64,000 nucleotides of DNA from Gammaproteobacteria bacterium (GTDB lineage Bacteria; Pseudomonadota; Gammaproteobacteria; SZUA-152), in NCBI GenBank assembly GCA_032250735.1, contig JAVVEP010000005.1, positions 91,602 through 155,601 on the forward strand. The letters are read 5' to 3'. The notes under the pieces were generated by a model. The model had not been told where the DNA came from and did not search any database. It was given only the letters and a program-made list of their open reading frames with translations. Positions within the stretch are counted from its first letter, which is position 1, and each line of letters begins with the position of its first letter. The translations under genes and the position numbers were made by a program. This document shows, one piece after another, positions 1 through 64,000 of the stretch.

Positions 1-24
1 CCTGACAGACACCCCGACAGAGAC

Positions 25-552
25 CTAGGAGCGGCCCGTCATAAAGATATGCCCGCCGATCTCGCGGGTCACGTTGTGAGACTCCGCCCAGTAGGGCAGG
101 GTAAGGTGCGGGGCGTAATAGTGTAATGCGCCCTTGGTCAGGTCCAGCGCCTTGCGGGTCTGCTCGGTGAGGCTGCCGTAGCGCAGGTAGGCAAAGCGGG
201 CGATCTTTTGCGCCAGCTTCCAGGCGTAGGCATCGGTCGGGCGATCACTCTTGCCGTCATGTGTCCAGCTGAACTGTTTTTTCTGCCACACCACGCCGCA
301 GACCGAATCAGGGTAGTGCCGGCTTTTCACCCGATTCATCGTCACCATGGCCACCGCCAGCTGTCCTTCGGCGGCCTCTCCCCGAGCCTCAAAATAGATG
401 TTGAGTGCCAGGCAGCGCGCCTCTTTGGCGGCGTTGCTGTCGGCATTGTCGGCACGCTGTCCCGCGCTGGTCGCATCGGCGTGACCGACGGAGGCAAAGG
501 CGCTGTAGAGGAGAGCGGTAAAAAGGAGCCTTCTGAACGGGAGTCTGGGCAT
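25..552 (-). CDS. Cell wall hydrolase, SleB/CwlJ family, with a signal peptide
   Basis: 175-aa ORF with an N-terminal hydrophobic signal and the conserved SleB-type hydrolase block (ARCLALNIYFEARGE...MVTMNRV...VCGVVWQKKQFSW). Confidence 0.7.
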   Translation of the reverse strand: MPRLPFRRLLFTALLYSAFASVGHADATSAGQRADNADSNAAKEARCLALNIYFEARGEAAEGQLAVAMVTMNRVKSRHYPDSVCGVVWQKKQFSWTHDGKSDRPTDAYAWKLAQKIARFAYLRYGSLTEQTRKALDLTKGALHYYAPHLTLPYWAESHNVTREIGGHIFMTGRS

Positions 553-790
553 GGGTTTACTGTTTCCTGCATGTGTGAACTACCGGTTACAGGTGCGGTG
601 CGGGTGCGGGACGATCATGCACCCATACGGCTAAACGGTAACCAGATGATCAATAAATGATCGATTTGCAGGACCTAAGCAATTGTCGTGCCATTAAAAT
701 AAAGCACAACAAGAACAGTGGGTTGAGATTTATCGGATGGGTCGGGCGGTGGGTTTGGGGTGGAGTTGTAAAGAAAACCGACGGTTTCGG

Positions 791-2416
791 TCAGGTAGGG
801 CGGGAGCCGACATCGTTGCCGTGGCTGCGCATCATGATCCACAGCACCGGCAGGGTGCCGATGACCAGCATCAGGGCGGCCGGCGCCGCCAGTTCCAGCA
901 TCTCCTCGCTGGCCTCGATCCAGATGCGCACCGGCAGGGTGTCGAAGCCGGTGGGGCGCAGGATCAGGGTGGCGGGCAGTTCCTTGAGGGTGTCGATAAA
1001 CACCAGCACCCAGGCGGTGGCCAGGCCGTTACGGATCATCGGCAGCACGATGCGCCACAGGTTTTCCAGCGGTCCGGCACCGAGGCTGCGCCCGGCCTGT
1101 TCCAGCGAGGGGGTGAGCTGGGCCATGGCGGCATCCTGGGCCTGCACCGCCAGCGGCAGGAAGCGGATCACCACGGCAATCAGCAGGGCGGCGAGTCCGC
1201 CATAGAGAAAGGGCAGCTGGGCCAGCAGCAGGCTGAGGATGCCCAGGGCGATGACGGGGCCGGGCAGTACAAAGCCGACGCTGGAGAATTGCAGCAGGGC
1301 CTGGCTACCAGTGGAGCGTTTGCGGGCATTGTAAAAGGCCACCGGAAAGGCGGCGATCACCGCCAGGCTGGCGGCGATCACGGCGACCAGCAGCGAGTTG
1401 GCGGTGTAGCCCCAGAATTCGTGATTGATCAGCTCCTGTGACCAGGCCTGCCAGCTCCAGCTCAGCATCCAGGCCAGGGGCAGGCCGAAGGCGAGCAGGG
1501 TGATGACGCCCAGCCACAGCCAGATGAGGCCGGTTTCCAGGCGGGTGGCCTGGCGCAGCGGCTGCTGGCGGCCCTGGCGGGTGGAGTAGTAGCGCTGGCG
1601 GCTGCGGAAAAAGCGTTCCAGCACCAGAAAGGTGAGGCTTAACAGCACCAGGATCAGCGCCAGGCCGGCGGCGGCCTGATAGTCGAAGCGGCCGCTCATC
1701 TGCAGGTAGATGCTGAGGGTGAAGGTCTGAAAGCGCAGCATGCTGACGGCGCCGAAATCGGACAGCACGTGCAGCACCACCACCGCCAGCCCGGCGGCAA
1801 GGGCGGGGCGCAGCAGGGGGAGGTTGATGCGCCAGAAGACCTCCGCCGAACGGGCGCCCTGGATGCGGGCGGCCTCCTCCAGGGATTGGGTGGACTGGGA
1901 GAGGGCGGTGCGGGCCAGCAAGAAGACGTAGGAAAAGCCGGCCAGCGACAAGATCAGGGTCACGCCCCAGATGTTGTACAGATCGGGCAGGGTGGCCGTA
2001 TCACCGAACAGCCCCAGCCACAGCCGGCCCAGCCAGCCCTCCGCTTCCAGCAGGGTGGTGTAGATGTGCGCAAACACGTAGGTCGGTACCGTGAGCGGCA
2101 GGATCATCAGCCAGGTGGCGAGCCGGCGGCCGGGGAAGTCCCGGCGGGCGATCCACCAGGCGCTGGAGACCCCCAGCAGCACGCAGCCGATGGCCACCAG
2201 GGCGGCCAGCGACAGGGTGTTCCATAACAGTTCGGGCAGGCGGCTGCCCCACAGCTGAAACCACTGGTCGGTGGAGAGTTGCAGGCTGTTGTAGACCACA
2301 TACAGCAGCGGCATGACGGCGATCAACACCACCAGCAGGGCAAGTCCGCCGAGGGAGGCAAAACGTCGGCCGGGGTTAAAGTCCCGGCAGGCTCGGATAA
2401 GGGTCGCTGATGTCAT
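791..2416 (-). CDS. Fe3+/thiamine-type ABC transporter permease, fused two-domain FbpB/AfuB-like
   Basis: 541-aa polytopic membrane protein with two repeated permease halves and an EAA-like loop. It is collinear with the binding-protein gene immediately upstream. Confidence 0.75.
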   Translation of the reverse strand: MTSATLIRACRDFNPGRRFASLGGLALLVVLIAVMPLLYVVYNSLQLSTDQWFQLWGSRLPELLWNTLSLAALVAIGCVLLGVSSAWWIARRDFPGRRLATWLMILPLTVPTYVFAHIYTTLLEAEGWLGRLWLGLFGDTATLPDLYNIWGVTLILSLAGFSYVFLLARTALSQSTQSLEEAARIQGARSAEVFWRINLPLLRPALAAGLAVVVLHVLSDFGAVSMLRFQTFTLSIYLQMSGRFDYQAAAGLALILVLLSLTFLVLERFFRSRQRYYSTRQGRQQPLRQATRLETGLIWLWLGVITLLAFGLPLAWMLSWSWQAWSQELINHEFWGYTANSLLVAVIAASLAVIAAFPVAFYNARKRSTGSQALLQFSSVGFVLPGPVIALGILSLLLAQLPFLYGGLAALLIAVVIRFLPLAVQAQDAAMAQLTPSLEQAGRSLGAGPLENLWRIVLPMIRNGLATAWVLVFIDTLKELPATLILRPTGFDTLPVRIWIEASEEMLELAAPAALMLVIGTLPVLWIMMRSHGNDVGSRPT

Positions 2417-2499
2417 GCGTATTCCGGGACTGTGCTGGCTCTACAAAAATGTGGGTTGAGAAACAGGCCCATCGCAATGCCATGGGTTTCGGCGGGGGA

Positions 2500-3510
2500 T
2501 TATGGCATACCTACCTGTTCGATGAGATCCAGGGTGACATCACGTTGCGTGCTCAGGGCCGACATCGGCACGTCGGCGACCCGGAAGCTGCCCGCCGGGG
2601 GGAGCTGCCCACTGGCCGCGACGCCGGTGCGGGTCGGGTATTCGAGATTCACCTCGGCAAACTGCCGCTGGCCTGCCTCGGAGATCAGGAAGGCGACCAG
2701 CTTTTCGGCCAGCGCGGCCTTGCGGCTGTGCCCGGTGATGGCGATGCCGGCCACATTCCAGGCGATACCCATCTCGCCCTGGCCCTGATCGGGCATGACC
2801 ATCCTGATGGGCGCGTCGGGGTGTGCGTCGAGGTGGCGATAGATGTAGTAGTGATTGACCAGCCCCGCCTGCAGCTTGCCGCTGGCGACCGCGCTCACCA
2901 GTTTGCTGTGCTTGTTGAAGACCTTGCCGTCGACATTGTCCTTCATGCCCTGTAGCCACTGGCGGGTCTTGTCCGCGCCGGCGGCCAGCATCACCACGGT
3001 CACCCCGGCGATATAGCTGCCATTGGTGCTGTTGGTGATGCCCAGCTTGCCCCGAAGGGCGGGGTCGGCGAGATCGAAGATCGAGTCGAGGCTATCGGCC
3101 CAGGGTCCCTGGGTATTGACCACCAGCACCCGGGCGCGGGCGGACAGGCCCACCCAGGTGTTGTCCGCCGCCCGGTAGTTTTTGGCGATTGGCGTCAGCA
3201 GCGGGCCGTCGATGGGTCGAAACAGCCCCCAGTCGCTACCCTGTTGCAGGTTACCGGCGTCATTGCTGAGGAACAGATCGGCCTCGGTGCGCCCGCCCTC
3301 GATACGCAGTTTGTTGAGCAGGGCGGTGGAATCACCGTTGTGCAGGGTGACCTCGATGCCGGTCTGGCGGGTAAAATCGGCAATCACCGGCTTGACGAAT
3401 TTATCGCTGCGCCCGGAATAGATCACCAGGCTGTCACCGGCCACCGAAGGGGGGGTGGCCGAAATCAGTGCCGTCAGGCCAAGCAGGGAGGAGATGAGTA
3501 GTCGTTTCAT
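2500..3510 (-). CDS. Fe3+ ABC transporter periplasmic substrate-binding protein (FbpA/AfuA family)
   Basis: 336-aa ORF with a signal peptide and a family-1 solute-binding-protein fold signature. A Fur box lies directly upstream. Confidence 0.75.
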   Translation of the reverse strand: MKRLLISSLLGLTALISATPPSVAGDSLVIYSGRSDKFVKPVIADFTRQTGIEVTLHNGDSTALLNKLRIEGGRTEADLFLSNDAGNLQQGSDWGLFRPIDGPLLTPIAKNYRAADNTWVGLSARARVLVVNTQGPWADSLDSIFDLADPALRGKLGITNSTNGSYIAGVTVVMLAAGADKTRQWLQGMKDNVDGKVFNKHSKLVSAVASGKLQAGLVNHYYIYRHLDAHPDAPIRMVMPDQGQGEMGIAWNVAGIAITGHSRKAALAEKLVAFLISEAGQRQFAEVNLEYPTRTGVAASGQLPPAGSFRVADVPMSALSTQRDVTLDLIEQVGMP

Positions 3511-3543
3511 GTGAGTGTTTCCAGTAGGTTGCGGACTTGTTGC

Positions 3544-3566
3544 AAATGATAATGATTATCATTAAT
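3544..3566 (-). promoter_or_regulatory. Fur box (ferric uptake regulator operator) upstream of the Fe3+ ABC operon
   Basis: The sequence aaatgataatgattatcattaat matches the Fur consensus GATAATGATAATCATTATC, about 35 nt upstream of the binding-protein start. Confidence 0.7.
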
Positions 3567-3674
3567 AAATCAAGCCAAGCATGCCCAGAAAATTTCCTGA
3601 ATCTGTGGTTTAACCGCGGATGTCAGGAATTTGTATGCCTTCAAAAGTGGCATTGAGGGCGGGTGCCCCTGCCC

Positions 3675-4901
3675 TCAGCCCAGCGCGCGGGACATCAGCA
3701 GCCGCTTGAGCGGCGTCAGGCGGTCGGTGAGATTCAGGCCGCTGTTGCGCAGCTCGCGCAGTAGCGGGGTGTTATTGCTGAACAGCTGCTTGAACACCCC
3801 CATGGCCTCGAGCATCACGGCATTGTCACCGCGCCGGCTGCGTTCGTAGCGGCGCAGGGGCTTGAGACTGCCGATGGCCTGTTGCGCGGCGTGGGTAGTA
3901 AGGAGGATGTCGGCGAGGCAGCGGGCGTCCGCGAAGCCGAGATTGACGCCCTGTCCCGCGAGGGGATGAATGGTGTGGGCGGCGTCGCCGATCAGGGCGA
4001 GGTGTGGTCTGACATAGTGGCTAGCGTGCTGGCCGCGGATCGCAAAACTGGCGCGTGGCCCGCTGCCCAATACCGCGCCCAGCCTGGCCTCGAAGGCGGC
4101 GGTCAGTTCGGCGTTGAAGTCGGCCTCGTCCAGCTGGCACAGGCGTTCGGCCTCGGCGGGGCTGGTGCTCCAGACGATGGAGCTGAGGTGGTGATCGTCC
4201 GCATCACTGCCTGGTGGTAAAAAGCCGAGCGGCAAAAAGGCCAGCGGCCCGCTGGGCAGGAAGCGCTGCCAGGCGGTGTGCTGGTGCGAGCGCTCGGTGC
4301 GGACGGTGGCGACGATGGCGGTCTGCTGATAATCGCGACTGCTGACGGCAATGCCGGCCTGCTGGCGCACCCAGGACTGGCCGCCGTCGGCGCCCACCAG
4401 CAGCTCGGCGCTGAGTGCGCTGCCGTCGGCTAATTGCAGTTTGGCGCAGTGCGCATCGAGCGACAGTTGGCTGGGGGTTGCCGGGCAATAGATGTCGAGA
4501 TGGTCGATGCCCCTGGCCTGCTGCATGAGCGCCCGGTTGAGGATGCGATTTTCGACAATGTGGCCCAGGTTGGGCTCGCCGATCTCGGCGCAATCAAAGT
4601 GGATGCTGCCGCCACCGCCCGCGTCCCACACCTGCATCTCGTGATAGGCGCAGGCGCGCTGGCCGATGATGTCCTGCCACACGCCCAGTGTCTCGAGGAA
4701 GCGTTGCGAGCCATGGGTGATGGCGCTGACGCGCAGGTCGTATTCATTGTCTGGCCAGTTATCGTTAGGCTCGTGGGCCTCGATGAGCGCGACTGATAGC
4801 CGACAGTCCTGCAGCGCGCAGGCCAGGGCGGTGCCGACCATGCCGCCGCCGACGATGACGAGATCGTAGTGGCGTGTACGATTGGCGGCCTGCGCGCTCA
4901 C
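3675..4901 (-). CDS. ubiI: FAD-dependent ubiquinone biosynthesis hydroxylase, UbiI/VisC-like
   Basis: Carries the DLVIVGGGMVG Rossmann motif of the UbiH/UbiF/Coq6 family. It is the second of two tandem paralogues downstream of pepP, the same order as E. coli ygfB-pepP-ubiH-visC. Confidence 0.7.
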   Translation of the reverse strand: MSAQAANRTRHYDLVIVGGGMVGTALACALQDCRLSVALIEAHEPNDNWPDNEYDLRVSAITHGSQRFLETLGVWQDIIGQRACAYHEMQVWDAGGGGSIHFDCAEIGEPNLGHIVENRILNRALMQQARGIDHLDIYCPATPSQLSLDAHCAKLQLADGSALSAELLVGADGGQSWVRQQAGIAVSSRDYQQTAIVATVRTERSHQHTAWQRFLPSGPLAFLPLGFLPPGSDADDHHLSSIVWSTSPAEAERLCQLDEADFNAELTAAFEARLGAVLGSGPRASFAIRGQHASHYVRPHLALIGDAAHTIHPLAGQGVNLGFADARCLADILLTTHAAQQAIGSLKPLRRYERSRRGDNAVMLEAMGVFKQLFSNNTPLLRELRNSGLNLTDRLTPLKRLLMSRALG

Positions 4902-6153
4902 AGTGGCAGGCCCCGTGAGAGGCGGGGCAGCGTGCCGGCCATGCCCATGGAGTGACGCGCGATGCTGTGTTTGATCGGCGGCAGGATGTCGGCGGCGATG
5001 AGGCCAAGATTGCGCAGCAGCGCCAGCGGGGGCAGACGGTTGGAAAAGGTCTGCACCAGGATATTGGTAAAGCCGATCACCTGTTGGTGGTCGCGCTGAC
5101 GCCAGCGGGCATAGCTCTCCAGGGTCTCAAGGCTGCCGGGATCCTGGCCGGCGCGGCGCGCATCGACGAGGGTCTGCGCCAGGCTGGCGACGTCGCGCAG
5201 TCCCAGATTGAAACCCTGCCCGGCGATGGGGTGCAGGGTATGCGCGGCATTGCCGATCAGCGCCAGACGGGGGCGCACCTGTTCCTGCGCCTGGATCAAT
5301 TGCAGGGGATAGCTGTGGCGTTTACCCACCGTCAGGAGGCGTCCCAGGCGCCGGCCGAAACAGGCCTGTAGCGCGGCGAGAAAATCGGCATCACCCGCCT
5401 GTAACAGCCGTTCGGCATCCTCCGGGGCGCGGGTCCAGACCAGCGCGCAGCGGTTGTCCGGCATGGGTAGCAGGGCCAGCGGCCCGTGACGGGTGAAGCG
5501 TTCGTAGGCGATGTGCCGGTGCGGTTTTTCGGGCGTGATGTTGGCGATGATGGCGGTCTGCCGGTAGTCGCGCTCGGCGGTGCGGATCGCCAGCAGCTGG
5601 CGCACCTGTGAACTGCCACCATCGGCGGCGACCACCAGTGTGCTGCTGAGCGACTGCGTGCCGCCATCGACGTGGGTGACGGTTATCGTCGCCGTGGCGC
5701 TATCGAGGTCCAGTCCGGTCACGGTGGCCGGGCTGATCAGGGTTAGATTGCTGCACTGCTGGAGGGCGCCCAGCAGCTGTGCGCCGAGTTGCCGCGCGGT
5801 GACCACATAGCCCAGGGCCTCGACGCCTTCCTGCGCGGCGTGTAGCCGGGTGAAGCCAAAGCGGCTCTGATCCGAGACGTGGATGTGATCGATGGCGGTG
5901 GTGTGCGGGGCGATCCCCGCCCACAGCCCCATGCCCTCAAAGATGCGTCGGGCGCCAAACGACAGGGCAATGGCGCGGTCATCGTAACTGGGCGGGGCGG
6001 TGTCGCCCTGTCCCTGGGCCGGCAGGGGTGCCGCCTCCACCAGCGCGATGCGTAACGGCTGCCCGGCCAGGCTGAGCGCAAGGCTGGCGCCCACCATGCC
6101 GCCGCCGATAATGAGCAGATCGTAATCGGCGTTGTTGTGCAGGGAAGGGCTCA
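4898..6153 (-). CDS. ubiH: 2-octaprenyl-6-methoxyphenol hydroxylase, UbiH-like FAD monooxygenase
   Basis: Carries the DYDLLIIGGGMVG motif. The tracked ORF extends to 6280 with an Arg/Gly-rich N-terminus overlapping pepP, so the real start is probably a GTG overlapping the pepP stop (GTGA) near 6153. Confidence 0.65.
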
Positions 6154-7494
6154 CGCCGGGTGTGCGGCCATCAGTCGTTCGATGTCGGCGATGGCCTTGG
6201 GCGCGTCCTTGCTCAGCACCTCGCAGCCCTCCCGGGTGACCAGGATGTCGTCCTCGATACGAATGCCGATGCCCTGCCATTTTTTGGCGACGCTGCGCCT
6301 GCCGACCTTGCAGCCGGGGGCGATGTACAGACCGGGCTCGACGGTCAGCACCATGCCCGGTTCCAGTTCACGCCAGGCCTCGCCCACCTTGTAATCGCCG
6401 ACATCGTGCACGTCGAGCCCCAGCCAGTGGCCGGTGCGATGCATGTAGAAGGTGCGATAGGCCTGTTCCTTGATCAGGCTGCGCAGATTGCCCTTGAGCA
6501 GGCCGAGTGAGAGCAGCCCCCGGGTCAGCACGCGCACCGCCGCCTCGTGCGGGTCGTTCCAGTGGTTGCCGGGCCGCACCTTGTCGATGGCCGCCAGCTG
6601 GGCCTCGAGCACGACCTCGTAAACGGCCCGCTGTTCGGGGCTGAAGCGGCCGTTGACGGGGAAGGTGCGGGTGATGTCGGCGGCATAGAGCTGGTTTTCC
6701 GCACCGGCATCGATGAGCAGCAGGTCGCCATCTTTCAGCTCGGCACTGTTTTCCGTGTAGTGCAGGATGCAGCCGTTCTCTCCGCCGCCGACGATGGGAG
6801 TATAGGCATTGACCATATTGTGTTGTTTGAAGTGGTGCTGAAATTCCGCCTCGATCTCGTATTCCCGTTTGCCGGGGCGACATTGCTGCATGGCACGCAC
6901 ATGGGCCTGGGCGGAGACGATCGCCGCCTTGCGCATGGCGGCGATCTCGGCGGGACTCTTATACAGGCGCATATCGTGCAGCAGATGATCGAGGTCCACG
7001 AATTCCTGCGGCGGATGCACGCCGGCGCGGGACTGTTCCCGCAACTGGTTGACCCAGCCGGTGACGTGCTGATCAAACTGGGTGTCGCGGCCCATGGCGT
7101 AATAGACCCGCTCACTGCTTTCCAGCAGACCGGGCAGGATGTCGTCGATATCGGTGATGGGGAAGGCGTCGTCGGCGCCATAGAATTCCATCGCGCCTTC
7201 CAGGCCGGCGCGGCGGCCGTGCCAGGTCTCCATCTGCGGGTCGCGTTCGCGGCAGAACAGGATCACTTCACCGTGTTTGCGTTTGGGGATCAGCACCAGC
7301 ACCGCCTCGGGTTCATTGAAGCCGGAGAGGTAGTAGAAATCGCTGTCCTGTCGATAGGGATATTCGGCATCGCGGTTGCGCATGCGATTGGGTGCGGCGG
7401 GCAGGATAGCCACCGAGGCCTTGCCCATCATCTGCATCAGGCGTTTGCGGCGGCGGGCGAATTCGGTACGTGTGATATGCGGTTTGGGCGTCAT
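6151..7494 (-). CDS. pepP: Xaa-Pro aminopeptidase PepP (M24B family)
   Basis: Shows the AMP_N plus M24 pita-bread fold, including the metal-ligand motifs HGTGHWLGLDVHD and EPG. Start chosen at the internal MTPKPHI; the upstream extension lies in MITE DNA. Confidence 0.85.
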   Translation of the reverse strand: MTPKPHITRTEFARRRKRLMQMMGKASVAILPAAPNRMRNRDAEYPYRQDSDFYYLSGFNEPEAVLVLIPKRKHGEVILFCRERDPQMETWHGRRAGLEGAMEFYGADDAFPITDIDDILPGLLESSERVYYAMGRDTQFDQHVTGWVNQLREQSRAGVHPPQEFVDLDHLLHDMRLYKSPAEIAAMRKAAIVSAQAHVRAMQQCRPGKREYEIEAEFQHHFKQHNMVNAYTPIVGGGENGCILHYTENSAELKDGDLLLIDAGAENQLYAADITRTFPVNGRFSPEQRAVYEVVLEAQLAAIDKVRPGNHWNDPHEAAVRVLTRGLLSLGLLKGNLRSLIKEQAYRTFYMHRTGHWLGLDVHDVGDYKVGEAWRELEPGMVLTVEPGLYIAPGCKVGRRSVAKKWQGIGIRIEDDILVTREGCEVLSKDAPKAIADIERLMAAHPA

Positions 7495-7546
7495 GCCGCG
7501 ATTGTAACGAAAAAGGTCGATTAAAGGGCAAGTGGTATTTTCAGTG

Positions 7547-7731
7547 CTGAGAGCCTGTGAAAAAATCGCCGGCCTACTGCGGGCACCGCTTTGCGGCTGC
7601 AACTGCGTTGCGCTACGCGAAAACGGCGGTCATTTGGTTCACCAAACTCCCTTGTTTTCGCATAGCGCGCCTTGTTTCGCTCGCAAATCGACGCCCTCGC
7701 TACGGCCGTCGAATTTTTCACAGGCTCTGAG
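7547..7731. mobile_element. MITE-like element family X, 185 bp with 22-bp terminal inverted repeats (ctgagagcctgtgaaaaaatcg)
   Basis: Left and right ends are near-perfect inverted repeats. A collapsed 60-bp copy is at 45318..45377. Confidence 0.6.
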
Positions 7732-7761
7732 AAAAGCTTCCGTCTCAGCGCGCAACGGGGT

Positions 7762-7978
7762 AGGGCGCAATAACCGAAGGGCATTGCGCCGCATGAAACA
7801 TTTCCCAAGGCAGAATCGTTTTGATTGACCGATGGATAATGCCTCGCAGAGCAATCATTTACAGTTGCCTTGGTGTCATTCGTTGGCTGGGGTATGTATC
7901 GGCGTCCATGAAGGCATTTACGTTGTTTTTCCGTGGCGACTGACCATACGGCGCAATGCCCTTCGGTTATTGCGCCCT
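7762..7978. mobile_element. MITE-like element family Y, 217 bp with 30-bp hairpin-forming terminal inverted repeats (agggcgcaataaccgaagggcattgcgccg)
   Basis: Terminal inverted repeats are at 7762-7791 and 7949-7978. A second 217-bp copy in inverted internal orientation is at 35437..35653. Confidence 0.65.
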
Positions 7979-8008
7979 ACGCACTGCCATAGGGCGATGG
8001 CTTAGCAG

Positions 8009-8557
8009 TCAACCCTGCAGCGGTTGCAGCTCCTCATTGATCAGCAGCACGCCGACGCGCAGGTATTCGACCAGCTCGGCATAGGCGTGTTCATCCTCCT
8101 CGCTGCCTTCCAGGTCGTACGAGGTGCCGGCGCGGGCGATCTCCAGCATGTCCTTGGCGATCTCGCGGGCGTCTTCGGGCAGGGGGGCGAAGTCTTTGAC
8201 GCCGCCGAGGCTGAGACCGATCAGGTAACCCTGGCACCAGTCACCCAGGGCATTCACCCGCTGGTCGAGGCTGTCGTTGTCATCGGGCAGCAGCATCTGG
8301 AATTCACAGTTGGGGTCGTTGAGCTGGCGTCGGGTGACCTCGTGACTGGTCCTGAAGACCTCGTTGGCCTCGGCGGCCAGCAGGTCGCCTGCGGGCTGAT
8401 TCGGCCACAGGGCCTGCTGCCAGACCGCGGGCTCGGCGCTGGTGTTGGCGCACAGCAGGCCGCAGAGTGTGCCGTGCACCTCGCTGGGCATGACCTCGGT
8501 ATTGAGCTTGCTGAGGGCCAGGGCGATGGCCTGGTAGTCGGGCAGTTCTCGTTGCAT
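8009..8557 (-). CDS. ygfB: UPF0149 family protein YgfB
   Basis: Conserved synteny with pepP-ubiH. Start set at the internal ATG (MQRELPDYQ) preceded by an aagga RBS; the upstream extension has no support. Confidence 0.7.
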   Translation of the reverse strand: MQRELPDYQAIALALSKLNTEVMPSEVHGTLCGLLCANTSAEPAVWQQALWPNQPAGDLLAAEANEVFRTSHEVTRRQLNDPNCEFQMLLPDDNDSLDQRVNALGDWCQGYLIGLSLGGVKDFAPLPEDAREIAKDMLEIARAGTSYDLEGSEEDEHAYAELVEYLRVGVLLINEELQPLQG

Positions 8558-8737
8558 GATGTCCTTCGATGTGCGGATGCAGGTGCTGACGATGTGAGTG
8601 TGCGGAGCCGGTATTTTAGCACCGCTGGCGGAGGGTCGACAGTCGTTGACCCGTCTGGTGGCCCGATTTATAGTGCAGCGCACAGGTGCGTTACGAGGTT
8701 TAGCGGTGATGATCCACAAATTGAAGGCTGAGCGATA

Positions 8738-8947
8738 ATGGCCGATTCCGAAATTTCCAGACTCGAAGTGCGGATTGATGAGCTGATCGCCCTGGCCGAT
8801 CAGTTGAGCAGCGAAAACCATCTCATGCGTGAACGGCAGAATATGCTGGTGGAGGAACGGGCCCGGCTGATCGAAAAGGCCGAAATGGCGCGCACCCGTG
8901 TGGAGTCCATGCTGGTGCGACTGAAGGCCATGGAGACGGAGTCATGA
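8738..8947 (+). CDS. Small coiled-coil protein encoded upstream of zapA (TIGR02449-like)
   Basis: 69-aa heptad-rich ORF overlapping the zapA start by 4 nt. Confidence 0.5.
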   Translation: MADSEISRLEVRIDELIALADQLSSENHLMRERQNMLVEERARLIEKAEMARTRVESMLVRLKAMETES

Positions 8948-9267
8948 GCGACAAACCCGTGCAGAGCAAGGCGATCAGTATTCGCGTGCTGGAAAAGGAG
9001 TATCAGGTCTCCTGCCCGGCGAATGAAGAGGCGGCCCTGATGGCATCGGCACGCCTGCTGGACGAGAAGATGCGCGAGATCCGTAGCGCCCGCAAGATGG
9101 TGGGCACCGACCGCGTCGCGGTGATGGCGGCCCTGAATCTGGCGCATGATTTATTGCGTCTGCAATCGGGCGATGGCGCTGATGAGAGCAACGTCAACGG
9201 CAAGCTGCGCAGTCTGCAAAGCAAGGTGGAGGCCGCGATTACGCGGAGTCGGCAGCTGGAGCTGTAG
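8944..9267 (+). CDS. zapA: Cell division protein ZapA
   Basis: 107 aa with the ZapA signature (ISIRVLEKEYQVSCP...AARLLDEKMREI). Sits in the zapA-ssrS-ygfA context. Confidence 0.8.
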   Translation: MSDKPVQSKAISIRVLEKEYQVSCPANEEAALMASARLLDEKMREIRSARKMVGTDRVAVMAALNLAHDLLRLQSGDGADESNVNGKLRSLQSKVEAAITRSRQLEL

Positions 9268-9408
9268 CGGATATTGGCTTATTTGTTATTGGCTTCAGTG
9301 TGAAACAACAGATCGGCCCAACAGGACAATCAGGCACTTTCACTTTTCGAAACCTTTCATTAAACTTCCCTGTAGATTTTTTGATCAGTAGTACCCTTTT
9401 TAAAGAAT

Positions 9409-9597
9409 GGCGCCGCCTGCGGTGTTCGATACTGTATCGGATTTTTCTTGGCCTATGCTTAACCCTGTTGGGGGCATTACATCGGTGTTGTGTGCATGTC
9501 CGTTCATCGGAAAGCCTGATATGCCGATTGTTGTTCCCACCTCAATCGCTCCGGTCCCAAGAGTGACGATACGGCCGGCACAGGCGGGGGGCGCCTC
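9409..9597 (+). ncRNA. ssrS: Putative 6S RNA (ssrS)
   Basis: Non-coding gap of about 400 nt between zapA and ygfA, which is the conserved 6S locus. The 5' end GGCGCCGCCUGCGGUG can pair with the 3' end CACAGGCGGGGGGCGCC, enclosing about 187 nt, followed by a T-run. Confidence 0.5.
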
Positions 9598-9672
9598 TTT
9601 TTTATGTCTGTTCACCATTGCTCATGGCAACGCCCTGGTTCGTCTCGGTGGTGAACCCCTGTTGCACCCGGC

Positions 9673-10296
9673 GTGAAGCAAAACGCCGCTAGCCCCACTC
9701 TGCGTCAGTCGCTGCGACAGGGTCGTCGCGCAATGGATGCACGAGAACATGCCCGACGCAGTGCAAAGGCCGGCTTCCATCTCACCCGCCATCGGCTGTT
9801 TCAGTCGGCCCGGCATATCGCCGCCTACCTGCCCAACGACGCAGAGCTGGATCCCACCGGCATCATGCTCAAGGCCTGGGAGATGGGTAAGACGGTATAC
9901 CTGCCGGTGCTCAGCCGCCATCACCACAATCATCTCCACTTCCTGCCCTACGCGCCCGGCGACAAACTGCTGCCCAATCGATTTGGCATCCCCGAACCGG
10001 TGAGCCGTGGGCGGCGCATGGTCAGGCTCCAGCGGCTGGATCTGGTATTAACGCCCCTGGTGGGTTTTGATGCGCAGGGAAATCGGCTGGGCATGGGCGG
10101 TGGATTTTATGATCGCAGTTTTGCCTTTTTGCGCCGGCGGCAAGCCTGGCGCAAACCTCGTCTGCTGGGTCTGGCCTTTGATCGGCAGAAGGTGGCTCCG
10201 CCCTCCGGTCTGACACGCCAGCCGTGGGACGTGCCGCTGGACGGCGTGGTGACCGAGTCGGGGTTGAGCCTGTTTAAAAGCAGTGGGCAGGGATGA
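9673..10296 (+). CDS. ygfA: 5-formyltetrahydrofolate cyclo-ligase (YgfA family)
   Basis: 207-aa ORF with the MTHFS family motif (GMGGGFYDR). Conserved position downstream of the 6S RNA. Confidence 0.75.
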   Translation: MKQNAASPTLRQSLRQGRRAMDAREHARRSAKAGFHLTRHRLFQSARHIAAYLPNDAELDPTGIMLKAWEMGKTVYLPVLSRHHHNHLHFLPYAPGDKLLPNRFGIPEPVSRGRRMVRLQRLDLVLTPLVGFDAQGNRLGMGGGFYDRSFAFLRRRQAWRKPRLLGLAFDRQKVAPPSGLTRQPWDVPLDGVVTESGLSLFKSSGQG

Positions 10297-10392
10297 TGTT
10301 GTCGCGGGACGTGTGCGGGCTACGTTACGGGACTGTGTTACGGGGCTCTGATCGACGGTGAAGAGAAGGCTGTGCCGCTGGCTTTGAGCAAA

Positions 10393-10440
10393 AAAAACGG
10401 CGGCCCCTTTCCCTTGTTATGAGGGAAAGGGGCCGCCGTT
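10393..10440. terminator. Bidirectional rho-independent terminator (16-bp perfect stem)
   Basis: aaaaaaaacggcggcccctttccc-ttgttatga-gggaaaggggccgccgtt, placed between the convergent ygfA and DUF1501-like genes. Confidence 0.75.
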
Positions 10441-10472
10441 GTTATGTGGGAAAGGAAACGGAAATCGGTTGC

Positions 10473-12116
10473 TTACAAGACCGAGCCGAAGGCGGTAAGG
10501 CTGTCACGCATCGCGGCATTACCGAGACTGTCGCCGAACAGGCTGCCAAACAGGGCCTCTTCGCCGTTCAGGGCAAGGTAGTTCAGTAACACCGTATCCA
10601 CCAGCAGGTTGACGTTGTTGGCCGCCGGACTGGACGAGGTCACCACCGAGCCTCCGTCATTGAACCAGCCGATTTGCGCGCCGGTGGCGATGGCGCTGTC
10701 ACTGAAGTGGGTGGCCCGGCCATTGGGGCTGAAGACCAGGAAGAAGCCGGCCGCCGTGGAGGAATTGTCACCCGTCCATACACCCTTGCCGCGGCCGTTC
10801 ACGCTGCCATCAATGGCGCCGTTACTGGCCAGTGAGCCATCACTGAAGACGTAGATCATCACCGGGCTATCCATGCGCCGCGCATATTCCAGGCAGGCAC
10901 CGATGCAGCGGCCGGCACGCAGATCGCGCACCTCGCCGGTAGCGCGGTCACCGGTATGGTAATCAAACCCTCCCATCTGGATAGTGCCGGCGCCGGCATG
11001 ACCGTCGATGACCATCTTCATCACCGAGGCGGTCTTGCGGAATTCGGCGTCACCATCGAACTCGGCCTCGGTGAAGATACCGCCAGCATCATTGACGATA
11101 ATTCGGTCAGCTGGAAGGATGGCATTCCGGTCATCGGGGCTGATCTCTTTGCCGACAAAGCGGTCGGCGATATCGGCGGCCTTGATGTAGCCGCAGTTCA
11201 GAAGATCCTGAATGACGGTGGAGGCATTGATGTTGGCCGTCTTTCTCTCGCTGAGGCGCACCACGGATTCCATCACCGCCTTGACGTCACTCGGGTCGCT
11301 GAGCACGGCGGTGAGATCGCCGGTATCAACCAGGCCAGTCACGTCGGATGGACGATCGACTTTGGTGGGGCGAATTTCAGCGGCTTTAAACAGAGGGTCG
11401 GTGAGGTGAGCGGCAGGCGCCATGGAGTTACCACCCGATTCGGAATTGCGGGAGCCTACCAGAGTGACGATGTCGCCACCGGCGCCGGCCCTGGCGATGC
11501 CGTACATGGGGTTGTGCGGATTGTTGCCGGTATCGTTGTCGGAGCGGGCCGGAATCACGGCGCCGTTCACCTTCGGGGCGGTCAGGGCCAGGTCGACCTT
11601 GTCGAGGATGCCGCGCAGATAGGCGCTGTCGGCGTGGAACGGCAGGCCCAGGGTGGTGTCGGTGTAGTCGCCATTGCTGGTGCCGGTGACCGAGAAGCCG
11701 GCGGGTTCGACACCGCCCGGCACCATATCACCCGGCACCCCCATCTTGCTGTAGCCCGCGGTGCTGAGCGGGGAGTTGATGTAGCCGTTTTGTCCGCCGA
11801 CCAGGACGTTGGAACCCACCATGTTGGCGCCGCCGGCCAGGTCAAAACAGATGAAGGGAATCTTGCCGGCCAGGGCGGAGCCGAGGGGGCAGCCGCTGTT
11901 GGCGGCAAGGGTTTGCAGGTCCGCGGAGAGGGCCGCCCGCGCCAGACGCGGATTGGCAAACAGGCTGAACAGGGAGCCGCCGATGGTGAGACCGGTGCCG
12001 GTAATGAAGCCCTGACGCAGGAAGTCGCGCCGGGTCACCGGGCGGCCGTGATCCAGATGGAACAGGGGCGCATCGGCGGAGAGCGCTTGGCGTCGTGTCG
12101 TTGTGCGTTTTGCCAT
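10473..12116 (-). CDS. Tat-exported DUF1501-like (sulfatase/phosphatase-superfamily-like) protein
   Basis: 547 aa with a twin-arginine motif (TRRDFLRQGFITGTG) and a GGFDYHTGD motif reminiscent of DUF1501. Last gene of a three-gene operon. Confidence 0.55.
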   Translation of the reverse strand: MAKRTTTRRQALSADAPLFHLDHGRPVTRRDFLRQGFITGTGLTIGGSLFSLFANPRLARAALSADLQTLAANSGCPLGSALAGKIPFICFDLAGGANMVGSNVLVGGQNGYINSPLSTAGYSKMGVPGDMVPGGVEPAGFSVTGTSNGDYTDTTLGLPFHADSAYLRGILDKVDLALTAPKVNGAVIPARSDNDTGNNPHNPMYGIARAGAGGDIVTLVGSRNSESGGNSMAPAAHLTDPLFKAAEIRPTKVDRPSDVTGLVDTGDLTAVLSDPSDVKAVMESVVRLSERKTANINASTVIQDLLNCGYIKAADIADRFVGKEISPDDRNAILPADRIIVNDAGGIFTEAEFDGDAEFRKTASVMKMVIDGHAGAGTIQMGGFDYHTGDRATGEVRDLRAGRCIGACLEYARRMDSPVMIYVFSDGSLASNGAIDGSVNGRGKGVWTGDNSSTAAGFFLVFSPNGRATHFSDSAIATGAQIGWFNDGGSVVTSSSPAANNVNLLVDTVLLNYLALNGEEALFGSLFGDSLGNAAMRDSLTAFGSVL

Positions 12117-12150
12117 GGTCTTGTCCTCGGTAAATCTCTTGTAGTCCGAA

Positions 12151-14988
12151 TTATTGAATCAGCATGCCGGCACTGCCCAACACGGCGGTACACAGGGCCT
12201 TGGTGACGGCGCGGGTGCGGGCTGCATCTGTGACACATGCAGGAGTAGTCGCGGCGGCACAGTTGCTGGCCAAAATATCAAATAGGTTGTTGCCACCGGG
12301 GCCGATCAGTTGCAGTTTGATGTCCGCACGGCTGGGCATGTCGATCAGTGTCGCATTGCCGTTACCGGCATCGGGGTAGCCCAGCATCCGGTCGTATAGG
12401 GCATCGACGATCTGGTTTTTCGCCGCCGAATCGCCGCTGCCGAAGGCGGTTGCCATGTCGCTGGTGAAGTCAAAGCTGCCGAAGAAGTTGGCGCGCAGGC
12501 TGGCGTCTTCCACCAGCGCATCACAGTAGGCGATGGCCAGCTGGGCGACCGCCATCTGATGGGCCGAGAGGAAACCCGCGGCCATCTCCACCGACGGCAG
12601 CTGCTGTTTGATGCCGCTGATAATGCCGGTAGCGGGATCCTGCCTGACGTAGGTTTCCAGAACGTTGGAGAAGGCCGGCAGATAGGGGTCGACACCGGTC
12701 ATCGCGCCCATGGAGGCCAGGATCTCCTCAAAGGTGCGCAGGCCGATCTCGGGTTGCGGGTCGCCATCCTGTGGATTGCTGACGCAGGTCATGTTGATGC
12801 CGCAGACGCTCGGGGTGCGGGTGTTCTGGTTGCCGTTGATGTCCTCGAAGGTCAGGAAGAACTCGTCGCTATCCGCCCCCTTTTCCAGCGCGATGATGGT
12901 GCCCAGCCGGGTCAGCAACTGACCGGTGCTGGTGTAGTCCGTGGTGTTGATGGTGGTGTCGAGATTGGTATAGGCCTGACCCACCGCGGGTTCCTTGCCA
13001 TTGAGGCCGATGCGCAGGCCCTTGATCACCGTGTCGCTCGGCACGAAGGCGGGGTTCAGGCTGATGAAGGTGGGCCGGTCGAACAGGTAGCTGTAGCTGT
13101 CGAACTGGCTGACCACAAAATAGACGAAGCACTGGTGCACCCCGGCCACGATACAATCGGAAGCGTTCATCTGTTCGCTGACGCTGAACAGGACGAAGAA
13201 TTTCTCGCCCACCCCGGCATCGAAGTTTTGCGTGATCTGTGTCGGGGTCATGGCGCGATCATGGATGGCGACCAGCCGCAGTTTGCCCGCCCAGGGCCGG
13301 TTGTTGGAGGCCTCATTACCGAGGATGAAGGCGAAGGTGTTATCCCAGTTGGAGAGGCTGCCTGCCGGCATCACCGGGTCGGTGCTACCCGCATCGGCAC
13401 CGACGGTGGAGACATCCACGCCGTTGACATAGACCTTGCGGCCGGTGGCGGGGCTGAAGGTGACCACTACGTGTTGTTGGGTGGCCTGTAGGTCTTCGTC
13501 GCCGTCGTCGGTCAACAGGGCGGCCTCGCCGTTGTCATCGGTGGACGTGGAGCGGTTCATAAAGGAGTAGCGGTATTCGGCCTGCCCCAGGGTGAAATTG
13601 CGTTCATCCGGACCGGCCGAGTAGCTGATGATGCGGGCAGGATCGTCGGCGTCGCCCTGGGTGACATTGGCGGGCACCACCCAGGCCTCGATGGAATACT
13701 CACCACTTGCTGTTATGTAGTCGCGCAGCTTGGCGCTGGCCTGGGTGGTGCCCTGCGCCTTGCCGGCGGGGGTGACGAATTCAATGCCCCAGCCGCCGAC
13801 CCATTTGTAGTCGACATCTTCGGTGCCATACAGGTCGAGATCCAGTTGGGTGCCGACACCGCTGGTGTCGCGAATGGTGCGCTCGCCTGGACCGTCCTTG
13901 AATTTGTACAGCGCGATGGTGCTGGAGTCATCGCGGACGCCACCACTGGCGATCTGGCCGTCGGTGATATTCATGGCCTTGCTGAGTTGCCAGTCAGGGT
14001 CCACTGCGCTTAGAGAAATGGTGCCGGCAAAGGCGGTGATGGCGGCTTCCATTGCATCGGCGGAATCTGTGCAATTGGTGTCGCCGGTAGCAAGGGGATC
14101 CCAGCAGTTATGGAACTCCTCGCGCAGCCGCACTACCAGCCGGGAGTTGGCTGGGATATCGAGATTGATTTTCTGGCTGCTGAGGATGGCGGCATAGGCC
14201 GCGTCCACATCGCCCTCGGCAAAGAAGGGGGCCTGGGGGATGGGGGCCGACTCGCGATGGCAGTTGGCGCAGTTGGCGGTCAGCAGTGGCCATACGGTGC
14301 TGCTGAAGCTACCCGGTGCCGCTGGCAGGGTCTTGCTCGAACCCGCGTCCTTGATGGTGGGGACTTCCAGTACGATCTCATTGCTGGTGCCGCTACCGCC
14401 GCCGGTAGTACCGCCGCTCAACCAGTTGTTGATATAGCCTTCTACTGTGGTTGCGAGGGCTTCGCAGGCGGTGGTGTTGCCGCAGTTGTGACCATTGCTG
14501 ATCTTGCTAAGAATAGTGGAGCTGGCGATGTCGGCTTCATTGACAAGACCGGCGTTGATCATTTGCCCATAGGCCTTGTTGACATCGGCGCTATCCATGA
14601 ACAAAGGGCTTACGTTGCCGGTTTCCGAGTTGTGGCAGTTGGCGCACTGACTGACGCTGGGCATCTTGTCCCAGAACTCCACCTTGAAGCTGCAGGCGTC
14701 GGCAATGGTGTCGGGATCGGTGGCGCCGGTGCCGCAGGCCGGACCGGTATAGCTGAGTGTCGAGCCTCCGCCACTGCCGGTGTTGACGGTGGACTCGGTG
14801 GGCACGCTGTCGCAGGCGGCAAGGGTCAGGCTGAGCAGGGCGATGGGCAGCAGGGTGGATAGCCATGCAGGCAGGCATGAGTGCAGCCGGGACGGCATCC
14901 CTGTCAGCAGGGGATGGCGTTGATGGTCGGTGTTGAGGCGGCTTGGCTTGTTCATCGCAATGCTCCAAAAAAACTTTTTATAGTCCAA
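12151..14988 (-). CDS. Secreted lipoprotein with two N-terminal c-type haem-binding motifs and a LamG-like domain (PSCyt/PSD-like)
   Basis: 945 aa with a signal peptide and lipobox-like LTLAAC, then CANCH at two sites in the first ~260 aa, and a LamG/concanavalin-like block (PWAGKLRLVAIHDRAMT). Confidence 0.55.
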   Translation of the reverse strand: MDYKKFFWSIAMNKPSRLNTDHQRHPLLTGMPSRLHSCLPAWLSTLLPIALLSLTLAACDSVPTESTVNTGSGGGSTLSYTGPACGTGATDPDTIADACSFKVEFWDKMPSVSQCANCHNSETGNVSPLFMDSADVNKAYGQMINAGLVNEADIASSTILSKISNGHNCGNTTACEALATTVEGYINNWLSGGTTGGGSGTSNEIVLEVPTIKDAGSSKTLPAAPGSFSSTVWPLLTANCANCHRESAPIPQAPFFAEGDVDAAYAAILSSQKINLDIPANSRLVVRLREEFHNCWDPLATGDTNCTDSADAMEAAITAFAGTISLSAVDPDWQLSKAMNITDGQIASGGVRDDSSTIALYKFKDGPGERTIRDTSGVGTQLDLDLYGTEDVDYKWVGGWGIEFVTPAGKAQGTTQASAKLRDYITASGEYSIEAWVVPANVTQGDADDPARIISYSAGPDERNFTLGQAEYRYSFMNRSTSTDDNGEAALLTDDGDEDLQATQQHVVVTFSPATGRKVYVNGVDVSTVGADAGSTDPVMPAGSLSNWDNTFAFILGNEASNNRPWAGKLRLVAIHDRAMTPTQITQNFDAGVGEKFFVLFSVSEQMNASDCIVAGVHQCFVYFVVSQFDSYSYLFDRPTFISLNPAFVPSDTVIKGLRIGLNGKEPAVGQAYTNLDTTINTTDYTSTGQLLTRLGTIIALEKGADSDEFFLTFEDINGNQNTRTPSVCGINMTCVSNPQDGDPQPEIGLRTFEEILASMGAMTGVDPYLPAFSNVLETYVRQDPATGIISGIKQQLPSVEMAAGFLSAHQMAVAQLAIAYCDALVEDASLRANFFGSFDFTSDMATAFGSGDSAAKNQIVDALYDRMLGYPDAGNGNATLIDMPSRADIKLQLIGPGGNNLFDILASNCAAATTPACVTDAARTRAVTKALCTAVLGSAGMLIQ

Positions 14989-15018
14989 CTATGAGTAGGT
15001 GATTATGCGGTGTTCCGT

Positions 15019-16248
15019 TCAACTGCCTTTGCAGTACACGGCGCTGTCGGCAAACACCTGTTTCAATTTGTAGGTGCTGGACTTGAAGGTGGTGGTCATG
15101 GCGTCGATCTGGCTGCGGTCGGTGGCGTCCACCGGTGCGCGCAGGCACACGGCCTTGAATACTTTTTCGACCTGGCAGCGGGCGAAGGCCTCGCTGTGGG
15201 CCAGTTCCTTACCCATGGAGGAGGCGCCGCTGCCGCTGCCGGTTAAGGCCGAATCCCAGCCCAGCGCACTGTTGCTGCCGGCGCGCCAGTAGTTATCCCA
15301 GTTATCGTTAGGGGTGATGTAGCCGTATTCAAAGTTGTTGGCGTTGATGAGGTATTTCCCCTGCACCGTATCGGCGGTATAGACCATGTGTCCGGCATCG
15401 TAGTCCGGGTCACCGTTGCCATCTACAGGGTATTCATAGTTGTAATAGGCGAAGGCCTGGGTCAGGGGATCCATGCCGTTGTGGCAGCCGATGCAGGCGT
15501 TCATGTAGATGCGGCTGTCGCCACCCGGGCTGCGCGACACGTCCTGACGGATGCGGTCCGGGGTATAGCTGGTGTCTTTCAGCTGTTCCAGATCATTACA
15601 GAGGTGATTGAGCAGGGTGAAGCGGAACATGGCGCGATTGGTGCCGTCCACGAAGAAGGCCTTGGCCGCGGCGCGGGTGGTCATCACCCCTGCGGCGGCG
15701 CCAACCGGCAGACTCATGGCGGCCGTCTGGGTGGTTTCGGTCAATACCGCCTGCAGATCGGCACCGCTGTCTTCCAGGGCCTGATAGTGAGCGTTACTGG
15801 TAGTGAGGTTGGAAGGGGCTGGGCCGGTATAGAGGATGTCGTCCCACAGGATGCGGCGGAAGTCATGATTGTCGCGCACGATGCCGATCACCGTCGCGGT
15901 GTAGTCATTGAGTGGCGCAAACACGGTCTGTTCTTCGTTGGTCCAGGGGGTGACGAAATTTTTCAGCGTGACCCGATAGAACTCCTGGCCGACACAGTTA
16001 TCACCAGCACCATCATCGGTGATGGCGTCCATCGCCGCGGCGCCGGCACTGACGGTAGTGAGCTTGTTTTGCAGCTGATCCAGGCAGGCGGTGCTGGGTG
16101 GGGTGCCCACCAGCCGGTCATGTATGCGTTTGGCCTGTTCGCGGTCGCCGGCCAGGGCCGGGCCAAGCAGCGCCATCGATAGCAGCAGGGCGAGCGCAGG
16201 GCTGACGCTGGAAGGTGAGAGGCGGTGTGCAAAGGTCTTGGTACTCAT
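15019..16248 (-). CDS. Secreted mono-haem (CxxCH) protein of unknown function
   Basis: 409 aa with a signal peptide and a single CIGCH motif in the C-terminal half. First gene of the operon, 31 nt upstream of the 945-aa gene. Confidence 0.5.
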   Translation of the reverse strand: MSTKTFAHRLSPSSVSPALALLLSMALLGPALAGDREQAKRIHDRLVGTPPSTACLDQLQNKLTTVSAGAAAMDAITDDGAGDNCVGQEFYRVTLKNFVTPWTNEEQTVFAPLNDYTATVIGIVRDNHDFRRILWDDILYTGPAPSNLTTSNAHYQALEDSGADLQAVLTETTQTAAMSLPVGAAAGVMTTRAAAKAFFVDGTNRAMFRFTLLNHLCNDLEQLKDTSYTPDRIRQDVSRSPGGDSRIYMNACIGCHNGMDPLTQAFAYYNYEYPVDGNGDPDYDAGHMVYTADTVQGKYLINANNFEYGYITPNDNWDNYWRAGSNSALGWDSALTGSGSGASSMGKELAHSEAFARCQVEKVFKAVCLRAPVDATDRSQIDAMTTTFKSSTYKLKQVFADSAVYCKGS

Positions 16249-16754
16249 GTTCGGTATCCTTGTTCTCGCGGGCCGGTATCTTGGTGTCGGCCAGTCCTGC
16301 GTTTAGTTATGTGGTGAATCGCACAGTCTGGAGATTCACCGGGTTTCGGTTCGCCGCACGGTGTCGTTATGATGCTCCGGAAAAACTACCCTGTATGCTG
16401 TGATGGTGGTCACAGAGCCTCTGCAATTCTTGCACGGGTTTGAGATGAATGCAGAGTTTGTTATTGATATTGCGCCCTTTTTTGATCACATGCGGATCTA
16501 TAACGTCTGGCGTGATGGCAAGGTTCCTTGGCGCTGTCGCTATTTCACTCTAGGTCTGTCAGCCTTCATATGAGCTGGCGTGAAGCCCATGGCCATCGGC
16601 TTTTCAGGGAAAGCCGTGGGGGAAATAGACGACCCGGTCACAGTCTGTCGTACATCCGGCAGGGGGCAGCACGGAGGATGAGCCGCAAAATGCAGTGATG
16701 CCGGATAAGCCGGCGCTCCCTTATCGGTTTCTGTTCTGTGGTTTGCCTCATGCC

Positions 16755-17915
16755 TTACCGGCGGAGTTTTTGGCTGATCGCCTCCAGATGCGGTTCGATC
16801 TGCCATTGTTGATGCTCGTTGCAAAAGGCCAGTAACGGCAGGATCTGTTCCATCATGGTGTCAATGTGCGGGCCGAGCTTTTCCGTGTCGCCGCGGGCCA
16901 GGATGCGCAGCGCGGCATCGATGCTGATCCGTTGCCGGGGCGCCGGGGCGCGCACGGCGGTCACCAGTCGGTTGCCGCCGGCGGCCTGCGCCCGGTCCAG
17001 ATAGGTCTCCGCCAGGGCGAGATAGTCTTCGATGCGCTCGGCGCTGTCGATTTTACGCTGGCTCAGGCCGAGGCTGACGGTCAGCGAGATCCGTCGTTCA
17101 CCCGGCTCCCCCAACTCACCCAGGGCAAGGGGGGTATCGGCAATCTGCTGACGAATGCGGTTACAGACATCGTCCGCCTCGCCACCGCCCAGGGTGGGGG
17201 CGAGGATCGCGAACCGCGCCTCACCGGCGCGCGCCAGGGTATCTTCCTGGCGGATCGCCTGGCCGAGGCTGGCGGCGATGGCGGTCAGGATCCGGTCGGT
17301 GACGGCGGCGGGGTGCTGGGCCTTCAGCTGGTCGAAGGCATCGATGCCGATCACCACCACGGCCAGATCCTGCTGGTGGCGGCGGGTAAAGGCCAGGTCC
17401 TGTTCGCCACGACGGAGGAGATAGCGCCGACTGCGCACCCCGGTGAGGGCATCGTCGGTGGCGTGCTCGATTAGCGCCTCGGAGGTCTCCGCCAGGTCGC
17501 GGCTGGTCTGATCCATGCGGGCCTGGGCGCGCACCCGCGCCAGCAGCTGGGCCTTGTCGAAAGGTTTGGTGATGAAATCCGTAGCGCCCAGTTCCAGGGC
17601 CTTTTGGCGGGCCGCGTCATCGTCGGCCGCAGTCACCATGTTGACGGGGATGTGGGCAATGCGGGCCGCGTCATGGGCGCGGATGCGGGCGATCAACCCG
17701 TAACCGTCGAGCCGGGGCATGCCCGCATCGGTCAGCACCACCTGAATCCGGGGGTCGGCCAGCAGCGCCTCCCAGCCGGCCTCGCCGTCTTCGGCCTCGA
17801 CGATGTCGAACTCCTCGCCCAGTACCTTGCGCAGCGATACGCGTACCACCTTGGAATCATCAATCACCAGCACCCGGGCCTGCGTTGGGCGGGTGGGGCT
17901 CTGCGGGTTCGACAT
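16755..17915 (-). CDS. Response regulator with a receiver domain and a degenerate GGDEF domain that retains the I-site
   Basis: The REC domain has the expected Asp pocket. The GGDEF-fold region has RQEDTLARAGEARF in place of RxxD...GGEEF. Start set at MSNPQ, which has an aaggag RBS. Confidence 0.7.
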   Translation of the reverse strand: MSNPQSPTRPTQARVLVIDDSKVVRVSLRKVLGEEFDIVEAEDGEAGWEALLADPRIQVVLTDAGMPRLDGYGLIARIRAHDAARIAHIPVNMVTAADDDAARQKALELGATDFITKPFDKAQLLARVRAQARMDQTSRDLAETSEALIEHATDDALTGVRSRRYLLRRGEQDLAFTRRHQQDLAVVVIGIDAFDQLKAQHPAAVTDRILTAIAASLGQAIRQEDTLARAGEARFAILAPTLGGGEADDVCNRIRQQIADTPLALGELGEPGERRISLTVSLGLSQRKIDSAERIEDYLALAETYLDRAQAAGGNRLVTAVRAPAPRQRISIDAALRILARGDTEKLGPHIDTMMEQILPLLAFCNEHQQWQIEPHLEAISQKLRR

Positions 17916-18393
17916 GTCTACTCCTTCGTTGGCCCGGCTCGGTTTCGGGATCGCGCGAGATCTGTGTTGCGGCAGCATGCCGCGGTTTTTCCTAATAGCG
18001 GCAGGAAGTCGAGGAGATTCAGCGGATTAGCACAAAAAGGCGGCGCAGGGCTGCGGGGCATCCATGCCCAGGCCTGGATCCTGGAGTCATTCAAGTTCAG
18101 GCAAATGGCTGTCGTTATTGAGACAAGCCGGGTATGGCATCGATAACGCCAGTTATCGTTGGTGCGGCCGGTATCCCGCCGGCGTGATGAGTCGGTGAGT
18201 CTGTGCCAGGCCGGGTTAAGGCACAAAAATTGCTGTATACGAAAGCAGCATCAGGGTTTCGCCGGTTTCGCCATTTTATTGACAGAAAAAACCGTGGGCG
18301 AATCAATACCCTGGCGCTGAAACCGAGAAAGAAAATTAACCGTAGCCGGGCCGCTGCCCGGGCTTAAGGATTGCCATAAGGCGTGATGCCCCC

Positions 18394-19029
18394 GTGATGA
18401 CACAACAGGTCAATTTGTTTCAGCCCCTGTTCCGCAAGGAGCGCAAGTTGCTGTCGTTCCGCGTGCTGTGGCAGGGCGGCGCGGCAGTTGGGGTGTTGCT
18501 GATGCTGATGTATGGCTGGGGCCTGCAACAGACCGCGCAGATGAGCGCCGAGCTAAAAAAACAGCAGGCCCAGCAGCAGCTGTTCAGCCGCCAGCTGGGC
18601 GAGGTGAGCGCCCGCCTGGCGGTGATGAGGACCGATACCGCCCCGCAGCGGCAGCTGGCCGAGCTGGAGCGCGAACTGGTGGCGCGTCAAAAAGTGGTCG
18701 ATGCCCTGACCCGTGTGCGTGACACCTATACCCAGGGGGTTTCGGCCTATCTGGACAGTTTTTCCCGTCAGGCCCCCCAGGGTGTCTGGCTGACCGGGTT
18801 TACCGTACAGGCCGGTGGCGAGGGGCTGGTGATTCGGGGCAGCTCGCTGCGGCCCGAGCTGGTACCGACCTTTCTGGAGCAACTGGCGACCGAGAGCACC
18901 CTGCTGGGCACCCAGTTTGGCCTGTTGCAGATCCAGCGCAGCAGCGCCGATGCCCAGGCCGTGGATTTCACGGTGACCACCGGCACCGAGGCGCCGGAGG
19001 CCAGCCGTCTGCTGGAGCTGACCCCGTGA
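18394..19029 (+). CDS. MSHA biogenesis protein, PilN-like (MshI C-terminal-type)
   Basis: 211 aa with a single N-terminal transmembrane segment and a coiled coil. First gene of the msh operon. Confidence 0.5.
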   Translation: MMTQQVNLFQPLFRKERKLLSFRVLWQGGAAVGVLLMLMYGWGLQQTAQMSAELKKQQAQQQLFSRQLGEVSARLAVMRTDTAPQRQLAELERELVARQKVVDALTRVRDTYTQGVSAYLDSFSRQAPQGVWLTGFTVQAGGEGLVIRGSSLRPELVPTFLEQLATESTLLGTQFGLLQIQRSSADAQAVDFTVTTGTEAPEASRLLELTP

Positions 19030-19045
19030 ACAGGGCAATAAGACA

Positions 19046-19759
19046 ATGACAGTAAAAGAGAGAATCAGCGCCTGGGCCGAGCGTTACGAGGCCTTCTCCC
19101 TGCGCGAGCGCGGGCTGGTGATCGTGGGGGTGATCGTGCTGCTGTTCATGCTCTGGGACAGCCTGCTGATGACCCCGGAACAGCAGCGGCAGACCCAGAT
19201 CGTGGCGCAGATGCAGGCGATGAATCAGCAGACCGAGGCGCTCAATCTGCAGATTCAGGAGATGTCGGCGGCCCTGCGCGGCGGTGAGGCCCAGCATATC
19301 CAGGCGCGCACCACCGAGCTACAGGCGCTGTTGGCCGGTCTCGCACAGAAGCAGGAAGATCTGACCGTCCAGTTTATTCAGCCCCGACAGATGGCGGCGG
19401 TATTGCGCGACATGCTGTCGGCGGAGAACGGCCTGGAGCTGACCCAGTTGACCAGCCTGGGCGCGCAACCCCTGTTCCCCCCGACCCGTGAAGAGACCGA
19501 AAACGCGGCCACCAGTGCAGCGGCCCCGGCGCTAAAAACCACCGCCCGGTCGCATCGCCCGGAGGTCTTTAAACACGGCCTGCGGATCGTGTTCGAGGGC
19601 GACTATTTCAAGACCCTGGCCTATCTGCGCGCACTGGAGGCCATGCCCTGGCGCCTGTACTGGGACAACGTGGAATATCTGGTGACCGATTATCCCCGCG
19701 CACGGGTCGCCATCACGGTACACACCCTGAGCCTGCATGAGGGCTGGATCGGTGTGTAG
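19046..19759 (+). CDS. mshJ: MSHA biogenesis protein MshJ (PilO-like)
   Basis: 237 aa with an N-terminal transmembrane segment and coiled coil, in operon position. Confidence 0.5.
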   Translation: MTVKERISAWAERYEAFSLRERGLVIVGVIVLLFMLWDSLLMTPEQQRQTQIVAQMQAMNQQTEALNLQIQEMSAALRGGEAQHIQARTTELQALLAGLAQKQEDLTVQFIQPRQMAAVLRDMLSAENGLELTQLTSLGAQPLFPPTREETENAATSAAAPALKTTARSHRPEVFKHGLRIVFEGDYFKTLAYLRALEAMPWRLYWDNVEYLVTDYPRARVAITVHTLSLHEGWIGV

Positions 19760-20156
19760 CTATTTAAAGCTAGAGAAATATCTGCCGCCCGCGCTGTTGT
19801 CGCTGGTCCTGCTGGGAGTGTGGCCGGTGCAGGCGATGCAGGACCCCACCCGTCCGCCCGTGGCCGAGGCAACGGCCCGGGCGGTGGCTGTGCAGCAAAA
19901 CTCGTCGCCCCGCTGGACGCTGCATTCCACCCTGGTGTCCTCGGCCAGGCGCACGGCGGTGATTAATGATCGCGTGGTGAGTCAGGGTGATCGCATTAAC
20001 GGTGCGACCGTGGTGAGCATTCAGCCGGCGGCGGTGCTGCTGCGGGTCGCCGGTCGTGAGCTGAGATTGGGGATGGAAAAGAAAAATATTAAATCATTGT
20101 CGCGAACCGATTCCGCGGGACATTCCGCAGTACCTTCCGTAGTACAAGGGAAATGA
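19737..20156 (+). CDS. mshK: MSHA biogenesis protein MshK-like
   Basis: 139-aa small secreted protein immediately upstream of the secretin gene. Confidence 0.4.
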   Translation: MRAGSVCSYLKLEKYLPPALLSLVLLGVWPVQAMQDPTRPPVAEATARAVAVQQNSSPRWTLHSTLVSSARRTAVINDRVVSQGDRINGATVVSIQPAAVLLRVAGRELRLGMEKKNIKSLSRTDSAGHSAVPSVVQGK

Positions 20157-21961
20157 AGATGCCGATTAACACCCCTGTAAAAGACCGCCGGCCGCCGGCT
20201 GTGCCCCTGTTGACGCCCCTGCTGCTGACCACCCTGCTGCTGACGGCCTGTGCCGGTCAGCCGCCCCGCGGCGGGAGTGTTGCCGATGACATCAACCAGA
20301 GCCTGCAGCACAGTGCGCAACAGTCGGCCGCCACCGCCGCCCAGCCGCTGACGCCGCCGCCGGCGGTGGATGCCGCGCTGTTGCCGCCATTGAATGTCGA
20401 GCTGAGCGGCGTGCGCCAGGAGCCGGTGGCGCGGCGCTTCGATGTGGCGGTCAATAACGCCAGTGCCAAAAGCTTTTTCATGAGCCTGGTGGAGGGCACG
20501 CCCTACAATATGGTCGCCCACCCGGCCATCAAGGGCAGGATTTCACTCAACCTGAAAAACGTCACCATCGACGAGGTGATGGAGACGGTGCGCAATGTGT
20601 TTGGTTATGAATACAAACGCACCCGGCACGGTTTCGAGGTGCTGCCCGCCGCGCTGCGCTCGCATGTGTTCAGTATCGATTACCTCAATGTGCGGCGTTC
20701 CGGCCTGTCCAATGTGCAGGTCAGCTCCGGCCAGGTGTCATCGGCCCAGAACGGCAACTCCGGTTCAGGTAGTAGCAGTGGCGACTCCGGTAGCAACTCA
20801 GGTAGTAATTCAGCTAGTAATTCAGGTAGTAACAACGGCAACGCCAGTGTCTCCGGCAGCCAGATCAGCACGCATTCATCGTCCGATTTCTGGGTCGAGC
20901 TGACCGCGGCCCTGGAGGCCATTATCGGCAACGAGGGGGGCCGCAAGGTCATCGTCAATCCGCAGTCGGGCATCGTGGTGGTGCGCGCCATGCCGGCGGA
21001 GCTGAGGGCGATATCGGAATACCTGCACAGCACGCAAACGGTGATTGAGCGCCAGGTGATCCTGGAGGCCAAGATCCTGGAGGTGGAGCTGAGCGACGGG
21101 TTCCAGTCGGGGGTGAACTGGTCGGCGCTGGGCAAGGGCAGCGGCAGCGATACGGTGCTCGCAGGGCAGTTCGGCGGCGCGACGGTGTTTGATACCGGCT
21201 ATAGCAATCTACAGGGCCAGGTCAACGCCCTCAATCCCGCCAATCTGGCCGCGGTGCGTTCCGATGTCGCCTCGGCCTTCGGCGGCATGTTTGCCATGAG
21301 TCTGAATCTCGGCGACTTCACCGGGTTTCTGGAATTTCTGGAGACCCAGGGCGATGTGCATGTGCTGTCCAGCCCACGGGTGTCGACGGTGAATAATCAG
21401 AAGGCGGTGATCAAGGTAGGCTCGGATGAATTTTTCGTCACCGATGTGGACACCAATGACAACACTACGGCGGGGTCGACCACCACCAACCAGTCAGTGG
21501 ATATCGAGCTGACCCCGTTCTTCTCCGGCGTGGCCCTGGATGTGATCCCGCAGATCAGCGCCGATGGCGTGGTGACCCTGCATATCCACCCCTCGGTCAG
21601 CGAGGTGAATGAACGCATCAAACAGATCAGCCTGAATGCCAGCAACCAGCTGACCATCCCGCTGGCGCTGAGCACCATCCGCGAATCCGACAGCATTGTG
21701 CGCGCCCGTAGCGGGCAGGTGGTGGTGATCGGCGGCCTGATGCAGAACCAGACCCGGGACAGCACCTCATCCGTGCCCCTGCTGGGTGACCTGCCGCTGA
21801 TCGGCGGCCTGTTCCGTCACAAGCAACAGGTCACCCGCAAGAGCGAGCTGGTGATCCTGCTGCGGCCCATCGTGGTGGAAAACGATAAGACCTGGGCCGA
21901 TGAGATCGCCAAGACCACCGGCAACTTCGGCAATATCACCCAGTTCAGCCAGGACCACTAG
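20153..21961 (+). CDS. mshL: MSHA secretin MshL (GspD/PilQ secretin family)
   Basis: 602 aa with a lipoprotein-like signal and a secretin C-domain (VIGGLMQNQT...VPLLGDLPLIGGLFR). An internal Ser/Gly/Asn low-complexity linker is present. Confidence 0.8.
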   Translation: MKMPINTPVKDRRPPAVPLLTPLLLTTLLLTACAGQPPRGGSVADDINQSLQHSAQQSAATAAQPLTPPPAVDAALLPPLNVELSGVRQEPVARRFDVAVNNASAKSFFMSLVEGTPYNMVAHPAIKGRISLNLKNVTIDEVMETVRNVFGYEYKRTRHGFEVLPAALRSHVFSIDYLNVRRSGLSNVQVSSGQVSSAQNGNSGSGSSSGDSGSNSGSNSASNSGSNNGNASVSGSQISTHSSSDFWVELTAALEAIIGNEGGRKVIVNPQSGIVVVRAMPAELRAISEYLHSTQTVIERQVILEAKILEVELSDGFQSGVNWSALGKGSGSDTVLAGQFGGATVFDTGYSNLQGQVNALNPANLAAVRSDVASAFGGMFAMSLNLGDFTGFLEFLETQGDVHVLSSPRVSTVNNQKAVIKVGSDEFFVTDVDTNDNTTAGSTTTNQSVDIELTPFFSGVALDVIPQISADGVVTLHIHPSVSEVNERIKQISLNASNQLTIPLALSTIRESDSIVRARSGQVVVIGGLMQNQTRDSTSSVPLLGDLPLIGGLFRHKQQVTRKSELVILLRPIVVENDKTWADEIAKTTGNFGNITQFSQDH

Positions 21962-21963
21962 GC

Positions 21964-22881
21964 ATGTATCGGCAACACTTTGCACTGCGCGAGATGCCCT
22001 TCGCCATCACCCCGGATACCAGCTATTTCTACAGCTACGGCGTCTATCAGGAGGCCCTCAACGTGCTGCTGGTGGCGCTGCGCAGCGGCGAGGGCTTTAT
22101 CAAGATCAGCGGCGAGGTGGGGACGGGAAAGACCCTGCTGTGCCGCAAGCTGCTCAACACCCTCGGCGACGGTTTTGTCACCGCCTATCTGCCCAACCCC
22201 TGCCTGACCCCCGCCGGATTACGCATGGCGCTGGCCGATGAGCTGTCCATCCACTATGCCCGCAACATGGGCCAGCACCGCATTCTGCAACTCATCAACG
22301 AGCGCCTGATCGAACTCAACGCTCAGGGAAAACAGGTGGTGTTGCTGCTGGACGAGGCCCAGGCCTTGCCCGATGACAGCATGGAGGCGCTGCGCCTGCT
22401 GACCAATCTGGAAACCGAAAAGAGCAAGCTGCTGCAGGTGGTGCTGTTCGGCCAGCCCGAGCTGGATGATCGGCTGGCCGCAAGCCGGCTGCGCCAACTG
22501 CGCCAGCGCATCACCTTCTCCTACGACCTGGACGTGATCGATCGCGCCGGACTCGACGGCTATCTCGGCCACCGCCTGCTGGTGGCCGGCTATAACGGCC
22601 GACCCCTGTTCAGCCGCGCGGCGATGGATGCCCTGCACCGGGACAGCCGCGGCGTGCCCCGGCTGATCAATGTGCTGGCCCACAAGGCGCTGATGGTGGC
22701 CTACGGCAAGGGCGTGTTTTGCGTCGATGCCCCGCATGTCGCTATCGCCGCCGCCGATACCGAGGCGGTGGTGCCGATCGTTGCCGGCGGATTGTCAGGA
22801 CGCCTCACCCGCGTCGGCGCCGCCGTCGCCAGCGTGATGGGCGCCGCGGCGGCCGCGGCGGCCATGAGCCTGGGGGTCTGA
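21964..22881 (+). CDS. mshM: MSHA biogenesis ATPase-like protein MshM (ExeA-type AAA)
   Basis: Walker A motif GEVGTGKT and Walker B motif LLLDEAQ. Confidence 0.7.
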   Translation: MYRQHFALREMPFAITPDTSYFYSYGVYQEALNVLLVALRSGEGFIKISGEVGTGKTLLCRKLLNTLGDGFVTAYLPNPCLTPAGLRMALADELSIHYARNMGQHRILQLINERLIELNAQGKQVVLLLDEAQALPDDSMEALRLLTNLETEKSKLLQVVLFGQPELDDRLAASRLRQLRQRITFSYDLDVIDRAGLDGYLGHRLLVAGYNGRPLFSRAAMDALHRDSRGVPRLINVLAHKALMVAYGKGVFCVDAPHVAIAAADTEAVVPIVAGGLSGRLTRVGAAVASVMGAAAAAAAMSLGV

Positions 22882-22884
22882 GGC

Positions 22885-24219
22885 ATGAGCCTGGTGAATC
22901 AGATGCTGCAGGATCTGGAACAGCGCCGCACGGCGGAGGCCGGCGCGTCGCCCCTGAGTGGCCTGAGCGCCAGCGGTGCCGGGGTGCTGTCCGGCGCATC
23001 GATCAACTATCTATGGCTGGGCGCGAGCTTGGCGCTGATCTTCGCCGCCGTGTTTGTGCTGGTGTATCTGTTCGGGCGCGAGCCGTCGCTGGCGGCGGAA
23101 CCGGCCATGAGCCAGAAGGCCGGGACCCGGAATACCGAGGCTCAAAATATAACCACCCGGAACGTCATGCCGCTGGCCGTCGCGCCCGTAGCGGAACCCG
23201 AATCAGTGTCGCCACCGGTGGTGGCCGCGCAGCGCGAGAAGGCGGCCCCCATCGCCGCTGCGCAACCGCCAACGCCGGCGACCCAGGCCCGGCCCGCGAT
23301 GGCCACAACTACAGCCACAACTACAGCCACGGCGAGTGCCCCGGTGCTGGCCATAACCCCCCATAGCGATACGACAGCGGAGGCCGGCGCGGTACGGGTC
23401 ACGGCCGGACCGGACGCCACGTCATCCGCCAATCCGCGCTTGTCGCAAACACAGTCGCAACCGCAACCGCAACCGGAAGCAAAGCTGGAAGCCCAGCCGG
23501 AACCAGCGTTGGAATTACAGGCTGAGCTTCAGCCGGAACTACAGTCGGAACTACAGCCGGAACCGATGAACAAGACCCTGCGCCCGCTGACCCGCGAGCA
23601 GCAGGCCCGGCAAACCTTCCAGCAGGCGGTGCTGCTGCTGGGCCGGGGGGATGAGTCGGGCGCGGAACAGGCCCTGCACAAGACCCTCGCCGTGGAGCCC
23701 GCCCATCTGCGCGCCAGAGAGACACTGTCCGCCCTGTTATTGAATACCGGGCGGGTGAGCGAGGCGGCAGACGGCCTGCGCGAGGGCCTGCGCCTGCAAC
23801 CCACGGCCACGGCCCTGGCCAAGCTCTACGCCCGCGTGCTGGTGGATCAGGGCGACAGCGAGGCGGCGGTGGCCGTGCTGGAACAGGCGCCCCCCACGCA
23901 GGCCGCCGATGCGGACTATTACGCCCTGCTGGCCGCCCTGTACCGCGCGGCCGGCCGGCACGCACAGGCCTCGCAGGTCTATCAACAACTCTTGAAGGGG
24001 CGCCCGGGTGTGGCGGCCTGGTGGCTGGGGCTGGCCCTGTCGGAGGATGCCATGGGTGCGCTGCCCCAGGCGCTGGAGGCCTATCGGCGCGCGCATCGCG
24101 CGGGTGGCCTGAAGCCCGAGGTGCTGGCCTATGTGCAGTCGCGCATTGCGGCGCTGGACGCCCGCGTGGCGGAGACCGCGCCGCCTGCGGCCAATGACAG
24201 TGATGGATTCGGGGACTGA
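22885..24219 (+). CDS. mshN: MSHA biogenesis TPR-repeat protein MshN
   Basis: 444 aa with an N-terminal transmembrane segment, a Thr/Ala/Pro/Gln-rich repeat linker and C-terminal TPR repeats. Confidence 0.6.
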   Translation: MSLVNQMLQDLEQRRTAEAGASPLSGLSASGAGVLSGASINYLWLGASLALIFAAVFVLVYLFGREPSLAAEPAMSQKAGTRNTEAQNITTRNVMPLAVAPVAEPESVSPPVVAAQREKAAPIAAAQPPTPATQARPAMATTTATTTATASAPVLAITPHSDTTAEAGAVRVTAGPDATSSANPRLSQTQSQPQPQPEAKLEAQPEPALELQAELQPELQSELQPEPMNKTLRPLTREQQARQTFQQAVLLLGRGDESGAEQALHKTLAVEPAHLRARETLSALLLNTGRVSEAADGLREGLRLQPTATALAKLYARVLVDQGDSEAAVAVLEQAPPTQAADADYYALLAALYRAAGRHAQASQVYQQLLKGRPGVAAWWLGLALSEDAMGALPQALEAYRRAHRAGGLKPEVLAYVQSRIAALDARVAETAPPAANDSDGFGD

Positions 24220-24221
24220 TT

Positions 24222-25928
24222 ATGTCGGAACGGCCACAACGTATTCGCCTGGGTGATCTGCTGGTTGAACACAAACTGATTTCGGAAGTGCAGCTCTCTG
24301 CGGCACTGGATGAGCAGAAAAAGTCCGGCCACAAACTGGGGCGTGTGCTGATCGAGAACGGCTATGTCAAGGAAGACGAGGTGTTGGGTCTTCTGTCACG
24401 ACAGCTGAATGTGCCCTTTGTGGATCTCAGTACCTTTCAGTTCAGACAGGAAGTCGTCAACAAATTGCCTGAAACAGCGGCGCGTCGCTTCCGCGCGATT
24501 GCCCTGGAAGACACGCCCGATGGCCTGCTGGTGGGCATGGCCGATCCGACCAATATTTTTGCCTACGACGATTTGGTTCGCGTGGTGAAAGGTCCAATCA
24601 AGATGGCCGTGGTCAAAGAGGGCGACCTGGTGGCTGCCATTGATCGTGTTTATCAGCACGGCTCGGAAATTCAAAGTCTCGCCACGGAAATCGGCGAGGA
24701 CATGGCCGAGAATGTGTTCGATCTGGGCGCCCTCAATCAGGCGGTCAGCAAGTCGGATGCGCCAGTGGTGCGGCTGATCGAGACGGTGTTTGAAGACGCC
24801 GTGGCGGCCAAGGCCTCCGATATCCATATCGAGCCGGACGAATCAGTGTTGCGGATTCGCCGCCGTATCGACGGGGTGCTGCATGAACAGGTGATGGATG
24901 AAAAGGCCATCGTGCCCGCGCTGGTCTCGCGCCTGAAACTGATGGCCAGTCTGGATATCTCCGAACGCCGCCTGCCGCAGGACGGGCGTTTTAATATCAA
25001 GCTCAAGAACAAATCCATCGATGTGCGTTTTTCCACCCTGCCGACCCAGTATGGCGAGGCAGTGGTGATGCGTCTGCTGGATCACTCCGACGGCGTGCAG
25101 GGGCTGGATCGTATCGGCCTGTCGGATGTGATCCGGGCGCGCCTGCAAAAGGCGATCCATCGCCCGCACGGCCTGCTGCTGGTCACCGGCCCAACTGGAA
25201 GTGGCAAGACCACCACCCTGTATGCGGCGCTCAATGAATTGAATACGCCGGAAAAGAAGATCATCACCGTGGAGGATCCGGTGGAGTATCGCCTGCCGCG
25301 CATCAACCAGGTGCAGGTCAATCAAAAGGTGGGGCTGGATTTTGCGCGGGTGCTGCGCACCACCCTGCGCCAGGACCCGGACATTATCCTGGTGGGCGAG
25401 ATCCGCGATCAGGAAACGGCGGAGATCGCCCTGCGCGCCTCCATCACCGGCCATCTGGTGATGTCCACCCTGCACACCAACGATGCGATCAGTACCGCCC
25501 TGCGCCTGGTGGACATGGGCGTGCAGGGATTTCTGGTGGCCTCCGCGGTGCACGCCATTGTGGCGCAGCGACTGGTGCGACGGGTGTGCGAGAAATGTGT
25601 CGCCCCCCAGGCGCTGGATGCCGGCCAGCTGAGCTGGCTGAAGAACACGGTGGGTGAGGAGCGTGCGGCCACTATGCAGTTTTCGCACGGCGCGGGTTGT
25701 CCCGCCTGCGGCCACAGCGGTTATAAGGGGCGCGCCGCCGTGCATGAAATGCTGGACATCACCGCCGAGCTTGCCGACGCCCTGCGCAACGAGGACTACG
25801 TTACCTTCAAGCAGCGCGCCCTGGCGCAGCCACAGTTTATCCCGCTGGTGGAAGGCGCCCTGGCGCTGACCCAGCAGGGCGTGACCTCGATCGATGAGGT
25901 GATTCGCATCAGTGGCTGGATAGACTAG
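24222..25928 (+). CDS. mshE: Type IV pilus assembly ATPase MshE (GspE family) with an N-terminal c-di-GMP-binding MshEN-type domain
   Basis: Walker A motif GPTGSGKTTT, Asp/His boxes and a tetracysteine motif (CEKC...CPAC), plus the N-terminal MshEN-type domain. Confidence 0.85.
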   Translation: MSERPQRIRLGDLLVEHKLISEVQLSAALDEQKKSGHKLGRVLIENGYVKEDEVLGLLSRQLNVPFVDLSTFQFRQEVVNKLPETAARRFRAIALEDTPDGLLVGMADPTNIFAYDDLVRVVKGPIKMAVVKEGDLVAAIDRVYQHGSEIQSLATEIGEDMAENVFDLGALNQAVSKSDAPVVRLIETVFEDAVAAKASDIHIEPDESVLRIRRRIDGVLHEQVMDEKAIVPALVSRLKLMASLDISERRLPQDGRFNIKLKNKSIDVRFSTLPTQYGEAVVMRLLDHSDGVQGLDRIGLSDVIRARLQKAIHRPHGLLLVTGPTGSGKTTTLYAALNELNTPEKKIITVEDPVEYRLPRINQVQVNQKVGLDFARVLRTTLRQDPDIILVGEIRDQETAEIALRASITGHLVMSTLHTNDAISTALRLVDMGVQGFLVASAVHAIVAQRLVRRVCEKCVAPQALDAGQLSWLKNTVGEERAATMQFSHGAGCPACGHSGYKGRAAVHEMLDITAELADALRNEDYVTFKQRALAQPQFIPLVEGALALTQQGVTSIDEVIRISGWID

Positions 25929-26090
25929 CCCATGCCACTGTATCAATACAAAGCGAGTAGGGTGGACACGCTTTTTGTGCCCACGGAATTTCGCTTGCCC
26001 GCTTGCCTACAAATGGTAGTGCAAGCGCCGCAGCAATTCGTGGGCACAAAAGACGTGCTCACCCTACATGCTGGGTCGAATAGCTAGCCC

Positions 26091-27311
26091 ATGCCACTCT
26101 ATCAATACAAGGCCAGGGGGCGGCGCGGCGATGCGATTGAGGGCAGCATCGAGGCGGTGAGTTCCGATGCGGTGGCCACCCAGTTGCTGGAGGGCGGCAT
26201 CACGCCGATCGAGATCGCGGTGGCGAAGACCGGCGCCGCCAGCGAAATCAATTTCGGCAAGCTGTTCGCGGTGAAGGTCACGGACACCGACGTGATCCAG
26301 TTCTCCCGCCAGATGTACAGCCTCACCAAGGCCGGGGTGCCGATGCTCAGTGCCCTGCATGGTCTCTCGCAGTCCACCAAGAATGTCACCCTGGCCGAGG
26401 CGGTGCGTAATGTGACCACCAGTCTGGAGGCTGGCCGGGATCTGGCCACCTCGTTCAGCGAACACCCGGAAATCTTTTCCCTGTTTTATGTTTCCATGAT
26501 CCGCATCGGTGAGACCACCGGTCAGCTGGACGCGATATTTCTGCAACTCGCCCGCTACATGGAACGCGACAAACGCACCCGCAGCCAGATCAAGTCGGCC
26601 TTGCGTTATCCCAGCTTTGTGTTGATCGCCATTACCATCGCCATCGCCATCATCAATCTGTTTGTGATCCCCACCTTTGCCGGCGTGTTTGCCAAGTTCG
26701 GCTCGGAACTGCCCTTCGCCACGCGCATCCTGCTGGAGACCTCCAACTTTACCGTGGCCCACTGGCCGGAGCTGCTGGGCGTCACCATCGTGGGATTTTT
26801 TGGCGTGAGCCGTTACATCAACACCGATGAGGGCCGCTATCGCTGGGACCGGCTCAAACTCAGGCTGCCGCTGGCCGGCGAGATCATCTATCGCGCCACA
26901 CTGGCCCGCTTCTCACGCCTGTTCGCCATGTCCACCGGGGCCGGCGTGCCCCTGATCACCGCCCTCACCGTAGTGGCCAGGGCGCTGGACAATAAATATG
27001 TGGAAGAGCGCATCCTGGGCATGCAGACCGGCATCGAGCGCGGTGAATCCATCACCCGCACGGCGGCGGCCACCGGGCTGTTTGATGCCCTGGTGATGCA
27101 GATGATGGCGGTGGGCGAGGAGACCGGCTCCATCGATACGCTGCTGGCCGAGGTCGCGGAATTTTATGAGGCCGAGGTGGAAAATGATATCGACAAGCTC
27201 AGCGCCCGCATCGAACCCATTCTGACCGTGTTCATCGCCGGCATCGTGCTGGTGCTGGCCCTGGGTGTGTTCCTGCCGATGTGGAACCTGGCCGAGGTGG
27301 CGATTAAGTGA
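26091..27311 (+). CDS. mshG: Type IV pilus inner-membrane platform protein MshG (GspF family)
   Basis: 406 aa with the duplicated GspF fold and three transmembrane segments. Confidence 0.8.
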   Translation: MPLYQYKARGRRGDAIEGSIEAVSSDAVATQLLEGGITPIEIAVAKTGAASEINFGKLFAVKVTDTDVIQFSRQMYSLTKAGVPMLSALHGLSQSTKNVTLAEAVRNVTTSLEAGRDLATSFSEHPEIFSLFYVSMIRIGETTGQLDAIFLQLARYMERDKRTRSQIKSALRYPSFVLIAITIAIAIINLFVIPTFAGVFAKFGSELPFATRILLETSNFTVAHWPELLGVTIVGFFGVSRYINTDEGRYRWDRLKLRLPLAGEIIYRATLARFSRLFAMSTGAGVPLITALTVVARALDNKYVEERILGMQTGIERGESITRTAAATGLFDALVMQMMAVGEETGSIDTLLAEVAEFYEAEVENDIDKLSARIEPILTVFIAGIVLVLALGVFLPMWNLAEVAIK

Positions 27312-27607
27312 TGGCCGAGGAAAGAGGAAAGGGAAAAGATGAAAGGTGAGAAAGACCGCGTGAAATTGCGGCGAAGCTGCTGTACCGGATTTTATGAATC
27401 GCGCGCCCAGAGGGCGCCAGCAATCCCTTGTATCTTTACTCTTGTATCTTTTCTCTTTTTTATTGTAATTGGTTAAAGGTTTTTTCAGTCAGTACCGATA
27501 GTTACAGCGAATAGGCAATGAATAAAATTACCTCAGTGCCGGCGCGTCAATCGCCCCACCCATTTGATAGACAGTGACAAACAAGGCGCGAGCCTGGAGA
27601 AGAGAAA

Positions 27608-28009
27608 ATGAAAAGACAAAGTGGTTTTACCCTGATTGAACTGGTGATGGTGATCGTGATCCTCGGCATCCTCGCGGCGACGGCATTGCCGAAGTTTGCG
27701 GATCTTTCAACAGAAGCAGAGGTTGCGGCGGCGAACGGTGTATTTGGTGCTGCCAATTCTGCCGCGGCAATCAATTATTCGGCCGGTTTGGTGGGCGCGA
27801 CTCAGCCCGCAGGTGGGTTGATTACCAATGGTACGTCGCTCGGAGCTGCCCTGGACGGGATTCCCGAGGGCTGGATGGCAGACGCATCTGGTTTGTGCAT
27901 GGATACGAATGCAAGTGGTAGTTGTAATGCTGGTGATACATACATGATTACCGTGACTACCGCAGAGGTTGCCAATACGAATAAGGCTGCATTGTCGAAA
28001 AACTGGTAA
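27608..28009 (+). CDS. mshA: MSHA-type major pilin (prepilin with N-terminal cleavage/methylation domain)
   Basis: MKRQSGFTLIELVMVIVILGILAA leader and cleavage site. 133 aa, preceded by a long AT-rich promoter region. Confidence 0.7.
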   Translation: MKRQSGFTLIELVMVIVILGILAATALPKFADLSTEAEVAAANGVFGAANSAAAINYSAGLVGATQPAGGLITNGTSLGAALDGIPEGWMADASGLCMDTNASGSCNAGDTYMITVTTAEVANTNKAALSKNW

Positions 28010-28167
28010 AAGGTTGTTCGCTGTCTAAAGCTGGTGAATGATCTGGACAATCATCCTGAATGAACTGTTAGCAATTCAGTGCGATGAAAGAAATAAATAA
28101 TATAGCCAGGTCGCGTGAGCAACCTGGCTTATTTTTTGGGATCAGGACTGTCGGGCTGGATGCGACG

Positions 28168-39699: not shown

Positions 39700-39837
39700 A
39701 CCCTTACTCTAGCGGAAAGGGTCAAAAAGGGGAAAGATAAAAGGGGGAAATGGAAGATTAACTGCGGGCAAAAAAAAGGGGAAAGAGCCGGGGCACCGCC
39801 CCTTTGCTCTTTCCCCTTTTGCGCTTTTATCTGCCGT

Positions 39838-41247
39838 TTAGCAGGAGTAATACATATCGAACTCGACCGGATGAGTGGTCATGCGGATGCGTGTGACATC
39901 GGCCATCTTCAGCTTGATGTAGGCATCGATCATGTCGTCGGTGAACACGCCACCCGCGGTGAGGAAGGCGCGGTCTTCGTTCAGCATATCCAGAGCCTGG
40001 TCGAGGGCATGGCACACGGTCGGAATGGCCAAGGCTTCTTCTGCGGGCAGGTCGTACAGATCCTTGTCCATGGCTTCGCCGGGATGGATCTTGTTCTGGA
40101 TGCCGTCCAGGCCGGCCATCATCATGGCAGCAAAGGCCAGGTAGGGATTGGCGGTCGGGTCCGGGAAACGGACCTCGATGCGGCGACCCTTAGGATTGCT
40201 GATGAAGGGAATACGAATCGAGGCAGAGCGGTTGCGGGCGGAGTAGGCCAGCATCACCGGGGCTTCGAAGCCAGGCACCAGACGCTTGTAAGAATTGGTT
40301 GAAGGGTTGGTGAAGGCGTTCAGCGCACGGGCATGCTTGATGATGCCGCCGATGAAGAACAAGGCAGTTTCGCTCAGGCCACCGTAGCCGTCACCGCTAA
40401 ACAGATTGTTGCCGCCCTTGAACAGGGACATGTGCACGTGCATACCGGAACCGTTGTCGCCGACGATGGGCTTAGGCATGAAGGTAACGGTTTTGCCGTA
40501 GGCGTGGGCCACGTTGTGGGTGCAATATTTCTGGATCTGCACCCAGTCGGCACGTTGGGTCAGGGTGCTGAATTTGGTGCCGATTTCGCACTGGCCGGCC
40601 GTCGCCACTTCATGGTGATGGACTTCAACGGGAACACCCATTTCTTCCATGGCCAGACACATGGCGGCACGGATATCGTGCAGGCTATCAACCGGTGGTA
40701 CGGGGAAATAACCGCCCTTGACACCCGGACGGTGTCCGATGTTGCCGTCTGGGTAGACTTTTTCGGAGTTCCAGGAAGCTTCTTCGGAGTCGATCTTTAC
40801 AAAGCAGCCGCTCATGTCGGCGCCCCAGCGGACGTCGTCGAAAATGAAGAATTCGGGCTCAGGACCGAAGTAGGCGGCGTCGGCGATCCCGGTGCTCTTC
40901 AGGTAGGCCTCGGCGCGGTTGGCAACGGAGCGAGGATCGCGCTCGTAGCCTTGACCGGTCGCCGGCTCGACGATGTCGCAGGTGACGATCAGCATGGCTT
41001 CGTCAGAGAACAGATCCATTACGGCGGTAGAGGTGTCAGGCATGAGAATCATGTCGGATTCGTTGATGCCCTTCCAGCCCTCGATGGAGGAACCATCGAA
41101 CATTTTGCCTTCGGTGAAGACATCTTCATCCACTGTATGAGAAGGAACGGTGACATGCTGCTCCTTGCCGTGGGTATCGGTGAAGCGGAAGTCAACGAAC
41201 TTCGCCTCGTTATCTGCGATCATCTTAAGAACGGCTTGTGCGGACAT
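39838..41247 (-). CDS. glnA: Glutamine synthetase type I
   Basis: 469 aa with GlnA signature motifs and an adenylylation-site-region Tyr (NPYL). Confidence 0.95.
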
Positions 41248-41388
41248 TGTCGAACTCTCCTGGTGTTAAAAGTAATGTTTTAAAGTAATGATTAAATAGT
41301 CGAACCGTTTTGCGGCGCATTTTCTGTCAGCCCAGTGTTGCACGACGGACAGGGAATCTGTTTGTAGCAACCGAATGGCATGGAAATT

Positions 41389-41404
41389 TGCAGGATCTGT
41401 GCCA
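41389..41404 (-). promoter_or_regulatory. Sigma-54 (-24/-12) promoter for glnA
   Basis: The minus strand reads TGGCAC-AGATC-CTGCA. NtrC-like enhancer half-site pairs lie at 41510-41526 (TGCACAGTAATGGTGCG) and 41481-41495. Confidence 0.65.
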
Positions 41405-41601
41405 TGGGTGATTTGATCAATAAAAACAAATAGCTAGTACGTTTTAATCAGCCTGCTGGTGTGACTCCCCTCCCGGAATCGCACCAATATGTTGCTTTCT
41501 GACCTTTTGTGCACAGTAATGGTGCGCTTTGGTATGGGTTTATGGCCATTTTATCGGTATGAGCAGGGGCTCCATAGACACGCAAGTGCAAAGTCGTGTG
41601 C

Positions 41602-42783
41602 TTAGTGGAAGTGCACCTGGACGTCAGCGATACATTCTTCTTGCTGGGCGAGACGGTTGAGTTCCTCGGTGATGGATTGCGCCTCGGCCGCGTCCCTTAC
41701 ATCAGCAATCGGCAATAGTACCTCGACATGAATTTTGCCGTCTAGATAGTGAAGCATAGTATCTTCAAGATGTTGGGCGGCAGCCAGCCCCTGCCAGCGT
41801 TGTTGTAGCAGGGCCAGGACCTCGTGCCGCAGTGGCAGGCCGCTGCTTGGCGCCGCCTTTTCATCGTCCTCGGGGTCGATGTGCACCGTTACGTCGGTGA
41901 CGTCGGCCACGCTGCGGATGATCTGGGCGCGCACGGTGTCGCTAATGCGGTGGCCTTCGGACACGCTGATCCGCGGATTGACCAGGATATGCACGTCCAC
42001 CATGCCGTCACTCCCCACCCGGCGGGTGCGCAGCATGTGCAGGGCCTGCACGCCGTCCACCGAACGGATGGCGCTCTCGATCTGCTGGATCTGCTCGGGT
42101 TCCATGGCGGTGTCGATCAGTTCCTGCACGCTGTGCCAGGCCAGGTCCATGCCAATCTTCGCCACCATCAGGCCAACGCCGATGGCGGCCACGGCGTCGA
42201 GATAATACAGGCCACCCATGCTGCCCAGTACGCCGACCACCACGATCACCGAGGAAATGGCATCGGAGCGGCTATGCCAGGCGTTGGCGCGCAGCAGGTT
42301 GGAATTGAATTTTTCGGCGGTGCGCAGGGTGTAGTGGTAGATACCCTCCTTGGCGATCACTGAAATACAGGCCACGCTCAGGGCCAGCCAGCCGGGGTGC
42401 GGCAACAGGTCGGGGTTCAGCAGTCGCAGCGTGGCATCGTAGCCAATGCCGATGGCCACGGCGATCAGCGCGCCGCCCAGGATCACCGTGGCGAGGGTCT
42501 CGATGCGGCCGTGGCCGTAGGGGTGTTTTTCGTCCGCCTCCCGGCTGCCGTGCTTGACCGCCAGCAGCACCAGGCCATCGGTGAGCAGATCGGAAAATGA
42601 GTGGATGCCGTCGGCGATCAGGGCCTGCGAATTGCCGATATAACCCACCACGATCTTGGCAACGCCGAGGATGAAGTCGATGGCCGAGCCGATCAGGGTG
42701 ACCTTGCGGGTCTCCTGGTAACGCGCACCATTCAGTTCGCCGGGGGCGGGCGTGCGGGGTGGGTGGGGGTGATGGTGTGCCAT
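41602..42783 (-). CDS. Cation diffusion facilitator family metal efflux transporter (FieF-like)
   Basis: Six transmembrane segments, a C-terminal cytoplasmic domain and an N-terminal His-rich tail (MAHHHPHPP). Confidence 0.8.
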   Translation of the reverse strand: MAHHHPHPPRTPAPGELNGARYQETRKVTLIGSAIDFILGVAKIVVGYIGNSQALIADGIHSFSDLLTDGLVLLAVKHGSREADEKHPYGHGRIETLATVILGGALIAVAIGIGYDATLRLLNPDLLPHPGWLALSVACISVIAKEGIYHYTLRTAEKFNSNLLRANAWHSRSDAISSVIVVVGVLGSMGGLYYLDAVAAIGVGLMVAKIGMDLAWHSVQELIDTAMEPEQIQQIESAIRSVDGVQALHMLRTRRVGSDGMVDVHILVNPRISVSEGHRISDTVRAQIIRSVADVTDVTVHIDPEDDEKAAPSSGLPLRHEVLALLQQRWQGLAAAQHLEDTMLHYLDGKIHVEVLLPIADVRDAAEAQSITEELNRLAQQEECIADVQVHFH

Positions 42784-42790
42784 CGCCGTC

Positions 42791-43039
42791 TCAGCGCTTA
42801 CCGACGCGCACGGTGATCAGGATCTCATTGGTGGCCGGGTCCAGCACGCGGGCCTCCACGATTTCATGGCCGTTGATCCGACACCAGGCCGGGATGTCGC
42901 AGAGTGCACCGGGGTCGGTGCAGCTGACATCCACGGTATCGCCGGGGGACAGGGTGAGTACCAGGTTCTGGGTGCGGATCACCGGCATGGGGCACAGCAG
43001 ATTGCGTGCATCGAGTGTATGGTGACTCACAGGTACCAC
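42791..43039 (-). CDS. tusA: TusA-family sulfur carrier protein
   Basis: 82 aa with the CPxP motif (LLCPMPV). Confidence 0.8.
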   Translation of the reverse strand: MVPVSHHTLDARNLLCPMPVIRTQNLVLTLSPGDTVDVSCTDPGALCDIPAWCRINGHEIVEARVLDPATNEILITVRVGKR

Positions 43040-44070
43040 TCCACGGGGATCTCATCGTTGCGATAGGGTGGGACGTCCAGTTCGTGCATGTCTCCGTCTT
43101 TTATATGTACCGCCATGCGCACCGCAGCGGCGTGTTTGCCCTGGCTGAAACGGGCGGCGAGCCGCGCGGCGATGTGCAGGTCGTCCGGACTGGCGCTGCC
43201 ATCCAGCAGCACCAGCGGCCCCGGGTGGCTGAGCGGAACCAGGTGGGTGAATTGTTTGCGATAGCCTTCCATAAAGCGGTTTTCACCCTCTTCGCGACTG
43301 ATGATCAGCTTGAAGTTAGGCCGCGGGCGCAGATGTCGGCCGACCTTGAGCAGCATGATGTCGTCGATCTCATAGCGCCGTTCGCCACGGCTCTCCCACA
43401 GATCGGCCAGTTTGCTGGAATAGGCGACATCGGTGAGGAAGCAACAGCCGCCGGCGGGCTGGGCAAAGTCTTCGATGCCCATTTCATGGGCCAGCGCGAT
43501 CTGGGGCTTGCGGCCGCGGCCGTTGAAACCGTACAGCTTTTCGCGATCCACCCAGCCCTCACGCTCTGGCAGGGTCTCGGGCAGGATCCTGGCGCATAGC
43601 GGGCGTAGCAGCCGATCTTCTGCACCGGACTCGCGCTGGATCACCGGCATGGTATCGCGGCGTTGCGACATCGGCCGCTGGCCGACCACCTCGCCGGTGA
43701 TGATAAAGTCGAAGTCGTTTTCCTGAATCCACTGATAGGCCTTTTTCACCATGAAACACTTGCAGTCCAGGCAGGGATTCAGATTGGCGCCGTAGCCGTG
43801 GGCGGGATTGATCACCACATCCTTGTACTCTTCGATGACATCAATGATGTGTAGTTTGATGCCCAGCGTTTCCGCCACCCACAGTGAATTGTTGCGCTTC
43901 GGCCGGGTGCTGTCCTTCTTGCGAATGGCGTGGGTGTGACCCTCCACGCAGAAACCGGTGAAAAAATTGATCCCCTCCACATGGATGCCCTGGTCGAGCA
44001 TAACCCTGGTGGCCAACATGGAATCGAGGCCACCGGAGATCAGGGAAATGGCTTTGCGTTGCTTGGTCAT
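43027..44070 (-). CDS. PP-loop ATP pyrophosphatase, ThiI/MnmA-like tRNA thiolation-type enzyme
   Basis: SGGLDS PP-loop near the N-terminus and conserved Cys residues (CLDCKC). Overlaps tusA by 13 nt. Confidence 0.5.
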   Translation of the reverse strand: MTKQRKAISLISGGLDSMLATRVMLDQGIHVEGINFFTGFCVEGHTHAIRKKDSTRPKRNNSLWVAETLGIKLHIIDVIEEYKDVVINPAHGYGANLNPCLDCKCFMVKKAYQWIQENDFDFIITGEVVGQRPMSQRRDTMPVIQRESGAEDRLLRPLCARILPETLPEREGWVDREKLYGFNGRGRKPQIALAHEMGIEDFAQPAGGCCFLTDVAYSSKLADLWESRGERRYEIDDIMLLKVGRHLRPRPNFKLIISREEGENRFMEGYRKQFTHLVPLSHPGPLVLLDGSASPDDLHIAARLAARFSQGKHAAAVRMAVHIKDGDMHELDVPPYRNDEIPVEWYL

Positions 44071-44313
44071 GGAGAGTGGGTGCTTTCGGGTTAGGGTGAT
44101 TTGCTTCGGGCTGCAACCGGTTAAGGGTATATGTTGGCCGGCTGCTGTGCAGTGTTGACTGGCCAGGGGCGGCGATTATAGCTGAATTGGCCGCCACGGT
44201 CCTGTTTTGATGCTGTCTATGAGCGCTATAAGGGGGATGATGGTGACAGGCATAGCGCCGTGCGCAGCGGTATTTGCTAGAATCTCGGCTTCGTAGTCCA
44301 CTAAGGCGATGCT

Positions 44314-44649
44314 ATGTCCTCACAAGATACCCTCGACGCGATTGTGCAGATCAAGAAAACCCATGAAAATTTTATGGTCAGCATCGGCATCCTGATCGGC
44401 GTCATTTTGGTGGTGTATTTTTTCACCTATGGCGCCCTGGTGGACTCGGTCACCAGTTCACTGATCTGGTTTGAGGTGATCACCAGCGTGATGATGGTGG
44501 TGGTGCTGGTGTTTCTGCGTCGGGTGTGTTTTTTTCTGACCCGGCTCAAGCTGGGACGACGGGTGGAATATGCGCAACTGCTGCACAGGATGGATGCCGC
44601 CGATCTGGCGCGGGATGCGCAGGCGATCGCGGCAAGGCTGGATCGGTAA
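44314..44649 (+). CDS. Hypothetical small membrane protein
   Basis: 111 aa with two predicted transmembrane helices. Confidence 0.4.
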   Translation: MSSQDTLDAIVQIKKTHENFMVSIGILIGVILVVYFFTYGALVDSVTSSLIWFEVITSVMMVVVLVFLRRVCFFLTRLKLGRRVEYAQLLHRMDAADLARDAQAIAARLDR

Positions 44650-44658
44650 ACTGTCTGT

Positions 44659-45237
44659 CTAGTGACGCTGTCGCCCGCTGCCCTTGATTGGCGTGGCCTG
44701 GGTGACCTGCTGTAGTCGATTTTCCGCCTGGCTGCTGCCCGTGTGTTCCCATAGTTCATAGGCGGTCAAGGCGTCATACAAAGGCTGTTCATCGCCCAGC
44801 TGTCTTATGCTCTGCAATACATCCATCGCCGGCACAAAGCTCTCGTACAGGTGTTCATACAGATGGCCCTGATGGTGTGGCGTATTGTGATGGAGCTGAT
44901 AATAGGCACCGATGCCGAGATCGATAAAGTAGTTGCTGTTGACCAGTCGCGCGCGCGCCTGTTGCGGAAAAAAGCCGGCGTACAAAAGACAGATATCACC
45001 GACCTCGCGCAGCTTTTCGATCTGCCGGTGACCGGAGCTGCGAATCCCGTTGAGATAATCCAGGGCCAGAATGCGAGCCGCTATTTCTGGTTTGCACAAG
45101 AATCGCTGTAGCAGGAAAACCAGATAGCTCTGAACCTCTTCCCCCAGATGACGATGGGACCTGTGTTCCGCTTCGCACACCAGTTCATGCCAGTGAGCGG
45201 TGGATGTGGGTTGTAGCTCGATGTCACGCATACGCAC
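44659..45237 (-). CDS. Hypothetical protein
   Basis: 192-aa ORF with normal codon usage and no recognised motif. Confidence 0.4.
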   Translation of the reverse strand: MRMRDIELQPTSTAHWHELVCEAEHRSHRHLGEEVQSYLVFLLQRFLCKPEIAARILALDYLNGIRSSGHRQIEKLREVGDICLLYAGFFPQQARARLVNSNYFIDLGIGAYYQLHHNTPHHQGHLYEHLYESFVPAMDVLQSIRQLGDEQPLYDALTAYELWEHTGSSQAENRLQQVTQATPIKGSGRQRH

Positions 45238-45317
45238 CTCCTTACATTCAGGTTATCGGCGCGTAGCAGGCAGGGCTTTAGCGTGGTTAATGGTCAGTGA
45301 AAGGAGGAGGGAAGAGT

Positions 45318-45377
45318 GAGAGCCTGTGAAAAAATCGCCGACCTGCTACGGCCGTCGATTTTTTCACAGGCTCTGAG
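45318..45377. repeat. Collapsed MITE-X copy (two terminal inverted repeats joined, 60 bp palindrome)
   Basis: gagagcctgtgaaaaaatcg...cgattttttcacaggctctgag with only 20 bp of interior sequence. Confidence 0.6.
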
Positions 45378-45415
45378 CGGTCGGAGGGTGGAGAAATTTT
45401 TCCAGCCTTTGCCTG

Positions 45416-45997
45416 CTAGCGAATCGTACCCTCGGTCCCGGCCAGCAGGTTGCGGATATTGGAACGGTGTCGCCACAACAGCATGACACTGATCAGCGCT
45501 GAGACGGCGATGAACTCGGGCTGTGGTGCAAGCAGCCACATATACAGGGGCGCGAGCGTAGCGGCGACGATCGCCGACAGCGATGAAATGTTGAATAGTT
45601 TGGCCATCACCAGCCAGCTAGCCAGCACCGCCAGACCGACCGGCCAGGCCAGGGCGATCAACACACCGCCGGCGGTGGCGACGCCCTTGCCGCCGCGAAA
45701 ACCAAAAAAGACGGGATACAGGTGGCCGAGGAAGGCGGCCAGCGCGACCAGCGCCAGGATCAGTGGCGGAGCGGACAGCAGTTGCGCGACCAGCACCGGG
45801 ACCACGCCCTTGAGGGCGTCCCCCGCCAGGGTGATAGCCGCGGCCTTCTTGCCGCCCACGCGTAATACGTTGGTGGCGCCGGGGTTGCGCGAGCCCTGGG
45901 TGCGCGGATCGGGCAGGCCCATCAGCCGGCAGCTGATGATGGCGGCGGAGAGGGAGCCGGCGAGGTAGGCGGCGAAGATCAGGAGGTAGTCGAGCAT
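45416..45997 (-). CDS. plsY: Glycerol-3-phosphate acyltransferase PlsY
   Basis: Multi-transmembrane protein with the PlsY motif (SGNPGATNVLR). Divergent from folB, as in E. coli ygiH-folB. Confidence 0.85.
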   Translation of the reverse strand: MLDYLLIFAAYLAGSLSAAIISCRLMGLPDPRTQGSRNPGATNVLRVGGKKAAAITLAGDALKGVVPVLVAQLLSAPPLILALVALAAFLGHLYPVFFGFRGGKGVATAGGVLIALAWPVGLAVLASWLVMAKLFNISSLSAIVAATLAPLYMWLLAPQPEFIAVSALISVMLLWRHRSNIRNLLAGTEGTIR

Positions 45998-46170
45998 GCC
46001 GGCATTATCGCTCACTTTATTGGGTAAGTCGCTGTGCGTTTATGAGAATGCGTCATGAGGAAAAAGGCGCTTGCTGGTCTGGCTTTAGGCAACGCGGTAT
46101 AGTTCGCCACAATTGCGATATTGCATCCAGTCACTGTTTCACCTCTGCCGGAGTCCGCTGAGCCATTATT

Positions 46171-46539
46171 ATGGATATCATTTTTCTGCACGACCTCACC
46201 ATCGAAACCATCATCGGCATCTACGACTGGGAGCGCAAGGAAAAGCAGTCAATCATTCTCGATCTGGATATGAGTGCGGACATTCCTGCCGCCGCGCGCA
46301 CCGATGCCATCGAAGACACCCTTAACTACAAGGCCGTGGCCAAGCGGCTGATCGAGTTTGTAGGGGATGGCCAGTTTCAGTTAGTCGAGACCCTGGCCGA
46401 GCGCGTGGCGGAGATCGTAATCAAGGAATTCGGTGTCGGCTGGGTGCGGGTGCGGGTGAATAAAAAGGGCGCGGTGCGTTATGCCGGAGATGTGGGGGTG
46501 ATTATCGAACGGGCAGCCGGGTCTGGCGAGCGGCGTTAA
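46171..46539 (+). CDS. folB: Dihydroneopterin aldolase
   Basis: 122 aa, MDIIFLHDLTIETIIGIYDWER. Confidence 0.85.
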   Translation: MDIIFLHDLTIETIIGIYDWERKEKQSIILDLDMSADIPAAARTDAIEDTLNYKAVAKRLIEFVGDGQFQLVETLAERVAEIVIKEFGVGWVRVRVNKKGAVRYAGDVGVIIERAAGSGERR

Positions 46540-46541
46540 TC

Positions 46542-47030
46542 ATGCCCAGGGTGTTTGTCGGCATCGGCAGTAATATCGATCGCGAGCGCAGCGTGCGGGC
46601 CGGGGTGGCCGAGTTGCAGCAGGCCTATGGCGATGTACAGCTGTCGTCCGTGTACGAAAGCGAGGCGGTGGGTTTCGACGGCGACGCCTTTTATAACCTG
46701 GTCGCGGCGTTTGATACCGACGACAGCGTCGACCAGGTGGTCGCCACCCTGGCGGCCATCGAGGATCGGCAGGGGCGCCTGCGTAGCGGCGAGCGCTTTG
46801 CGGCGCGGACCCTGGATCTGGACCTGCTGCTGTATGGCGACGCGGTCATCGCCACCGAAAACTATCACCTGCCGCGTGACGAGATTCCCCGTTATGCCTT
46901 TGTGTTGTGGCCGCTGGCCGAGCTGGCGCCGACCCTGCGCCATCCCGAGAGTGGCGAGGATTTCGCCAGCATGTGGGCGCGATTCGACAAAAGAAATCAG
47001 CCGCTGCGGCCGATAGTTTTCAAATGGTAG
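46542..47030 (+). CDS. folK: 2-amino-4-hydroxy-6-hydroxymethyldihydropteridine pyrophosphokinase
   Basis: 162 aa with HPPK motifs, 3 nt after folB. Confidence 0.85.
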   Translation: MPRVFVGIGSNIDRERSVRAGVAELQQAYGDVQLSSVYESEAVGFDGDAFYNLVAAFDTDDSVDQVVATLAAIEDRQGRLRSGERFAARTLDLDLLLYGDAVIATENYHLPRDEIPRYAFVLWPLAELAPTLRHPESGEDFASMWARFDKRNQPLRPIVFKW

Positions 47031-47092
47031 CCTGACTCGCATTTCGCGCCAGGCCGATCACCGCCTGGGAAACCCTGAAACCGACCGCCGCA

Positions 47093-48298
47093 ATGACCGA
47101 CAGCACTAACCACAGCCCCGATACCAACAGCTTTAGCGAAATCACCGGCAGCGCCAGGCCGTTGATCCTCATTGTCGACGATTCCCCCACCATTCGCCTG
47201 TCCCTGAGCCGTGCGTTGCAGGATGAATTCAGGTCCGTCGAGGCGGTGGATGGCGAGGAGGCCTGGGAATTTCTCAGCAGCGATGAGCGCATCGAGGTGG
47301 TGATCACCGATCTGTCGATGCCAAAACTGGATGGTCTGGGGCTGGTCAAGCGCATGCGGGAGAGCGTGGTGTCGCGGATCCGCAACGTGCCGGTGATCAT
47401 GGTCACCGGAGGTGACGATACCGACGTGCGGGAAAAGGCCTTCCAGGCGGGGGTCAATGATTTCGTCACCAAGACCAGCGATCGCGTCGAGCTGCTGGCC
47501 CGCCTGCGCGCCCACCGAAAGCTGGCGGTAACGATTCGCGAACTGGAAGAGAGTCAGCGCTCACTGCGCGAGCAGGCCAACACCGACATGCTGACCCGGC
47601 TGGCCAACCGGCGCTTTTTTACCCATGTCGCCGACAAGGAACTGTCGCTGATGCGCCGGCAAAAGGAATATTTTGCGGTGCTGATGATGGACATCGACCA
47701 CTTCAAGCACACCAACGATACCTTCGGTCACGCCGCTGGCGATTACGTACTGGTGCAGGTGGCCCAGGCCCTGAGCAAGGCCGTGCGCGCCGAGGATACC
47801 GTGGCGCGCATCGGTGGCGAGGAGTTTGTGGTCAGTTCGCCCTACACCAACCGGCTGGCGGCCATTGTGCTCGCCGAGCGCCTGCGCAAGGCGGTGGAAT
47901 CGCTGGATCTGCAGTTCGAGGGCAACCACATCCCGGTCACCATCAGCATCGGCATTGCCCTGCAGCCGCAGGATGGCGATGCCCTGGATACCCTGCTGGC
48001 GGCCGCCGACGAGCGCCTGTACCTGGCGAAAAATGCCGGCCGCAATCGATTCTGTGCGGCCGACAAACAGCACAGCGAGCCGGCTGTGGGGGTGGATATG
48101 CTCTGCCCGCAACTGGACGAGGCCGTCTCCATGATCCGTCACGGCAACCTGCAGCGGCTGATACCGCACCTGCCGACCCTGCTGGAGAGGCTGATCCCCC
48201 TGTTTGAGCTGGTGAACGAGGAGTCGCCGGTGGAGATCGATGTGGATCAGGTGCGCGCGGCGATCATCGCGCTGAAGGCCAAGGGTGTGTCGGATTGA
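47093..48298 (+). CDS. Response-regulator diguanylate cyclase (REC-GGDEF)
   Basis: REC domain plus an intact RIGGEEF active site and an RAED I-site. Confidence 0.8.
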   Translation: MTDSTNHSPDTNSFSEITGSARPLILIVDDSPTIRLSLSRALQDEFRSVEAVDGEEAWEFLSSDERIEVVITDLSMPKLDGLGLVKRMRESVVSRIRNVPVIMVTGGDDTDVREKAFQAGVNDFVTKTSDRVELLARLRAHRKLAVTIRELEESQRSLREQANTDMLTRLANRRFFTHVADKELSLMRRQKEYFAVLMMDIDHFKHTNDTFGHAAGDYVLVQVAQALSKAVRAEDTVARIGGEEFVVSSPYTNRLAAIVLAERLRKAVESLDLQFEGNHIPVTISIGIALQPQDGDALDTLLAAADERLYLAKNAGRNRFCAADKQHSEPAVGVDMLCPQLDEAVSMIRHGNLQRLIPHLPTLLERLIPLFELVNEESPVEIDVDQVRAAIIALKAKGVSD

Positions 48299-48413
48299 GG
48301 ATGAGCTGGTTATGGCAGAGAGAGTGTGGACGAAACCATAAAATGACCGCTCCATGAATTCACCGGTTTTTCTACCGCCGCGTTAGAAGTCAAAGACTGA
48401 TCATACTTGCAGG

Positions 48414-48489
48414 GGATTGGGGTCATTGCCTGACTTTGCACATCCACAATTCAGCATTTCAGAGGAGTGTAAAGTCAAGCAATGACCCC
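48414..48489. repeat. About 75-bp imperfect palindromic element (ggggtcattgcctgactttgcaca...tgtaaagtcaagcaatgacccc) with tandem tail repeats
   Basis: Its reverse complement recurs at 49879-49945, on the other side of the histidine kinase gene. Confidence 0.6.
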
Positions 48490-48610
48490 CTGTCGATGAT
48501 GACCCCCTGTCGATGCTACTCTACCCGAATCCTGACCCTAAATTGCTTATGAGGTGCCTACCCAAAAAGGAATTTAAGAAAAATAAAAACCAGGCCGATA
48601 CCCACATGGA

Positions 48611-49867
48611 TTGTATAACAATAACAATGAGGAATTATCTGTGTTTTCCATGCAACCCGCTAAATGTCCTTACTACTTGGCCAACACCGCATGTCACGGC
48701 ACAGAGGGCGCACGTAACCAAGAGACGTACCTGCGCACCGTACTCGAACACGTTCTGGATGGGATTATCTCCATCAATGCCTACGGTATTATCGAAATCT
48801 TCAATCCCGCCGCCGAGCGCATGACCGGCTATACTCGTGCCGAAGTTCTGGGACGCAGTATCAATATGCTTATGCCCGCGCACCTCGCCGAGGAGCACGA
48901 TGGCAACATGCAACAGTTTAAACAAAGCCGCACATCGCGAATTATGGGCACCATCCGTGAAGTCCCGGTGATGCGCAAGGACGGCACGGTCTTTCCCGCC
49001 GAACTTGCCGTCACCTACATGGAACAGAAGGAACAGCCTGTGTTCATCGGGAGCCTACGCGACGTGAGCGAACGCAAACGCGTGGAAGATGAACTCAAAA
49101 AACACCACGACAATCTTGAAAAACTCGTGCGGGATCGCACAGTAGAACTCGAAGTATCAAAAGAACAATCGCAACAGGCCAATCACGCCAAGAGCGCGTT
49201 TCTCGCCAGCATGAGCCACGAGTTGCGCACGCCGCTCAATGCCATCTTGGGCTACAGCGAAATACTCAAGGAAGACATGGAGGCCGAGGGTTATCTGGGC
49301 GCCGTGGAAGACCTGGATAAAATCGCCAACGCGGGCAAACATCTGTTGGCGCTGATCAACGACATTCTTGACATCTCCAAAATCGAGGCGGGTAAGTTCG
49401 AACTCGTCGAAGCTGATGTCGAAGTTGGCACGCTCATCGCCAGCGTCGCCGCAACGACCCTCCCGTTGGTGGAAAAAAACAATAATCGTCTGGAAATCCA
49501 CTGTCCCGTCGACATTGGAGATATCAAGGCCGATGCCATGCGCCTGCGACAGACACTGCTCAATCTGCTCGGCAACAGCGCCAAATTCACGCAACAGGGC
49601 AGAGTCCGTCTTGAGGTCGAGCGCCTCGATGATCACATCTGTTTTTGCGTTTTCGATACCGGCATCGGCATGACCCGAGAACAGATGGGCCGCCTGTTCG
49701 AAACCTTCTCCCAAGCCGACGCGTCAATTACCCATCAATACGGCGGAACGGGACTTGGTCTAGCCATCAGCCGGCGCCTTTCGCGACTGATGGGGGGCGA
49801 TATCGATGTGGAGAGCGAGTTCGGTAAAGGGTCTTGTTTTACGCTAACTCTGCCGGTTGCTCGATGA
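48611..49867 (+). CDS. Cytoplasmic PAS-domain sensor histidine kinase (HisKA plus HATPase_c), no receiver domain
   Basis: H-box [19 protein letters not shown] and N/G1/G2 boxes. GC content is clearly lower than in flanking genes. Confidence 0.8.
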
Positions 49868-49878
49868 GTGACGGGAGT

Positions 49879-50058
49879 GGGGTCACTTGACTTTACACTC
49901 CTCTGAAATACTGAATTGTGGATGTGTAAAGTCAAGCAATGACCCCAGACCCTGCAGACCCTCCATTTCAGATGAGTGCAAAGTCAAGCAATGACCCCAG
50001 ACCCTCCAAGCAATGACCCCAGACCCTCCAAAGTCAAGCAATGACCCCAGACCCCTTG
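49879..50058. repeat. Palindromic element copy plus four tandem aagtcaagcaatgaccccagaccctcc-type repeats
   Basis: Direct repeats were read off the sequence; they are not separated by unique spacers. Confidence 0.6.
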
Positions 50059-50345
50059 CGACTCTACGGCCATGTTGTCAGGAGTCTCTATAAGTGGTTG
50101 AATCGCAGGAGTCAACGTCACAGCTACAACTGGGCAGGACTCAAGCAGCGTTGGATTACTTCGGTATTCAACCTCTGCGCGTCTGGAGGCGTACCCACGT
50201 AGTAGTGGATTGGTACTAGGGTCGTGCTTGCACGGGCGAATAATTTGATTGAGGAGCCGGATGCGGTAATTCCGCACGTCCGGATCTGTGTCGGGGCCGC
50301 CGGGTAACTGGCGGTCTTACGACGACGGTAGTCGCAAAAAAGCTA

Positions 50346-50663
50346 ATGAAAGAATCAGACTGGAAAATATTCAAAGAAATAAAAGAAAAAGCAATTAAGC
50401 TTTTTTGCAGTCGTGCATTAGAAGAATTCAATGAAATCATAAAAGACAAAAATTCAAAACCAGAAGAAGCCTATACTCTACTTTACAGAATAGTAATAAA
50501 TAGAGACAAACAAATGTCACTACTATTTGATAGTCACAGCAGATCAAAAGCCACTTTACAGCTGCTGGCTATACGAGGAGAGAATTTAGCTGATCAAGAG
50601 TTGCTTAAAAAGCTTTCAAGTGAATTCCTTGAGGTCACAGACCCCAGGAAGGTGAGCTGGTAA
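50346..50663 (+). CDS. Hypothetical protein, AT-rich, likely horizontally acquired
   Basis: 105-aa Lys/Glu-rich ORF in a local low-GC segment. Confidence 0.35.
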   Translation: MKESDWKIFKEIKEKAIKLFCSRALEEFNEIIKDKNSKPEEAYTLLYRIVINRDKQMSLLFDSHSRSKATLQLLAIRGENLADQELLKKLSSEFLEVTDPRKVSW

Positions 50664-50961
50664 AATGCCTAACAAACGCATCAAATCGTTCGCTATCACT
50701 CACTCGGGCCGTCAAAAAACGGCGACCGTTTATGCTAAACGTTCTTGAATGTCTGCTACCGGGAAATTTACTCGTTTGTTGTTACAAAACGCCAAGGTCC
50801 GCAAACGCTGCATTGCAGAAGTAACCAGATTCCCTGTGAATGACTTTTTGATACTAAAGCGGACACACTATTCTTGACGGTTCTCCCTATGCCCGACAGT
50901 CTCCTGGGCAGGAAAAATAACAACAACCGCAGTCGGCCGGTATGTTCACGGGCGTCCGGTC

Positions 50962-51558
50962 TCAGTCTCCGGCTTTCACCCACACCAGAATATTGTTGTT
51001 GGCCGGCATGGTGTAATCGGCCGCGCGCTCGAGTCCGGCCTGCGCCGCCAGCGTATCCAGCTCGGCCTTGTCCCGAATCCCGCTCCTGGCATCCCGCGAC
51101 TTCAGCCAGCGCTCGAATGCGGCATTGCTGGGCGAGGTGAATCTGCCGTCGACGTTGAATGGCCCGTAGAGGCAGAAGCGCCCGCCCGGACGCAATATCC
51201 GCCCGATACCCGCAAATAGCCTTTCCACCTCCGGCCAGCCCATGATGTGCACGGTGTTGGCGCTGAACACGGCGTCGTAGTCGGTGTCGGGCCAGGGATC
51301 GGTGGCCACGTCCAGCGCCAGCGGGGGGAGCACATTGTCCGGCCCCTGTTCGCTGATCCAGGCCTCGATGCCGGCGTGGTGTGCGCGCACATCGCTGGTC
51401 TGCCAGCGCAGGTGGGGCAGCTCGACGGCGAAAAAGACTGCATGCTGGCCGGTGCCGCTGCCGATCTCCAGCAGCTCCCGGGCGTGCATCAGCTCCTGAC
51501 GTAACACCGCCAGGATGGCGTGCTTGTTCTGCTCGCAGGATTCGGCGTAGGGTTTCAT
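50962..51558 (-). CDS. DUF938-family class I SAM-dependent methyltransferase
   Basis: LEIGSGTGQH SAM-binding motif. 198 aa. Confidence 0.6.
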   Translation of the reverse strand: MKPYAESCEQNKHAILAVLRQELMHARELLEIGSGTGQHAVFFAVELPHLRWQTSDVRAHHAGIEAWISEQGPDNVLPPLALDVATDPWPDTDYDAVFSANTVHIMGWPEVERLFAGIGRILRPGGRFCLYGPFNVDGRFTSPSNAAFERWLKSRDARSGIRDKAELDTLAAQAGLERAADYTMPANNNILVWVKAGD

Positions 51559-51575
51559 GCTGACCTCGCTACCGG

Positions 51576-52364
51576 CTAGCTGTTGAGTGAACGGCCGCCA
51601 TCGACGGTGATGACCTGGCCGCTGGTGTAGTCGGCATCGCGGATCAGGAACAGCGCGGCGCGGGCAATGTCGCGCGGGCTGCCCTGGCGCTTGAGGAAGG
51701 TGCGCGAGACGATGCGTTGCTGGGTGACCTCATCAAGCTCCCGTTCCGGCCAGAGGATGGCGCCGGGGGCGATGGCGTTGACGCGCACCTCGGGGCCCAG
51801 CTCGCAGGCCAGCGACTTGGTCAGCATCACCAGCCCGGCCTTGGCGATACTATAGACCGGAAAGCGTTTCAGCGGTCGCTCGGCATGGATGTCGGCGATG
51901 TTAACAATGCAGCCGCGCTGCTGCTTGATGTGCGGCGCCGCCGCCTGGGACAGAAAGAAGGGTGCCTTGAGATTGGTGCCGATGAGGTCGTCCCATTCGG
52001 TCTCGCTCACCGAGCCCAGCGGGGTGGGATAAAAGCTGGAGGCGTTATTGATCAGCACGTCAAGCCGCCCCCAGGTGGCGAGGGCATCGCCGATCACCGC
52101 GGGCAGCGCGGCCTGGTCCAGCAGGTCGGCGCGCACCAGCACCACGGAATCGGCGCGCAGGGCGTTGAGCTCTTTCTGCAGGGCCTGGGCGGCGCTGCGC
52201 GAGGCGCGATAGTGCAGCACCAGTCGCGCGCCCTCTTTATGCAGGGTGCGGGCGATCACGGCGCCGATGCGATGCACGCCGCCGGTGATCAGGATCACAC
52301 GATCCTGCAGGCTCCCTGGGGCGGCGGCAGGCGTGTCGTCAGTGGGTTGTGTGGTATCCTTCAA
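51576..52364 (-). CDS. Short-chain dehydrogenase, pteridine reductase (FolM/PTR1-like)
   Basis: ITGGVHRIG, NNAS and YSIAK SDR motifs. The context is pterin metabolism. Confidence 0.6.
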   Translation of the reverse strand: MKDTTQPTDDTPAAAPGSLQDRVILITGGVHRIGAVIARTLHKEGARLVLHYRASRSAAQALQKELNALRADSVVLVRADLLDQAALPAVIGDALATWGRLDVLINNASSFYPTPLGSVSETEWDDLIGTNLKAPFFLSQAAAPHIKQQRGCIVNIADIHAERPLKRFPVYSIAKAGLVMLTKSLACELGPEVRVNAIAPGAILWPERELDEVTQQRIVSRTFLKRQGSPRDIARAALFLIRDADYTSGQVITVDGGRSLNS

Positions 52365-52511
52365 GCCGTTGTTTCCAGTCTGTCAGCGAATAATCGCCGG
52401 TGGTCGAGTCACCCGCCACACGGGTGCTCACACTGTAACGTAACTCTGTATTTATTGCCCGCCATTGGTGACGATAGTCCAATGCCGGCCTGACCCGAGC
52501 GTCGATTCGTC

Positions 52512-53765
52512 ATGTCACCCGTACGTCCTCCCGAAAGCCTGTTGCAGCTACCCACGCCCGATGCCGAGGCGCAGGCCCACAGCGAAAGGCTCATCAGCCT
52601 GATCACCGACGAGATCGCCGCGGCGGGTGGTGGCATCAGCTTTGCCCGTTACATGGAGCTGGCGCTGTTCGCGCCGGGGCTGGGCTATTACTCGGCGGGG
52701 GCCAGCAAGTTTGGCGAGCAGGGGGATTTTGTCACCGCCCCGGAGATCTCCCCGCTGTTCTCGCGGGCCCTGGCGCAACAGGTGGCGGAGGTGCTGACGG
52801 CGCTGGAACCAACAGGGAAGGCGACCGGCAGTGGCGAGGTGCTGGAGGTCGGTGGCGGCACCGGCTGCATGGCCGCCGACATGCTGGCCGAGCTGGAGAC
52901 CCTGGGCGTCCTGCCGGCTCGCTACAGCATCCTGGAGCTGAGCGCCGATCTGCAGGCCCGCCAACACCAGACCCTCAGCGAACGGGTGCCCCACCTGCTG
53001 CCCCGGGTGCAGTGGCTGAACGCCCTGCCGGCGTCGGGCTTTCGCGGGGTGGTGGTGGCCAACGAGCTGCTGGATGCGCTGCCCGTGCACTGCTTCCGGG
53101 TGCACAAGCGGGGCATGGGCGAGGCGGGCCTGCGGGAACGCTGGGTCGGTTTTGAGCAGGGCCGTTTTCAGTGGCGCAGTGACGACTTGGCACCCGCGCC
53201 GGTGCTACAACAACAGCTGCCTCTCGCGCTGCTGGACCAGCTCAGCGGCCTGCCCGACGGCTATGAATCGGAAGTGAACCTGGCGGCCGGCGCCTGGGTC
53301 GAGGCGCTCGCCGAGCGGCTGGCGGCCGGTGTGGTGCTGCTCATCGACTACGGCTTCCCCCGCCATGAGTATTACCATCCGCAGCGCAGTCGCGGCACCC
53401 TGATGTGTCACTACCGGCATCGCGCCCACGACGACCCCTTCGTCTATCCCGGCCTGCAGGACATCACCGCCCACGTGGACTTCACCGCCATCGCCGAGGC
53501 CGCCGTGGCGGCCGGGCTGGAGGTGCGCGGGTATAATACCCAGGGGCTGTTCCTACTCGGCTGCGGGCTGGCGGAACTGGCGCAGCGCTCCGAGGACCCC
53601 ACCGCAGAACACAATGAACGACAGCAGATCCTCCAGGCGCAGCAGATCCGCCGCCTGACCCTGCCCGGGGAGATGGGGGAGCGCTTCAAGGTGATCGCCC
53701 TGAGCCGGAATTATGACCATCCCCTGCGGGGCTTTGCCCTGCAGGATCTGCGTCATCAGCTTTGA
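52512..53765 (+). CDS. MidA/NDUFAF7-family SAM-dependent methyltransferase (DUF185)
   Basis: 417 aa with the LEVGGGTG motif and family-typical length. Confidence 0.6.
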   Translation: MSPVRPPESLLQLPTPDAEAQAHSERLISLITDEIAAAGGGISFARYMELALFAPGLGYYSAGASKFGEQGDFVTAPEISPLFSRALAQQVAEVLTALEPTGKATGSGEVLEVGGGTGCMAADMLAELETLGVLPARYSILELSADLQARQHQTLSERVPHLLPRVQWLNALPASGFRGVVVANELLDALPVHCFRVHKRGMGEAGLRERWVGFEQGRFQWRSDDLAPAPVLQQQLPLALLDQLSGLPDGYESEVNLAAGAWVEALAERLAAGVVLLIDYGFPRHEYYHPQRSRGTLMCHYRHRAHDDPFVYPGLQDITAHVDFTAIAEAAVAAGLEVRGYNTQGLFLLGCGLAELAQRSEDPTAEHNERQQILQAQQIRRLTLPGEMGERFKVIALSRNYDHPLRGFALQDLRHQL

Positions 53766-53789
53766 GTTAGAAATTATGGAGATGAAATT

Positions 53790-54485
53790 ATGAGCGAAAA
53801 GATACAGCAGACCCAGGCCATGCTGGCCAAACATCATCGCGATGGCGAGGCCTTTGTGCAGACGATGAAAGATACCCATGCCGGACGGTTTAATGATGAT
53901 TTCTGGGCGGTGTGGGCCGAACGGGTTGAGCCGATCCTGTCGGCGCAGCCGCTAATTCTCGATCTGGGTACCGGCCCGGCGCTGTTTCTCCGGGAGGTGG
54001 CGCAGCGTCATCCGCACATCAGGGCCATCGGCGTCGAGTGTGCGGAATATATGCTGAATGCCACCAAGGACCTGCCGGACAACTGTGAGATCATCGAGGC
54101 GGATCTGCATGACCCCCATTTGCCGTTAGCCGATGCCAGTGTCGATGCGGCGGTGGCCTCGGTGGTGCTGCACGAGATGCATCAGCCGGTGCGCGCCCTG
54201 CAGGAGGTGCAGCGCTGCCTGAAGCCCGGCGGTATCTTCTATGTGCTGGACTGGGTGCGCGCACCCCTGGCGCAGTATCTGCAAAACACCGAGCTGGCGG
54301 TGTTTGACCGGCAAACGAAGGTCGATGAACTGGAAGACCTGTTTATCCATTTCATCGAACACAATCGCTTCAGTATCGATGACCTGGCCTTCATGCTGGA
54401 GAACACCGGCTTTCGGGTGGTGGAAAAGACCGCCCTGAAAAACGGCCAGATGGCGCGGCTGGTGGCGGAAAAGATCGCCGTCTAG
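53790..54485 (+). CDS. Class I SAM-dependent methyltransferase
   Basis: ILDLGTGPA motif I. 231 aa. Confidence 0.6.
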   Translation: MSEKIQQTQAMLAKHHRDGEAFVQTMKDTHAGRFNDDFWAVWAERVEPILSAQPLILDLGTGPALFLREVAQRHPHIRAIGVECAEYMLNATKDLPDNCEIIEADLHDPHLPLADASVDAAVASVVLHEMHQPVRALQEVQRCLKPGGIFYVLDWVRAPLAQYLQNTELAVFDRQTKVDELEDLFIHFIEHNRFSIDDLAFMLENTGFRVVEKTALKNGQMARLVAEKIAV

Positions 54486-54553
54486 ACGGGCATGAAAGCC
54501 GGACAAAAACCGATAAAAATAACCACAAACATAACGGGAAAAAGTAACCGCAC

Positions 54554-55351
54554 ATGGACGCACTGAACGCGATTCTTCTCGCCCTGTTACAGGGCTTCAC
54601 CGAGTTTCTGCCGATCTCCAGCTCGGCCCACCTGATCCTGTTGCCGCGTCTGCTGGGTTGGGAGGATCAGGGCCTGGCCTTCGATGTGGCCGTGCACGTG
54701 GGCACCCTGAGTGCGGTGGTACTGTATTTTCGCCGCGAGCTGGTGCCGATGGCGCGGGACTGGCTGGGCTCGCTGCGGACCCGCAGGAATACGGTCAACA
54801 GCCGGCTGGCCTGGGCGGTGTTGTGGGGCACGGTGCCGGTGGGGCTGGCCGGGCTGTTGCTGAAGGGCCTTATCGAGGGTCATCTGCGCTCGGAGCTGGT
54901 GATCGCCGCGACCACGATCCTTTTTGGTCTGCTGCTGTGGTGGGCGGATGCCAGGGGTCGCGGCCAGCGCGATGAATACAGCCTGCGCATCAGCGACATC
55001 TTTATCATTGGCGTGGCGCAGGCGCTGGCGCTGATCCCCGGCACCTCCCGCTCCGGCGTGACCATGACCGCCGGCCTGATGCTGGGGCTGTCGCGCCAGG
55101 CCGCCGCCCGGTTCTCTTTTCTGCTGTCGATCCCGGTCATCACCCTGGCGGGCGGCCTGTTGATGATTGACCTGGTGCAGGATCCGGCGCTGGTGGACTG
55201 GCGGGCAATCATCATCGGCACGGTCACCTCGGCGATCGCCGCCTATCTCTGCATCCACGTGTTTCTGCAACTGCTGGAGCGCATCGGCATGCTGCCGTTT
55301 GTGATCTATCGCCTGGCCCTGGGCGCACTGCTGCTGTATCTGTTTGTATAA
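54554..55351 (+). CDS. uppP: Undecaprenyl-diphosphatase
   Basis: Eight transmembrane segments and the BacA motifs (LPISSSAHL, GTSRSG). Confidence 0.9.
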   Translation: MDALNAILLALLQGFTEFLPISSSAHLILLPRLLGWEDQGLAFDVAVHVGTLSAVVLYFRRELVPMARDWLGSLRTRRNTVNSRLAWAVLWGTVPVGLAGLLLKGLIEGHLRSELVIAATTILFGLLLWWADARGRGQRDEYSLRISDIFIIGVAQALALIPGTSRSGVTMTAGLMLGLSRQAAARFSFLLSIPVITLAGGLLMIDLVQDPALVDWRAIIIGTVTSAIAAYLCIHVFLQLLERIGMLPFVIYRLALGALLLYLFV

Positions 55352-55418
55352 ACCGATCCGGGCGCGCGTTGCCCGTGCGTGCAACCGCCGCGGGTTGGCC
55401 GCAGCTAACCGGAACAGG

Positions 55419-56270
55419 TTACTCCGGCACCAGCCAGTCGAGGCGCGGTCCACCCGCGCCGTCCACGGCCAGCACCTTCCATAGCCAATCCTGCAATGCC
55501 CGTATCTGCCCATCCACCTGCCAGGGCGGGTTGATGATGATCAGCCCCGAGCCGTTGAGCCGGTGGGGCACGTCGTCGCGGGCGATGACCAGCTCGGCGC
55601 GCAGCACCTTGCGCATGCCGCTGTCGGTGAGCCGGCGGTAAAAGTCCGCCAGCGCGTCGCGCCGGGCGATCGGATACCACAGCGCAAAGATCCCCGTCGG
55701 CCAGCGCTGCCAGGCCGCGACCAGGGCCTCGGTCGCGCGCCGGAATTCGTCGGCCCGTTCATAGGCGGGGTCGATCAGCACCAGCCCGCGCCGCTCCTGT
55801 GGTGGCAGGAAGGCCCTGAGCGCCTGATAGCCGTCCATGTGATGCACGGCAAGACGCCGGTGTTTGGCGAAGGCCTCTTGCAGCAGCGGCGCCTCGGTGG
55901 TGTGCAGCTCCGAGAGCACCATGCGGTCCTGGGCGCGGCGCAGATGGTCTACCAGCCAGGGCGAGCCGGGATAATAGCGCAGACCGTTTTCCCCGCGTTC
56001 ATGGTTGAGGGCGCGCACCGCCGCGAGGTAGGCGGCCGCCTCGGGCGGCGTGTCGTCGCGTTCCCAGAGACGGCCGATGCCCGCCTGATACTCATCGGTC
56101 TTGCGCGCCAGCGCCGATTGCAGGTCGTAGACCGCGGCCCCGGCGTGGGTGTCCAGATAACAGAAGGGGGCCTCCTTGCGCAGCAGTGCCTGCACCAGCA
56201 GGGTCAGTACGGCGTGTTTTTGCACGTCCGCAAAATTGCCGGCATGGAAGCCGTGGCGATAGCTCAGCAT
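55419..56270 (-). CDS. rlmJ: 23S rRNA (adenine2030-N6)-methyltransferase RlmJ
   Basis: MLSYRHGFHAGNFADVQKH N-terminus and the DPPW motif (NPPW). Confidence 0.8.
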   Translation of the reverse strand: MLSYRHGFHAGNFADVQKHAVLTLLVQALLRKEAPFCYLDTHAGAAVYDLQSALARKTDEYQAGIGRLWERDDTPPEAAAYLAAVRALNHERGENGLRYYPGSPWLVDHLRRAQDRMVLSELHTTEAPLLQEAFAKHRRLAVHHMDGYQALRAFLPPQERRGLVLIDPAYERADEFRRATEALVAAWQRWPTGIFALWYPIARRDALADFYRRLTDSGMRKVLRAELVIARDDVPHRLNGSGLIIINPPWQVDGQIRALQDWLWKVLAVDGAGGPRLDWLVPE

Positions 56271-56306
56271 GGTGGTTTTTTCATGGCCGGTTCTTTCAGT
56301 GCTCGG

Positions 56307-56666
56307 TCAGTACTCGGTGTATTTCTTGGACTGCCCGCGTACCTGGCTTGCGGGGTATTTCTGCTGGTTGATCTCGATCTTGCGCTGGGCGGCGCTGGGC
56401 AGATCCATGTCGAGCATGTCCGCGATGCGGATCAGATAGAGAAAGATGTCCGCCAGCTCCTGCTCGACCTTGTCACGCGTCTCGTCCGGCAGCGCCTTGC
56501 TCTGCGCCTCGGTGAGCCACTGGAAATGCTCCACCAGCTCCGCGGCCTCGACGATCAGCGCCATGGACAGGTTCTTGGGGGAATGGAACTGCTCCCAGTC
56601 CCGCTCGGCGGCGAAGTCCCGCAGCTGCTGTCGCAGCCGATCCAGCTCGTTGCTCATGTTGCTCAT
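56307..56666 (-). CDS. MazG-like nucleotide pyrophosphohydrolase
   Basis: EEAAELVEHFQW and ELADIFLYL motifs. Start chosen at the internal MSNMSNEL. Confidence 0.65.
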   Translation of the reverse strand: MSNMSNELDRLRQQLRDFAAERDWEQFHSPKNLSMALIVEAAELVEHFQWLTEAQSKALPDETRDKVEQELADIFLYLIRIADMLDMDLPSAAQRKIEINQQKYPASQVRGQSKKYTEY

Positions 56667-57111
56667 CAGTAAGGGTGTCCTTCGGTGGAAAGGCGCTGAT
56701 TGTACCCCACGATGCGGGCCTGTCGCGTCCGCCTCGTCAGCCGCACGCCGGTTAATCTCTTCCATGGATCAAGGGCCTCTGCCTGGGGCAGGATCGATGG
56801 GCGGGCGAATAGAAGCGCGCGCGGCAGGGCTGGGTAAGTCCGGGACATCCTTGGGGCGCCATGCCGACCCAGGATGGGTGGATAATGCCTATGCAACCCA
56901 CAGGTTCTATTCAAGTTTCTGGTGAATCGGTCGCAAATTACTGTCACAGGTAACCTGCACATGCCGGGTGCTGTACGTCATCCGCAAATGTCCGCCGCCG
57001 CTATCTATCGTCAGATATTGATACGCACAGCAAGGATCTTTAGCAAAGTGTGTGTGCTTCGGCGTATCCCCATCGACAGGCGGGGAGTGGGCCGGGAAAG
57101 GGAATTTTTTT

Positions 57112-60063
57112 ATGAGTTCAAATCGGTTTTTTGGCCTGCGCGCAAGGCTCGTGCTGCTGCTCGCCCTGATCATTGTCCCGGTATTTGCATTGCTGCTGCA
57201 CAATGCCGTGGAGACCCGCAAGACCCAGACCCTGCATACCCAGGCCCTGGCCCTGAGACTGGCCCGGCTGGTGATGCTGGAGCAGCGCGAGCTCATCGCC
57301 GGGGCGCGGCAGCTGTTGCCCAGTCTGGCGCAGCTGCCAAGCGTGCGGGCCACGGACGGCGGCCCCGCCTGTCAGCGGGAGCTGGTGCGTCAGCTGGAAC
57401 AGTATCCCTACTATGCCAATTTTGGCGTCAGCGGCCGTGACGGGGTGATGCGTTGCAGCGGCCTGCCCATGCCTTCGCCGGTGCATATCGAGGATCGGGA
57501 CTATTTCCGTGGCGCCATCAATAACGATGAATTCACCATCGGCGGCTATCAGATCGGCCGCATCACCGGCAAGAGCGCGATCAACCTGGGCTACCCGCTA
57601 CGGGATGCGAAGGGCCGTGTCGATGGCGTGATCTTCGCGGCGCTGGACCTGGCCTGGCTGGGCCGCAAGCTGCGGGACGTCGCCCTGCCCGCCGGCACCA
57701 CCATCACCATCTTCGATGTCCGCGGTACGGTGCTGACGCATATTCCCAATCCGGCGGAGTGGTTTGGCCGGTCGATCGCCGATGTGCCTTTTGTACGCCT
57801 GATCCTCGAACGGGGCGCGGAGGGCATCGCCGAATCGACCGATGTCGAAGGCGTGCAGCGGCTATTTGCCTTCACCCCCCTGGACGCAAGCAGGCGGGCC
57901 TATGTCAGCGTGGGCATCCCCCGTAACGTCGCCTATGCCGAGGTGGATGCCCGCTTCAAACAGGATCTGCTGGCCCTGAGCCTGATCGTGCTGGTAGTGA
58001 TCAGCGTGGGCTGGACGGGCAGCAATGCCTTTGTGTTGCGTCCGCTTAGTGTGCTGACCCTCACCAGCGAACGCCTGGGGCGGGGCGATCTCGGCGCCCG
58101 CACCGAGCTGCGGCATCGGTCGAAAGAGTTCTCGCAGCTGGCGCAGACCTTTGACCGGATGGCCGCCTCGCTGCAGCAGCGGGAGCAGGCGACACAGCGC
58201 CAGGACCAGGAACTGAAGCGCATCAACCGGGCCCTGCAGACCCTGAGTGGCGGCAACCATGCCCTGGTGCGCACCCAGGATGAGGCCGCGCTGCTGCAGG
58301 AGATGTGCAGGGTGGCGGTGGAGCTCGGCGGCTATCGCATGGTCTGGGTCGGCTTCGCCCAGGACGATGCCGAAAAGACCGTCCTGCCGATGGCCTGGGC
58401 GGGCATGGACGGCGCCGTGGCCGACAGGCTACGCATCAGCTGGGACGACACCGAACGCGGCCTTGGCCCCACCGGTATCGCGATCCGCACAGGCCAGCCC
58501 TGCACGGTGCATGGTCTGCAGACCGATCCCCGTTACCAGCCCTGGCATGCGCTGGCGCGGGAGCAGGGTATCGACTCCGCCGTGTCCCTGCCCCTGCAGG
58601 TGGATGATGCGGTGATAGGGGCCTTCACCCTGTACTCCGAGGATCGACAGGCCTTTGACGCCCCGGAGCTTGACCTGCTGTCGGAGATGGCAGGTGACCT
58701 GGCCTATGGCATCTGCACCCTGCGTACCGGCATTCAGCATGCCGCGGCCCAGGCCACCATCCAGCGTATGGCCTACTATGACGAGCTGACCGATCTGCCG
58801 AACCACACCTCGCTGGAGGAATTTTTGGAGCGCTGTGCGGCGCGGGAATCCCTGCCACAGCAACGGCTCGCGCTGCTGTTGTTTGACCTGGCGCGGTTGC
58901 GTGACATCAATGACACGCTGGGCTTTGAGGCCGGCAACCAGGTGATGCAGGAGACCGCGTCGCGCCTTACCCGGGCCTGCCCCGAGGGGGGTTACGTGGC
59001 CCGCATGCGCGGCGATGAATTCGCCATGCTGCTGCCGGGCGCCGATCTGGCGCAGGCCGAGCAGATGACGCAGAGTATCCTGAAACTGTTGAACCAGCCG
59101 TTTAGCATCGACGGCTTTTCACTGGTGCTGAGGGTGAATGCGGGGATTGTGCTCTGCCCCGAGCACGCCCGTGATGCGGAACATCTGTTGCGTCACGCGG
59201 ATGTGGCGATGCAGCTGGCCAAGACCACCGGCAACGGTTATGCCGTCTATTCCCCGGCGCTGGATGCCGACAAGAAGCGGCATCTGGCGCTGGCCGCCGA
59301 CCTGAACCGTGCCCTGGAGGACGGCGGCCTGGAGCTGTATTTTCAGCCCAAGGTCTCCATGGTCAGAGGGCGCGTGATTGGTTTCGAGGCCCTGACCCGC
59401 TGGTCGCACCCCACGCATGGCTGGATCTCGCCGGATGAATTCATCCCCCTGGCGGAGCGCACCGGCATGATCCGCGCCCTCAGTGACTGGGTGCTGGAGA
59501 CCACCCTGCGCCAGCTGCATGCCTGGGGACAGGCGGGTATCCGCCTGCCGGTGGCGGTCAATCTGTCCGCCCATAACCTGCAGGACCCGCTGCTGCTCGA
59601 CAAGGTCGAGGCCCTGTGTGCGAGCTGGGCGCTGGAGCCGGGCCTGCTGGAGATGGAGATCACCGAGAGCGCCATGATGGCCGATCCAGCCGGGGCGCTG
59701 GCGGTGCTGCTACGCCTCAGGGCGCTGGGCATACCGCTGTACATCGACGACTTCGGCACCGGTTATTCGTCCCTGAGTTATCTCAAGAAGCTGCCGGTCA
59801 CGGCGCTGAAGATCGACAAATCCTTTATCGACGACATGCTGGACGACGCCGAATCGGAGAGCATCGTCCGCTCCACCATCACCCTGGCCCATGAGCTGGG
59901 CCTGAGCGTGGTGGCCGAAGGCGTGGAGGACGCGGCCGTGTGGGCGCGACTGCGGGCGCACGGTTGTGACGCCGCACAGGGCTACTACATGGGCAGGCCG
60001 ATGCCGGTGGCGCAGGTAGAGGCGTGGCTGCAAGAGTCTCCCTGGGGAATCGGCAAGGGCTGA
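57112..60063 (+). CDS. Membrane-anchored sensor (Cache/CHASE-like periplasmic domain)-HAMP-GAF-GGDEF-EAL signalling protein
   Basis: N-terminal transmembrane segment, a periplasmic sensor of about 280 aa, a second transmembrane segment, HAMP and GAF domains, a GGDEF-fold domain with RGDEF, and an EAL domain with intact EALTR and DDFGTGYSS motifs. Confidence 0.8.
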   Translation: MSSNRFFGLRARLVLLLALIIVPVFALLLHNAVETRKTQTLHTQALALRLARLVMLEQRELIAGARQLLPSLAQLPSVRATDGGPACQRELVRQLEQYPYYANFGVSGRDGVMRCSGLPMPSPVHIEDRDYFRGAINNDEFTIGGYQIGRITGKSAINLGYPLRDAKGRVDGVIFAALDLAWLGRKLRDVALPAGTTITIFDVRGTVLTHIPNPAEWFGRSIADVPFVRLILERGAEGIAESTDVEGVQRLFAFTPLDASRRAYVSVGIPRNVAYAEVDARFKQDLLALSLIVLVVISVGWTGSNAFVLRPLSVLTLTSERLGRGDLGARTELRHRSKEFSQLAQTFDRMAASLQQREQATQRQDQELKRINRALQTLSGGNHALVRTQDEAALLQEMCRVAVELGGYRMVWVGFAQDDAEKTVLPMAWAGMDGAVADRLRISWDDTERGLGPTGIAIRTGQPCTVHGLQTDPRYQPWHALAREQGIDSAVSLPLQVDDAVIGAFTLYSEDRQAFDAPELDLLSEMAGDLAYGICTLRTGIQHAAAQATIQRMAYYDELTDLPNHTSLEEFLERCAARESLPQQRLALLLFDLARLRDINDTLGFEAGNQVMQETASRLTRACPEGGYVARMRGDEFAMLLPGADLAQAEQMTQSILKLLNQPFSIDGFSLVLRVNAGIVLCPEHARDAEHLLRHADVAMQLAKTTGNGYAVYSPALDADKKRHLALAADLNRALEDGGLELYFQPKVSMVRGRVIGFEALTRWSHPTHGWISPDEFIPLAERTGMIRALSDWVLETTLRQLHAWGQAGIRLPVAVNLSAHNLQDPLLLDKVEALCASWALEPGLLEMEITESAMMADPAGALAVLLRLRALGIPLYIDDFGTGYSSLSYLKKLPVTALKIDKSFIDDMLDDAESESIVRSTITLAHELGLSVVAEGVEDAAVWARLRAHGCDAAQGYYMGRPMPVAQVEAWLQESPWGIGKG

Positions 60064-60163
60064 TAGCCCGGACCGAACAGGGCACCAGCCTCGACAGATC
60101 AACAAAGGGCGCTAAACGCACGATGCCCGGGGCTGGGTTGCTAAGGGCGGAGGGGCGGCGGGT

Positions 60164-60580
60164 TCATGCCTTGTGATTGGTGTCTTCTCGCATCGCCATT
60201 AACGCCGCCCGCGCCAGAAATCCCGAGCGACTCTCACCGTGGCGTTTGGCGAATACATCCAGGGCGCGCAGCACGCGATGCGGCAAGGTGATGTTGACGC
60301 GCTCGACCTTGTCGGAAAGGGCGTTAAGATCGACGTCAACGACGGCCCAAAGCCAGCCGTCGAAGTCAGGGTTCTTGCGGTGTTCTTCCAGCGGGCGGGC
60401 CTCCGGCAGCGGTGCATCTTCCTCAAGCAGACCTTCCAGGTACAGGAGGATGGCCTCAGGGGCGTTGGCGATGGCCTCGTCAAGGGTGTCGCCCGCGGAG
60501 TAGCAGCCGGGCAGATCGGGGACGATCACCCCATACGCATGGGTGTCGTTACCGGGTTCGATGGCGATGGGAAAACGCAT
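60164..60580 (-). CDS. hicB: HicB-family antitoxin
   Basis: RNase H-like HicB fold followed by a C-terminal RHH-type DNA-binding tail. Immediately downstream of hicA. Confidence 0.7.
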   Translation of the reverse strand: MRFPIAIEPGNDTHAYGVIVPDLPGCYSAGDTLDEAIANAPEAILLYLEGLLEEDAPLPEARPLEEHRKNPDFDGWLWAVVDVDLNALSDKVERVNITLPHRVLRALDVFAKRHGESRSGFLARAALMAMREDTNHKA

Positions 60581-60591
60581 GGTGGGTTGCC

Positions 60592-60792
60592 TCATTTTAA
60601 ACCGGTCTGCCGCAGGATGGCGGCGACCAAACCTTTACCGAGGTCTTTGCGCGGATGCGGAACAGTAACGCTCCCCGGCTTGTGCGGATGCGAGAACTGA
60701 TGATGGCTGCCGCGAACTCGGGTTAAGCACCATCCGTTGGCTTCCAATATTTTGATCAGTTCCCTGCTGTTCACGTCGCCGATGATACACAT
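60592..60792 (-). CDS. hicA: HicA-family mRNA interferase toxin
   Basis: 66 aa, SRELIKILEANGW...GSHHQFSHP (YcfA/HicA motif). Confidence 0.7.
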   Translation of the reverse strand: MCIIGDVNSRELIKILEANGWCLTRVRGSHHQFSHPHKPGSVTVPHPRKDLGKGLVAAILRQTGLK

Positions 60793-60917
60793 CTACACAC
60801 GAAAAACAACGGCGTTGTCAGGTGGGCAGACCCCCAGGCCTGCCCCTACCGGTTCGAGATGGTGATAAGAATGTAGGGGCGGACCTGTGTGTCCTCCCTT
60901 TGCGTATAGCCCAGGCG

Positions 60918-61889
60918 CTATGCCGCGGCGGCCCGCGCCTGTTCCCGCACGTAGTCTTCCAGCTTGATGGTGTCGGCGGTGAAGTTGCGGATGCCTTCGG
61001 CGAGTTTTTCCGTGGCCATGGCGTCGCTGTTCATGAGCCAGCGGAAGCCGGGTTCGGAGACATCGATGGGCGCGACGCTGTGGCCCTTGGCGCCTTGCAC
61101 CGAGAGCCTGGGGGTGAGCACGCCGTCGAGGTTTTGCAGTTGTTCCATGAGGTCCGGGGCGATGGTGAGCAGGTCGCAGCCGGCGAGTTCCAGGATCTCT
61201 TCCTTGTTGCGGAAGCTGGCGCCCATCACCTGGGTCTTGTAGCCGAAGTGCTTGAAGTAGTTGTAGATGGCGGTGACGGACTTCACGCCCGGGTCGTCCA
61301 TCGGCACATAGCCTTCCACGTGCTCGACCTTCTTATACCAATCCAGGATGCGGCCCACGAAGGGCGAGATCAGCGTCACGCCGGCCTCGGCGGCGGCCAC
61401 GGCCTGGGCCATATCGAACAGCAGGGTGCAGTTGCAGTGGATGCCGTCCAGCTCCAGTTGCTTGGCGGCCTGGATGCCCTCCCAGGTGGAGGCGATCTTG
61501 ATCAGGATGCGATCGCGGTCCACCCCGGCCTCCTCGTAGAGGTCGATGAGGTGCTGGGCGCGCAGCAGGGTGGCCTCGGTGTTGAACGACAGGCGCGCGT
61601 CCACCTCGGTGGAGACGCGGCCGGGGACGATCTTCAAAATCTCGGTGCCGAAGTTGACGGCGATTTTGTCCAGGATCAGGCGGATTTGCTCCTGCTCGTT
61701 GTGGGCATGGGTCTTGCCGTAGTGGATGGCCGATTCCACGTGCTCGCGGTATTGTGGCATCTGCGCCGCCTTCAGCAGCAGGGAGGGATTGGTGGTGGCG
61801 TCGATGGGGTGATAGCGCTCGATGGCCTCGATATCGCCGGTGTCCGCCACGACCGTGGTGATGGTTTTTAGTTGTTCCAGCAGATTCAT
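60918..61889 (-). CDS. tal: Transaldolase
   Basis: 323 aa, ADTGDIEAI and TTNPSL motifs. Confidence 0.9.
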
Positions 61890-62315
61890 GCTTCGTTCCT
61901 CTCGGTATGTGACAGGGATCTATCTCCCATTCGGACGCTTATAGCCCAGTAATGTTGCGGTTGCGCGGGGCGACAACTTTAATGGGCCCGCGACCCCGGC
62001 AGTCGATCCAGTGCGGCGTTGAAGGCCACCAGGTCCAGCGCCCCGCTTTTTTGGGTGCTATAAGCCATTTCATAAAACCTTGGCGGCTTGCCTGCAAGGC
62101 ATTCTTAAGCTGGATGATGGAGGCCTTGTAGTCGCCCTTGGCATGGCGTTTCTGCGCCTGAAGTACGTTGGGGCGTGAGGCGCGCGAGGCGGGAACATGA
62201 GTCTGGATATCGGGTGCAGTTGTCCACAAAGCAAGTAGATGCGGGGAGCGCATTCCACCCTTCGCTACAATGGCATGCCTGGGCGCGAGGGCTAGGCGGG
62301 GGTGGGTAAATCGGT

Positions 62316-62537
62316 CTATCTGGCGTGGTCGCGGCTGTTATGGTCGTAGTAGTCCATGAGCAGCGCCCGCAGCTTTTCGGCCATGGTTACGCCTTCATCT
62401 GCCGCGTTCTTCTTGATGGCGCGATGCAGATCCTCGGACAGGTCCAGGGTCAGGCGCTTGATTTTGGCCGACTTCGCCGCGACGCTGGCGCGCCTGGCAT
62501 CGTAAAGGTTTTCAGTATCGAGCTGTGTCATGAGCAT
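62316..62537 (-). CDS. Ribbon-helix-helix (CopG/ParG-like) small DNA-binding protein
   Basis: 73-aa orphan ORF in an AT-rich region (KRLTLDLSEDLHRAIKKNAADEGVTMAE). Confidence 0.45.
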   Translation of the reverse strand: MLMTQLDTENLYDARRASVAAKSAKIKRLTLDLSEDLHRAIKKNAADEGVTMAEKLRALLMDYYDHNSRDHAR

Positions 62538-62927
62538 CCTTAATTTCAGAATGGTTGAATGTGCTTGAAGGGCTTAAGGCAGTTTCCGTGCCAGACCAAA
62601 TGATACCGGCAGTTTCCCAAGCAACTCCCATTATATGCGGGCGGTTTAAAATTGCTAGTACATCATCCTGTCGGCTGTCCGCCACAACTGGCGAAAGCCT
62701 AAATATCCCACGCTCGGTGTACGTGAGAAATGACGGCAAGCAACGGGGCTATGCGGCCGAGAGGACCTTTCTTGAACAAGGCCTTGAACAAGGCGGCTCT
62801 GAAACAGGGTTGTCGGGAATTTTTACGTTAGTTATAACTATTTGTTTATAAAGATAATGTATGGAATATTCGGCGTCAATTTAGCGCCGGCACTGAGGAG
62901 CTCGCGGCCAAGGGCGCGGTGAGGTCC

Positions 62928-62987
62928 AGCGATTTGTCGGATTAACTAGCGATTTATCGGATTAACCAGCGATTCGTCGGATTAGTT
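62928..62987. repeat. Three tandem 20-bp direct repeats (agcgatttRtcggattaacY), iteron-like
   Basis: Units at 62928-62947, 62948-62967 and 62968-62987, about 210 bp upstream of the PEP-CTERM gene. Confidence 0.6.
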
Positions 62988-63197
62988 TACAGAATGGCGG
63001 ATTTACAGATAGGCTGAATCCATAACATATTGATATTGAAATAGAAAGATATTGTGGCCCAATTTATGCCTTATGTAATTACAGAAACACGGAATTTTGC
63101 CGGTTTGTTTCTCAGAGTGGTGATCACGGGCAATGCAAGCCAATGGAAAGCGGATACGCCCACTTTGCAACTGTATGGAAACTAGGAGAAAGTAATC

Positions 63198-63875
63198 ATG
63201 AACAAGCTTACAAAAATTGCGGCGGCATCTGTCGTTACACTAGGATTGGGATTAGGCATGGCGGGGCAGGCGCAGGCAGTGGTGTTTTATCAGGACACTG
63301 TCGCTAACTGGCTGGCGGCTGGATCAGTACTAGACGCTGATGGCGACACAACGTGGGATCTCGCCAGCTATAGTGATGGGACTGGAGCTTATGATGATAT
63401 TGGCTGGGCGGTCGTCACGCTATCAGAAGATGATGTGGGCGGTGAAGACATCTATAAAGTCTCGCTCAATTTTGTGGAATCGCCAATCAGCGGGTTTGGC
63501 CCGAGCCAAAGTTCCTTCTGGAATTATGTCGCGAATGTCGTCCTTCCGAGTGACGAAAATTTCCTCCATGTCAGTATGGACAGCGATGTTCCTGCAGATA
63601 CCTCTATTGTCAACGTCACCAAGGAAATTACTCTCAGTGACGGGACTGTTGTCACGCTGCAGAGCATGGCCGGCGCTCCAGACGGCCCGAGTCCTCTCTC
63701 AGGCCAATCTATTAGCATGAACGAAACGTTTGTGGCCGGTGAGGATGGTATCCTCAACAGCACCACCAATACCTTTGTACTCGCAGCAATCCCCGAACCC
63801 GGCAGTATTCTCCTGTTCGGCATCGGGCTCATGGGCATGGTCTTCGGTCAGCGCAAGATGGCGCGTCGTGTCTAG
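63198..63875 (+). CDS. PEP-CTERM sorting-domain secreted protein
   Basis: Signal peptide, then a C-terminal IPEPGS motif, a transmembrane helix and a basic tail (QRKMARRV). Lower GC than the rest of the window. Confidence 0.7.
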   Translation: MNKLTKIAAASVVTLGLGLGMAGQAQAVVFYQDTVANWLAAGSVLDADGDTTWDLASYSDGTGAYDDIGWAVVTLSEDDVGGEDIYKVSLNFVESPISGFGPSQSSFWNYVANVVLPSDENFLHVSMDSDVPADTSIVNVTKEITLSDGTVVTLQSMAGAPDGPSPLSGQSISMNETFVAGEDGILNSTTNTFVLAAIPEPGSILLFGIGLMGMVFGQRKMARRV

Positions 63876-63908
63876 TTTGGTCGCTTAGTTGTTTAGTTTA
63901 AAAAACGA

Positions 63909-63937
63909 AGAAAAAGGGGCGGTTTCCGCCCCTTTTT
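63909..63937 (+). terminator. Rho-independent terminator
   Basis: aaaaaggggcggtttccgcccctttttc hairpin followed by a T-run. Confidence 0.8.
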
Positions 63938-64000
63938 CTTGGGTGGCATGTTTGGGTAGCACGATTGGGCAGCACGGCCCTGCCGTGAGCAAAAATTGAA

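Follow-up and report, generated by a model that had tools for sequence, protein, structure and literature searches.

Two intergenic palindromes in a gammaproteobacterial genome as probable full-length and internally deleted copies of a MITE family with IS1182-type ends

The Correia elements of Neisseria and the ERIC/IRU elements of enterobacteria are palindromic MITE-like repeats of 100-160 bp with inverted ends and a very short A/T-containing duplication, which is TA in the case of Correia. Both come as full-length copies and as shorter size classes with internal deletions, are transcribed together with their neighbours and form long RNA hairpins; to our knowledge, no autonomous partner of Correia is known. 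REPs are characterized by a GTAG head, the lack of a duplication and a dependence on a tyrosine (Y1) RAYT transposase. In the IS1182 family, ISPse1 is 1653 bp long and has 16-bp inverted repeats (PMC3281130), and Methanosarcina acetivorans is on record as having IS1182-derived MITEs of 160-169 bp (PMC3852290). Insertions of IS1272 tend to lie directly behind genes, in palindromes or terminators (PMC5678879, PMC4923244); this IS replaces a hairpin, enters in either orientation and leaves no target duplication (PMC4923244, PMC5678879). A dispersed small repeat with an intrinsic-terminator-like fold is described in a review (PMC10969869). A large MITE survey and a MITE review make no mention of IS1182.

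Here we analyse two intergenic palindromes in a 64,000-nucleotide stretch of a gammaproteobacterial genome (the window, to which all positions refer unless another locus is named). Both sequences are very probably copies of one non-autonomous MITE family, termed here family X, whose ends are those of a subgroup of the IS1182 family, and the shorter of the two is an internally deleted form. Each copy starts with GAGCC, ends with GGCTC and has TGA on each side. Family X is thus an ordinary kind of element, a MITE, from a family for which we found no description in the literature: neither the end sequence GAGCCTGTGAAAAA nor an account of such a family was retrieved by the literature search or from Rfam, and its partner insertion sequence (IS) may already be named in ISfinder.

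The full-length copy occupies 7551-7727 on the plus strand (177 bp, GAG...CTC, A arm first). It is bordered by TGA duplications at 7548-7550, read directly from the sequence, and at 7728-7730, read from the sequence and the family alignment (both on the plus strand). Repeat searches place the IRL-like terminal inverted repeat of the A arm, GAGCCTGTGAAAAAATCGCCGGCC, at 7551-7574 (plus strand) and the IRR-like repeat of the B arm, GAGCCTGTGAAAAATTCGACGGCC, at 7704-7727 (minus strand), and extend the paired arms to 7547-7574 and 7704-7731, i.e. 28 nt that are 89% complementary. The preliminary description of a 185-bp element with 22-bp inverted repeats was therefore right about the element itself and inexact about its limits, as the element proper measures 177 bp and its repeats are of about 28 nt and imperfect. 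The apex of the palindrome, aaaacggcggtcatttggttcaccaaactcccttgttttc (7620-7659, plus strand), is the most conserved internal block of the family in alignments of 18-27 copies. The whole copy forms one hairpin, with -104 kcal/mol and z = -9.9 on the minus strand, and matches the family profile with E = 3.8e-48 (nhmmer), the same search finding only the long and the short copy in the 64-kb window. Its classification as a MITE is borne out by the inverted ends, the 3-bp duplication, the non-coding interior, the occurrence at unrelated loci and the ends that it has in common with transposase-bearing ISs.

The elements are non-coding: no ORF of significance lies inside either copy, and only spurious ORFs overlap the 177-bp and 54-bp elements. 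A small ORF beginning at the conserved ATG of the apex was considered and rejected, as it meets an in-frame TAG after 6 codons in several copies, including that of the window. In the Rfam search of the window at gathering score, the only match is a 6S RNA, and the region 7450-8050 gives no match up to E = 1. The 6S/SsrS RNA gene (RF00013, 76.3 bits) lies at 9411-9594 on the plus strand, downstream of zapA.

That the two loci are related, as had been proposed, is confirmed by a scan with the 20-mer GAGAGCCTGTGAAAAAATCG at up to 3 mismatches, which finds four sites in the window (7549 plus, 7710 minus, 45318 plus and 45356 minus) against a chance expectation of ~0.01 matches; none of 100 shuffles reached four. 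Unrelated native terminators or palindromes that are alike by chance would also be expected to be intergenic, as both loci are, and could be terminator-shaped, as the short one is; the agreement of the 20-nt ends within 0-2 mismatches, where 0.01 matches are expected, and the presence of the 177-bp unit in other genera leave this explanation with a negligible probability.

The long copy is located in the spacer between ygfB (8009-8557, minus strand) and pepP (6151-7494, minus strand), 53 nt upstream of the pepP start codon. In four relatives in which pepP directly follows ygfB, this spacer has neither family X nor the neighbouring repeat Y and measures 90-230 bp, versus 514 bp in the window; subtraction of X with one TGA (180 bp) and of Y (221 bp) from the window spacer leaves 113 bp. 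A base-precise empty site for the long copy was not found among the ygfB relatives, which are too diverged in the spacer, the nearest of them at this locus (L123) having 86% YgfB identity. The long copy would put a 177-nt hairpin ending in U6 into ygfB read-through transcripts, just before the pepP promoter. A TACAAT box is observed 6 nt upstream of the pepP ATG (7495-7510) and is conserved in most relatives (L123, L125, L134 and L143); a box so placed would mean a leaderless or nearly leaderless pepP mRNA.

Repeat Y (MITE Y), present at 7760-7980 and 35435-35654, is distinct from family X; it measures 221 bp and has 36-nt inverted ends at 97% (GTAGGGCGCAATAACCGAAGGGCATTGCGCCGCATG). The gap of about 30 bp reported between it and the long element measures 29 nt, so the two lie side by side and neither is within the other, which does not agree with their portrayal as a nested hotspot; in the proposed scenario, a standard 177-bp copy of family X would have landed at 7551-7727 beside the unrelated repeat Y. 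The ends of Y (GTAGGGCGC...) each form a small hairpin with a GTAG head and look REP-like, more so than those of family X. Oriented in opposite directions, its two copies are 84% alike over 128 nt; a direct repeat, GGTGCT, borders the second copy and none the first, and Y is absent from the ygfB-pepP spacer of the relatives. The window contains further repeats, namely a family CAAAGTCAAGCAATGACCCCAGACCC with its inverse in at least 5 copies, including 48411-48495 and 49886-50056, with 67-nt arms at 93% around ~1.4 kb, and, at 32973-33116 between type IV pilin-like genes, a 45-bp unit containing the palindrome AAGGGGTCTGACCCCTT in two identical tandem copies and a nearby third diverged copy (67% identity).

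Outside this genome, AGAGCCTGTGAAAAAWTCG was searched for in 185,579 species-representative genomes and matched 112 DNA stretches in Acidobacteriota, Planctomycetota, NC10, Myxococcota, Beta- and Gammaproteobacteria and others, many of them at contig ends; by a rough estimate, ~35 of the 112 could be chance matches. A TGA or TCA precedes 110 of 132 arms, a signature missing from obvious chance matches such as single arms in AT-rich coding sequence, and TGA stands at both ends in 34 of 46 paired elements. Four matches on viral contigs were dismissed as chance, as all correspond to a single arm in one AT-rich phage gene without TGA or TCA. The modal family length is 177 bp, found in the window copy and 15 other paired copies.

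A family profile built from the full-length copies recognises 34 loci in 13 other genomes, mostly of Xanthomonadales/Nevskiales-type Gammaproteobacteria. The uncultured gammaproteobacterial MAG CAZXGS has 11 of these loci, Rhodanobacteraceae SMAG_U653 has eight, each of two Panacagrimonas species has three, and single loci are found in two further Rhodanobacteraceae MAGs and in Lysobacteraceae, Aquimonas and Polycyclovorans MAGs; two Thermoanaerobaculia MAGs carry a 161-bp variant and two Pseudomonas species carry B-arm fragments. In an alignment of 18 full-length copies, the columns are 88% identical on average, with the ends and the 40-nt apex being most conserved. Two other arrangements were observed in this material. 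At L006 (6666-6976), ~125 bp of foreign sequence interrupt a family-X copy near its apex and bring its length to 311 bp, which is possibly a nested insertion. A Vulgatibacter MAG (L012, L045, L055, L056, L087, L096 and L110) has hairpins of ~56 bp at no fewer than 7 loci, each well preserved at one end (GAGCCTGTGAAAAAATCG) and degenerate at the other (...TTTTTCACGCGCGC), which look like another collapsed lineage of the same superfamily.

Insertion of the element is documented by a clean pair of filled and empty sites behind tesB. The filled site, in a Lysobacteraceae MAG (L103, 6372-6554) and in contig L144, reads GGAC-TGA-[177 bp]-TGA-AAC-ATG after tesB; L144 and L145 are near-identical JGI contigs with the element behind this gene. 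The empty site (L146, 2901-2909), where tesB is 86% identical, reads GGAC-TGA-ACC-ATG. The comparison demonstrates that the element inserted into TGA and duplicated it, the duplicated TGA being the native tesB stop codon located 3 nt before the next start codon. At this site, the 3' end of the upstream gene, which carries an AAGGA Shine-Dalgarno-like motif, was moved by the insertion to a distance of 180 bp from the next start codon, an arrangement that persists in three contigs despite the displaced motif. No empty sites were detected by flank-to-flank BLAST among all fetched loci.

The ends of family X can be attributed to a subgroup of the IS1182 family, since the same ends bound three complete elements of 1655 bp (L076, 5-1659; L080, 770-2424; L090, 400-2054). 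Each of these contains a single ORF of 476-518 aa that scores 333-366 bits on the NCBIfam model NF033551 'IS1182 family transposase' (cut-off 270 bits) and also matches Pfam DUF772 and DDE_Tnp_1_6. The common ends constitute an 18-20-nt terminal inverted repeat GAGCCTGTGAAAAAWTCG, and more transposase fragments adjoin such ends at L050, L009, L072, L094 and L111. An IS1182 transposase gene was found neither in the 64-kb window nor in the fetched gammaproteobacterial loci that carry the MITE, so that mobilisation in trans is presumptive in these hosts; no transposase is present near the end sequence in Rhodanobacter L102 and L026. In the mechanism that we propose, such an IS would provide, in trans, the DDE transposase that binds both ends, and the element would be inserted at 5'-TGA-3', preferably in the context C-TGA-G, with duplication of the TGA and with the IRL-like A arm always placed next to the upstream TGA.

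The orientation of insertion on this target is fixed. When the A arm is read first, the duplication is always TGA and never TCA (18 TGA to 0 TCA for A arms; 0 TGA to 19 TCA for B arms read outward), and in 14 arm clusters, drawn from several phyla, 68 arms are true to their cluster type versus 3 that are not. The complete ISs follow the same rule and read 5'-TGA-IRL-transposase gene-IRR-TGA-3'. An upstream ORF ends exactly at the left TGA in 19 of 30 MITE copies, and in two copies the left flank is TAA, also a stop codon. The case for stop codons as such being the target is weakened by the modest size of the excess: at the same loci, 22 of 55 (40%) unoccupied non-genic CTGAG sites are stop codons as well. 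In view of this background, the association with stop codons is largely a by-product of the target motif and of selection, which do not account for the orientation lock.

A second asymmetry concerns the two strands of the palindrome. The strand running from the B arm to the A arm folds 8-43 kcal/mol better than its complement in all 21 full copies with RNA parameters, and it is the more stable one in 18 of 18 copies with DNA parameters. The consensus on this strand has 59 pairs, in which 95.1% of cells are paired (871 Watson-Crick and 138 G.U cells, with 11 A.C cells); 20 columns are polymorphic between G.U and Watson-Crick and none between A.C and Watson-Crick, the A.C variants being singletons only, and 17 pairs show compensatory changes, a number that no shuffle out of 500 equalled, although the pair and covariation counts are inflated by the shared ancestry of the copies. 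The distribution of variants suggests that those breaking the hairpin of the B-to-A strand do not spread.

These properties bring to mind two explanations other than DDE-type transposition. First, the element could be kept mainly as a portable structured RNA or terminator module of the host, with an RNA-selected hairpin and apex and with transposition being secondary. The extensive and covarying pairing, the conservation of the apex across genera and the fact that both window copies present the stronger-folding strand to the transcripts of their flanking genes are in line with this explanation. In the commonest arrangement, however (19 of the 30 copies), transcription of the neighbouring gene enters through the A arm and the mRNA carries the less stable strand, so that a purely RNA-level explanation fits poorly; furthermore, mobility is evident from the target duplication, the empty site and the transposase-bearing relatives, and there is no matching Rfam family. 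We consider this explanation improbable. Second, strict orientation on an asymmetric target and conservation of a hairpin on one strand (138 G.U versus 11 A.C cells) are hallmarks of single-strand transposition, as would be expected for a REP/REPIN-type palindrome moved by a RAYT (IS200/IS605-like) transposase. Such an origin is highly improbable for elements with true inverted repeats and a 3-bp duplication, given that REPs start with GTAG and lack a duplication, that ends identical to those of family X bound IS1182-family DDE transposase genes, and that no Y1/RAYT gene is seen beside any copy.

For the DDE-type family X, it is conceivable, if rather unlikely, that integration of this IS1182 subgroup and of its MITEs is strand-aware and directed at TGA as a stop codon. 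According to this speculative scheme, the elements would always enter as 5'-TGA-IRL...IRR-TGA-3', and propagation would seem to be limited to variants with the hairpin kept on one particular strand. If this is true, a DDE-type IS either recognises one asymmetric base of the target or passes through a single-stranded or hairpin intermediate, and a possible benefit would be the expression of the transposase by read-through from the gene behind which the IS has landed; in L090, the transposase gene starts 34 nt inside IRL. The copies in the window would in that case belong passively to a family whose targeting rule has gone unrecognised. The orientation lock together with the one-strand hairpin would be of interest for how ISs choose their targets.

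The second copy in the window is a collapsed derivative of 54 bp at 45320-45373 (plus strand), made of ~27 nt from the start of the A arm and ~27 nt from the end of the B arm joined at a GCT microhomology, with TGA duplications at 45317-45319 and 45374-45376 (plus strand, both read from the sequence). Its arms, 45319-45343 and 45350-45374, are 25 nt long, 92% complementary and 6 nt apart, and the hairpin is predicted at -40.8 kcal/mol on the minus strand (z = -7.3) and -38.1 kcal/mol on the plus strand. It had been described as a perfect 60-bp hairpin, whereas it has two mismatches and an element proper of 54 bp. Its derivation from family X by removal of the interior, also claimed earlier, is upheld by lineage-specific bases in common with the long copy and by analogous short forms elsewhere. 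Thus, ACGGCCGTCG is present in both window copies where other genomes have ACGGCGTTCG, and CGCCG[G/A]CC is a second stretch specific to the window lineage that both copies have; these bases indicate that the short copy arose within the window lineage and is not a look-alike. Alignment with the full copies places GCT, the sequence at the junction, in both arms.

The 54-bp copy, an internal-deletion derivative without the top of the palindrome, would most likely have lost it when replication slipped from one short direct repeat (GCT) to another across the hairpin, whether at the present site or in a short ancestor that transposed later. Short forms found elsewhere measure 65, 66, 66, 72, 72, 80 and 94 bp; they retain intact ends as well as TGA duplications, and their junctions fall at microhomologies of 3-6 nt. 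The 66-bp form is present in Panacagrimonas (L010) and Rhodanobacteraceae (L064) and the 72-bp form in L065 and L109, in each case at unrelated loci of different genera, which implies that the short forms either are mobile themselves or are recurrent products of slippage. Arrival of the 54-bp hairpin already short, from a mobile 'mini-MITE' lineage consisting of two ends and ~18 nt, is accordingly a serious possibility, if not the one we would bet on: the identical short architectures with intact ends and duplications point this way, as does the window copy being the 66-bp form less 12 nt flanked by GCT repeats. On the other hand, the short copy carries the bases specific to the window lineage, and recurrent slippage at the same microhomologies could yield identical forms independently. 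We moderately favour a collapse of the short window copy in place. An empty site for this copy was not found, as the relatives of the adjacent 190-aa gene (L120-L122) do not have plsY upstream; homology to them stops ~55 nt before the start codon, and the plsY synteny is not conserved. Seven short-read Logan contigs with the 190-aa gene (L113-L119), representing the host population, all end exactly at the outer edge of the 54-bp hairpin. The palindrome or repeat evidently breaks short-read assemblies, a practical caveat for metagenome-assembled genomes.

The genes on both sides of the short copy, plsY (45416-46015) and the gene for a 190-aa protein (44659-45231; start as in P0001, locus tag RRB22), are on the minus strand, which places the hairpin behind plsY and ahead of the 190-aa gene. 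The preliminary description had this geometry reversed, with the hairpin upstream of plsY and behind a 192-aa gene; in fact, it follows the plsY stop codon (45416) by 39 nt and precedes the start of the other gene (45231), which encodes 190 aa, by 85 nt. A terminator role, named in that description among those that such hairpins can have, is plausible. A pattern scan of 45150-45500 found one terminator-like site where 0.3 are expected, on the minus strand only (the sense of plsY) and inside the short copy: at 45329-45354, the core CGGCC GTAGCA GGTCG forms a stem CGGCC/GGTCG with a 6-nt loop (minus strand 45354..45339), followed by the tail GCGATTTTTT, a pattern to be read with the caveat that the U-tract can pair with the upstream A-tract. 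Pattern scans gave no terminator call in the long copy and no sigma-70-like promoter within or beside either copy. On sequence grounds, the chances that the short copy is the Rho-independent terminator of plsY seem about even. On the minus strand, its stem is G+C-rich and runs into U6, and it would shield the promoter of the 190-aa gene as well as ending plsY.

For this genome, the analysis matters little: it accounts for two intergenic palindromes, sets the gene geometry right and predicts a transposon-derived terminator of plsY. More broadly, the work defines a MITE family and an IS1182-type partner common to several bacterial phyla, and the filled and empty tesB sites document the duplication of TGA. 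The closest described system is the IS1182 family (IS1272, ISPse1 and ISMac2) with its MITEs, as the ends of family X are those of 1655-bp, NF033551-positive ISs. In contrast to IS1272, the family-X subgroup duplicates its TGA target and is found in one orientation only. By its mode of operation, family X resembles Correia, ERIC or SPRITE-type repeats, to which it is unrelated in sequence; it also differs from Correia and ERIC/IRU in its hosts, in having an identified partner family and in an insertion oriented on TGA. The 54-bp copy looks like the terminator-like small repeat reviewed in PMC10969869 in having a G+C-rich stem followed by T6, although the sequence and the phylum differ, and its terminator shape is a by-product of the A6/T6 tracts inside the transposase-binding ends. 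Finally, family X and REPs/REPINs are alike in being intergenic palindromes with strand- and orientation-specific behaviour, and family X is set apart from them by its GAGCC ends, its 3-bp duplication and its DDE-type partner.

Follow-up and report, generated by a model that had tools for sequence, protein, structure and literature searches.

Two intergenic elements of a gammaproteobacterial genome as likely head-to-head REP doublets related to RAYT units

The defining signature of GTAG-type REPs is a 5' GTAG that adjoins an imperfect palindrome (PMC3733652; PMC3479197). In E. coli, TnpA_REP binds the REP hairpin together with its 5' GTAG on single-stranded DNA, cuts at a CT dinucleotide via a 5'-phosphotyrosine intermediate and is able to join strands again (PMC3479197). 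REPs also occur in the REPIN architecture, in which the spacer is less conserved than the REPs, and excision of the doublet as a unit has been observed in P. fluorescens (PMC3116915). Here, two elements that had been assigned to a MITE family are compared with these systems.

The window, the whole 64-kb stretch of DNA that was analysed, contains four exact copies of the 27-nt hairpin GGCGCAATAACCGAAGGGCATTGCGCC, where none are expected and none arose in 100 shuffles. The exact-match search placed two in each element, the left one on the forward strand and the right one on the reverse strand, and a looser stem pattern applied to the window returned the same four hairpins and no further ones. 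Copy A begins with a REP at 7760-7795 (+), made up of GTAG (7760-7763), the hairpin (7764-7790, with stem GGCGCAAT/ATTGCGCC) and a GCATG tail (7791-7795), and ends with an inverted REP at 7945-7980 (-), made up of a CATAC tail (7945-7949), the hairpin (7950-7976) and CTAC (7977-7980). Copy B has the same organization, with a left REP at 35435-35470 (+; GTAG, 35435-35438; hairpin, 35439-35465; GCATG tail, 35466-35470) and an inverted right REP at 35619-35654 (-; CATAC tail, 35619-35623; hairpin, 35624-35650; CTAC, 35651-35654). The CTAC at the right ends is the reverse complement of GTAG.

The full terminus is therefore GTAG, the 27-nt hairpin and GnATG, 36 nt in all, and the four termini in the window vary only at n. 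The GTAG lies directly 5' of the hairpin foot, outside the stem, in all four, as in GTAG-type REPs. Folded as single-stranded DNA, each terminus forms an 8-bp stem and an 11-nt loop with a 2-bp inner stem (-8.5 to -10.2 kcal/mol), in agreement with the original prediction that each terminal repeat folds as an 8-bp stem-loop. The 30-nt terminal inverted repeats that it had described are likewise present at all four ends, although the conserved terminus is really 36 nt. The hairpin is an imperfect palindrome within the 20-40 nt range of REPs that folds into a stem-loop in single strand, and both elements are intergenic, the sole overlap with a gene being that of the TAG of one head with a stop codon. 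Both window elements end in REP hairpins headed by a 5' GTAG, and not in terminal inverted repeats of the DDE type.

From GTAG to CTAC, copy A (7760-7980) is 221 bp and copy B (35435-35654) is 220 bp. The copies had been reported to be of identical length (217 bp), but when the same boundaries are applied like-for-like, copy A (7762-7978) is 217 bp and copy B (35437-35652) is 216 bp, 1 nt shorter, because the spacers differ in length (149 and 148 nt, respectively). The copy A spacer (7796-7944) is non-coding and has a G+C content of 47% vs 61% for the window; the copy B spacer (35471-35618) has a G+C content of 52%, and its reverse complement shares 74% identity with the spacer of copy A. The description of the interiors as mutual reverse complements is thus correct for their orientation but not for their sequence, as this identity holds over 141 nt and leaves them 26% diverged. 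Copies A and B are therefore not recent copies of one another, and since their termini are identical apart from n while the spacers have diverged to this extent, the termini must be constrained or homogenised. In transposable elements, the usual cause of conserved ends is that copies must retain the recognition site of the enzyme.

Each element has the inverted pair of REPs that makes up a REPIN doublet, and when the whole element was folded as single-stranded DNA, the termini paired over approximately 32-36 bp. This fold is far better than those of shuffled sequence (z = -9 to -11), and copies A and B face the same way with respect to host transcription. These two properties would suit structured small-RNA genes or cis-regulatory RNAs with a functional, conserved interior. 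However, the z values stem from pairing between the termini; the 149-nt spacer has no self-complementarity and contributes only local structures, which differ between A and B. The interior is moreover the least conserved part of the element (74%). Relatives of the spacer were not found by blastn in the at least 120 loci elsewhere that carry the hairpin, described below, and a single scan of metagenome contigs with the spacer 20-mer CCAAGGCAGAATCGTTTTGA returned only two unrelated chance matches. No ORF is conserved in the spacers: the reading frame is broken by a stop codon in copy A, and positions that differ between the two copies are not biased towards the third base of codons. A search of Rfam returned no match at the gathering score and, even at E<=1, only a spurious match to SOX2OT, so that the conserved structured RNA gene named in the original prediction as the finding that would overturn it has no Rfam support. 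We consider an RNA function of this kind extremely improbable. Comparison of the element, and hence its REP, with PLSDB plasmids gave no match.

When the exact 27-mer was scanned over 185,579 species-representative genomes, it was found in at least 120 loci (labelled L001-L120) in Beta- and Gammaproteobacteria and in two Verrucomicrobiaceae MAGs. Among the matches listed, the Betaproteobacteria include Thiobacillus, Rhodocyclaceae, Gallionellales and Sulfuricella, and the Gammaproteobacteria include Lysobacterales, Moraxellaceae, Spongiibacteraceae, Chromatiales, Mangrovitalea and Pseudohongiella. Over 152 exact instances among the matches listed, the conserved unit is c-GTAG-hairpin-GnATG, with the four head positions conserved in 139/152 (G), 135/152 (T), 141/152 (A) and 142/152 (G) of these instances. 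A weaker outer motif, CAGCCCGC...GCGGGCTG, lies beside many units.

In other genomes, inverted pairs of the hairpin approximately 590 bp apart, with GTAG outward, enclose an ORF of 176-182 aa (L002, L016, L057, L105, L120 and others). Inverted copies of this REP flank a RAYT gene in L098 and L027 too. The ORF product scores 204 bits against the NCBIfam equivalog NF047646, REP_Tyr_transpos (cut-off 80, E=8e-61), and can be aligned with E. coli TnpArep (PDB 4ER8; E=1e-48) from end to end. The RAYT motifs are in register with 4ER8 (HLH/HMH and DYVHINPVKHG/DYIYINPVKHG), with His-x-His and the catalytic Tyr conserved, while the Pfam model Y1_Tnp (IS200) remains below threshold (21.2 bits vs a cut-off of 23). 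By these comparisons, the ORF found between these REPs elsewhere encodes a Y1 HUH nuclease of the RAYT clade rather than of IS200.

In every case inspected, the identical ends hold a RAYT, a RAYT fragment or no gene, and the search for an IS with matching ends, suggested in the original prediction, led to nothing else. A doublet with 276 bp spacing in L011 retains RAYT residues 1-59, one with 302 bp spacing in L109 retains residues 91-176, and one with 227 bp spacing in L087 contains apparent RAYT remnants. Approximately 20 doublets with 47-130 bp spacing have no gene inside. Because the intermediate doublets keep pieces of RAYT while the short ones have none, the hairpin family spans the whole range from units that look autonomous, through truncated ones, to doublets without a gene. 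In all of them GTAG faces outward, which is the arrangement of the 'HH' dimers of Di Nocera et al. (PMC3733652). The range provides a natural series for study.

Several other arrangements of the hairpin were observed. In L097 (6250-6860), tandem units of approximately 205 bp carry the same hairpin with a GTGG head and a GGAC tail in place of GTAG and GnATG, and form an array. In L033 (1-2000), six REPs in the same orientation are interleaved with one full RAYT (766-1314) and two RAYT N-terminal fragments; further REP-like sequences there have shorter loops, and the REPs flanking the RAYT are direct, not inverted. Mangrovitalea sediminis (L005, L084, L113) has four doublets with near-identical 94-nt spacers. 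As their outer flanks, cttgctccatcg...ggcttttcacgc, are conserved too, the doublet sits within a larger repeated unit. A viral contig (L135) carries REP doublets, and RAYT homologues without these REPs were found on two Chromobacterium plasmids.

No RAYT or other transposase gene was found in either element or elsewhere in the 64-kb window, as the original prediction had stated for the elements. One candidate, a set of weak tblastn matches at 38500-38911, lies inside a gene for an NtrB-like histidine kinase and is spurious. The possibility that the spacer is a gutted RAYT gene was rejected: tblastn of 12 RAYTs against the window matched only residues encoded by the REPs, an nhmmer profile of 12 RAYT units returned nothing at E<=100, and Smith-Waterman scores were no better than those of shuffles. 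RAYT-unit homology was accordingly undetected in the copy A spacer. By eye, ATGCCTCGCAG.. resembles the RAYT start MP(DY)RRA and GACTGAC resembles the RAYT stop GATTGAC, a likeness that these tests do not support.

Classical MITEs would be cut and pasted by the DDE transposase of an IS with matching ends, and target-site duplications would be made in the process. That account could draw on the length of the terminal inverted repeats (36 nt), on a 'TA' beside the GGGCGC...GCGCCC core in both copies and on a 6-bp direct repeat, GGTGCT, that flanks copy B immediately outside GTAG and CTAC (35429-35434 and 35655-35660). However, the 'TA' belongs to the GTAG head, whose positions are conserved in 135-142 of the 152 instances among the matches listed, and each end is itself a hairpin, like the substrates of single-strand transposases. 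Copy A has no flanking direct repeat, and nothing comparable to GGTGCT occurs there or in nearly all other doublets. Across 38 doublets and units, flanking repeats matched a cross-pairing null (six-mers, one observed vs 0.11 expected; five-mers, one vs 0.14), and a target-site duplication of fixed length does not flank each copy. The ends being REP hairpins and a Y1/HUH RAYT being the only gene found between them elsewhere, a DDE-mobilised MITE is scarcely credible here, and the assignment to a MITE family is not upheld. To our knowledge, Y1 HUH transposases are not expected to create target-site duplications, and GGTGCT is thus unexpected for a Y1 enzyme. Missing duplications therefore say nothing against mobility. 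Their absence was to have counted against the original prediction, and although none is consistent in the 38 doublets and units, mobility is not refuted.

We consider it very likely that each element is a head-to-head GTAG-type REP doublet, with GTAG outward, and that it derives from a RAYT unit as a REPIN-like, non-autonomous form whose 149-nt non-coding spacer occupies the place of the transposase gene. We base this on the termini, which bear the REP signature in the window (GTAG, imperfect hairpin and GnATG tail at each end, with the ends inverted), and on the same ends in the same arrangement bracketing a RAYT gene in other genomes. By analogy with the E. coli and P. fluorescens systems, a RAYT whose gene lies elsewhere in the genome most likely mobilised the window doublets in trans. 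The enzyme would act on the single-stranded doublet and copy or move it, with its spacer, to other extragenic sites without target-site duplication, and the requirement for recognition by RAYT may hold the sequence of the four REPs constant as the spacer drifts. The original proposal of a non-autonomous element that has no transposase of its own and is mobilised in trans is plausible. The kind of element is well known, and MITE fits only if the term is taken broadly, for any non-autonomous element. An apparent new MITE is in this way re-filed under the REP/REPIN-RAYT system; a target-site duplication is then not to be sought, and the mobilising enzyme would be a single-strand tyrosine nuclease.

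The RAYT proteins found between these REPs are only 55-95% identical to one another, and their similarity does not track taxonomy: a Verrucomicrobiaceae RAYT is 67% identical to that of Thiobacillus, and a Gallionellaceae RAYT 56%. The two Verrucomicrobiaceae MAG contigs that carry the exact 27-nt REP, L094 and L114, are both long (365 kb and 192 kb). One exact REP accompanied by divergent RAYTs suggests either horizontal movement of the module or a very strong constraint on the REP. In a bolder scheme, the invariant 37-nt REP and its RAYT would be a module that moves horizontally among Beta- and Gammaproteobacteria and even Verrucomicrobia, the lineage of the window would have acquired it recently, and the long-spacer doublets would be a non-autonomous derivative private to that lineage, with a 149-nt cargo in fixed orientation to host transcription. 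We think this scheme unlikely. The prevailing picture is that REPIN-RAYT systems are vertically inherited, and horizontal REP-RAYT spread, if true, would bear on the debate over their vertical inheritance.

Copy A lies, as originally described, between pepP (6151-7494, -) and ygfB (UPF0149; 8009-8557, -), with its CTAC end 28 nt from the stop codon of ygfB. The gap between ygfB and pepP is 514 bp in the window vs 66-81 bp, with no REP, in three relatives whose YgfB is 85-86% identical. The gap also contains a member of a second, unrelated palindromic family, which has 28-nt inverted arms, CTGAGAGCCTGTGAAAAAATCGCCGGCC / GGCCGTCGAATTTTTCACAGGCTCTGAG. The element adjoining copy A (7547-7731) is 185 bp, with arms at 7547-7574 and 7704-7731 and a 129-nt spacer; another copy of this family is a 62-bp hairpin at 45316-45377, and an 18-nt arm sequence has four matches in the window vs 0.05 expected. 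The REP doublet and the second palindromic element together account for the growth of the gap from approximately 70 to 514 bp. A relative with 97.5% nucleotide identity matches the window through ygfB but diverges abruptly approximately 8 nt before the ygfB stop. Site A therefore differs structurally even between close relatives, although the contig of this relative (L131) is short, ending 17 nt after the stop, in sequence that resembles the second repeat family. A 6S RNA gene (RF00013, 76 bits) is found at 9411-9594, downstream of zapA. The usual arrangement is zapA-ssrS-5-formyltetrahydrofolate cyclo-ligase, and the 6S RNA region of the window follows it.

The gene context of copy B also agrees with the original prediction: it lies between an mshI-like (PilM_2) gene (34482-35438, +) and a pilin gene (35817-36215, +), and the mshI stop codon overlaps its GTAG head. 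The element had been said to provide the mshI TAG stop codon with its first three bases. It does provide the TAG (35436-35438), but as bases 2-4 of GTAG, and the codon begins one base before the start that had been assigned to the element. A reshaping of the mshI 3' end by the insertion, which had been thought probable, did not occur: MshI in the window is 318 aa and ends ...ALREEPVVL, with the same terminal residue (the homologous Leu) as all 60 orthologues inspected (60/60), so that the protein was left as it was. In place of the native mshI stop codon there is simply the TAG from the GTAG head, and donation of a TAG stop codon to an upstream ORF by GTAG REPs has already been described (PMC3733652). 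The overlap at mshI is thus a known habit of REPs, not gene damage.

In a relative with 91% nucleotide identity, a variant REP, GTAGTGCGCAATAACCGCAGGGCATTGCGCC, is found at the same mshI stop codon, with drift at 2 of the 27 hairpin positions; the REP variant of the Logan relative (samples SRR22808024-76) reads GTAGTGCGCAATAACCGCAGGG... Of the six contigs of the 91% relative, five independent ones (L121-L125) stop at an identical base, 31 nt past the mshI stop codon and inside the REP, and the sixth ends at that codon. A k=31 assembly is expected to break at such a base where a multi-copy repeat starts. As contigs break inside the REP and in sequence that resembles the second repeat family, these breaks hint that both may be multi-copy in the population of the Logan relatives. 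In an 81% relative (L127, 10958-11100), the gene ends with TAA and is followed by unrelated filler that has an inverted repeat of its own, CGACGTAAAAAAGTGA ... TCACTTTTTTACGCCG; the mshI-pilin intergenic site seems to gather palindromic insertions. No REP was found in approximately 45 kb fetched from 80-86% relatives, which fits an arrival of the REP family within the narrow lineage of the window. Just downstream of the REP doublet and upstream of the pilin gene is a palindrome, TGTGACGCCGGTCACA (35696-35711), which is kept in the 81% relative as TGTGACGCCCGTCACA (L127, about 11129-11144), together with the promoter-proximal sequence that follows; it is probably where a regulator of the pilin gene binds.

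The situation at the two sites also bears on whether the elements are immobile relics, that is, old doublets or gutted RAYT units that have lost the ability to transpose and are kept for a host role at gene 3' ends, such as mRNA 3'-end protection or DNA structuring, with the termini conserved by selection at the locus and not by transposability. The 26% divergence of the spacers implies an old duplication, and the REP of copy B is present at the same site in the 91% relative. Each copy follows a stop codon at a distance of 0-28 nt and has the same orientation to host transcription, which with n=2 could be chance, and host roles for REPs have been described (PMC3733652; PMC3479197). However, while the mshI-site REP of the 91% relative has drifted at 2 of 27 positions, the four REPs in the window exactly equal the consensus across taxa, and site A differs structurally in the 97.5% relative. 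Nor was a promoter-like site found in the elements, and their one terminator-like site lies on the strand opposite to host transcription, with no intrinsic-terminator-like site on the transcribed strand. Past spread driven by RAYT would itself be compatible with relics. We regard an immobile, host-maintained state as possible but rather doubtful, and favour doublets mobilised in trans by a RAYT.

Classical bacterial MITEs, such as Correia elements, resemble the window elements in being short, non-coding and intergenic with terminal inverted repeats. Unlike them, the window doublets have no consistent target-site duplication and a hairpin at each end, and their REP is linked to a tyrosine HUH nuclease in place of a DDE transposase. 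IS200/IS605 and their gene-less derivatives share subterminal hairpin ends, a Y1 HUH enzyme and single-stranded DNA transposition without target-site duplication. However, RAYTs are a separate clade (21.2 bits, below threshold, for Y1_Tnp vs 204 for the RAYT model), and the two ends of a window element do not form a distinct left and right end but repeat one sequence in inverted orientation.

The REP/BIME and TnpA_REP 'REPtron' of E. coli (PMC3479197; PDB 4ER8) is closer. The 5' GTAG stands at the foot of an imperfect hairpin in both, and the RAYT found with the window REP in other genomes can be aligned with TnpArep along its entire length and keeps the HUH and Tyr motifs. E. coli REPs have other stem and loop sequences, and the window family is linked to RAYT through other genomes, by sequence. 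The REPINs of P. fluorescens SBW25 (PMC3116915) are similar in having inverted REPs around a less-conserved spacer, in being extragenic and gene-less, and in having a cognate RAYT gene flanked by the same REPs, which for the window REP is found in other genomes. They differ in their REP-to-REP offset, which is approximately 71 bp there, while the window spacer is 149 nt and not self-complementary. The window also has two copies only, 26% diverged, and no cognate RAYT within its 64 kb.

The exact stem-loop sequence was found in no paper of the library searched, and it is absent from the text of the paper that describes the HH dimers of the GTAG REP superfamily (PMC3733652). The window spacer exceeds the 20-100 bp of most of these dimers. 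In their organization, the dimers nonetheless match the window elements: GTAG lies outside the dimer, beyond the untagged end there is a short tail that is conserved, spacers are conserved from copy to copy, and the TAG of the tag is the stop codon of the upstream ORF.

Follow-up and report, generated by a model that had tools for sequence, protein, structure and literature searches.

The window, the whole 64-kb stretch of DNA analyzed here, contains three collinear genes on its minus strand, where all features described below lie unless otherwise indicated. Gene A (15019..16248) encodes a Sec-exported mono-haem protein of 409 aa with a novel N-terminal region of ~220 aa and a PSCyt3/PSD2-like C-terminal region of ~160 aa. 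Gene B (12151..14955) encodes a 934-aa lipoprotein in which the lipobox precedes, in this order, two duplicated c-haem modules, LamG, and, at the C terminus, a novel core domain. Gene C (10473..12116) encodes a Tat-exported protein of 547 aa with a predicted alkaline-phosphatase-superfamily fold, which is presumed to be the catalytic subunit. The open reading frames, export signals, and motifs bore out the preliminary description of the locus as a compact minus-strand operon for a mono-haem protein with Sec export, a LamG lipoprotein with two haems, and a Tat protein.

The start of B and the spacing of the genes required revision. The maximal open reading frame of B (14988..12151) begins with TTG at 14988 and gives the 945-aa product reported previously; an ATG at 14955 has a GGAG sequence 7 nt 5' of it, and the corresponding NCBI protein (P0121) has 934 aa. 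The ATG at 14955 is therefore most likely the true start, and the A–B spacer would then be 63 nt rather than ~31 nt. Of the spacers of 31–35 nt described earlier, only that between B and C (34 nt) is retained. An intrinsic terminator (10396..10440), composed of a 19–20-bp GC-rich stem with 13 G-C pairs and a T8 tail, begins 33 nt past the stop codon of C; it is bidirectional and common to a convergent gene for 5-formyl-THF cyclo-ligase. No terminator-like sites were found between A, B, and C, and we infer that the three genes are co-transcribed.

The region upstream of A (16249..16754), the putative operon promoter and leader, measured 506 bp without a credible open reading frame, in agreement with the gene-free region of ~500 bp noted before, and an Rfam scan of it showed no family match. 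A perfect CRP/Vfr-type palindrome, TGTGA-N6-TCACA (16399..16414, no strand assigned), is centered ~158 nt 5' of the start codon of A. The window contains two perfect CRP-type sites, compared with 0.03 expected. Among 66 related upstream regions, 26 carried a CRP-type site with at most one mismatch, compared with 1.7 in shuffled sequences (maximum 4), and the other 40 loci had no recognizable site. Pho, Fur, FNR, sigma-54, ArcA, and NarL motifs were not enriched in these 66 regions (Pho box: 2 observed, 1.4 expected), which speaks against phosphate, iron, anaerobic, or sigma-54 control.

Domain architecture of proteins A and B

The translations agreed with the signal peptide and single CIGCH motif described for A and with the lipoprotein-type signal, two CANCH motifs, and LamG-like block described for B. 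Conservation of the CxxCH motifs had been proposed as a check, and the Cys, Cys, and His residues were invariant in 30-sequence family alignments of both proteins. Exported and carrying three conserved CxxCH motifs between them, A and B are putative c-type cytochromes to which haem is presumably attached. They do not appear to be paralogues, as hhalign aligned just 17 columns around the haem motif. PDB sequence searches with the family profiles of A, B, and C returned nothing meaningful.

In protein A, the CIGCH motif (15481..15495; C252, C255, and H256) is followed by a conserved M259-D-P and was aligned by hhalign with the CxxCHxxIDP motif of PSCyt3. Both Pfam and hhalign placed a PSD2 (DUF1585)-like domain at the C terminus (15055..15231; aa 340–398 in Pfam). 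The scores of the window protein, 24.7 bits for PSD2 (PF07624) and 12.5 bits for PSCyt3 (PF07627), were under the respective gathering scores of 25.8 and 27 bits. When members of the A family were scanned singly, weak matches were obtained for PSCyt3 in 23 and for PSD2 in 26 of the 30 sequences, and some relatives of A have a precomputed PF07624 match. Moreover, residues 251–398 of A aligned with residues 714–822 of a Pfam-verified PSCyt3-PSD2 protein (hhalign probability 85.6%, E 5.6e-6). As judged from these profile comparisons, the C-terminal 160 aa of A is homologous to and collinear with the PSCyt3-PSD2 end of the large PVC proteins. The N-terminal 220 aa of A matched no PSD or PSCyt domain of PVC proteins, and Pfam scans of the window proteins and 30 relatives each detected no PSD3, PSD4, or PSD5 in A or B.

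Protein B begins with the lipobox L-A-A-C (14809..14823), whose Cys was invariant in 30 sequences; the window protein has Asp at position +2, as do 13 of the 30 members (the clade of the window), and Gly occupies this position in 14. Haem module 1 (14482..14646) consists of CANCH (14632–14646), a Tyr at +25, and H-N-C at +52 (14482–14490), and haem module 2 (14104..14271) of CANCH (14257–14271), a Tyr at +25, and H-N-C at +53 (14104–14112), all of which were invariant. The module is an exact internal duplication of the CxxCH...HNC pattern, and the haems of B are probably of the bis-His type. Module 2 showed weak similarity to the PSCyt1 region (hhalign probability 49–62%, E 7e-5 to 2e-4). The LamG/concanavalin-A-like domain (13234..13743; PF13385, E 3e-17) was matched by all 30 members of the B family, in none of which Pfam detected PSCyt2 or PSD1. 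The C-terminal core domain (12154..12738, approximate boundaries) matched no PVC domain and is all that divergent relatives retain of B.

Fold and candidate site of protein C

The TRRDFL twin-arginine signal and GGFDYH motif described for C were likewise present in the translation. The twin-arginine motif T-R-R-D-F-L (12018..12035) contains R29 and R30, both invariant in 53 relatives, which reach down to 27% identity. In the same alignment, D195, D385, H387, D426, and D450 were 100% conserved, D/E92 and S/T192 98% conserved, and S164 91% conserved. The candidate metal or active-site residues extend over 10761..11543 and include S192, D195, and N199 (11517–11543), D385 and H387 of the G-G-F-D-Y-H motif (10956..10973), D426 (10833..10847), and D450 (10761..10775); D/E92 and H161/S164 are additional candidates further upstream than S192. 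In the structure model, these candidate residues sit at the ends of core beta-strands.

A fold search with C placed sulfatases, PhoK, NPP, and PafA among the top matches, with ~10% identity and ~200 of the 547 residues aligned to alkaline-phosphatase-superfamily structures. On the basis of the model, C is predicted to have the alkaline-phosphatase/sulfatase-superfamily fold, in which S164 or S/T192 is the candidate nucleophile. The invariant Asp and His residues at the strand ends resemble the metal site of this superfamily (S1 sulfatases, PhoK/NPP, PafA, and phosphoethanolamine transferases). C differs from these enzymes in its ~10% identity and in always accompanying haem-protein partners; the sulfatase signature CxPxR/SxPxR was not found among its conserved residues. 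Sequence comparison of C with solved structures gave no match, and neither did the Pfam models Sulfatase, Phosphodiest, and Alk_phosphatase against the C family (E <= 10 for 30 members, E <= 1 for 53).

The C profile retrieved 1480 representatives (clusters at 50% identity) among 1.84 billion proteins, and as far as profile searches reveal, C is a separate large family covered by no Pfam or NCBIfam model. NCBI names many homologues of C as GspF. The scans gave no match to T2SSF or any other Pfam or NCBIfam model, and the predicted fold of C is soluble and of the alpha/beta alkaline-phosphatase type, whereas GspF is a polytopic inner-membrane protein; we regard this name as a misannotation. The sole over-long homologue of C (P0020, 653 aa), a candidate Rosetta-stone fusion, proved to be an assembly duplication.

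Comparison with PVC modules

Gene pairs of Planctomycete-specific cytochromes and Tat-exported DUF1501/DUF1552 proteins have been known since 2004–2012, with their function unexplained. The PSCyt and DUF1501/DUF1552 families are among the most expanded in PVC bacteria, with dozens of paralogues per genome. The preliminary description had likened the present locus to PSCyt/DUF1501-type modules, a likeness that was borne out at the level of design, and its statement that the locus is no recognizable respiratory complex stands. The domain matches predicted from this likeness were not obtained. PSCyt1, DUF1549, DUF1553, DUF1501, and DUF1552 had no match in the window proteins A, B, and C (Pfam and NCBIfam), and among relatives scanned singly (30–53 per family, E <= 1 for A and B) only one of 30 B-family members gave a lone faint PSCyt1 match (E 0.14). 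Similarly, no DUF1501 or DUF1552 was detected by Pfam in 83 C-family members (E <= 10 for 30, E <= 1 for 53). Genuine members used as controls scored 66 (PSCyt1; PF07635), 243 (PSCyt2; PF07583), 298 (PSD1; PF07587), and 485 bits (DUF1501; PF07394, gathering score 27 bits).

The resemblance of C to DUF1501 was retained in fold class and Tat export, but homology beyond the Tat signal was not supported. hhalign of C against a DUF1501 profile of just three sequences gave 2.5%, with only the Tat signal aligned, whereas the same three-sequence profile gave 97.8% over 376 columns against DUF1552. Against the DUF1552 side, represented by 49 proteins encoded as partners of PSCyt3 genes, of which one was verified as DUF1552 (250 bits), C gave 5.2%, again in the Tat signal only. 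C and DUF1501 both have a G-x-[WF]-D-x-H motif at a similar position, and the weak PDB matches of DUF1501 are nearly all to enzymes of the sulfatase/alkaline-phosphatase superfamily.

The sole sequence link to named Planctomycete domains was that of A to PSCyt3 and PSD2 (DUF1588/DUF1585), and the link is therefore to the group pairing with DUF1552 rather than, as initially proposed, to the PSCyt1/DUF1501 group. In PVC group III (PSCyt1-PSD3-PSD5-PSD4-PSCyt3-PSD2 with DUF1552/HXXSHH, PF07586), PSCyt3 always occurs with PSD4 (DUF1592) and usually with PSD3 and PSD5 as well. The tail of A shares the CxxCH-x2-[IM]-D-P motif and PSD2 with this group, in which the haem protein likewise lies upstream of a Tat-exported partner. 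However, the haem protein of group III has ~800–900 aa, whereas A has 409 aa, lacks PSD3, PSD4, and PSD5, and has ~60 additional residues inserted between its haem motif and the PSD2 domain. The trio also has an extra lipoprotein subunit, B, and its protein C is without detectable relation to DUF1552. Furthermore, the module is multi-copy in PVC genomes, whereas the gammaproteobacterial trio occupies one locus per contig.

PVC group II (PSCyt1-PSCyt2(DUF1549)-[LamG]-PSD1(DUF1553) with DUF1501), in which LamG insertions are known, shares with B the layout of haem, LamG, and C-terminal domain, and the haem module of B is weakly PSCyt1-like. C has both Tat export and the alkaline-phosphatase fold class in common with DUF1501. 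In contrast to group II proteins, B has neither PSCyt2 nor PSD1, its C-terminal core matches nothing in PSD1, and the protein, a lipoprotein, has two haems (probably bis-His) and lacks the Met-Pro-Pro (MPP) motif that lies just downstream of the PSCyt1 haem site in Singulisphaera proteins.

Distribution and proposed function of the trio

Species genomes with relatives of C numbered at least 558, and almost all of the best 80 were gammaproteobacterial, contrary to the earlier view that such a module is unusual in this class. Cultured carriers include Alteromonas, Paraglaciecola, Microbulbifer, Hahella, Porticoccus, and Thiogranum. In the reference genomes examined, the trio occurred at one locus per contig, as counted per contig rather than per genome. 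No relatives were retrieved by tblastn of A and C against a plasmid collection. The order B-C was conserved in 80 of 80 related loci and A-B-C in 72, the remaining eight ending inside B at a contig edge (72/72 informative loci); median spacers were 8.5 nt (A–B) and 37.5 nt (B–C) in 68 loci. C was the most conserved of the three proteins, with 57–69% identity to relatives compared with 40–59% for B.

Divergent loci retained A, C, and a mini-B only, the last a free-standing lipoprotein of 215–238 aa. hmmsearch aligned positions ~651–802 of the 847-position B profile with L081 6344–6991 and L082 1449–2165 (E ~1e-17). The divergent branch formed by these two loci has a low GC content (39–42%). Wherever a locus was informative, C was accompanied by A and B (or mini-B), even down to ~30% identity. 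A, the C-terminal domain of B, and C would thus constitute the core of the module.

The literature searched contained no functional work on these families, and we found no characterized homologue. We consider it somewhat probable that the trio is a periplasmic three-subunit machine, a gammaproteobacterial counterpart of the PVC modules that forms a third, sequence-distinct class of them. The three proteins are inferred to form a complex, in which C would be the catalytic subunit, a metal-dependent enzyme, either hydrolase or group transferase, whose target is an anionic ester-type group (phospho-, sulfo-, or similar), and A and the C-terminal domain of B would be its obligatory membrane partners. 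The LamG domain of B may present a carbohydrate-type substrate, and the three c-haems may deliver electrons to the site or accept them from it, such that the reaction would be redox-coupled or redox-gated. Expression would track carbon and energy status via a CRP/Vfr-type regulator, rather than phosphate or iron. Some observations weigh against this reading. Divergent relatives dispense with both haem modules of B and with its LamG domain, so that electron transfer via B cannot be essential to the core reaction; the higher conservation of C than of B is more in keeping with a small, fixed substrate than with a glycan that varies; and 40 of the 66 upstream regions are without a recognizable CRP-type site.

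The trio may instead be a highly diverged true member of the PVC families, with C a homologue of DUF1501/DUF1552 and A and B a split PSCyt protein, functioning as PVC modules do. The shared design (haem protein or proteins, LamG, and a Tat partner of ~450–550 aa), the homologous tail of A, the faint PSCyt1 likeness of B, and the fold class and motif common to C and DUF1501 speak for this possibility. We nevertheless regard it as rather unlikely, as DUF1501 and DUF1552 recognized each other in the comparison in which C aligned with them in the Tat signal only, the 83 C-family members had no Pfam match, the N-terminal 220 aa of A and the C-terminal core of B matched no PSD or PSCyt domain, and the C profile, with its 1480 representatives, does not extend to the very large DUF1501 family.

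Two further explanations appear improbable. C could act on its own in the periplasm as a nutrient-scavenging phosphatase, phosphodiesterase, or sulfatase, with the haem proteins unrelated or merely structural; its fold and top structural matches would agree with this role, and some marine phosphatases, such as PhoX and PhoD, are Tat-exported. This scenario is at odds with the lack of Pho box enrichment, with the missing sulfatase signature and enzyme-family matches, and with the presence of A and B (or mini-B) beside C wherever the locus was informative, which is unexpected for unrelated neighbors. The other, given similarly little weight, is a redox or nitrogen/sulfur-compound oxidoreductase system with a hydrazine-synthase-alpha (HZS-alpha)-like neighbor, in which C would serve as a scaffold or maturation factor without a catalytic role. 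A divergent gene ~500 bp upstream of A, present in 56 of 80 loci, encodes an ~880-aa propeller/di-haem lipoprotein whose middle domain is HZS_alpha (E 9e-18) and which carries two CxxCH motifs, and in ~50 loci this gene is followed by one for an SH3 + OMP beta-barrel protein; the system would then contain many c-haems, and its hosts include many sulfur-oxidizing lineages. However, this neighbor is absent from the 64-kb window and from loci of the window clade, where the trio is fully conserved, and it has no domain in common with either A or B. In addition, the strong conservation of C and its invariant acidic/His site argue for catalysis.

We tentatively propose, while holding it to be rather doubtful, that the trio represents a new kind of enzyme in the periplasm, whose metallo-site, set in an alkaline-phosphatase fold, would cooperate with c-haems in a redox-coupled change of an ester-type or glycan-borne group, and that A, mini-B, and C would be the minimal or ancestral form of the PVC module logic. 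To our knowledge, redox-coupled chemistry is not known in the alkaline-phosphatase superfamily. If this proposal is true, solving the trio in Alteromonas, Microbulbifer, or Hahella would explain hundreds of PVC modules, which are hard to study owing to their dozens of paralogues per genome and difficult genetics. The equivalently designed module of marine Gammaproteobacteria offers a much better entry point, as it is highly conserved, has cultured carriers and a minimal core, and occupies a single locus per contig. The analysis also brought out the large family of C itself, publicly mislabelled as GspF.

Organization of the operon and its three products

The three consecutive minus-strand open reading frames claimed in the preliminary description were present: gene A (16248–15019; 409 aa), gene B (14988–12151 as first called), and gene C (12116–10473; 547 aa). 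Translation confirmed every motif quoted there (CIGCH in A, two CANCH motifs and an L-A-A-C lipobox in B, and TRRDFL and GGFDYH in C), and the LamG domain of B was a strong Pfam match (PF13385, E = 3e-17). The most likely start of B is ATG 14955, which has GGAG 7 nt upstream and agrees with the 934 aa of the NCBI record. This start sets the A–B spacer at 63 nt, so that of the 31–35 nt spacers proposed earlier only that between B and C (34 nt) was retained. The gene-free region of about 500 bp preceding the operon corresponded to 506 non-coding bases 5′ of A. No terminator-like sites were found between A, B, and C, and a hairpin whose 19–20-bp stem contains 13 G-C pairs, followed by T8, was located 33 nt past the C stop codon. 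The locus tags RRB22_04745 and RRB22_04755 occur in a Gammaproteobacteria MAG matching the window.

The signal sequences predict export of A by Sec, of B as a lipoprotein, and of C by Tat. In 30-sequence alignments, the Cys, Cys, and His of the CxxCH motifs were invariant in both A and B. Pfam matches of A were weak but consistent, with PSD2 (DUF1585) detected in 26 of the 30 members and PSCyt3 (DUF1588) in 23, and the Pfam scan of B yielded nothing besides LamG and generic cytochrome-c noise. Both CxxCH motifs of B precede an invariant Tyr (+25) and an invariant His-Asn-Cys (+52/53). The N-terminus of B is therefore one haem module duplicated exactly, probably with bis-His ligation of its haems. 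The residue at +2 of the B lipobox was Asp in the clade of the window and Gly in other clades. In Escherichia coli, Asp at this position leads to inner-membrane retention; by this rule, B of the window clade would stay at the inner membrane, a tentative localization given the Gly of the other clades.

No Pfam or NCBIfam family was found for C of the window, and its 30 close and 53 diverse relatives, each scanned, were likewise without a Pfam family, exposing a large protein family that lacks any model in these databases. The C profile retrieved only 1480 relatives (E ≤ 1e-3) from 1.84 billion representatives; the family is self-contained. Among the 53 diverse relatives, down to 27% identity, invariant residues were R29 and R30 (Tat), G95, G96, D195, D385, H387, D426, G427, D450, Q481, and G483; D/E92 (98%), S/T192 (98%), and S164 (91%) were nearly so. 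In the predicted structure, which has an alkaline-phosphatase fold, the conserved residues sit at the ends of the core β-strands, like the metal site of the alkaline-phosphatase superfamily, and include an invariant acidic/His site. Because this site is rich in Asp and has only one invariant His, its metal may be a hard one (Ca, Mg, Mn, or Fe), as opposed to a di-zinc centre. Public annotations of C are "hypothetical" or "GspF"; the latter name ("general secretion pathway protein GspF"), which NCBI gives to many members of the family (e.g., P0005, P0030, and P0119), was rejected as a propagated misannotation because these proteins lack a T2SSF domain and have an alkaline-phosphatase-type fold. 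Conservation also extended N-terminal of the twin arginines (residues 17–27; window 12047–12050 region), where P17, L18, H23, P26, and V27 were conserved, with H23 at 98% among the 53 diverse relatives. Conservation so far ahead of the twin arginines is unusual for a Tat signal.

Relationship to planctomycete and verrucomicrobial modules

In the literature, PSCyt2/PSD1 proteins are paired with DUF1501 partners, and PSCyt3/PSD4/PSD2 proteins with DUF1552 partners. To compare the trio with both groups, we used as DUF1501 comparators the Singulisphaera acidiphila plasmid NC_019893, which carries three DUF1501 and two PSCyt1-PSCyt2-PSD1 genes (Pfam control scores: DUF1501, 485 bits; PSCyt1, 66 bits; PSCyt2, 243 bits; PSD1, 298 bits). 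PSCyt3 comparators were obtained by scanning metagenomes with the PSCyt3 haem motif, which yielded proteins of approximately 800–900 aa followed by partners of 410–475 aa, and Pfam confirmed one such pair as PSCyt1-PSD3-PSD5-PSD4-PSCyt3-PSD2 with DUF1552. In the positive control of the profile–profile comparison (hhalign), DUF1501 matched DUF1552 at 97.8% (E = 1e-12; 376 columns). By their profiles, these two Tat partners, which the literature consulted handles as separate families, are clearly homologous to each other, and their weak PDB matches were almost all sulfatases or alkaline-phosphatase-superfamily enzymes.

The C family matched DUF1501 at 2.5% and DUF1552 at 5.2%, in both cases through the Tat signal only, and the earlier reading of C as DUF1501-like was not borne out at the sequence level; C shares with the two families only fold class and export route. 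A matched the PSCyt3-PSD2 proteins at 85.6% (E = 5.6e-6) across the CxxCH-x2-[IM]-D-P motif and PSD2, with an insertion of approximately 60 aa on the A side. Haem module 2 of B matched PSCyt1 at 49–62%, and nothing among these families matched the N-terminal 220 aa of A or the C-terminal 340 aa of B. As A matches PSCyt3-PSD2 and C matches neither partner, the link to planctomycete families is real but partial, and it leads to a group other than the PSCyt1/DUF1549/DUF1553 and DUF1501-type module first proposed. The trio very probably represents a third, sequence-distinct class of modules combining a PSCyt-type haem protein with a Tat-exported partner of alkaline-phosphatase fold. A literature search found the trio undescribed and a function assigned to no PSCyt/DUF1501/DUF1552 module; we classify the trio as a variant of an already known but functionally unexplained kind of module.

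Distribution, minimal core, and neighbouring genes

All three protein families are large and conserved: those of A and C each comprised at least 8000 clusters and that of B 1545 clusters. Relatives of C were encoded in at least 558 genomes (one genome per species), and the best 80 of these were nearly all Gammaproteobacteria, including Alteromonas, Paraglaciecola, Aliiglaciecola, Microbulbifer, Porticoccus, Corallincola, Thiodiazotropha, Sedimenticola, Thiohalobacter, Thiogranum, Woeseiaceae, Oleiphilaceae, and Ketobacter; a separate homologue search placed Hahella and Thiogranum longum among the carriers. A, B, and C showed strict co-occurrence and tight spacing: B and C were adjacent in all of the best 80 loci, the order A-B-C was kept in 72, with a contig end truncating B in the remaining 8, and the median spacers were 8.5 nt (A–B) and 37.5 nt (B–C) in 68 loci. 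The ZapA, 5-formyl-THF cyclo-ligase, and GGDEF regulator genes flanking the trio in the window were common to only 3–7 of the closest loci, indicating that the trio moves as an autonomous unit.

Two divergent loci (L081 and L082; C relatives of 29–37% identity, GC 39–42%) encode an A-like protein (E = 1e-99 and 1e-101), a short lipoprotein of 215–238 aa, and a C-like protein, in this order. The match of the short lipoprotein to B was confined to the C-terminal part (profile positions ~651–802 of 847; E ~1e-17). The indispensable set is therefore A, the C-terminal domain of B as a lipoprotein, and C, and the di-haem and LamG portions of B are an accessory fusion. Downstream of the C-like gene of L081, B-type haem modules (E = 4e-20) are instead carried by a separate 1375-aa protein (8659–12786, plus strand), which has several CxxCH motifs besides, indicating that the haem portion of the system is shuffled between genes.

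In 56 of the 80 related loci, a divergent gene for a lipoprotein of approximately 880 aa lay about 500 bp upstream of A (e.g., L016, 1087–3729, minus strand in the locus; the 55 others are among L011–L080). This protein, unrelated to B, has a β-propeller-like N-terminus, a hydrazine-synthase-α middle domain (PF18582, E = 9e-18), and two CxxCH motifs; such proteins of non-anammox Gammaproteobacteria appear to be undescribed. In about 50 loci it was followed by a gene for a protein of approximately 246 aa in which a bacterial SH3 domain is fused to an OMP β-barrel domain (e.g., L021, 246–986, minus strand in the locus) and which may anchor the hydrazine-synthase-α-like unit in the outer membrane. 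The pair was absent from the window and its clade, and is a frequent but dispensable companion of the trio. Approximately 21 loci of the Thiodiazotropha/Sedimenticola group (e.g., L041, 9606–14830) encoded a 179-aa protein and large TPR-like proteins (626 and 925 aa) downstream of C, joined in about 10 by a MotA/TolQ/ExbB-like protein, a lineage-specific association.

In the window, two unrelated blocks flank the trio. The housekeeping block (ubiH-like/pepP/UPF0149/zapA/6S RNA/5-formyl-THF cyclo-ligase) conforms to the classical zapA-ssrS-ygfA arrangement, with 6S RNA (9411–9594, plus strand; Rfam RF00013, 76 bits) between zapA (8944–9267) and the cyclo-ligase gene (9673–10296). The other flank comprises a GGDEF response regulator and an MSHA-type pilus cluster (18394–31956, plus strand), including a PilN-like gene at 18394 and a secretin with Secretin_N_2 (20153–21961, plus strand). 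The cluster also encodes a 1290-aa MshQ-like protein with Calx-beta, LamG, and DUF6701 (28084–31956, plus strand), the second LamG protein in the window and unrelated to B.

Proposed function and regulation

We slightly favour a model in which catalysis would reside in C, a metal-dependent hydrolase or group transferase for an anionic ester-type group, working in a complex with A and with the C-terminal domain of B, which is held by its lipid anchor. LamG may recruit a carbohydrate-type substrate, and electron transfer through the c-haems may couple or gate the reaction; our confidence in any specific chemistry is low. The value of the trio is practical: a long-standing puzzle is met here in minimal form, with one locus per contig, in culturable and manipulable organisms.

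Upstream of A, a perfect CRP/Vfr-type palindrome (TGTGA-N6-TCACA; 16399–16414) forms a putative operator. Perfect sites of this type occurred in 13 of 66 related upstream regions, and sites with at most one mismatch in 26, compared with 1.7 in shuffles (maximum 4), whereas Pho, Fur, FNR, sigma-54, ArcA, and NarL motifs were at background level in these regions. This pattern counts against scavenging of phosphate or iron and argues that carbon or energy status controls the operon. The window contained two perfect CRP-type palindromes (0.03 expected), the second of which (TGTGACGCCGGTCACA) was located at 35696–35711.

Follow-up and report, generated by a model that had tools for sequence, protein, structure and literature searches.

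The window (the whole stretch of DNA that was analysed, 64,000 nucleotides long) contains a composite segment between two convergent native genes. To the left, a forward-strand gene at 47093–48298 codes for a response regulator with Pfam Response_reg and GGDEF domains (REC-GGDEF); to the right, a reverse-strand gene at 50962–51558 codes for a DUF938 methyltransferase-like protein (Pfam DUF938, E 9e-71). Both lie outside the segment and belong to a conserved gene order, plsY-folB-folK-REC-GGDEF followed by the convergent DUF938-SDR pair, which is kept in six contigs representing at least three related lineages; the REC-GGDEF orthologues share 83–85% of their amino acids. When these relatives were compared across the folK to DUF938 region, as the first-pass annotation had proposed, the interval was missing from all six contigs: the gap between REC-GGDEF and DUF938 is only 7–280 bp and none of them has the kinase gene there. 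Positions 48299–50961 are therefore an insertion relative to these relatives. Homology stops at 48283 and restarts at 50973; the relatives are only 73–77% identical to the window DNA, so that the date and order of insertion are not derivable from them.

The fall in GC content that had been estimated by eye at about 48.3–50.9 kb is confirmed by calculation, with 0.498 for 48300–50900, 0.628 for 46542–48298, 0.664 for 50962–53765 and 0.611 for the whole window. Within the island, the kinase gene has a GC content of 0.546, the small reading frame ORF105 one of 0.346, and the remaining segments range from 0.38 to 0.56. Codon usage points the same way, GC3 being 0.78–0.84 in five neighbouring genes but 0.64 in the kinase gene and 0.31 in ORF105, which gives the kinase the foreign composition that had been expected. 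Low GC alone is a weak argument for foreign origin, because the kinase homologues have a GC content of about 0.55 on home contigs of 0.60 and the syntenic relatives are themselves at 0.47–0.50.

At its edges, the island consists of DNA that resembles nothing compared. The left junction segment (48299–48418, GC 0.475) has no homology to the intergenic DNA of the relatives, and for the right junction segment (50751–50911, GC 0.478) no homology was found; more generally, 48299–48418, 48516–48575 and 50748–50961 have no relatives in any compared locus. The left segment contains an 11-mer, GCTGGTTATGG, in common with a second palindrome family at 32973–33160, and a GTTAGAA motif at 48381–48387 that may correspond to an integron R' core. 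A terminator-like hairpin found by scanning at 50924–50939, on the reverse strand and assigned to DUF938, probably marks where native DNA resumes. A scan for sigma-70 promoters gave none in the island.

The largest component is an intact forward-strand gene (48650–49867, with an alternative GTG start at 48642) for a soluble, FixL-like, putative heme-PAS histidine kinase of 405 residues, with Pfam PAS, HisKA and HATPase_c domains. The first-pass annotation was right to place a soluble PAS kinase here: the protein lacks a hydrophobic segment (maximum 19-residue Kyte-Doolittle mean 1.38). The PAS domain matches the FixL heme domains 8js5 and 1dp6 with an E-value of 1e-24, with the histidine of its EHDG motif aligned, and the invariant H-box, N-box and G-boxes are present in the alignment with homologues. 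The protein is full length compared to four homologues (76–80% amino-acid identity), with a dN/dS of 0.11–0.14. A truncated hybrid kinase was considered, the best NCBIfam matches being TorS and BarA, all well below their cutoffs, but was rejected since the four close homologues share its C-terminal end point. The protein thus resembles the FixL oxygen-sensor kinases in its PAS domain, which is closest to FixL heme domains and has the proximal-histidine motif aligned, followed by HisKA and HATPase_c; it is unlike them in that the core scores best, below cutoffs, against hybrid kinases and in having no adjacent FixJ-type partner. Such a regulator is present neither here, where the neighbour is REC-GGDEF, nor at the locus of the homologues, where the neighbours are DUF4124 and lpdA.

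In other genomes, the kinase homologues sit in a conserved chromosomal context (DUF3579-MIF-DUF4124-kinase / lpdA-sucB-sucA) free of the repeats described below. Nucleotide homology to four of these loci (L104–L107) starts at 48576 and covers only 48576–49856. Of the region upstream of the kinase (48516–48649, forward strand), the part from 48576 to 48649 is therefore a leader of about 75 nt (GCCGATACCCACA...GTATAACAATAACAATGAGGA) that is kept in the homologues. No lpdA or DUF4124 fragments accompany the kinase gene here. The foreign kinase segment extends from the tail of the upstream palindrome to 10 nt beyond the stop codon, where the downstream palindrome starts. We assume, from four or five metagenome contigs, that a context of this type was the donor.

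The first-pass annotation had described inverted copies of a palindrome of about 75 bp on both sides of the kinase, and these were recovered as two 71-bp hairpins in opposite orientation. Dimer A (48419–48489, forward strand) has 23-nt arms, GGGGTCATTGCCTGACTTTGCAC and GTGTAAAGTCAAGCAATGACCCC, around a 25-nt loop, folds as single-stranded DNA at −22 kcal/mol (z = −6.0) and is 76–78% identical to dimers of two Nitrospira loci (L023 and L073). Dimer B (49878–49946, reverse strand) is its reverse complement (67 nt, 93% complementary) with a 3-nt deletion in the left arm; as single-stranded DNA it folds at −23.2 kcal/mol (z = −7.0), and it begins 10 nt past the kinase stop codon. The 18-mer AAGTCAAGCAATGACCCC, allowing up to three mismatches, occurs five times in the window, every time within the 1.64 kb of 48419–50048 (chance expectation 0.03), and the repeat family is not seen in the other 61 kb. 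Both dimers carry tails, as had been proposed. Upstream, the unit ATGACCCCCTGTCGATG is indeed present twice (48482–48515, forward strand), an element end plus 9 nt of flank having been duplicated, with the first copy overlapping the end of dimer A. Downstream, the four regular repeats that had been read turn out to be a less regular array of element right ends (49947–50054, forward strand): a half dimer at 49964–49998, a 13-nt end at 50007–50019 and a 19-nt end at 50030–50048, each followed by AGACCCTCC or AGACCCCTT. For this tail, Tandem Repeats Finder reports 3.0 copies with 79% matches and 20% indels.

By sequence, the palindromes are identified as non-autonomous hairpin dimers of a terminal inverted repeat of about 24 nt, GGGGTCATTGCTTGACTTTRCAC, which elsewhere bounds an element of about 995 bp with a gene for a 313-residue Y1 HUH tyrosine transposase of the RAYT/TIRYT type. 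The arm 19-mer is present in 103 genome stretches from Nitrospira, gammaproteobacterial and other genomes, all of them different from the genome of the window, and has zero matches in the viral contig collection; its exact form occurs in at most about six stretches per representative genome. This distribution, together with its confinement to the island within the window, is not that of a common dispersed REP family, the possibility that the first-pass annotation had raised against gene acquisition. The 313-residue reading frame lies between two inverted copies, spaced by about 975 bp, in at least 14 loci, and the right repeat overlaps the last codons of the transposase (..CKVKQ*). The protein matches Pfam Y1_Tnp (E 5e-10) and NCBIfam REP_Tyr_transpos (83.6 bits, cutoff 80), and its sole PDB sequence match is TnpAREP (4er8, E 0.004). 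The GGGGTC start had also suggested Tn3-family ends, which were rejected as the ends flank a Y1 gene. No Y1 transposase gene is present within the 64-kb window.

Between genomes, the transposase units align from repeat to repeat within unrelated flanks. Shorter dimers, with loops of 55–200 nt and in some cases transposase remnants, are internal-deletion derivatives of the transposase element, and across the family the repeat copies are single, paired in dimers or clustered, at a moderate copy number. A second GACCCC lies within 90 nt at 23 of 159 family ends, versus 4.1% of random 90-nt windows, and the same flank is repeated at 15 of the 159, as a duplication of end plus flank. Tails made of a duplicated element end and 5–12 nt of flank are, on these comparisons, a hallmark of the whole family.

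Dimers of the family also bracket other genes: TacT/TacA, DUF433/DUF5615 (twice), RelE/HTH, an addiction module and a TOTE primase-helicase. In one case, the family has moved its bounded cargo: a locus (L076) consists of a RelE/ParE toxin-antitoxin pair between two repeats and has no transposase gene, and the same unit recurs in a different context in L100, where homology is limited to the repeat-bounded unit. The same repeat-bounded cargo has thus been found in at least two unrelated contexts for the toxin-antitoxin genes (L076, L021 and L072 versus L100). The repeat-kinase-repeat unit is a single instance, the four or five loci homologous to the kinase being without repeats. Dimers around toxin-antitoxin genes could also mean that both accumulate in variable regions, rather than mobilisation.

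The first-pass annotation had treated the island as one cassette. Its further components are a group II intron truncated at the 5' end and the gene cassette of an integron, so that this part of the proposal does not stand. The 3' remnant of the intron (50055–50326, forward strand) comprises the degenerate last 45 or so codons of the intron-encoded protein (..LYKWLNRRSQRHSYNW..) followed by probable domains V and VI (50252–50326). The 3' splice site is placed after 50326, and the branch-point adenosine, at 50319, is predicted 7 nt ahead of this inferred end. Domains I–IV and an intact intron-encoded protein are missing from the remnant, and no reverse-transcriptase domain is present in the 64-kb window; the intron is cut off at the last repeat end of the downstream array. 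Rfam RF00029 scores 29 bits on the remnant, below the gathering score of 40. A blastn search gave 241 plasmid records, nearly all 80–95% identical to the domain V/VI stretch, one of which has ltrA annotated under the match. Further relatives are found in L130 and L136, and in L116 a 502-residue reverse transcriptase ends just upstream of the site that matches the remnant. ORF105 and the remnant point in the same direction, and the relative in L136, which lies inside the attC site of an ORF105 cassette, is likewise oriented as the cassette reading frame. Group IIC-attC introns insert in the bottom attC strand, with an orientation opposite to that of the cassette reading frames (PMC3001079); the remnant differs from them in this orientation.

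The AT-rich 105-residue reading frame that had been noted after the repeats, ORF105 (50346–50663, forward strand), is the reading frame of an integron cassette and belongs to a conserved family with 129 homologues of about 105 residues. It has zero matches in Pfam, NCBIfam, PHROGs and PDB sequences. Its predicted model (pLDDT 94.3) matches 5tz0 and 8ag8 in Foldseek with TM-scores of 0.74–0.80, suggesting, at the level of the fold only, an all-helical FRP/FRPL-like structure. Most metagenome loci with enough flanking sequence show the arrangement GTTAGGC ... ORF105 ... GCCTAAC-attC-GTTAGGC. Its attC site (50667–50750, forward strand), delimited by alignment with the attC sites of four homologous loci (L144, L165, L122 and L178), has R'' GCCTAAC, L'' CATCAAA, L' TTTATG and R' GTTCTTG, with CATCAAA pairing with TTTATG; an end at 50784, given by a crude scan, was rejected in favour of the aligned one. 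In the R' box, GTT is kept (..AAACGTT at 50744–50747) and the RRRY consensus is not canonical, and the minimum-energy fold of the site is not diagnostic. By the crude scan it is the only attC-like site in the 64 kb. No tyrosine recombinase was matched in the window at E ≤ 1; in the absence of an integrase, ORF105 and its attC site form a solitary cassette, not a complete integron. At one homologous locus (L160), a presumably IntI-like ORF lies on the other strand, about 950 bp upstream; it is 29% identical to what we take to be the IntI1 sequence. Four loci (L117–L120) had suggested that ORF105 and Y1 transposases are generally linked, which was rejected: the Y1 gene is present in none of 80 metagenome loci, and the neighbours of ORF105 are highly variable.

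The explanation that we find, on balance, probable is that the gap between REC-GGDEF and DUF938 contains a mosaic of mobile DNA, into which the kinase gene would have moved as cargo bounded by repeats. The insertion itself, the foreign codon usage, the homologues at another locus and the mobile repeats make the earlier suggestion of a repeat-mediated insertion of an orphan kinase a reasonable reading, once the idea of a single cassette is dropped. The mover may have been a Y1 transposase acting in trans on single-stranded hairpins, or recombination between repeat copies. The intron would have received an insertion of one repeat copy and have lost about 1.7 kb of its 5' side in a repeat-associated rearrangement; both neighbouring genes terminate at this site, which may be why it tolerates accretion of this kind. 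Expression of the kinase probably comes from its own leader, and the protein would act as an orphan O2/heme sensor. Against this explanation, the repeat-kinase-repeat unit has a single instance, with no empty site with exact breakpoints among the loci compared, the window contains no Y1 gene, and the kinase lies between two complete dimers and not inside a single left-arm/right-arm pair, a layout unlike that of the transposase element.

Dimers A and B, both complete, are each able to insert alone, and it is possible, though we think it less likely, that the kinase came by an unrelated route (for instance, illegitimate recombination after transformation or conjugation) and that repeats later colonised the two new gaps. 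REP/REPIN-type elements are described in the literature as preferring gaps downstream of genes, and the unrelated intron and cassette remnants speak for repeated independent hits at the site. Two insertions would however be needed exactly at both ends of a gene-sized foreign fragment that brought no pieces of neighbouring donor genes, by a family that has no member in the other 61 kb of the window and is low-copy in representative genomes, and the family does include a repeat-bounded cargo unit. The bona fide cassette formed by ORF105 and attC allows a different history, import of the whole in one step as an integron-type array by an integrase acting at a secondary GTT site, with repeats, kinase and intron preassembled in the donor. 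Its boundaries would be G|TTAGAAG at 48381 and ..AAACG|TT in the attC site at 50744, placements as improbable as the import itself, which we regard as unlikely. GTTAGAA lies 83 nt past the REC-GGDEF stop codon, the native spacer left over would be 83 + 217 = 300 bp versus 278 bp in one relative (L108), and intron relatives occur inside attC sites of ORF105 cassettes (L136); but GTTAGAA is short and may occur by chance, the window contains no integrase and, in the crude scan, no second attC site, be it between kinase and ORF105 or elsewhere, the kinase homologues are ordinary chromosomal genes, and a multi-module ‘cassette’ of 2.4 kb is atypical. It is very improbable that an ancestral kinase gene at this locus has disappeared from the sampled relatives and that the repeats are incidental. 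Those relatives are fairly distant (73–77% nucleotide identity; REC-GGDEF 83–85% at the amino-acid level), which leaves some room for loss, but all six contigs, from at least three lineages, are without the kinase, its homologues occupy a different conserved locus, its GC3 is 0.14–0.20 below that of the neighbouring genes and it is surrounded by remnants of three kinds of mobile element.

Among the known systems closest to the repeat family are the TIRtrons, or TIRYTs, RAYT-like Y1 genes with long terminal inverted repeats, whose moderately abundant repeat families occur singly, as dimers and in clusters (Di Nocera et al. 2013, PMC3733652). Shared features are a Y1 HUH gene flanked by inverted repeats of about 24 nt unrelated to GTAG REPs, a low to moderate copy number with dimers and clusters, and a protein longer than classical RAYTs (313 residues versus 165 for 4er8). 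The start of the arm, GGGGTCAT, fits the motif GGGGWSAS of one TIRtron subgroup at 7 of 8 positions, and a related element in L117, GGGGACAG, at all 8. The tails of end plus flank and the repeat-bounded cargo are, in contrast, not described in that study (PMC3733652), and the present family, found mainly in Nitrospira and also in Gammaproteobacteria and others, is not named in the TIRtron and REPIN literature compared. The hairpin doublets of REPIN-RAYT systems (Bertels & Rainey 2011, PMC3116915; Bertels et al. 2017, PMC5581495) presumably owe their mobility to a Y1 transposase acting in trans. The hairpin doublet of two inverted repeats is common to both, as is a RAYT-type Y1 gene that is flanked by the same repeats and passes REP_Tyr_transpos. 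Here, however, the arm has no GTAG (or CGTC) head, a criterion taken from PMC3733652, and starts with GGGGTCAT. In the window and in representative genomes, the repeats are not dispersed in tens to hundreds of copies, and the element crosses phyla as a discrete repeat-to-repeat unit, like an insertion sequence and unlike a vertically inherited, domesticated single-copy RAYT.

Passenger genes without a transposase between short inverted-repeat copies are also known from IS231-derived mobile insertion cassettes (MICs), MITE-flanked composite units, integron mobilisation units and the pdif modules of Acinetobacter plasmids, the last typically carrying toxin-antitoxin or defence genes. The MIC, MITE and pdif systems depend on DDE transposases or XerC/D. 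The present family resembles them in its repeat-bounded passengers without transposase, elsewhere typically toxin-antitoxin or defence genes; it differs in its associated enzyme, a single-strand-specific Y1 HUH protein, and in that mobilisation of the kinase unit is deduced from its arrangement. Another parallel is the CALIN, a cassette array that has no integrase, of Halorhodospira halochloris, in which group IIB introns are 5'-truncated and which has an IS200/IS605 element next to it (Sonbol & Siam 2021, PMC7923331). There, too, attC cassettes, 5'-truncated introns oriented as the cassette reading frame and a Y1 element come together in an ectothiorhodospira-type gammaproteobacterium, and all three kinds of element depend on single-stranded DNA. 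The island differs in having a single cassette and not an array, the Y1 element only as non-autonomous dimers, and a chromosomal kinase in the mosaic.

The locus is a tidy example of gene relocation by mobile DNA and not a new kind of system: at one site, it shows a way for a chromosomal sensor gene of an ordinary kind to change its place, with transposon-derived hairpins on both sides. It also holds a warning for annotation, as the adjacency of kinase and REC-GGDEF should not be taken as functional coupling. The input into the c-di-GMP response regulator proposed earlier is not supported by any evidence here, because REC-GGDEF orthologues exist without the kinase and the kinase homologues without an adjacent response regulator; the two are neighbours because the insertion fell into a permissive gap where two genes converge. 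The action of RAYT/TIRYT-type Y1 transposases is still poorly understood biochemically, and a widespread, discrete repeat family (especially in Nitrospira) with a conserved 24-nt end and a recognisable scar makes a tractable model for them. If dimers do mobilise cargo, toxin-antitoxin, defence and signalling genes would have an extra route of transfer that needs neither DDE transposases nor site-specific recombinases. A bolder reading, which we hold to be rather doubtful, is that the family constitutes a Y1 (HUH) gene-shuffling system in which dimers delimit exchangeable modules (toxin-antitoxin, TOTE, kinase) moved via single-stranded hairpins, with the tails as the scar; it would be a functional parallel, just as doubtful, to integron cassettes or pdif modules. 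Were it true, the kinase, intron remnant and attC cassette could together be a snapshot of ordinary genes entering cassette arrays.

The 48299-50961 island is an insertion relative to six contigs, representing at least three lineages, in which the surrounding gene order is kept (plsY-folB-folK-REC-GGDEF, the convergent DUF938-SDR, Methyltransf_28 and more genes). The REC-GGDEF gene (47093..48298, + strand; orthologues 83-85% identical in amino acids) and DUF938 (50962..51558, - strand) are only 7-280 bp apart in these contigs, and DNA homology of the window to its relatives is unbroken between about 44.3 kb and 55.3 kb, with a gap only at 48283-50973. The comparison of the folK-DUF938 interval proposed in the first-pass annotation thus reveals an insertion. 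The lower GC content it had estimated by eye is borne out by computation, with 0.498 over 48300-50900 against 0.611 for the entire window and 0.628 and 0.664 for the native flanking genes, and codon usage agrees: GC3 is 0.64 in the kinase gene and 0.31 in ORF105, below the 0.78-0.84 of five genes nearby. Within the island, the GC content is uneven (kinase 0.546, ORF105 0.346, remaining segments 0.38-0.56). As the syntenic relatives are just 73-77% identical in DNA and have GC contents of 0.47-0.50 themselves, they allow no dating of the insertion, and a low GC content by itself is no donor signature.

The kinase gene (48650..49867, + strand, 405 amino acids) encodes PAS, HisKA and HATPase_c domains, with every catalytic box present and no membrane segment. 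The PAS domain (region 48650-49120) best matches the heme domains of FixL (E 1e-24), followed by DosP, with the heme proximal-histidine motif EHDG aligned; judged from these matches, the orphan kinase is probably an O2/heme sensor. Only four close homologues, 76-80% identical in amino acids, are present in a collection of 5.8 billion proteins. Three are 401-405 residues long and one, of 527 residues, has an additional N-terminal region. In all four, the C-terminus is at the residue where the window kinase also stops, ruling out a truncated hybrid. In the contigs of three homologues, the gene lies between DUF4124 and the convergent lpdA-sucB-sucA, with an overall GC content of about 0.60, a kinase GC content of about 0.55 and no repeats nearby; the contig of the fourth (locus L114) is too short for neighbour genes. 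The data speak neither for nor against the signalling from the kinase to REC-GGDEF that the first-pass annotation suggested. REC-GGDEF orthologues occur without the kinase, and the kinase homologues without an adjacent regulator gene.

The kinase gene is intact, selectively constrained and equipped with its own leader: dN/dS is 0.11-0.14, and nucleotide homology of its homologues to the window is limited to 48576-49856, including a strongly conserved 75-nt leader. Hairpin dimer B starts 10 nt past the kinase stop codon and the tail of dimer A ends 134 nt 5' of the start codon, while no fragments of the donor neighbour genes are present around the kinase. The foreign segment is therefore gene-sized and dimer-bounded.

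Dimer A (48419-48489) has arms of 23 nt and a loop of 25 nt; dimer B (49878-49946) is its reverse complement, with 93% identity over 67 nt. Their single-strand folds have energies of -22 and -23 kcal/mol, respectively (z = -6 and -7 compared to shuffled controls), and all five copies of the arm 18-mer in the window are within the island, against a chance expectation of 0.03. The inverted copies and the upstream duplication described in the first-pass annotation were recovered, the latter as a perfect duplication of 17 bp in the tail of A (48482-48515). The downstream tail is not the regular tandem array it described: three more right ends, including a half element, form an irregular run, and AGACCCTCC or AGACCCCTT follows each.

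A second palindrome family is located at 32973-33160, in the intergenic region ahead of a prepilin-type gene, where a 45-bp unit (GATGGCTGGTTATGGTTATAAGGGGTCTGACCCCTTTAAAAGAAC) occurs twice and is followed by a third GGGGTCTGACCCC and the tail GTGACCCCTTTAAGTGCTCCTTTAAGTGCTTTAAG, again an end plus flank duplication (three copies, chance expectation 0.11). Its 11-mer GCTGGTTATGG (32977 and 33022) is also found at 48305, on the left border of the island and 7 nt past the stop codon of REC-GGDEF, and may be a remnant of a second-family element at the insertion site.

An exact-match scan for the arm 19-mer AAAGTCARGCAATGACCCC in one genome per species found it in 103 genome stretches, mostly from Nitrospira and other Nitrospirota; the remaining carriers are gammaproteobacterial assemblies (one labelled Ectothiorhodospiraceae), Thermodesulfobacteriota, Acidobacteria, Dadabacteria and others. 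A 313-residue open reading frame lies between two inverted repeat copies, spaced about 975 bp apart, in at least 14 loci. Its product matches Pfam Y1_Tnp and the NCBIfam REP-associated tyrosine transposase (83.6 bits, cutoff 80), and E. coli TnpAREP is its sole match in a sequence search of the PDB. The proteins are 57-84% identical among themselves and the element ends are exact throughout. Since the units align repeat to repeat across genomes with unrelated flanks, they represent a discrete mobile element. Inverted pairs with a shorter spacing also occur, their loops measuring about 55, 100, 140 and 200 nt, and the transposase remnants in several of them identify these pairs as internal-deletion derivatives. 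Dimers A and B fall into the 55-nt class and are 76-78% identical to dimers of two Nitrospira loci (L023 and L073; L numbers denote loci fetched for comparison).

After the conserved element end GTGYAAAGTCAAGCAATGACCCC, 71% of ends have an A, and a pyrimidine-rich flank comes next. A second GACCCC is present at most 90 nt away at 23 of 159 family ends, compared to 4.1% of random windows, and the same flank is repeated in 15; this duplication of end and flank, most marked in L024, L030, L057, L074, L080 and L101, is the pattern of which both window tails are typical. We infer that the tails are a by-product of the element end chemistry, or of slippage at ATGA/GACCCC microhomology. The nearest literature match to the family is the TIRtron/TIRYT class, in which RAYT-like genes lie between long inverted repeats, some with a common GGGGWSAS motif, and whose repeat families are moderately abundant and occur as dimers and clusters (Di Nocera et al. 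2013, PMC3733652). Searching other genomes for the repeat uncovered a mobile family running from repeat to repeat; unlike classical REPINs, the window's repeats have no GTAG head and are neither dispersed nor abundant. The family, its tails and its bracketing of cargo are unnamed in the general TIRtron/REPIN literature compared.

One reading frame directly downstream of the last repeat end (..LYKWLNRRSQRHSYNW..) resembles the C-terminus of a 502-residue group II intron reverse transcriptase (L116), and 50252-50326 resembles group II domain V/VI, with an Rfam score of 29 bits, under the gathering score. A blastn search with the domain V/VI stretch returned 241 plasmid records, nearly all 80-95% identical. 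With this match and no reverse-transcriptase domain in the window, 50055..50326 (+ strand) is a 5'-truncated intron remnant, its truncation point being the repeat end; a repeat copy inside the intron may have mediated loss of the 5' part. The Catenovulum adriaticum plasmid NZ_CP109967.1 (L115) also has, at 290832-290932, a 5'-truncated remnant of this intron type; the 3 kb upstream of it contain no annotated reverse-transcriptase gene. The 3' exon begins with GTAGTC there and with GGTAGTC in the window, hinting at a common target motif.

ORF105 (50346..50663, + strand) starts 19 nt past the intron 3' end and has retained its attC at 50667-50750. It belongs to a family of 129 homologues of about 105 residues, most of which, in metagenome loci with sufficient flanking DNA, form a textbook integron cassette, with GTTAGGC 10-25 nt 5' of the start codon and GCCTAAC and the attC directly past the stop. 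The adjoining genes are highly variable, and in L160 an IntI-like gene occupies the expected position. Intron relatives were found in two of these loci (L136:320-2460 and L130:1-1500). In L136, a full-length relative lies within the cassette attC in the same orientation as the open reading frame, with GTGCG coming after GCCTAACCATG... and the remainder of the attC, including GTTATAA, past the 3' end. This orientation is opposite to that of group IIC-attC introns, whose target is the bottom strand of attC (PMC3001079), and resembles the group IIB cases of Halorhodospira cassette arrays adjoining an IS200/IS605 element (PMC7923331).

In L117-L120, L130 and L133/L135, ORF105 cassettes adjoin other GGGG-type palindromes or Y1 units. 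Such elements occupy the expected attC position in L117:8331-9149 (likewise L118-L120), L133:4387-4450 and L135:1040-1600; one is a 224-residue Y1_Tnp unit that has AATTACGGGGACAGTATACCTATTTA repeats and a duplicated tail of 39 nt, and others are GGGGTCGGAGTGATT..AATCACTCCGACCCC hairpins with GACCCCttt tails. These elements may target attC hairpins, and the loci weakly suggest that hairpin-dependent mobile elements cluster.

Dimers of the family also bracket other genes. In Nitrospira these are TacT/TacA (L023:6224-7298), DUF433/DUF5615 (L040:1760-4011, also L026), RelE/HTH (L026:5706-7679) and a TOTE primase-helicase (L029:1839-4787); an addiction module is bracketed in L098. In L076:3046-3655 (orthologous loci L021 and L072), a 610-bp unit consists of left arm, RelE/ParE toxin-antitoxin and right arm, without a transposase gene; it recurs in an unrelated context in L100:2326-3125, with homology limited to the bounded unit. 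Between L023 and L037, the homology breakpoint is exactly at the dimer inner edge. Given this bracketing and the recurrence of the L076 unit, mobilisation of the kinase as repeat-bounded cargo is the most economical reading; the agent could be a Y1 transposase supplied in trans, or repeat copies could have recombined with each other. The repeat-mediated insertion proposed in the first-pass annotation is a plausible reading. Against it, the repeat-kinase-repeat arrangement occurs in one instance only and no Y1 transposase gene was found in the 64-kb window. We consider the chances for and against relocation as dimer-bounded cargo to be about evenly balanced.

Independent accretion of a kinase fragment and the repeats appears somewhat unlikely. 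That the kinase is ancestral at the locus and was lost in the relatives is highly improbable, the short spacer being common to all six syntenic contigs. We also regard as improbable that an integrase brought in a pre-assembled array in a single step, in which case the boundaries would lie between G and TTAGAAG at 48381 and between G and TT of the attC at 50744. GTTAGAA (48381-48387), 83 nt past the stop codon of REC-GGDEF, and the final ..AAACGTTCTTG of the attC (50744-50750) could, speculatively, be the two junctions of such an import at a secondary GTT site; the native spacer would then measure about 300 bp, compared to 278 bp in the relative L108. A scan of the window found no integron integrase and no attC-like site besides 50667-50750.

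All components of the island are of known kinds: TIRYT/RAYT-type repeats, a group II intron fragment, a solitary integron cassette and a FixL-like kinase. Beyond relocation of the kinase as bounded cargo, the repeat family might constitute a module-shuffling system based on a Y1 transposase, which we consider unlikely. The confident ORF105 model (pLDDT 94) shares its fold with the cyanobacterial Fluorescence Recovery Protein (FRP) and with the proteobacterial FRP-like protein 8ag8 (TM 0.74-0.80), with no similarity detected at the sequence level. FRP-like proteins reportedly have a sporadic distribution and an unknown function (PMC10172135); cassette-borne spread could explain this distribution.
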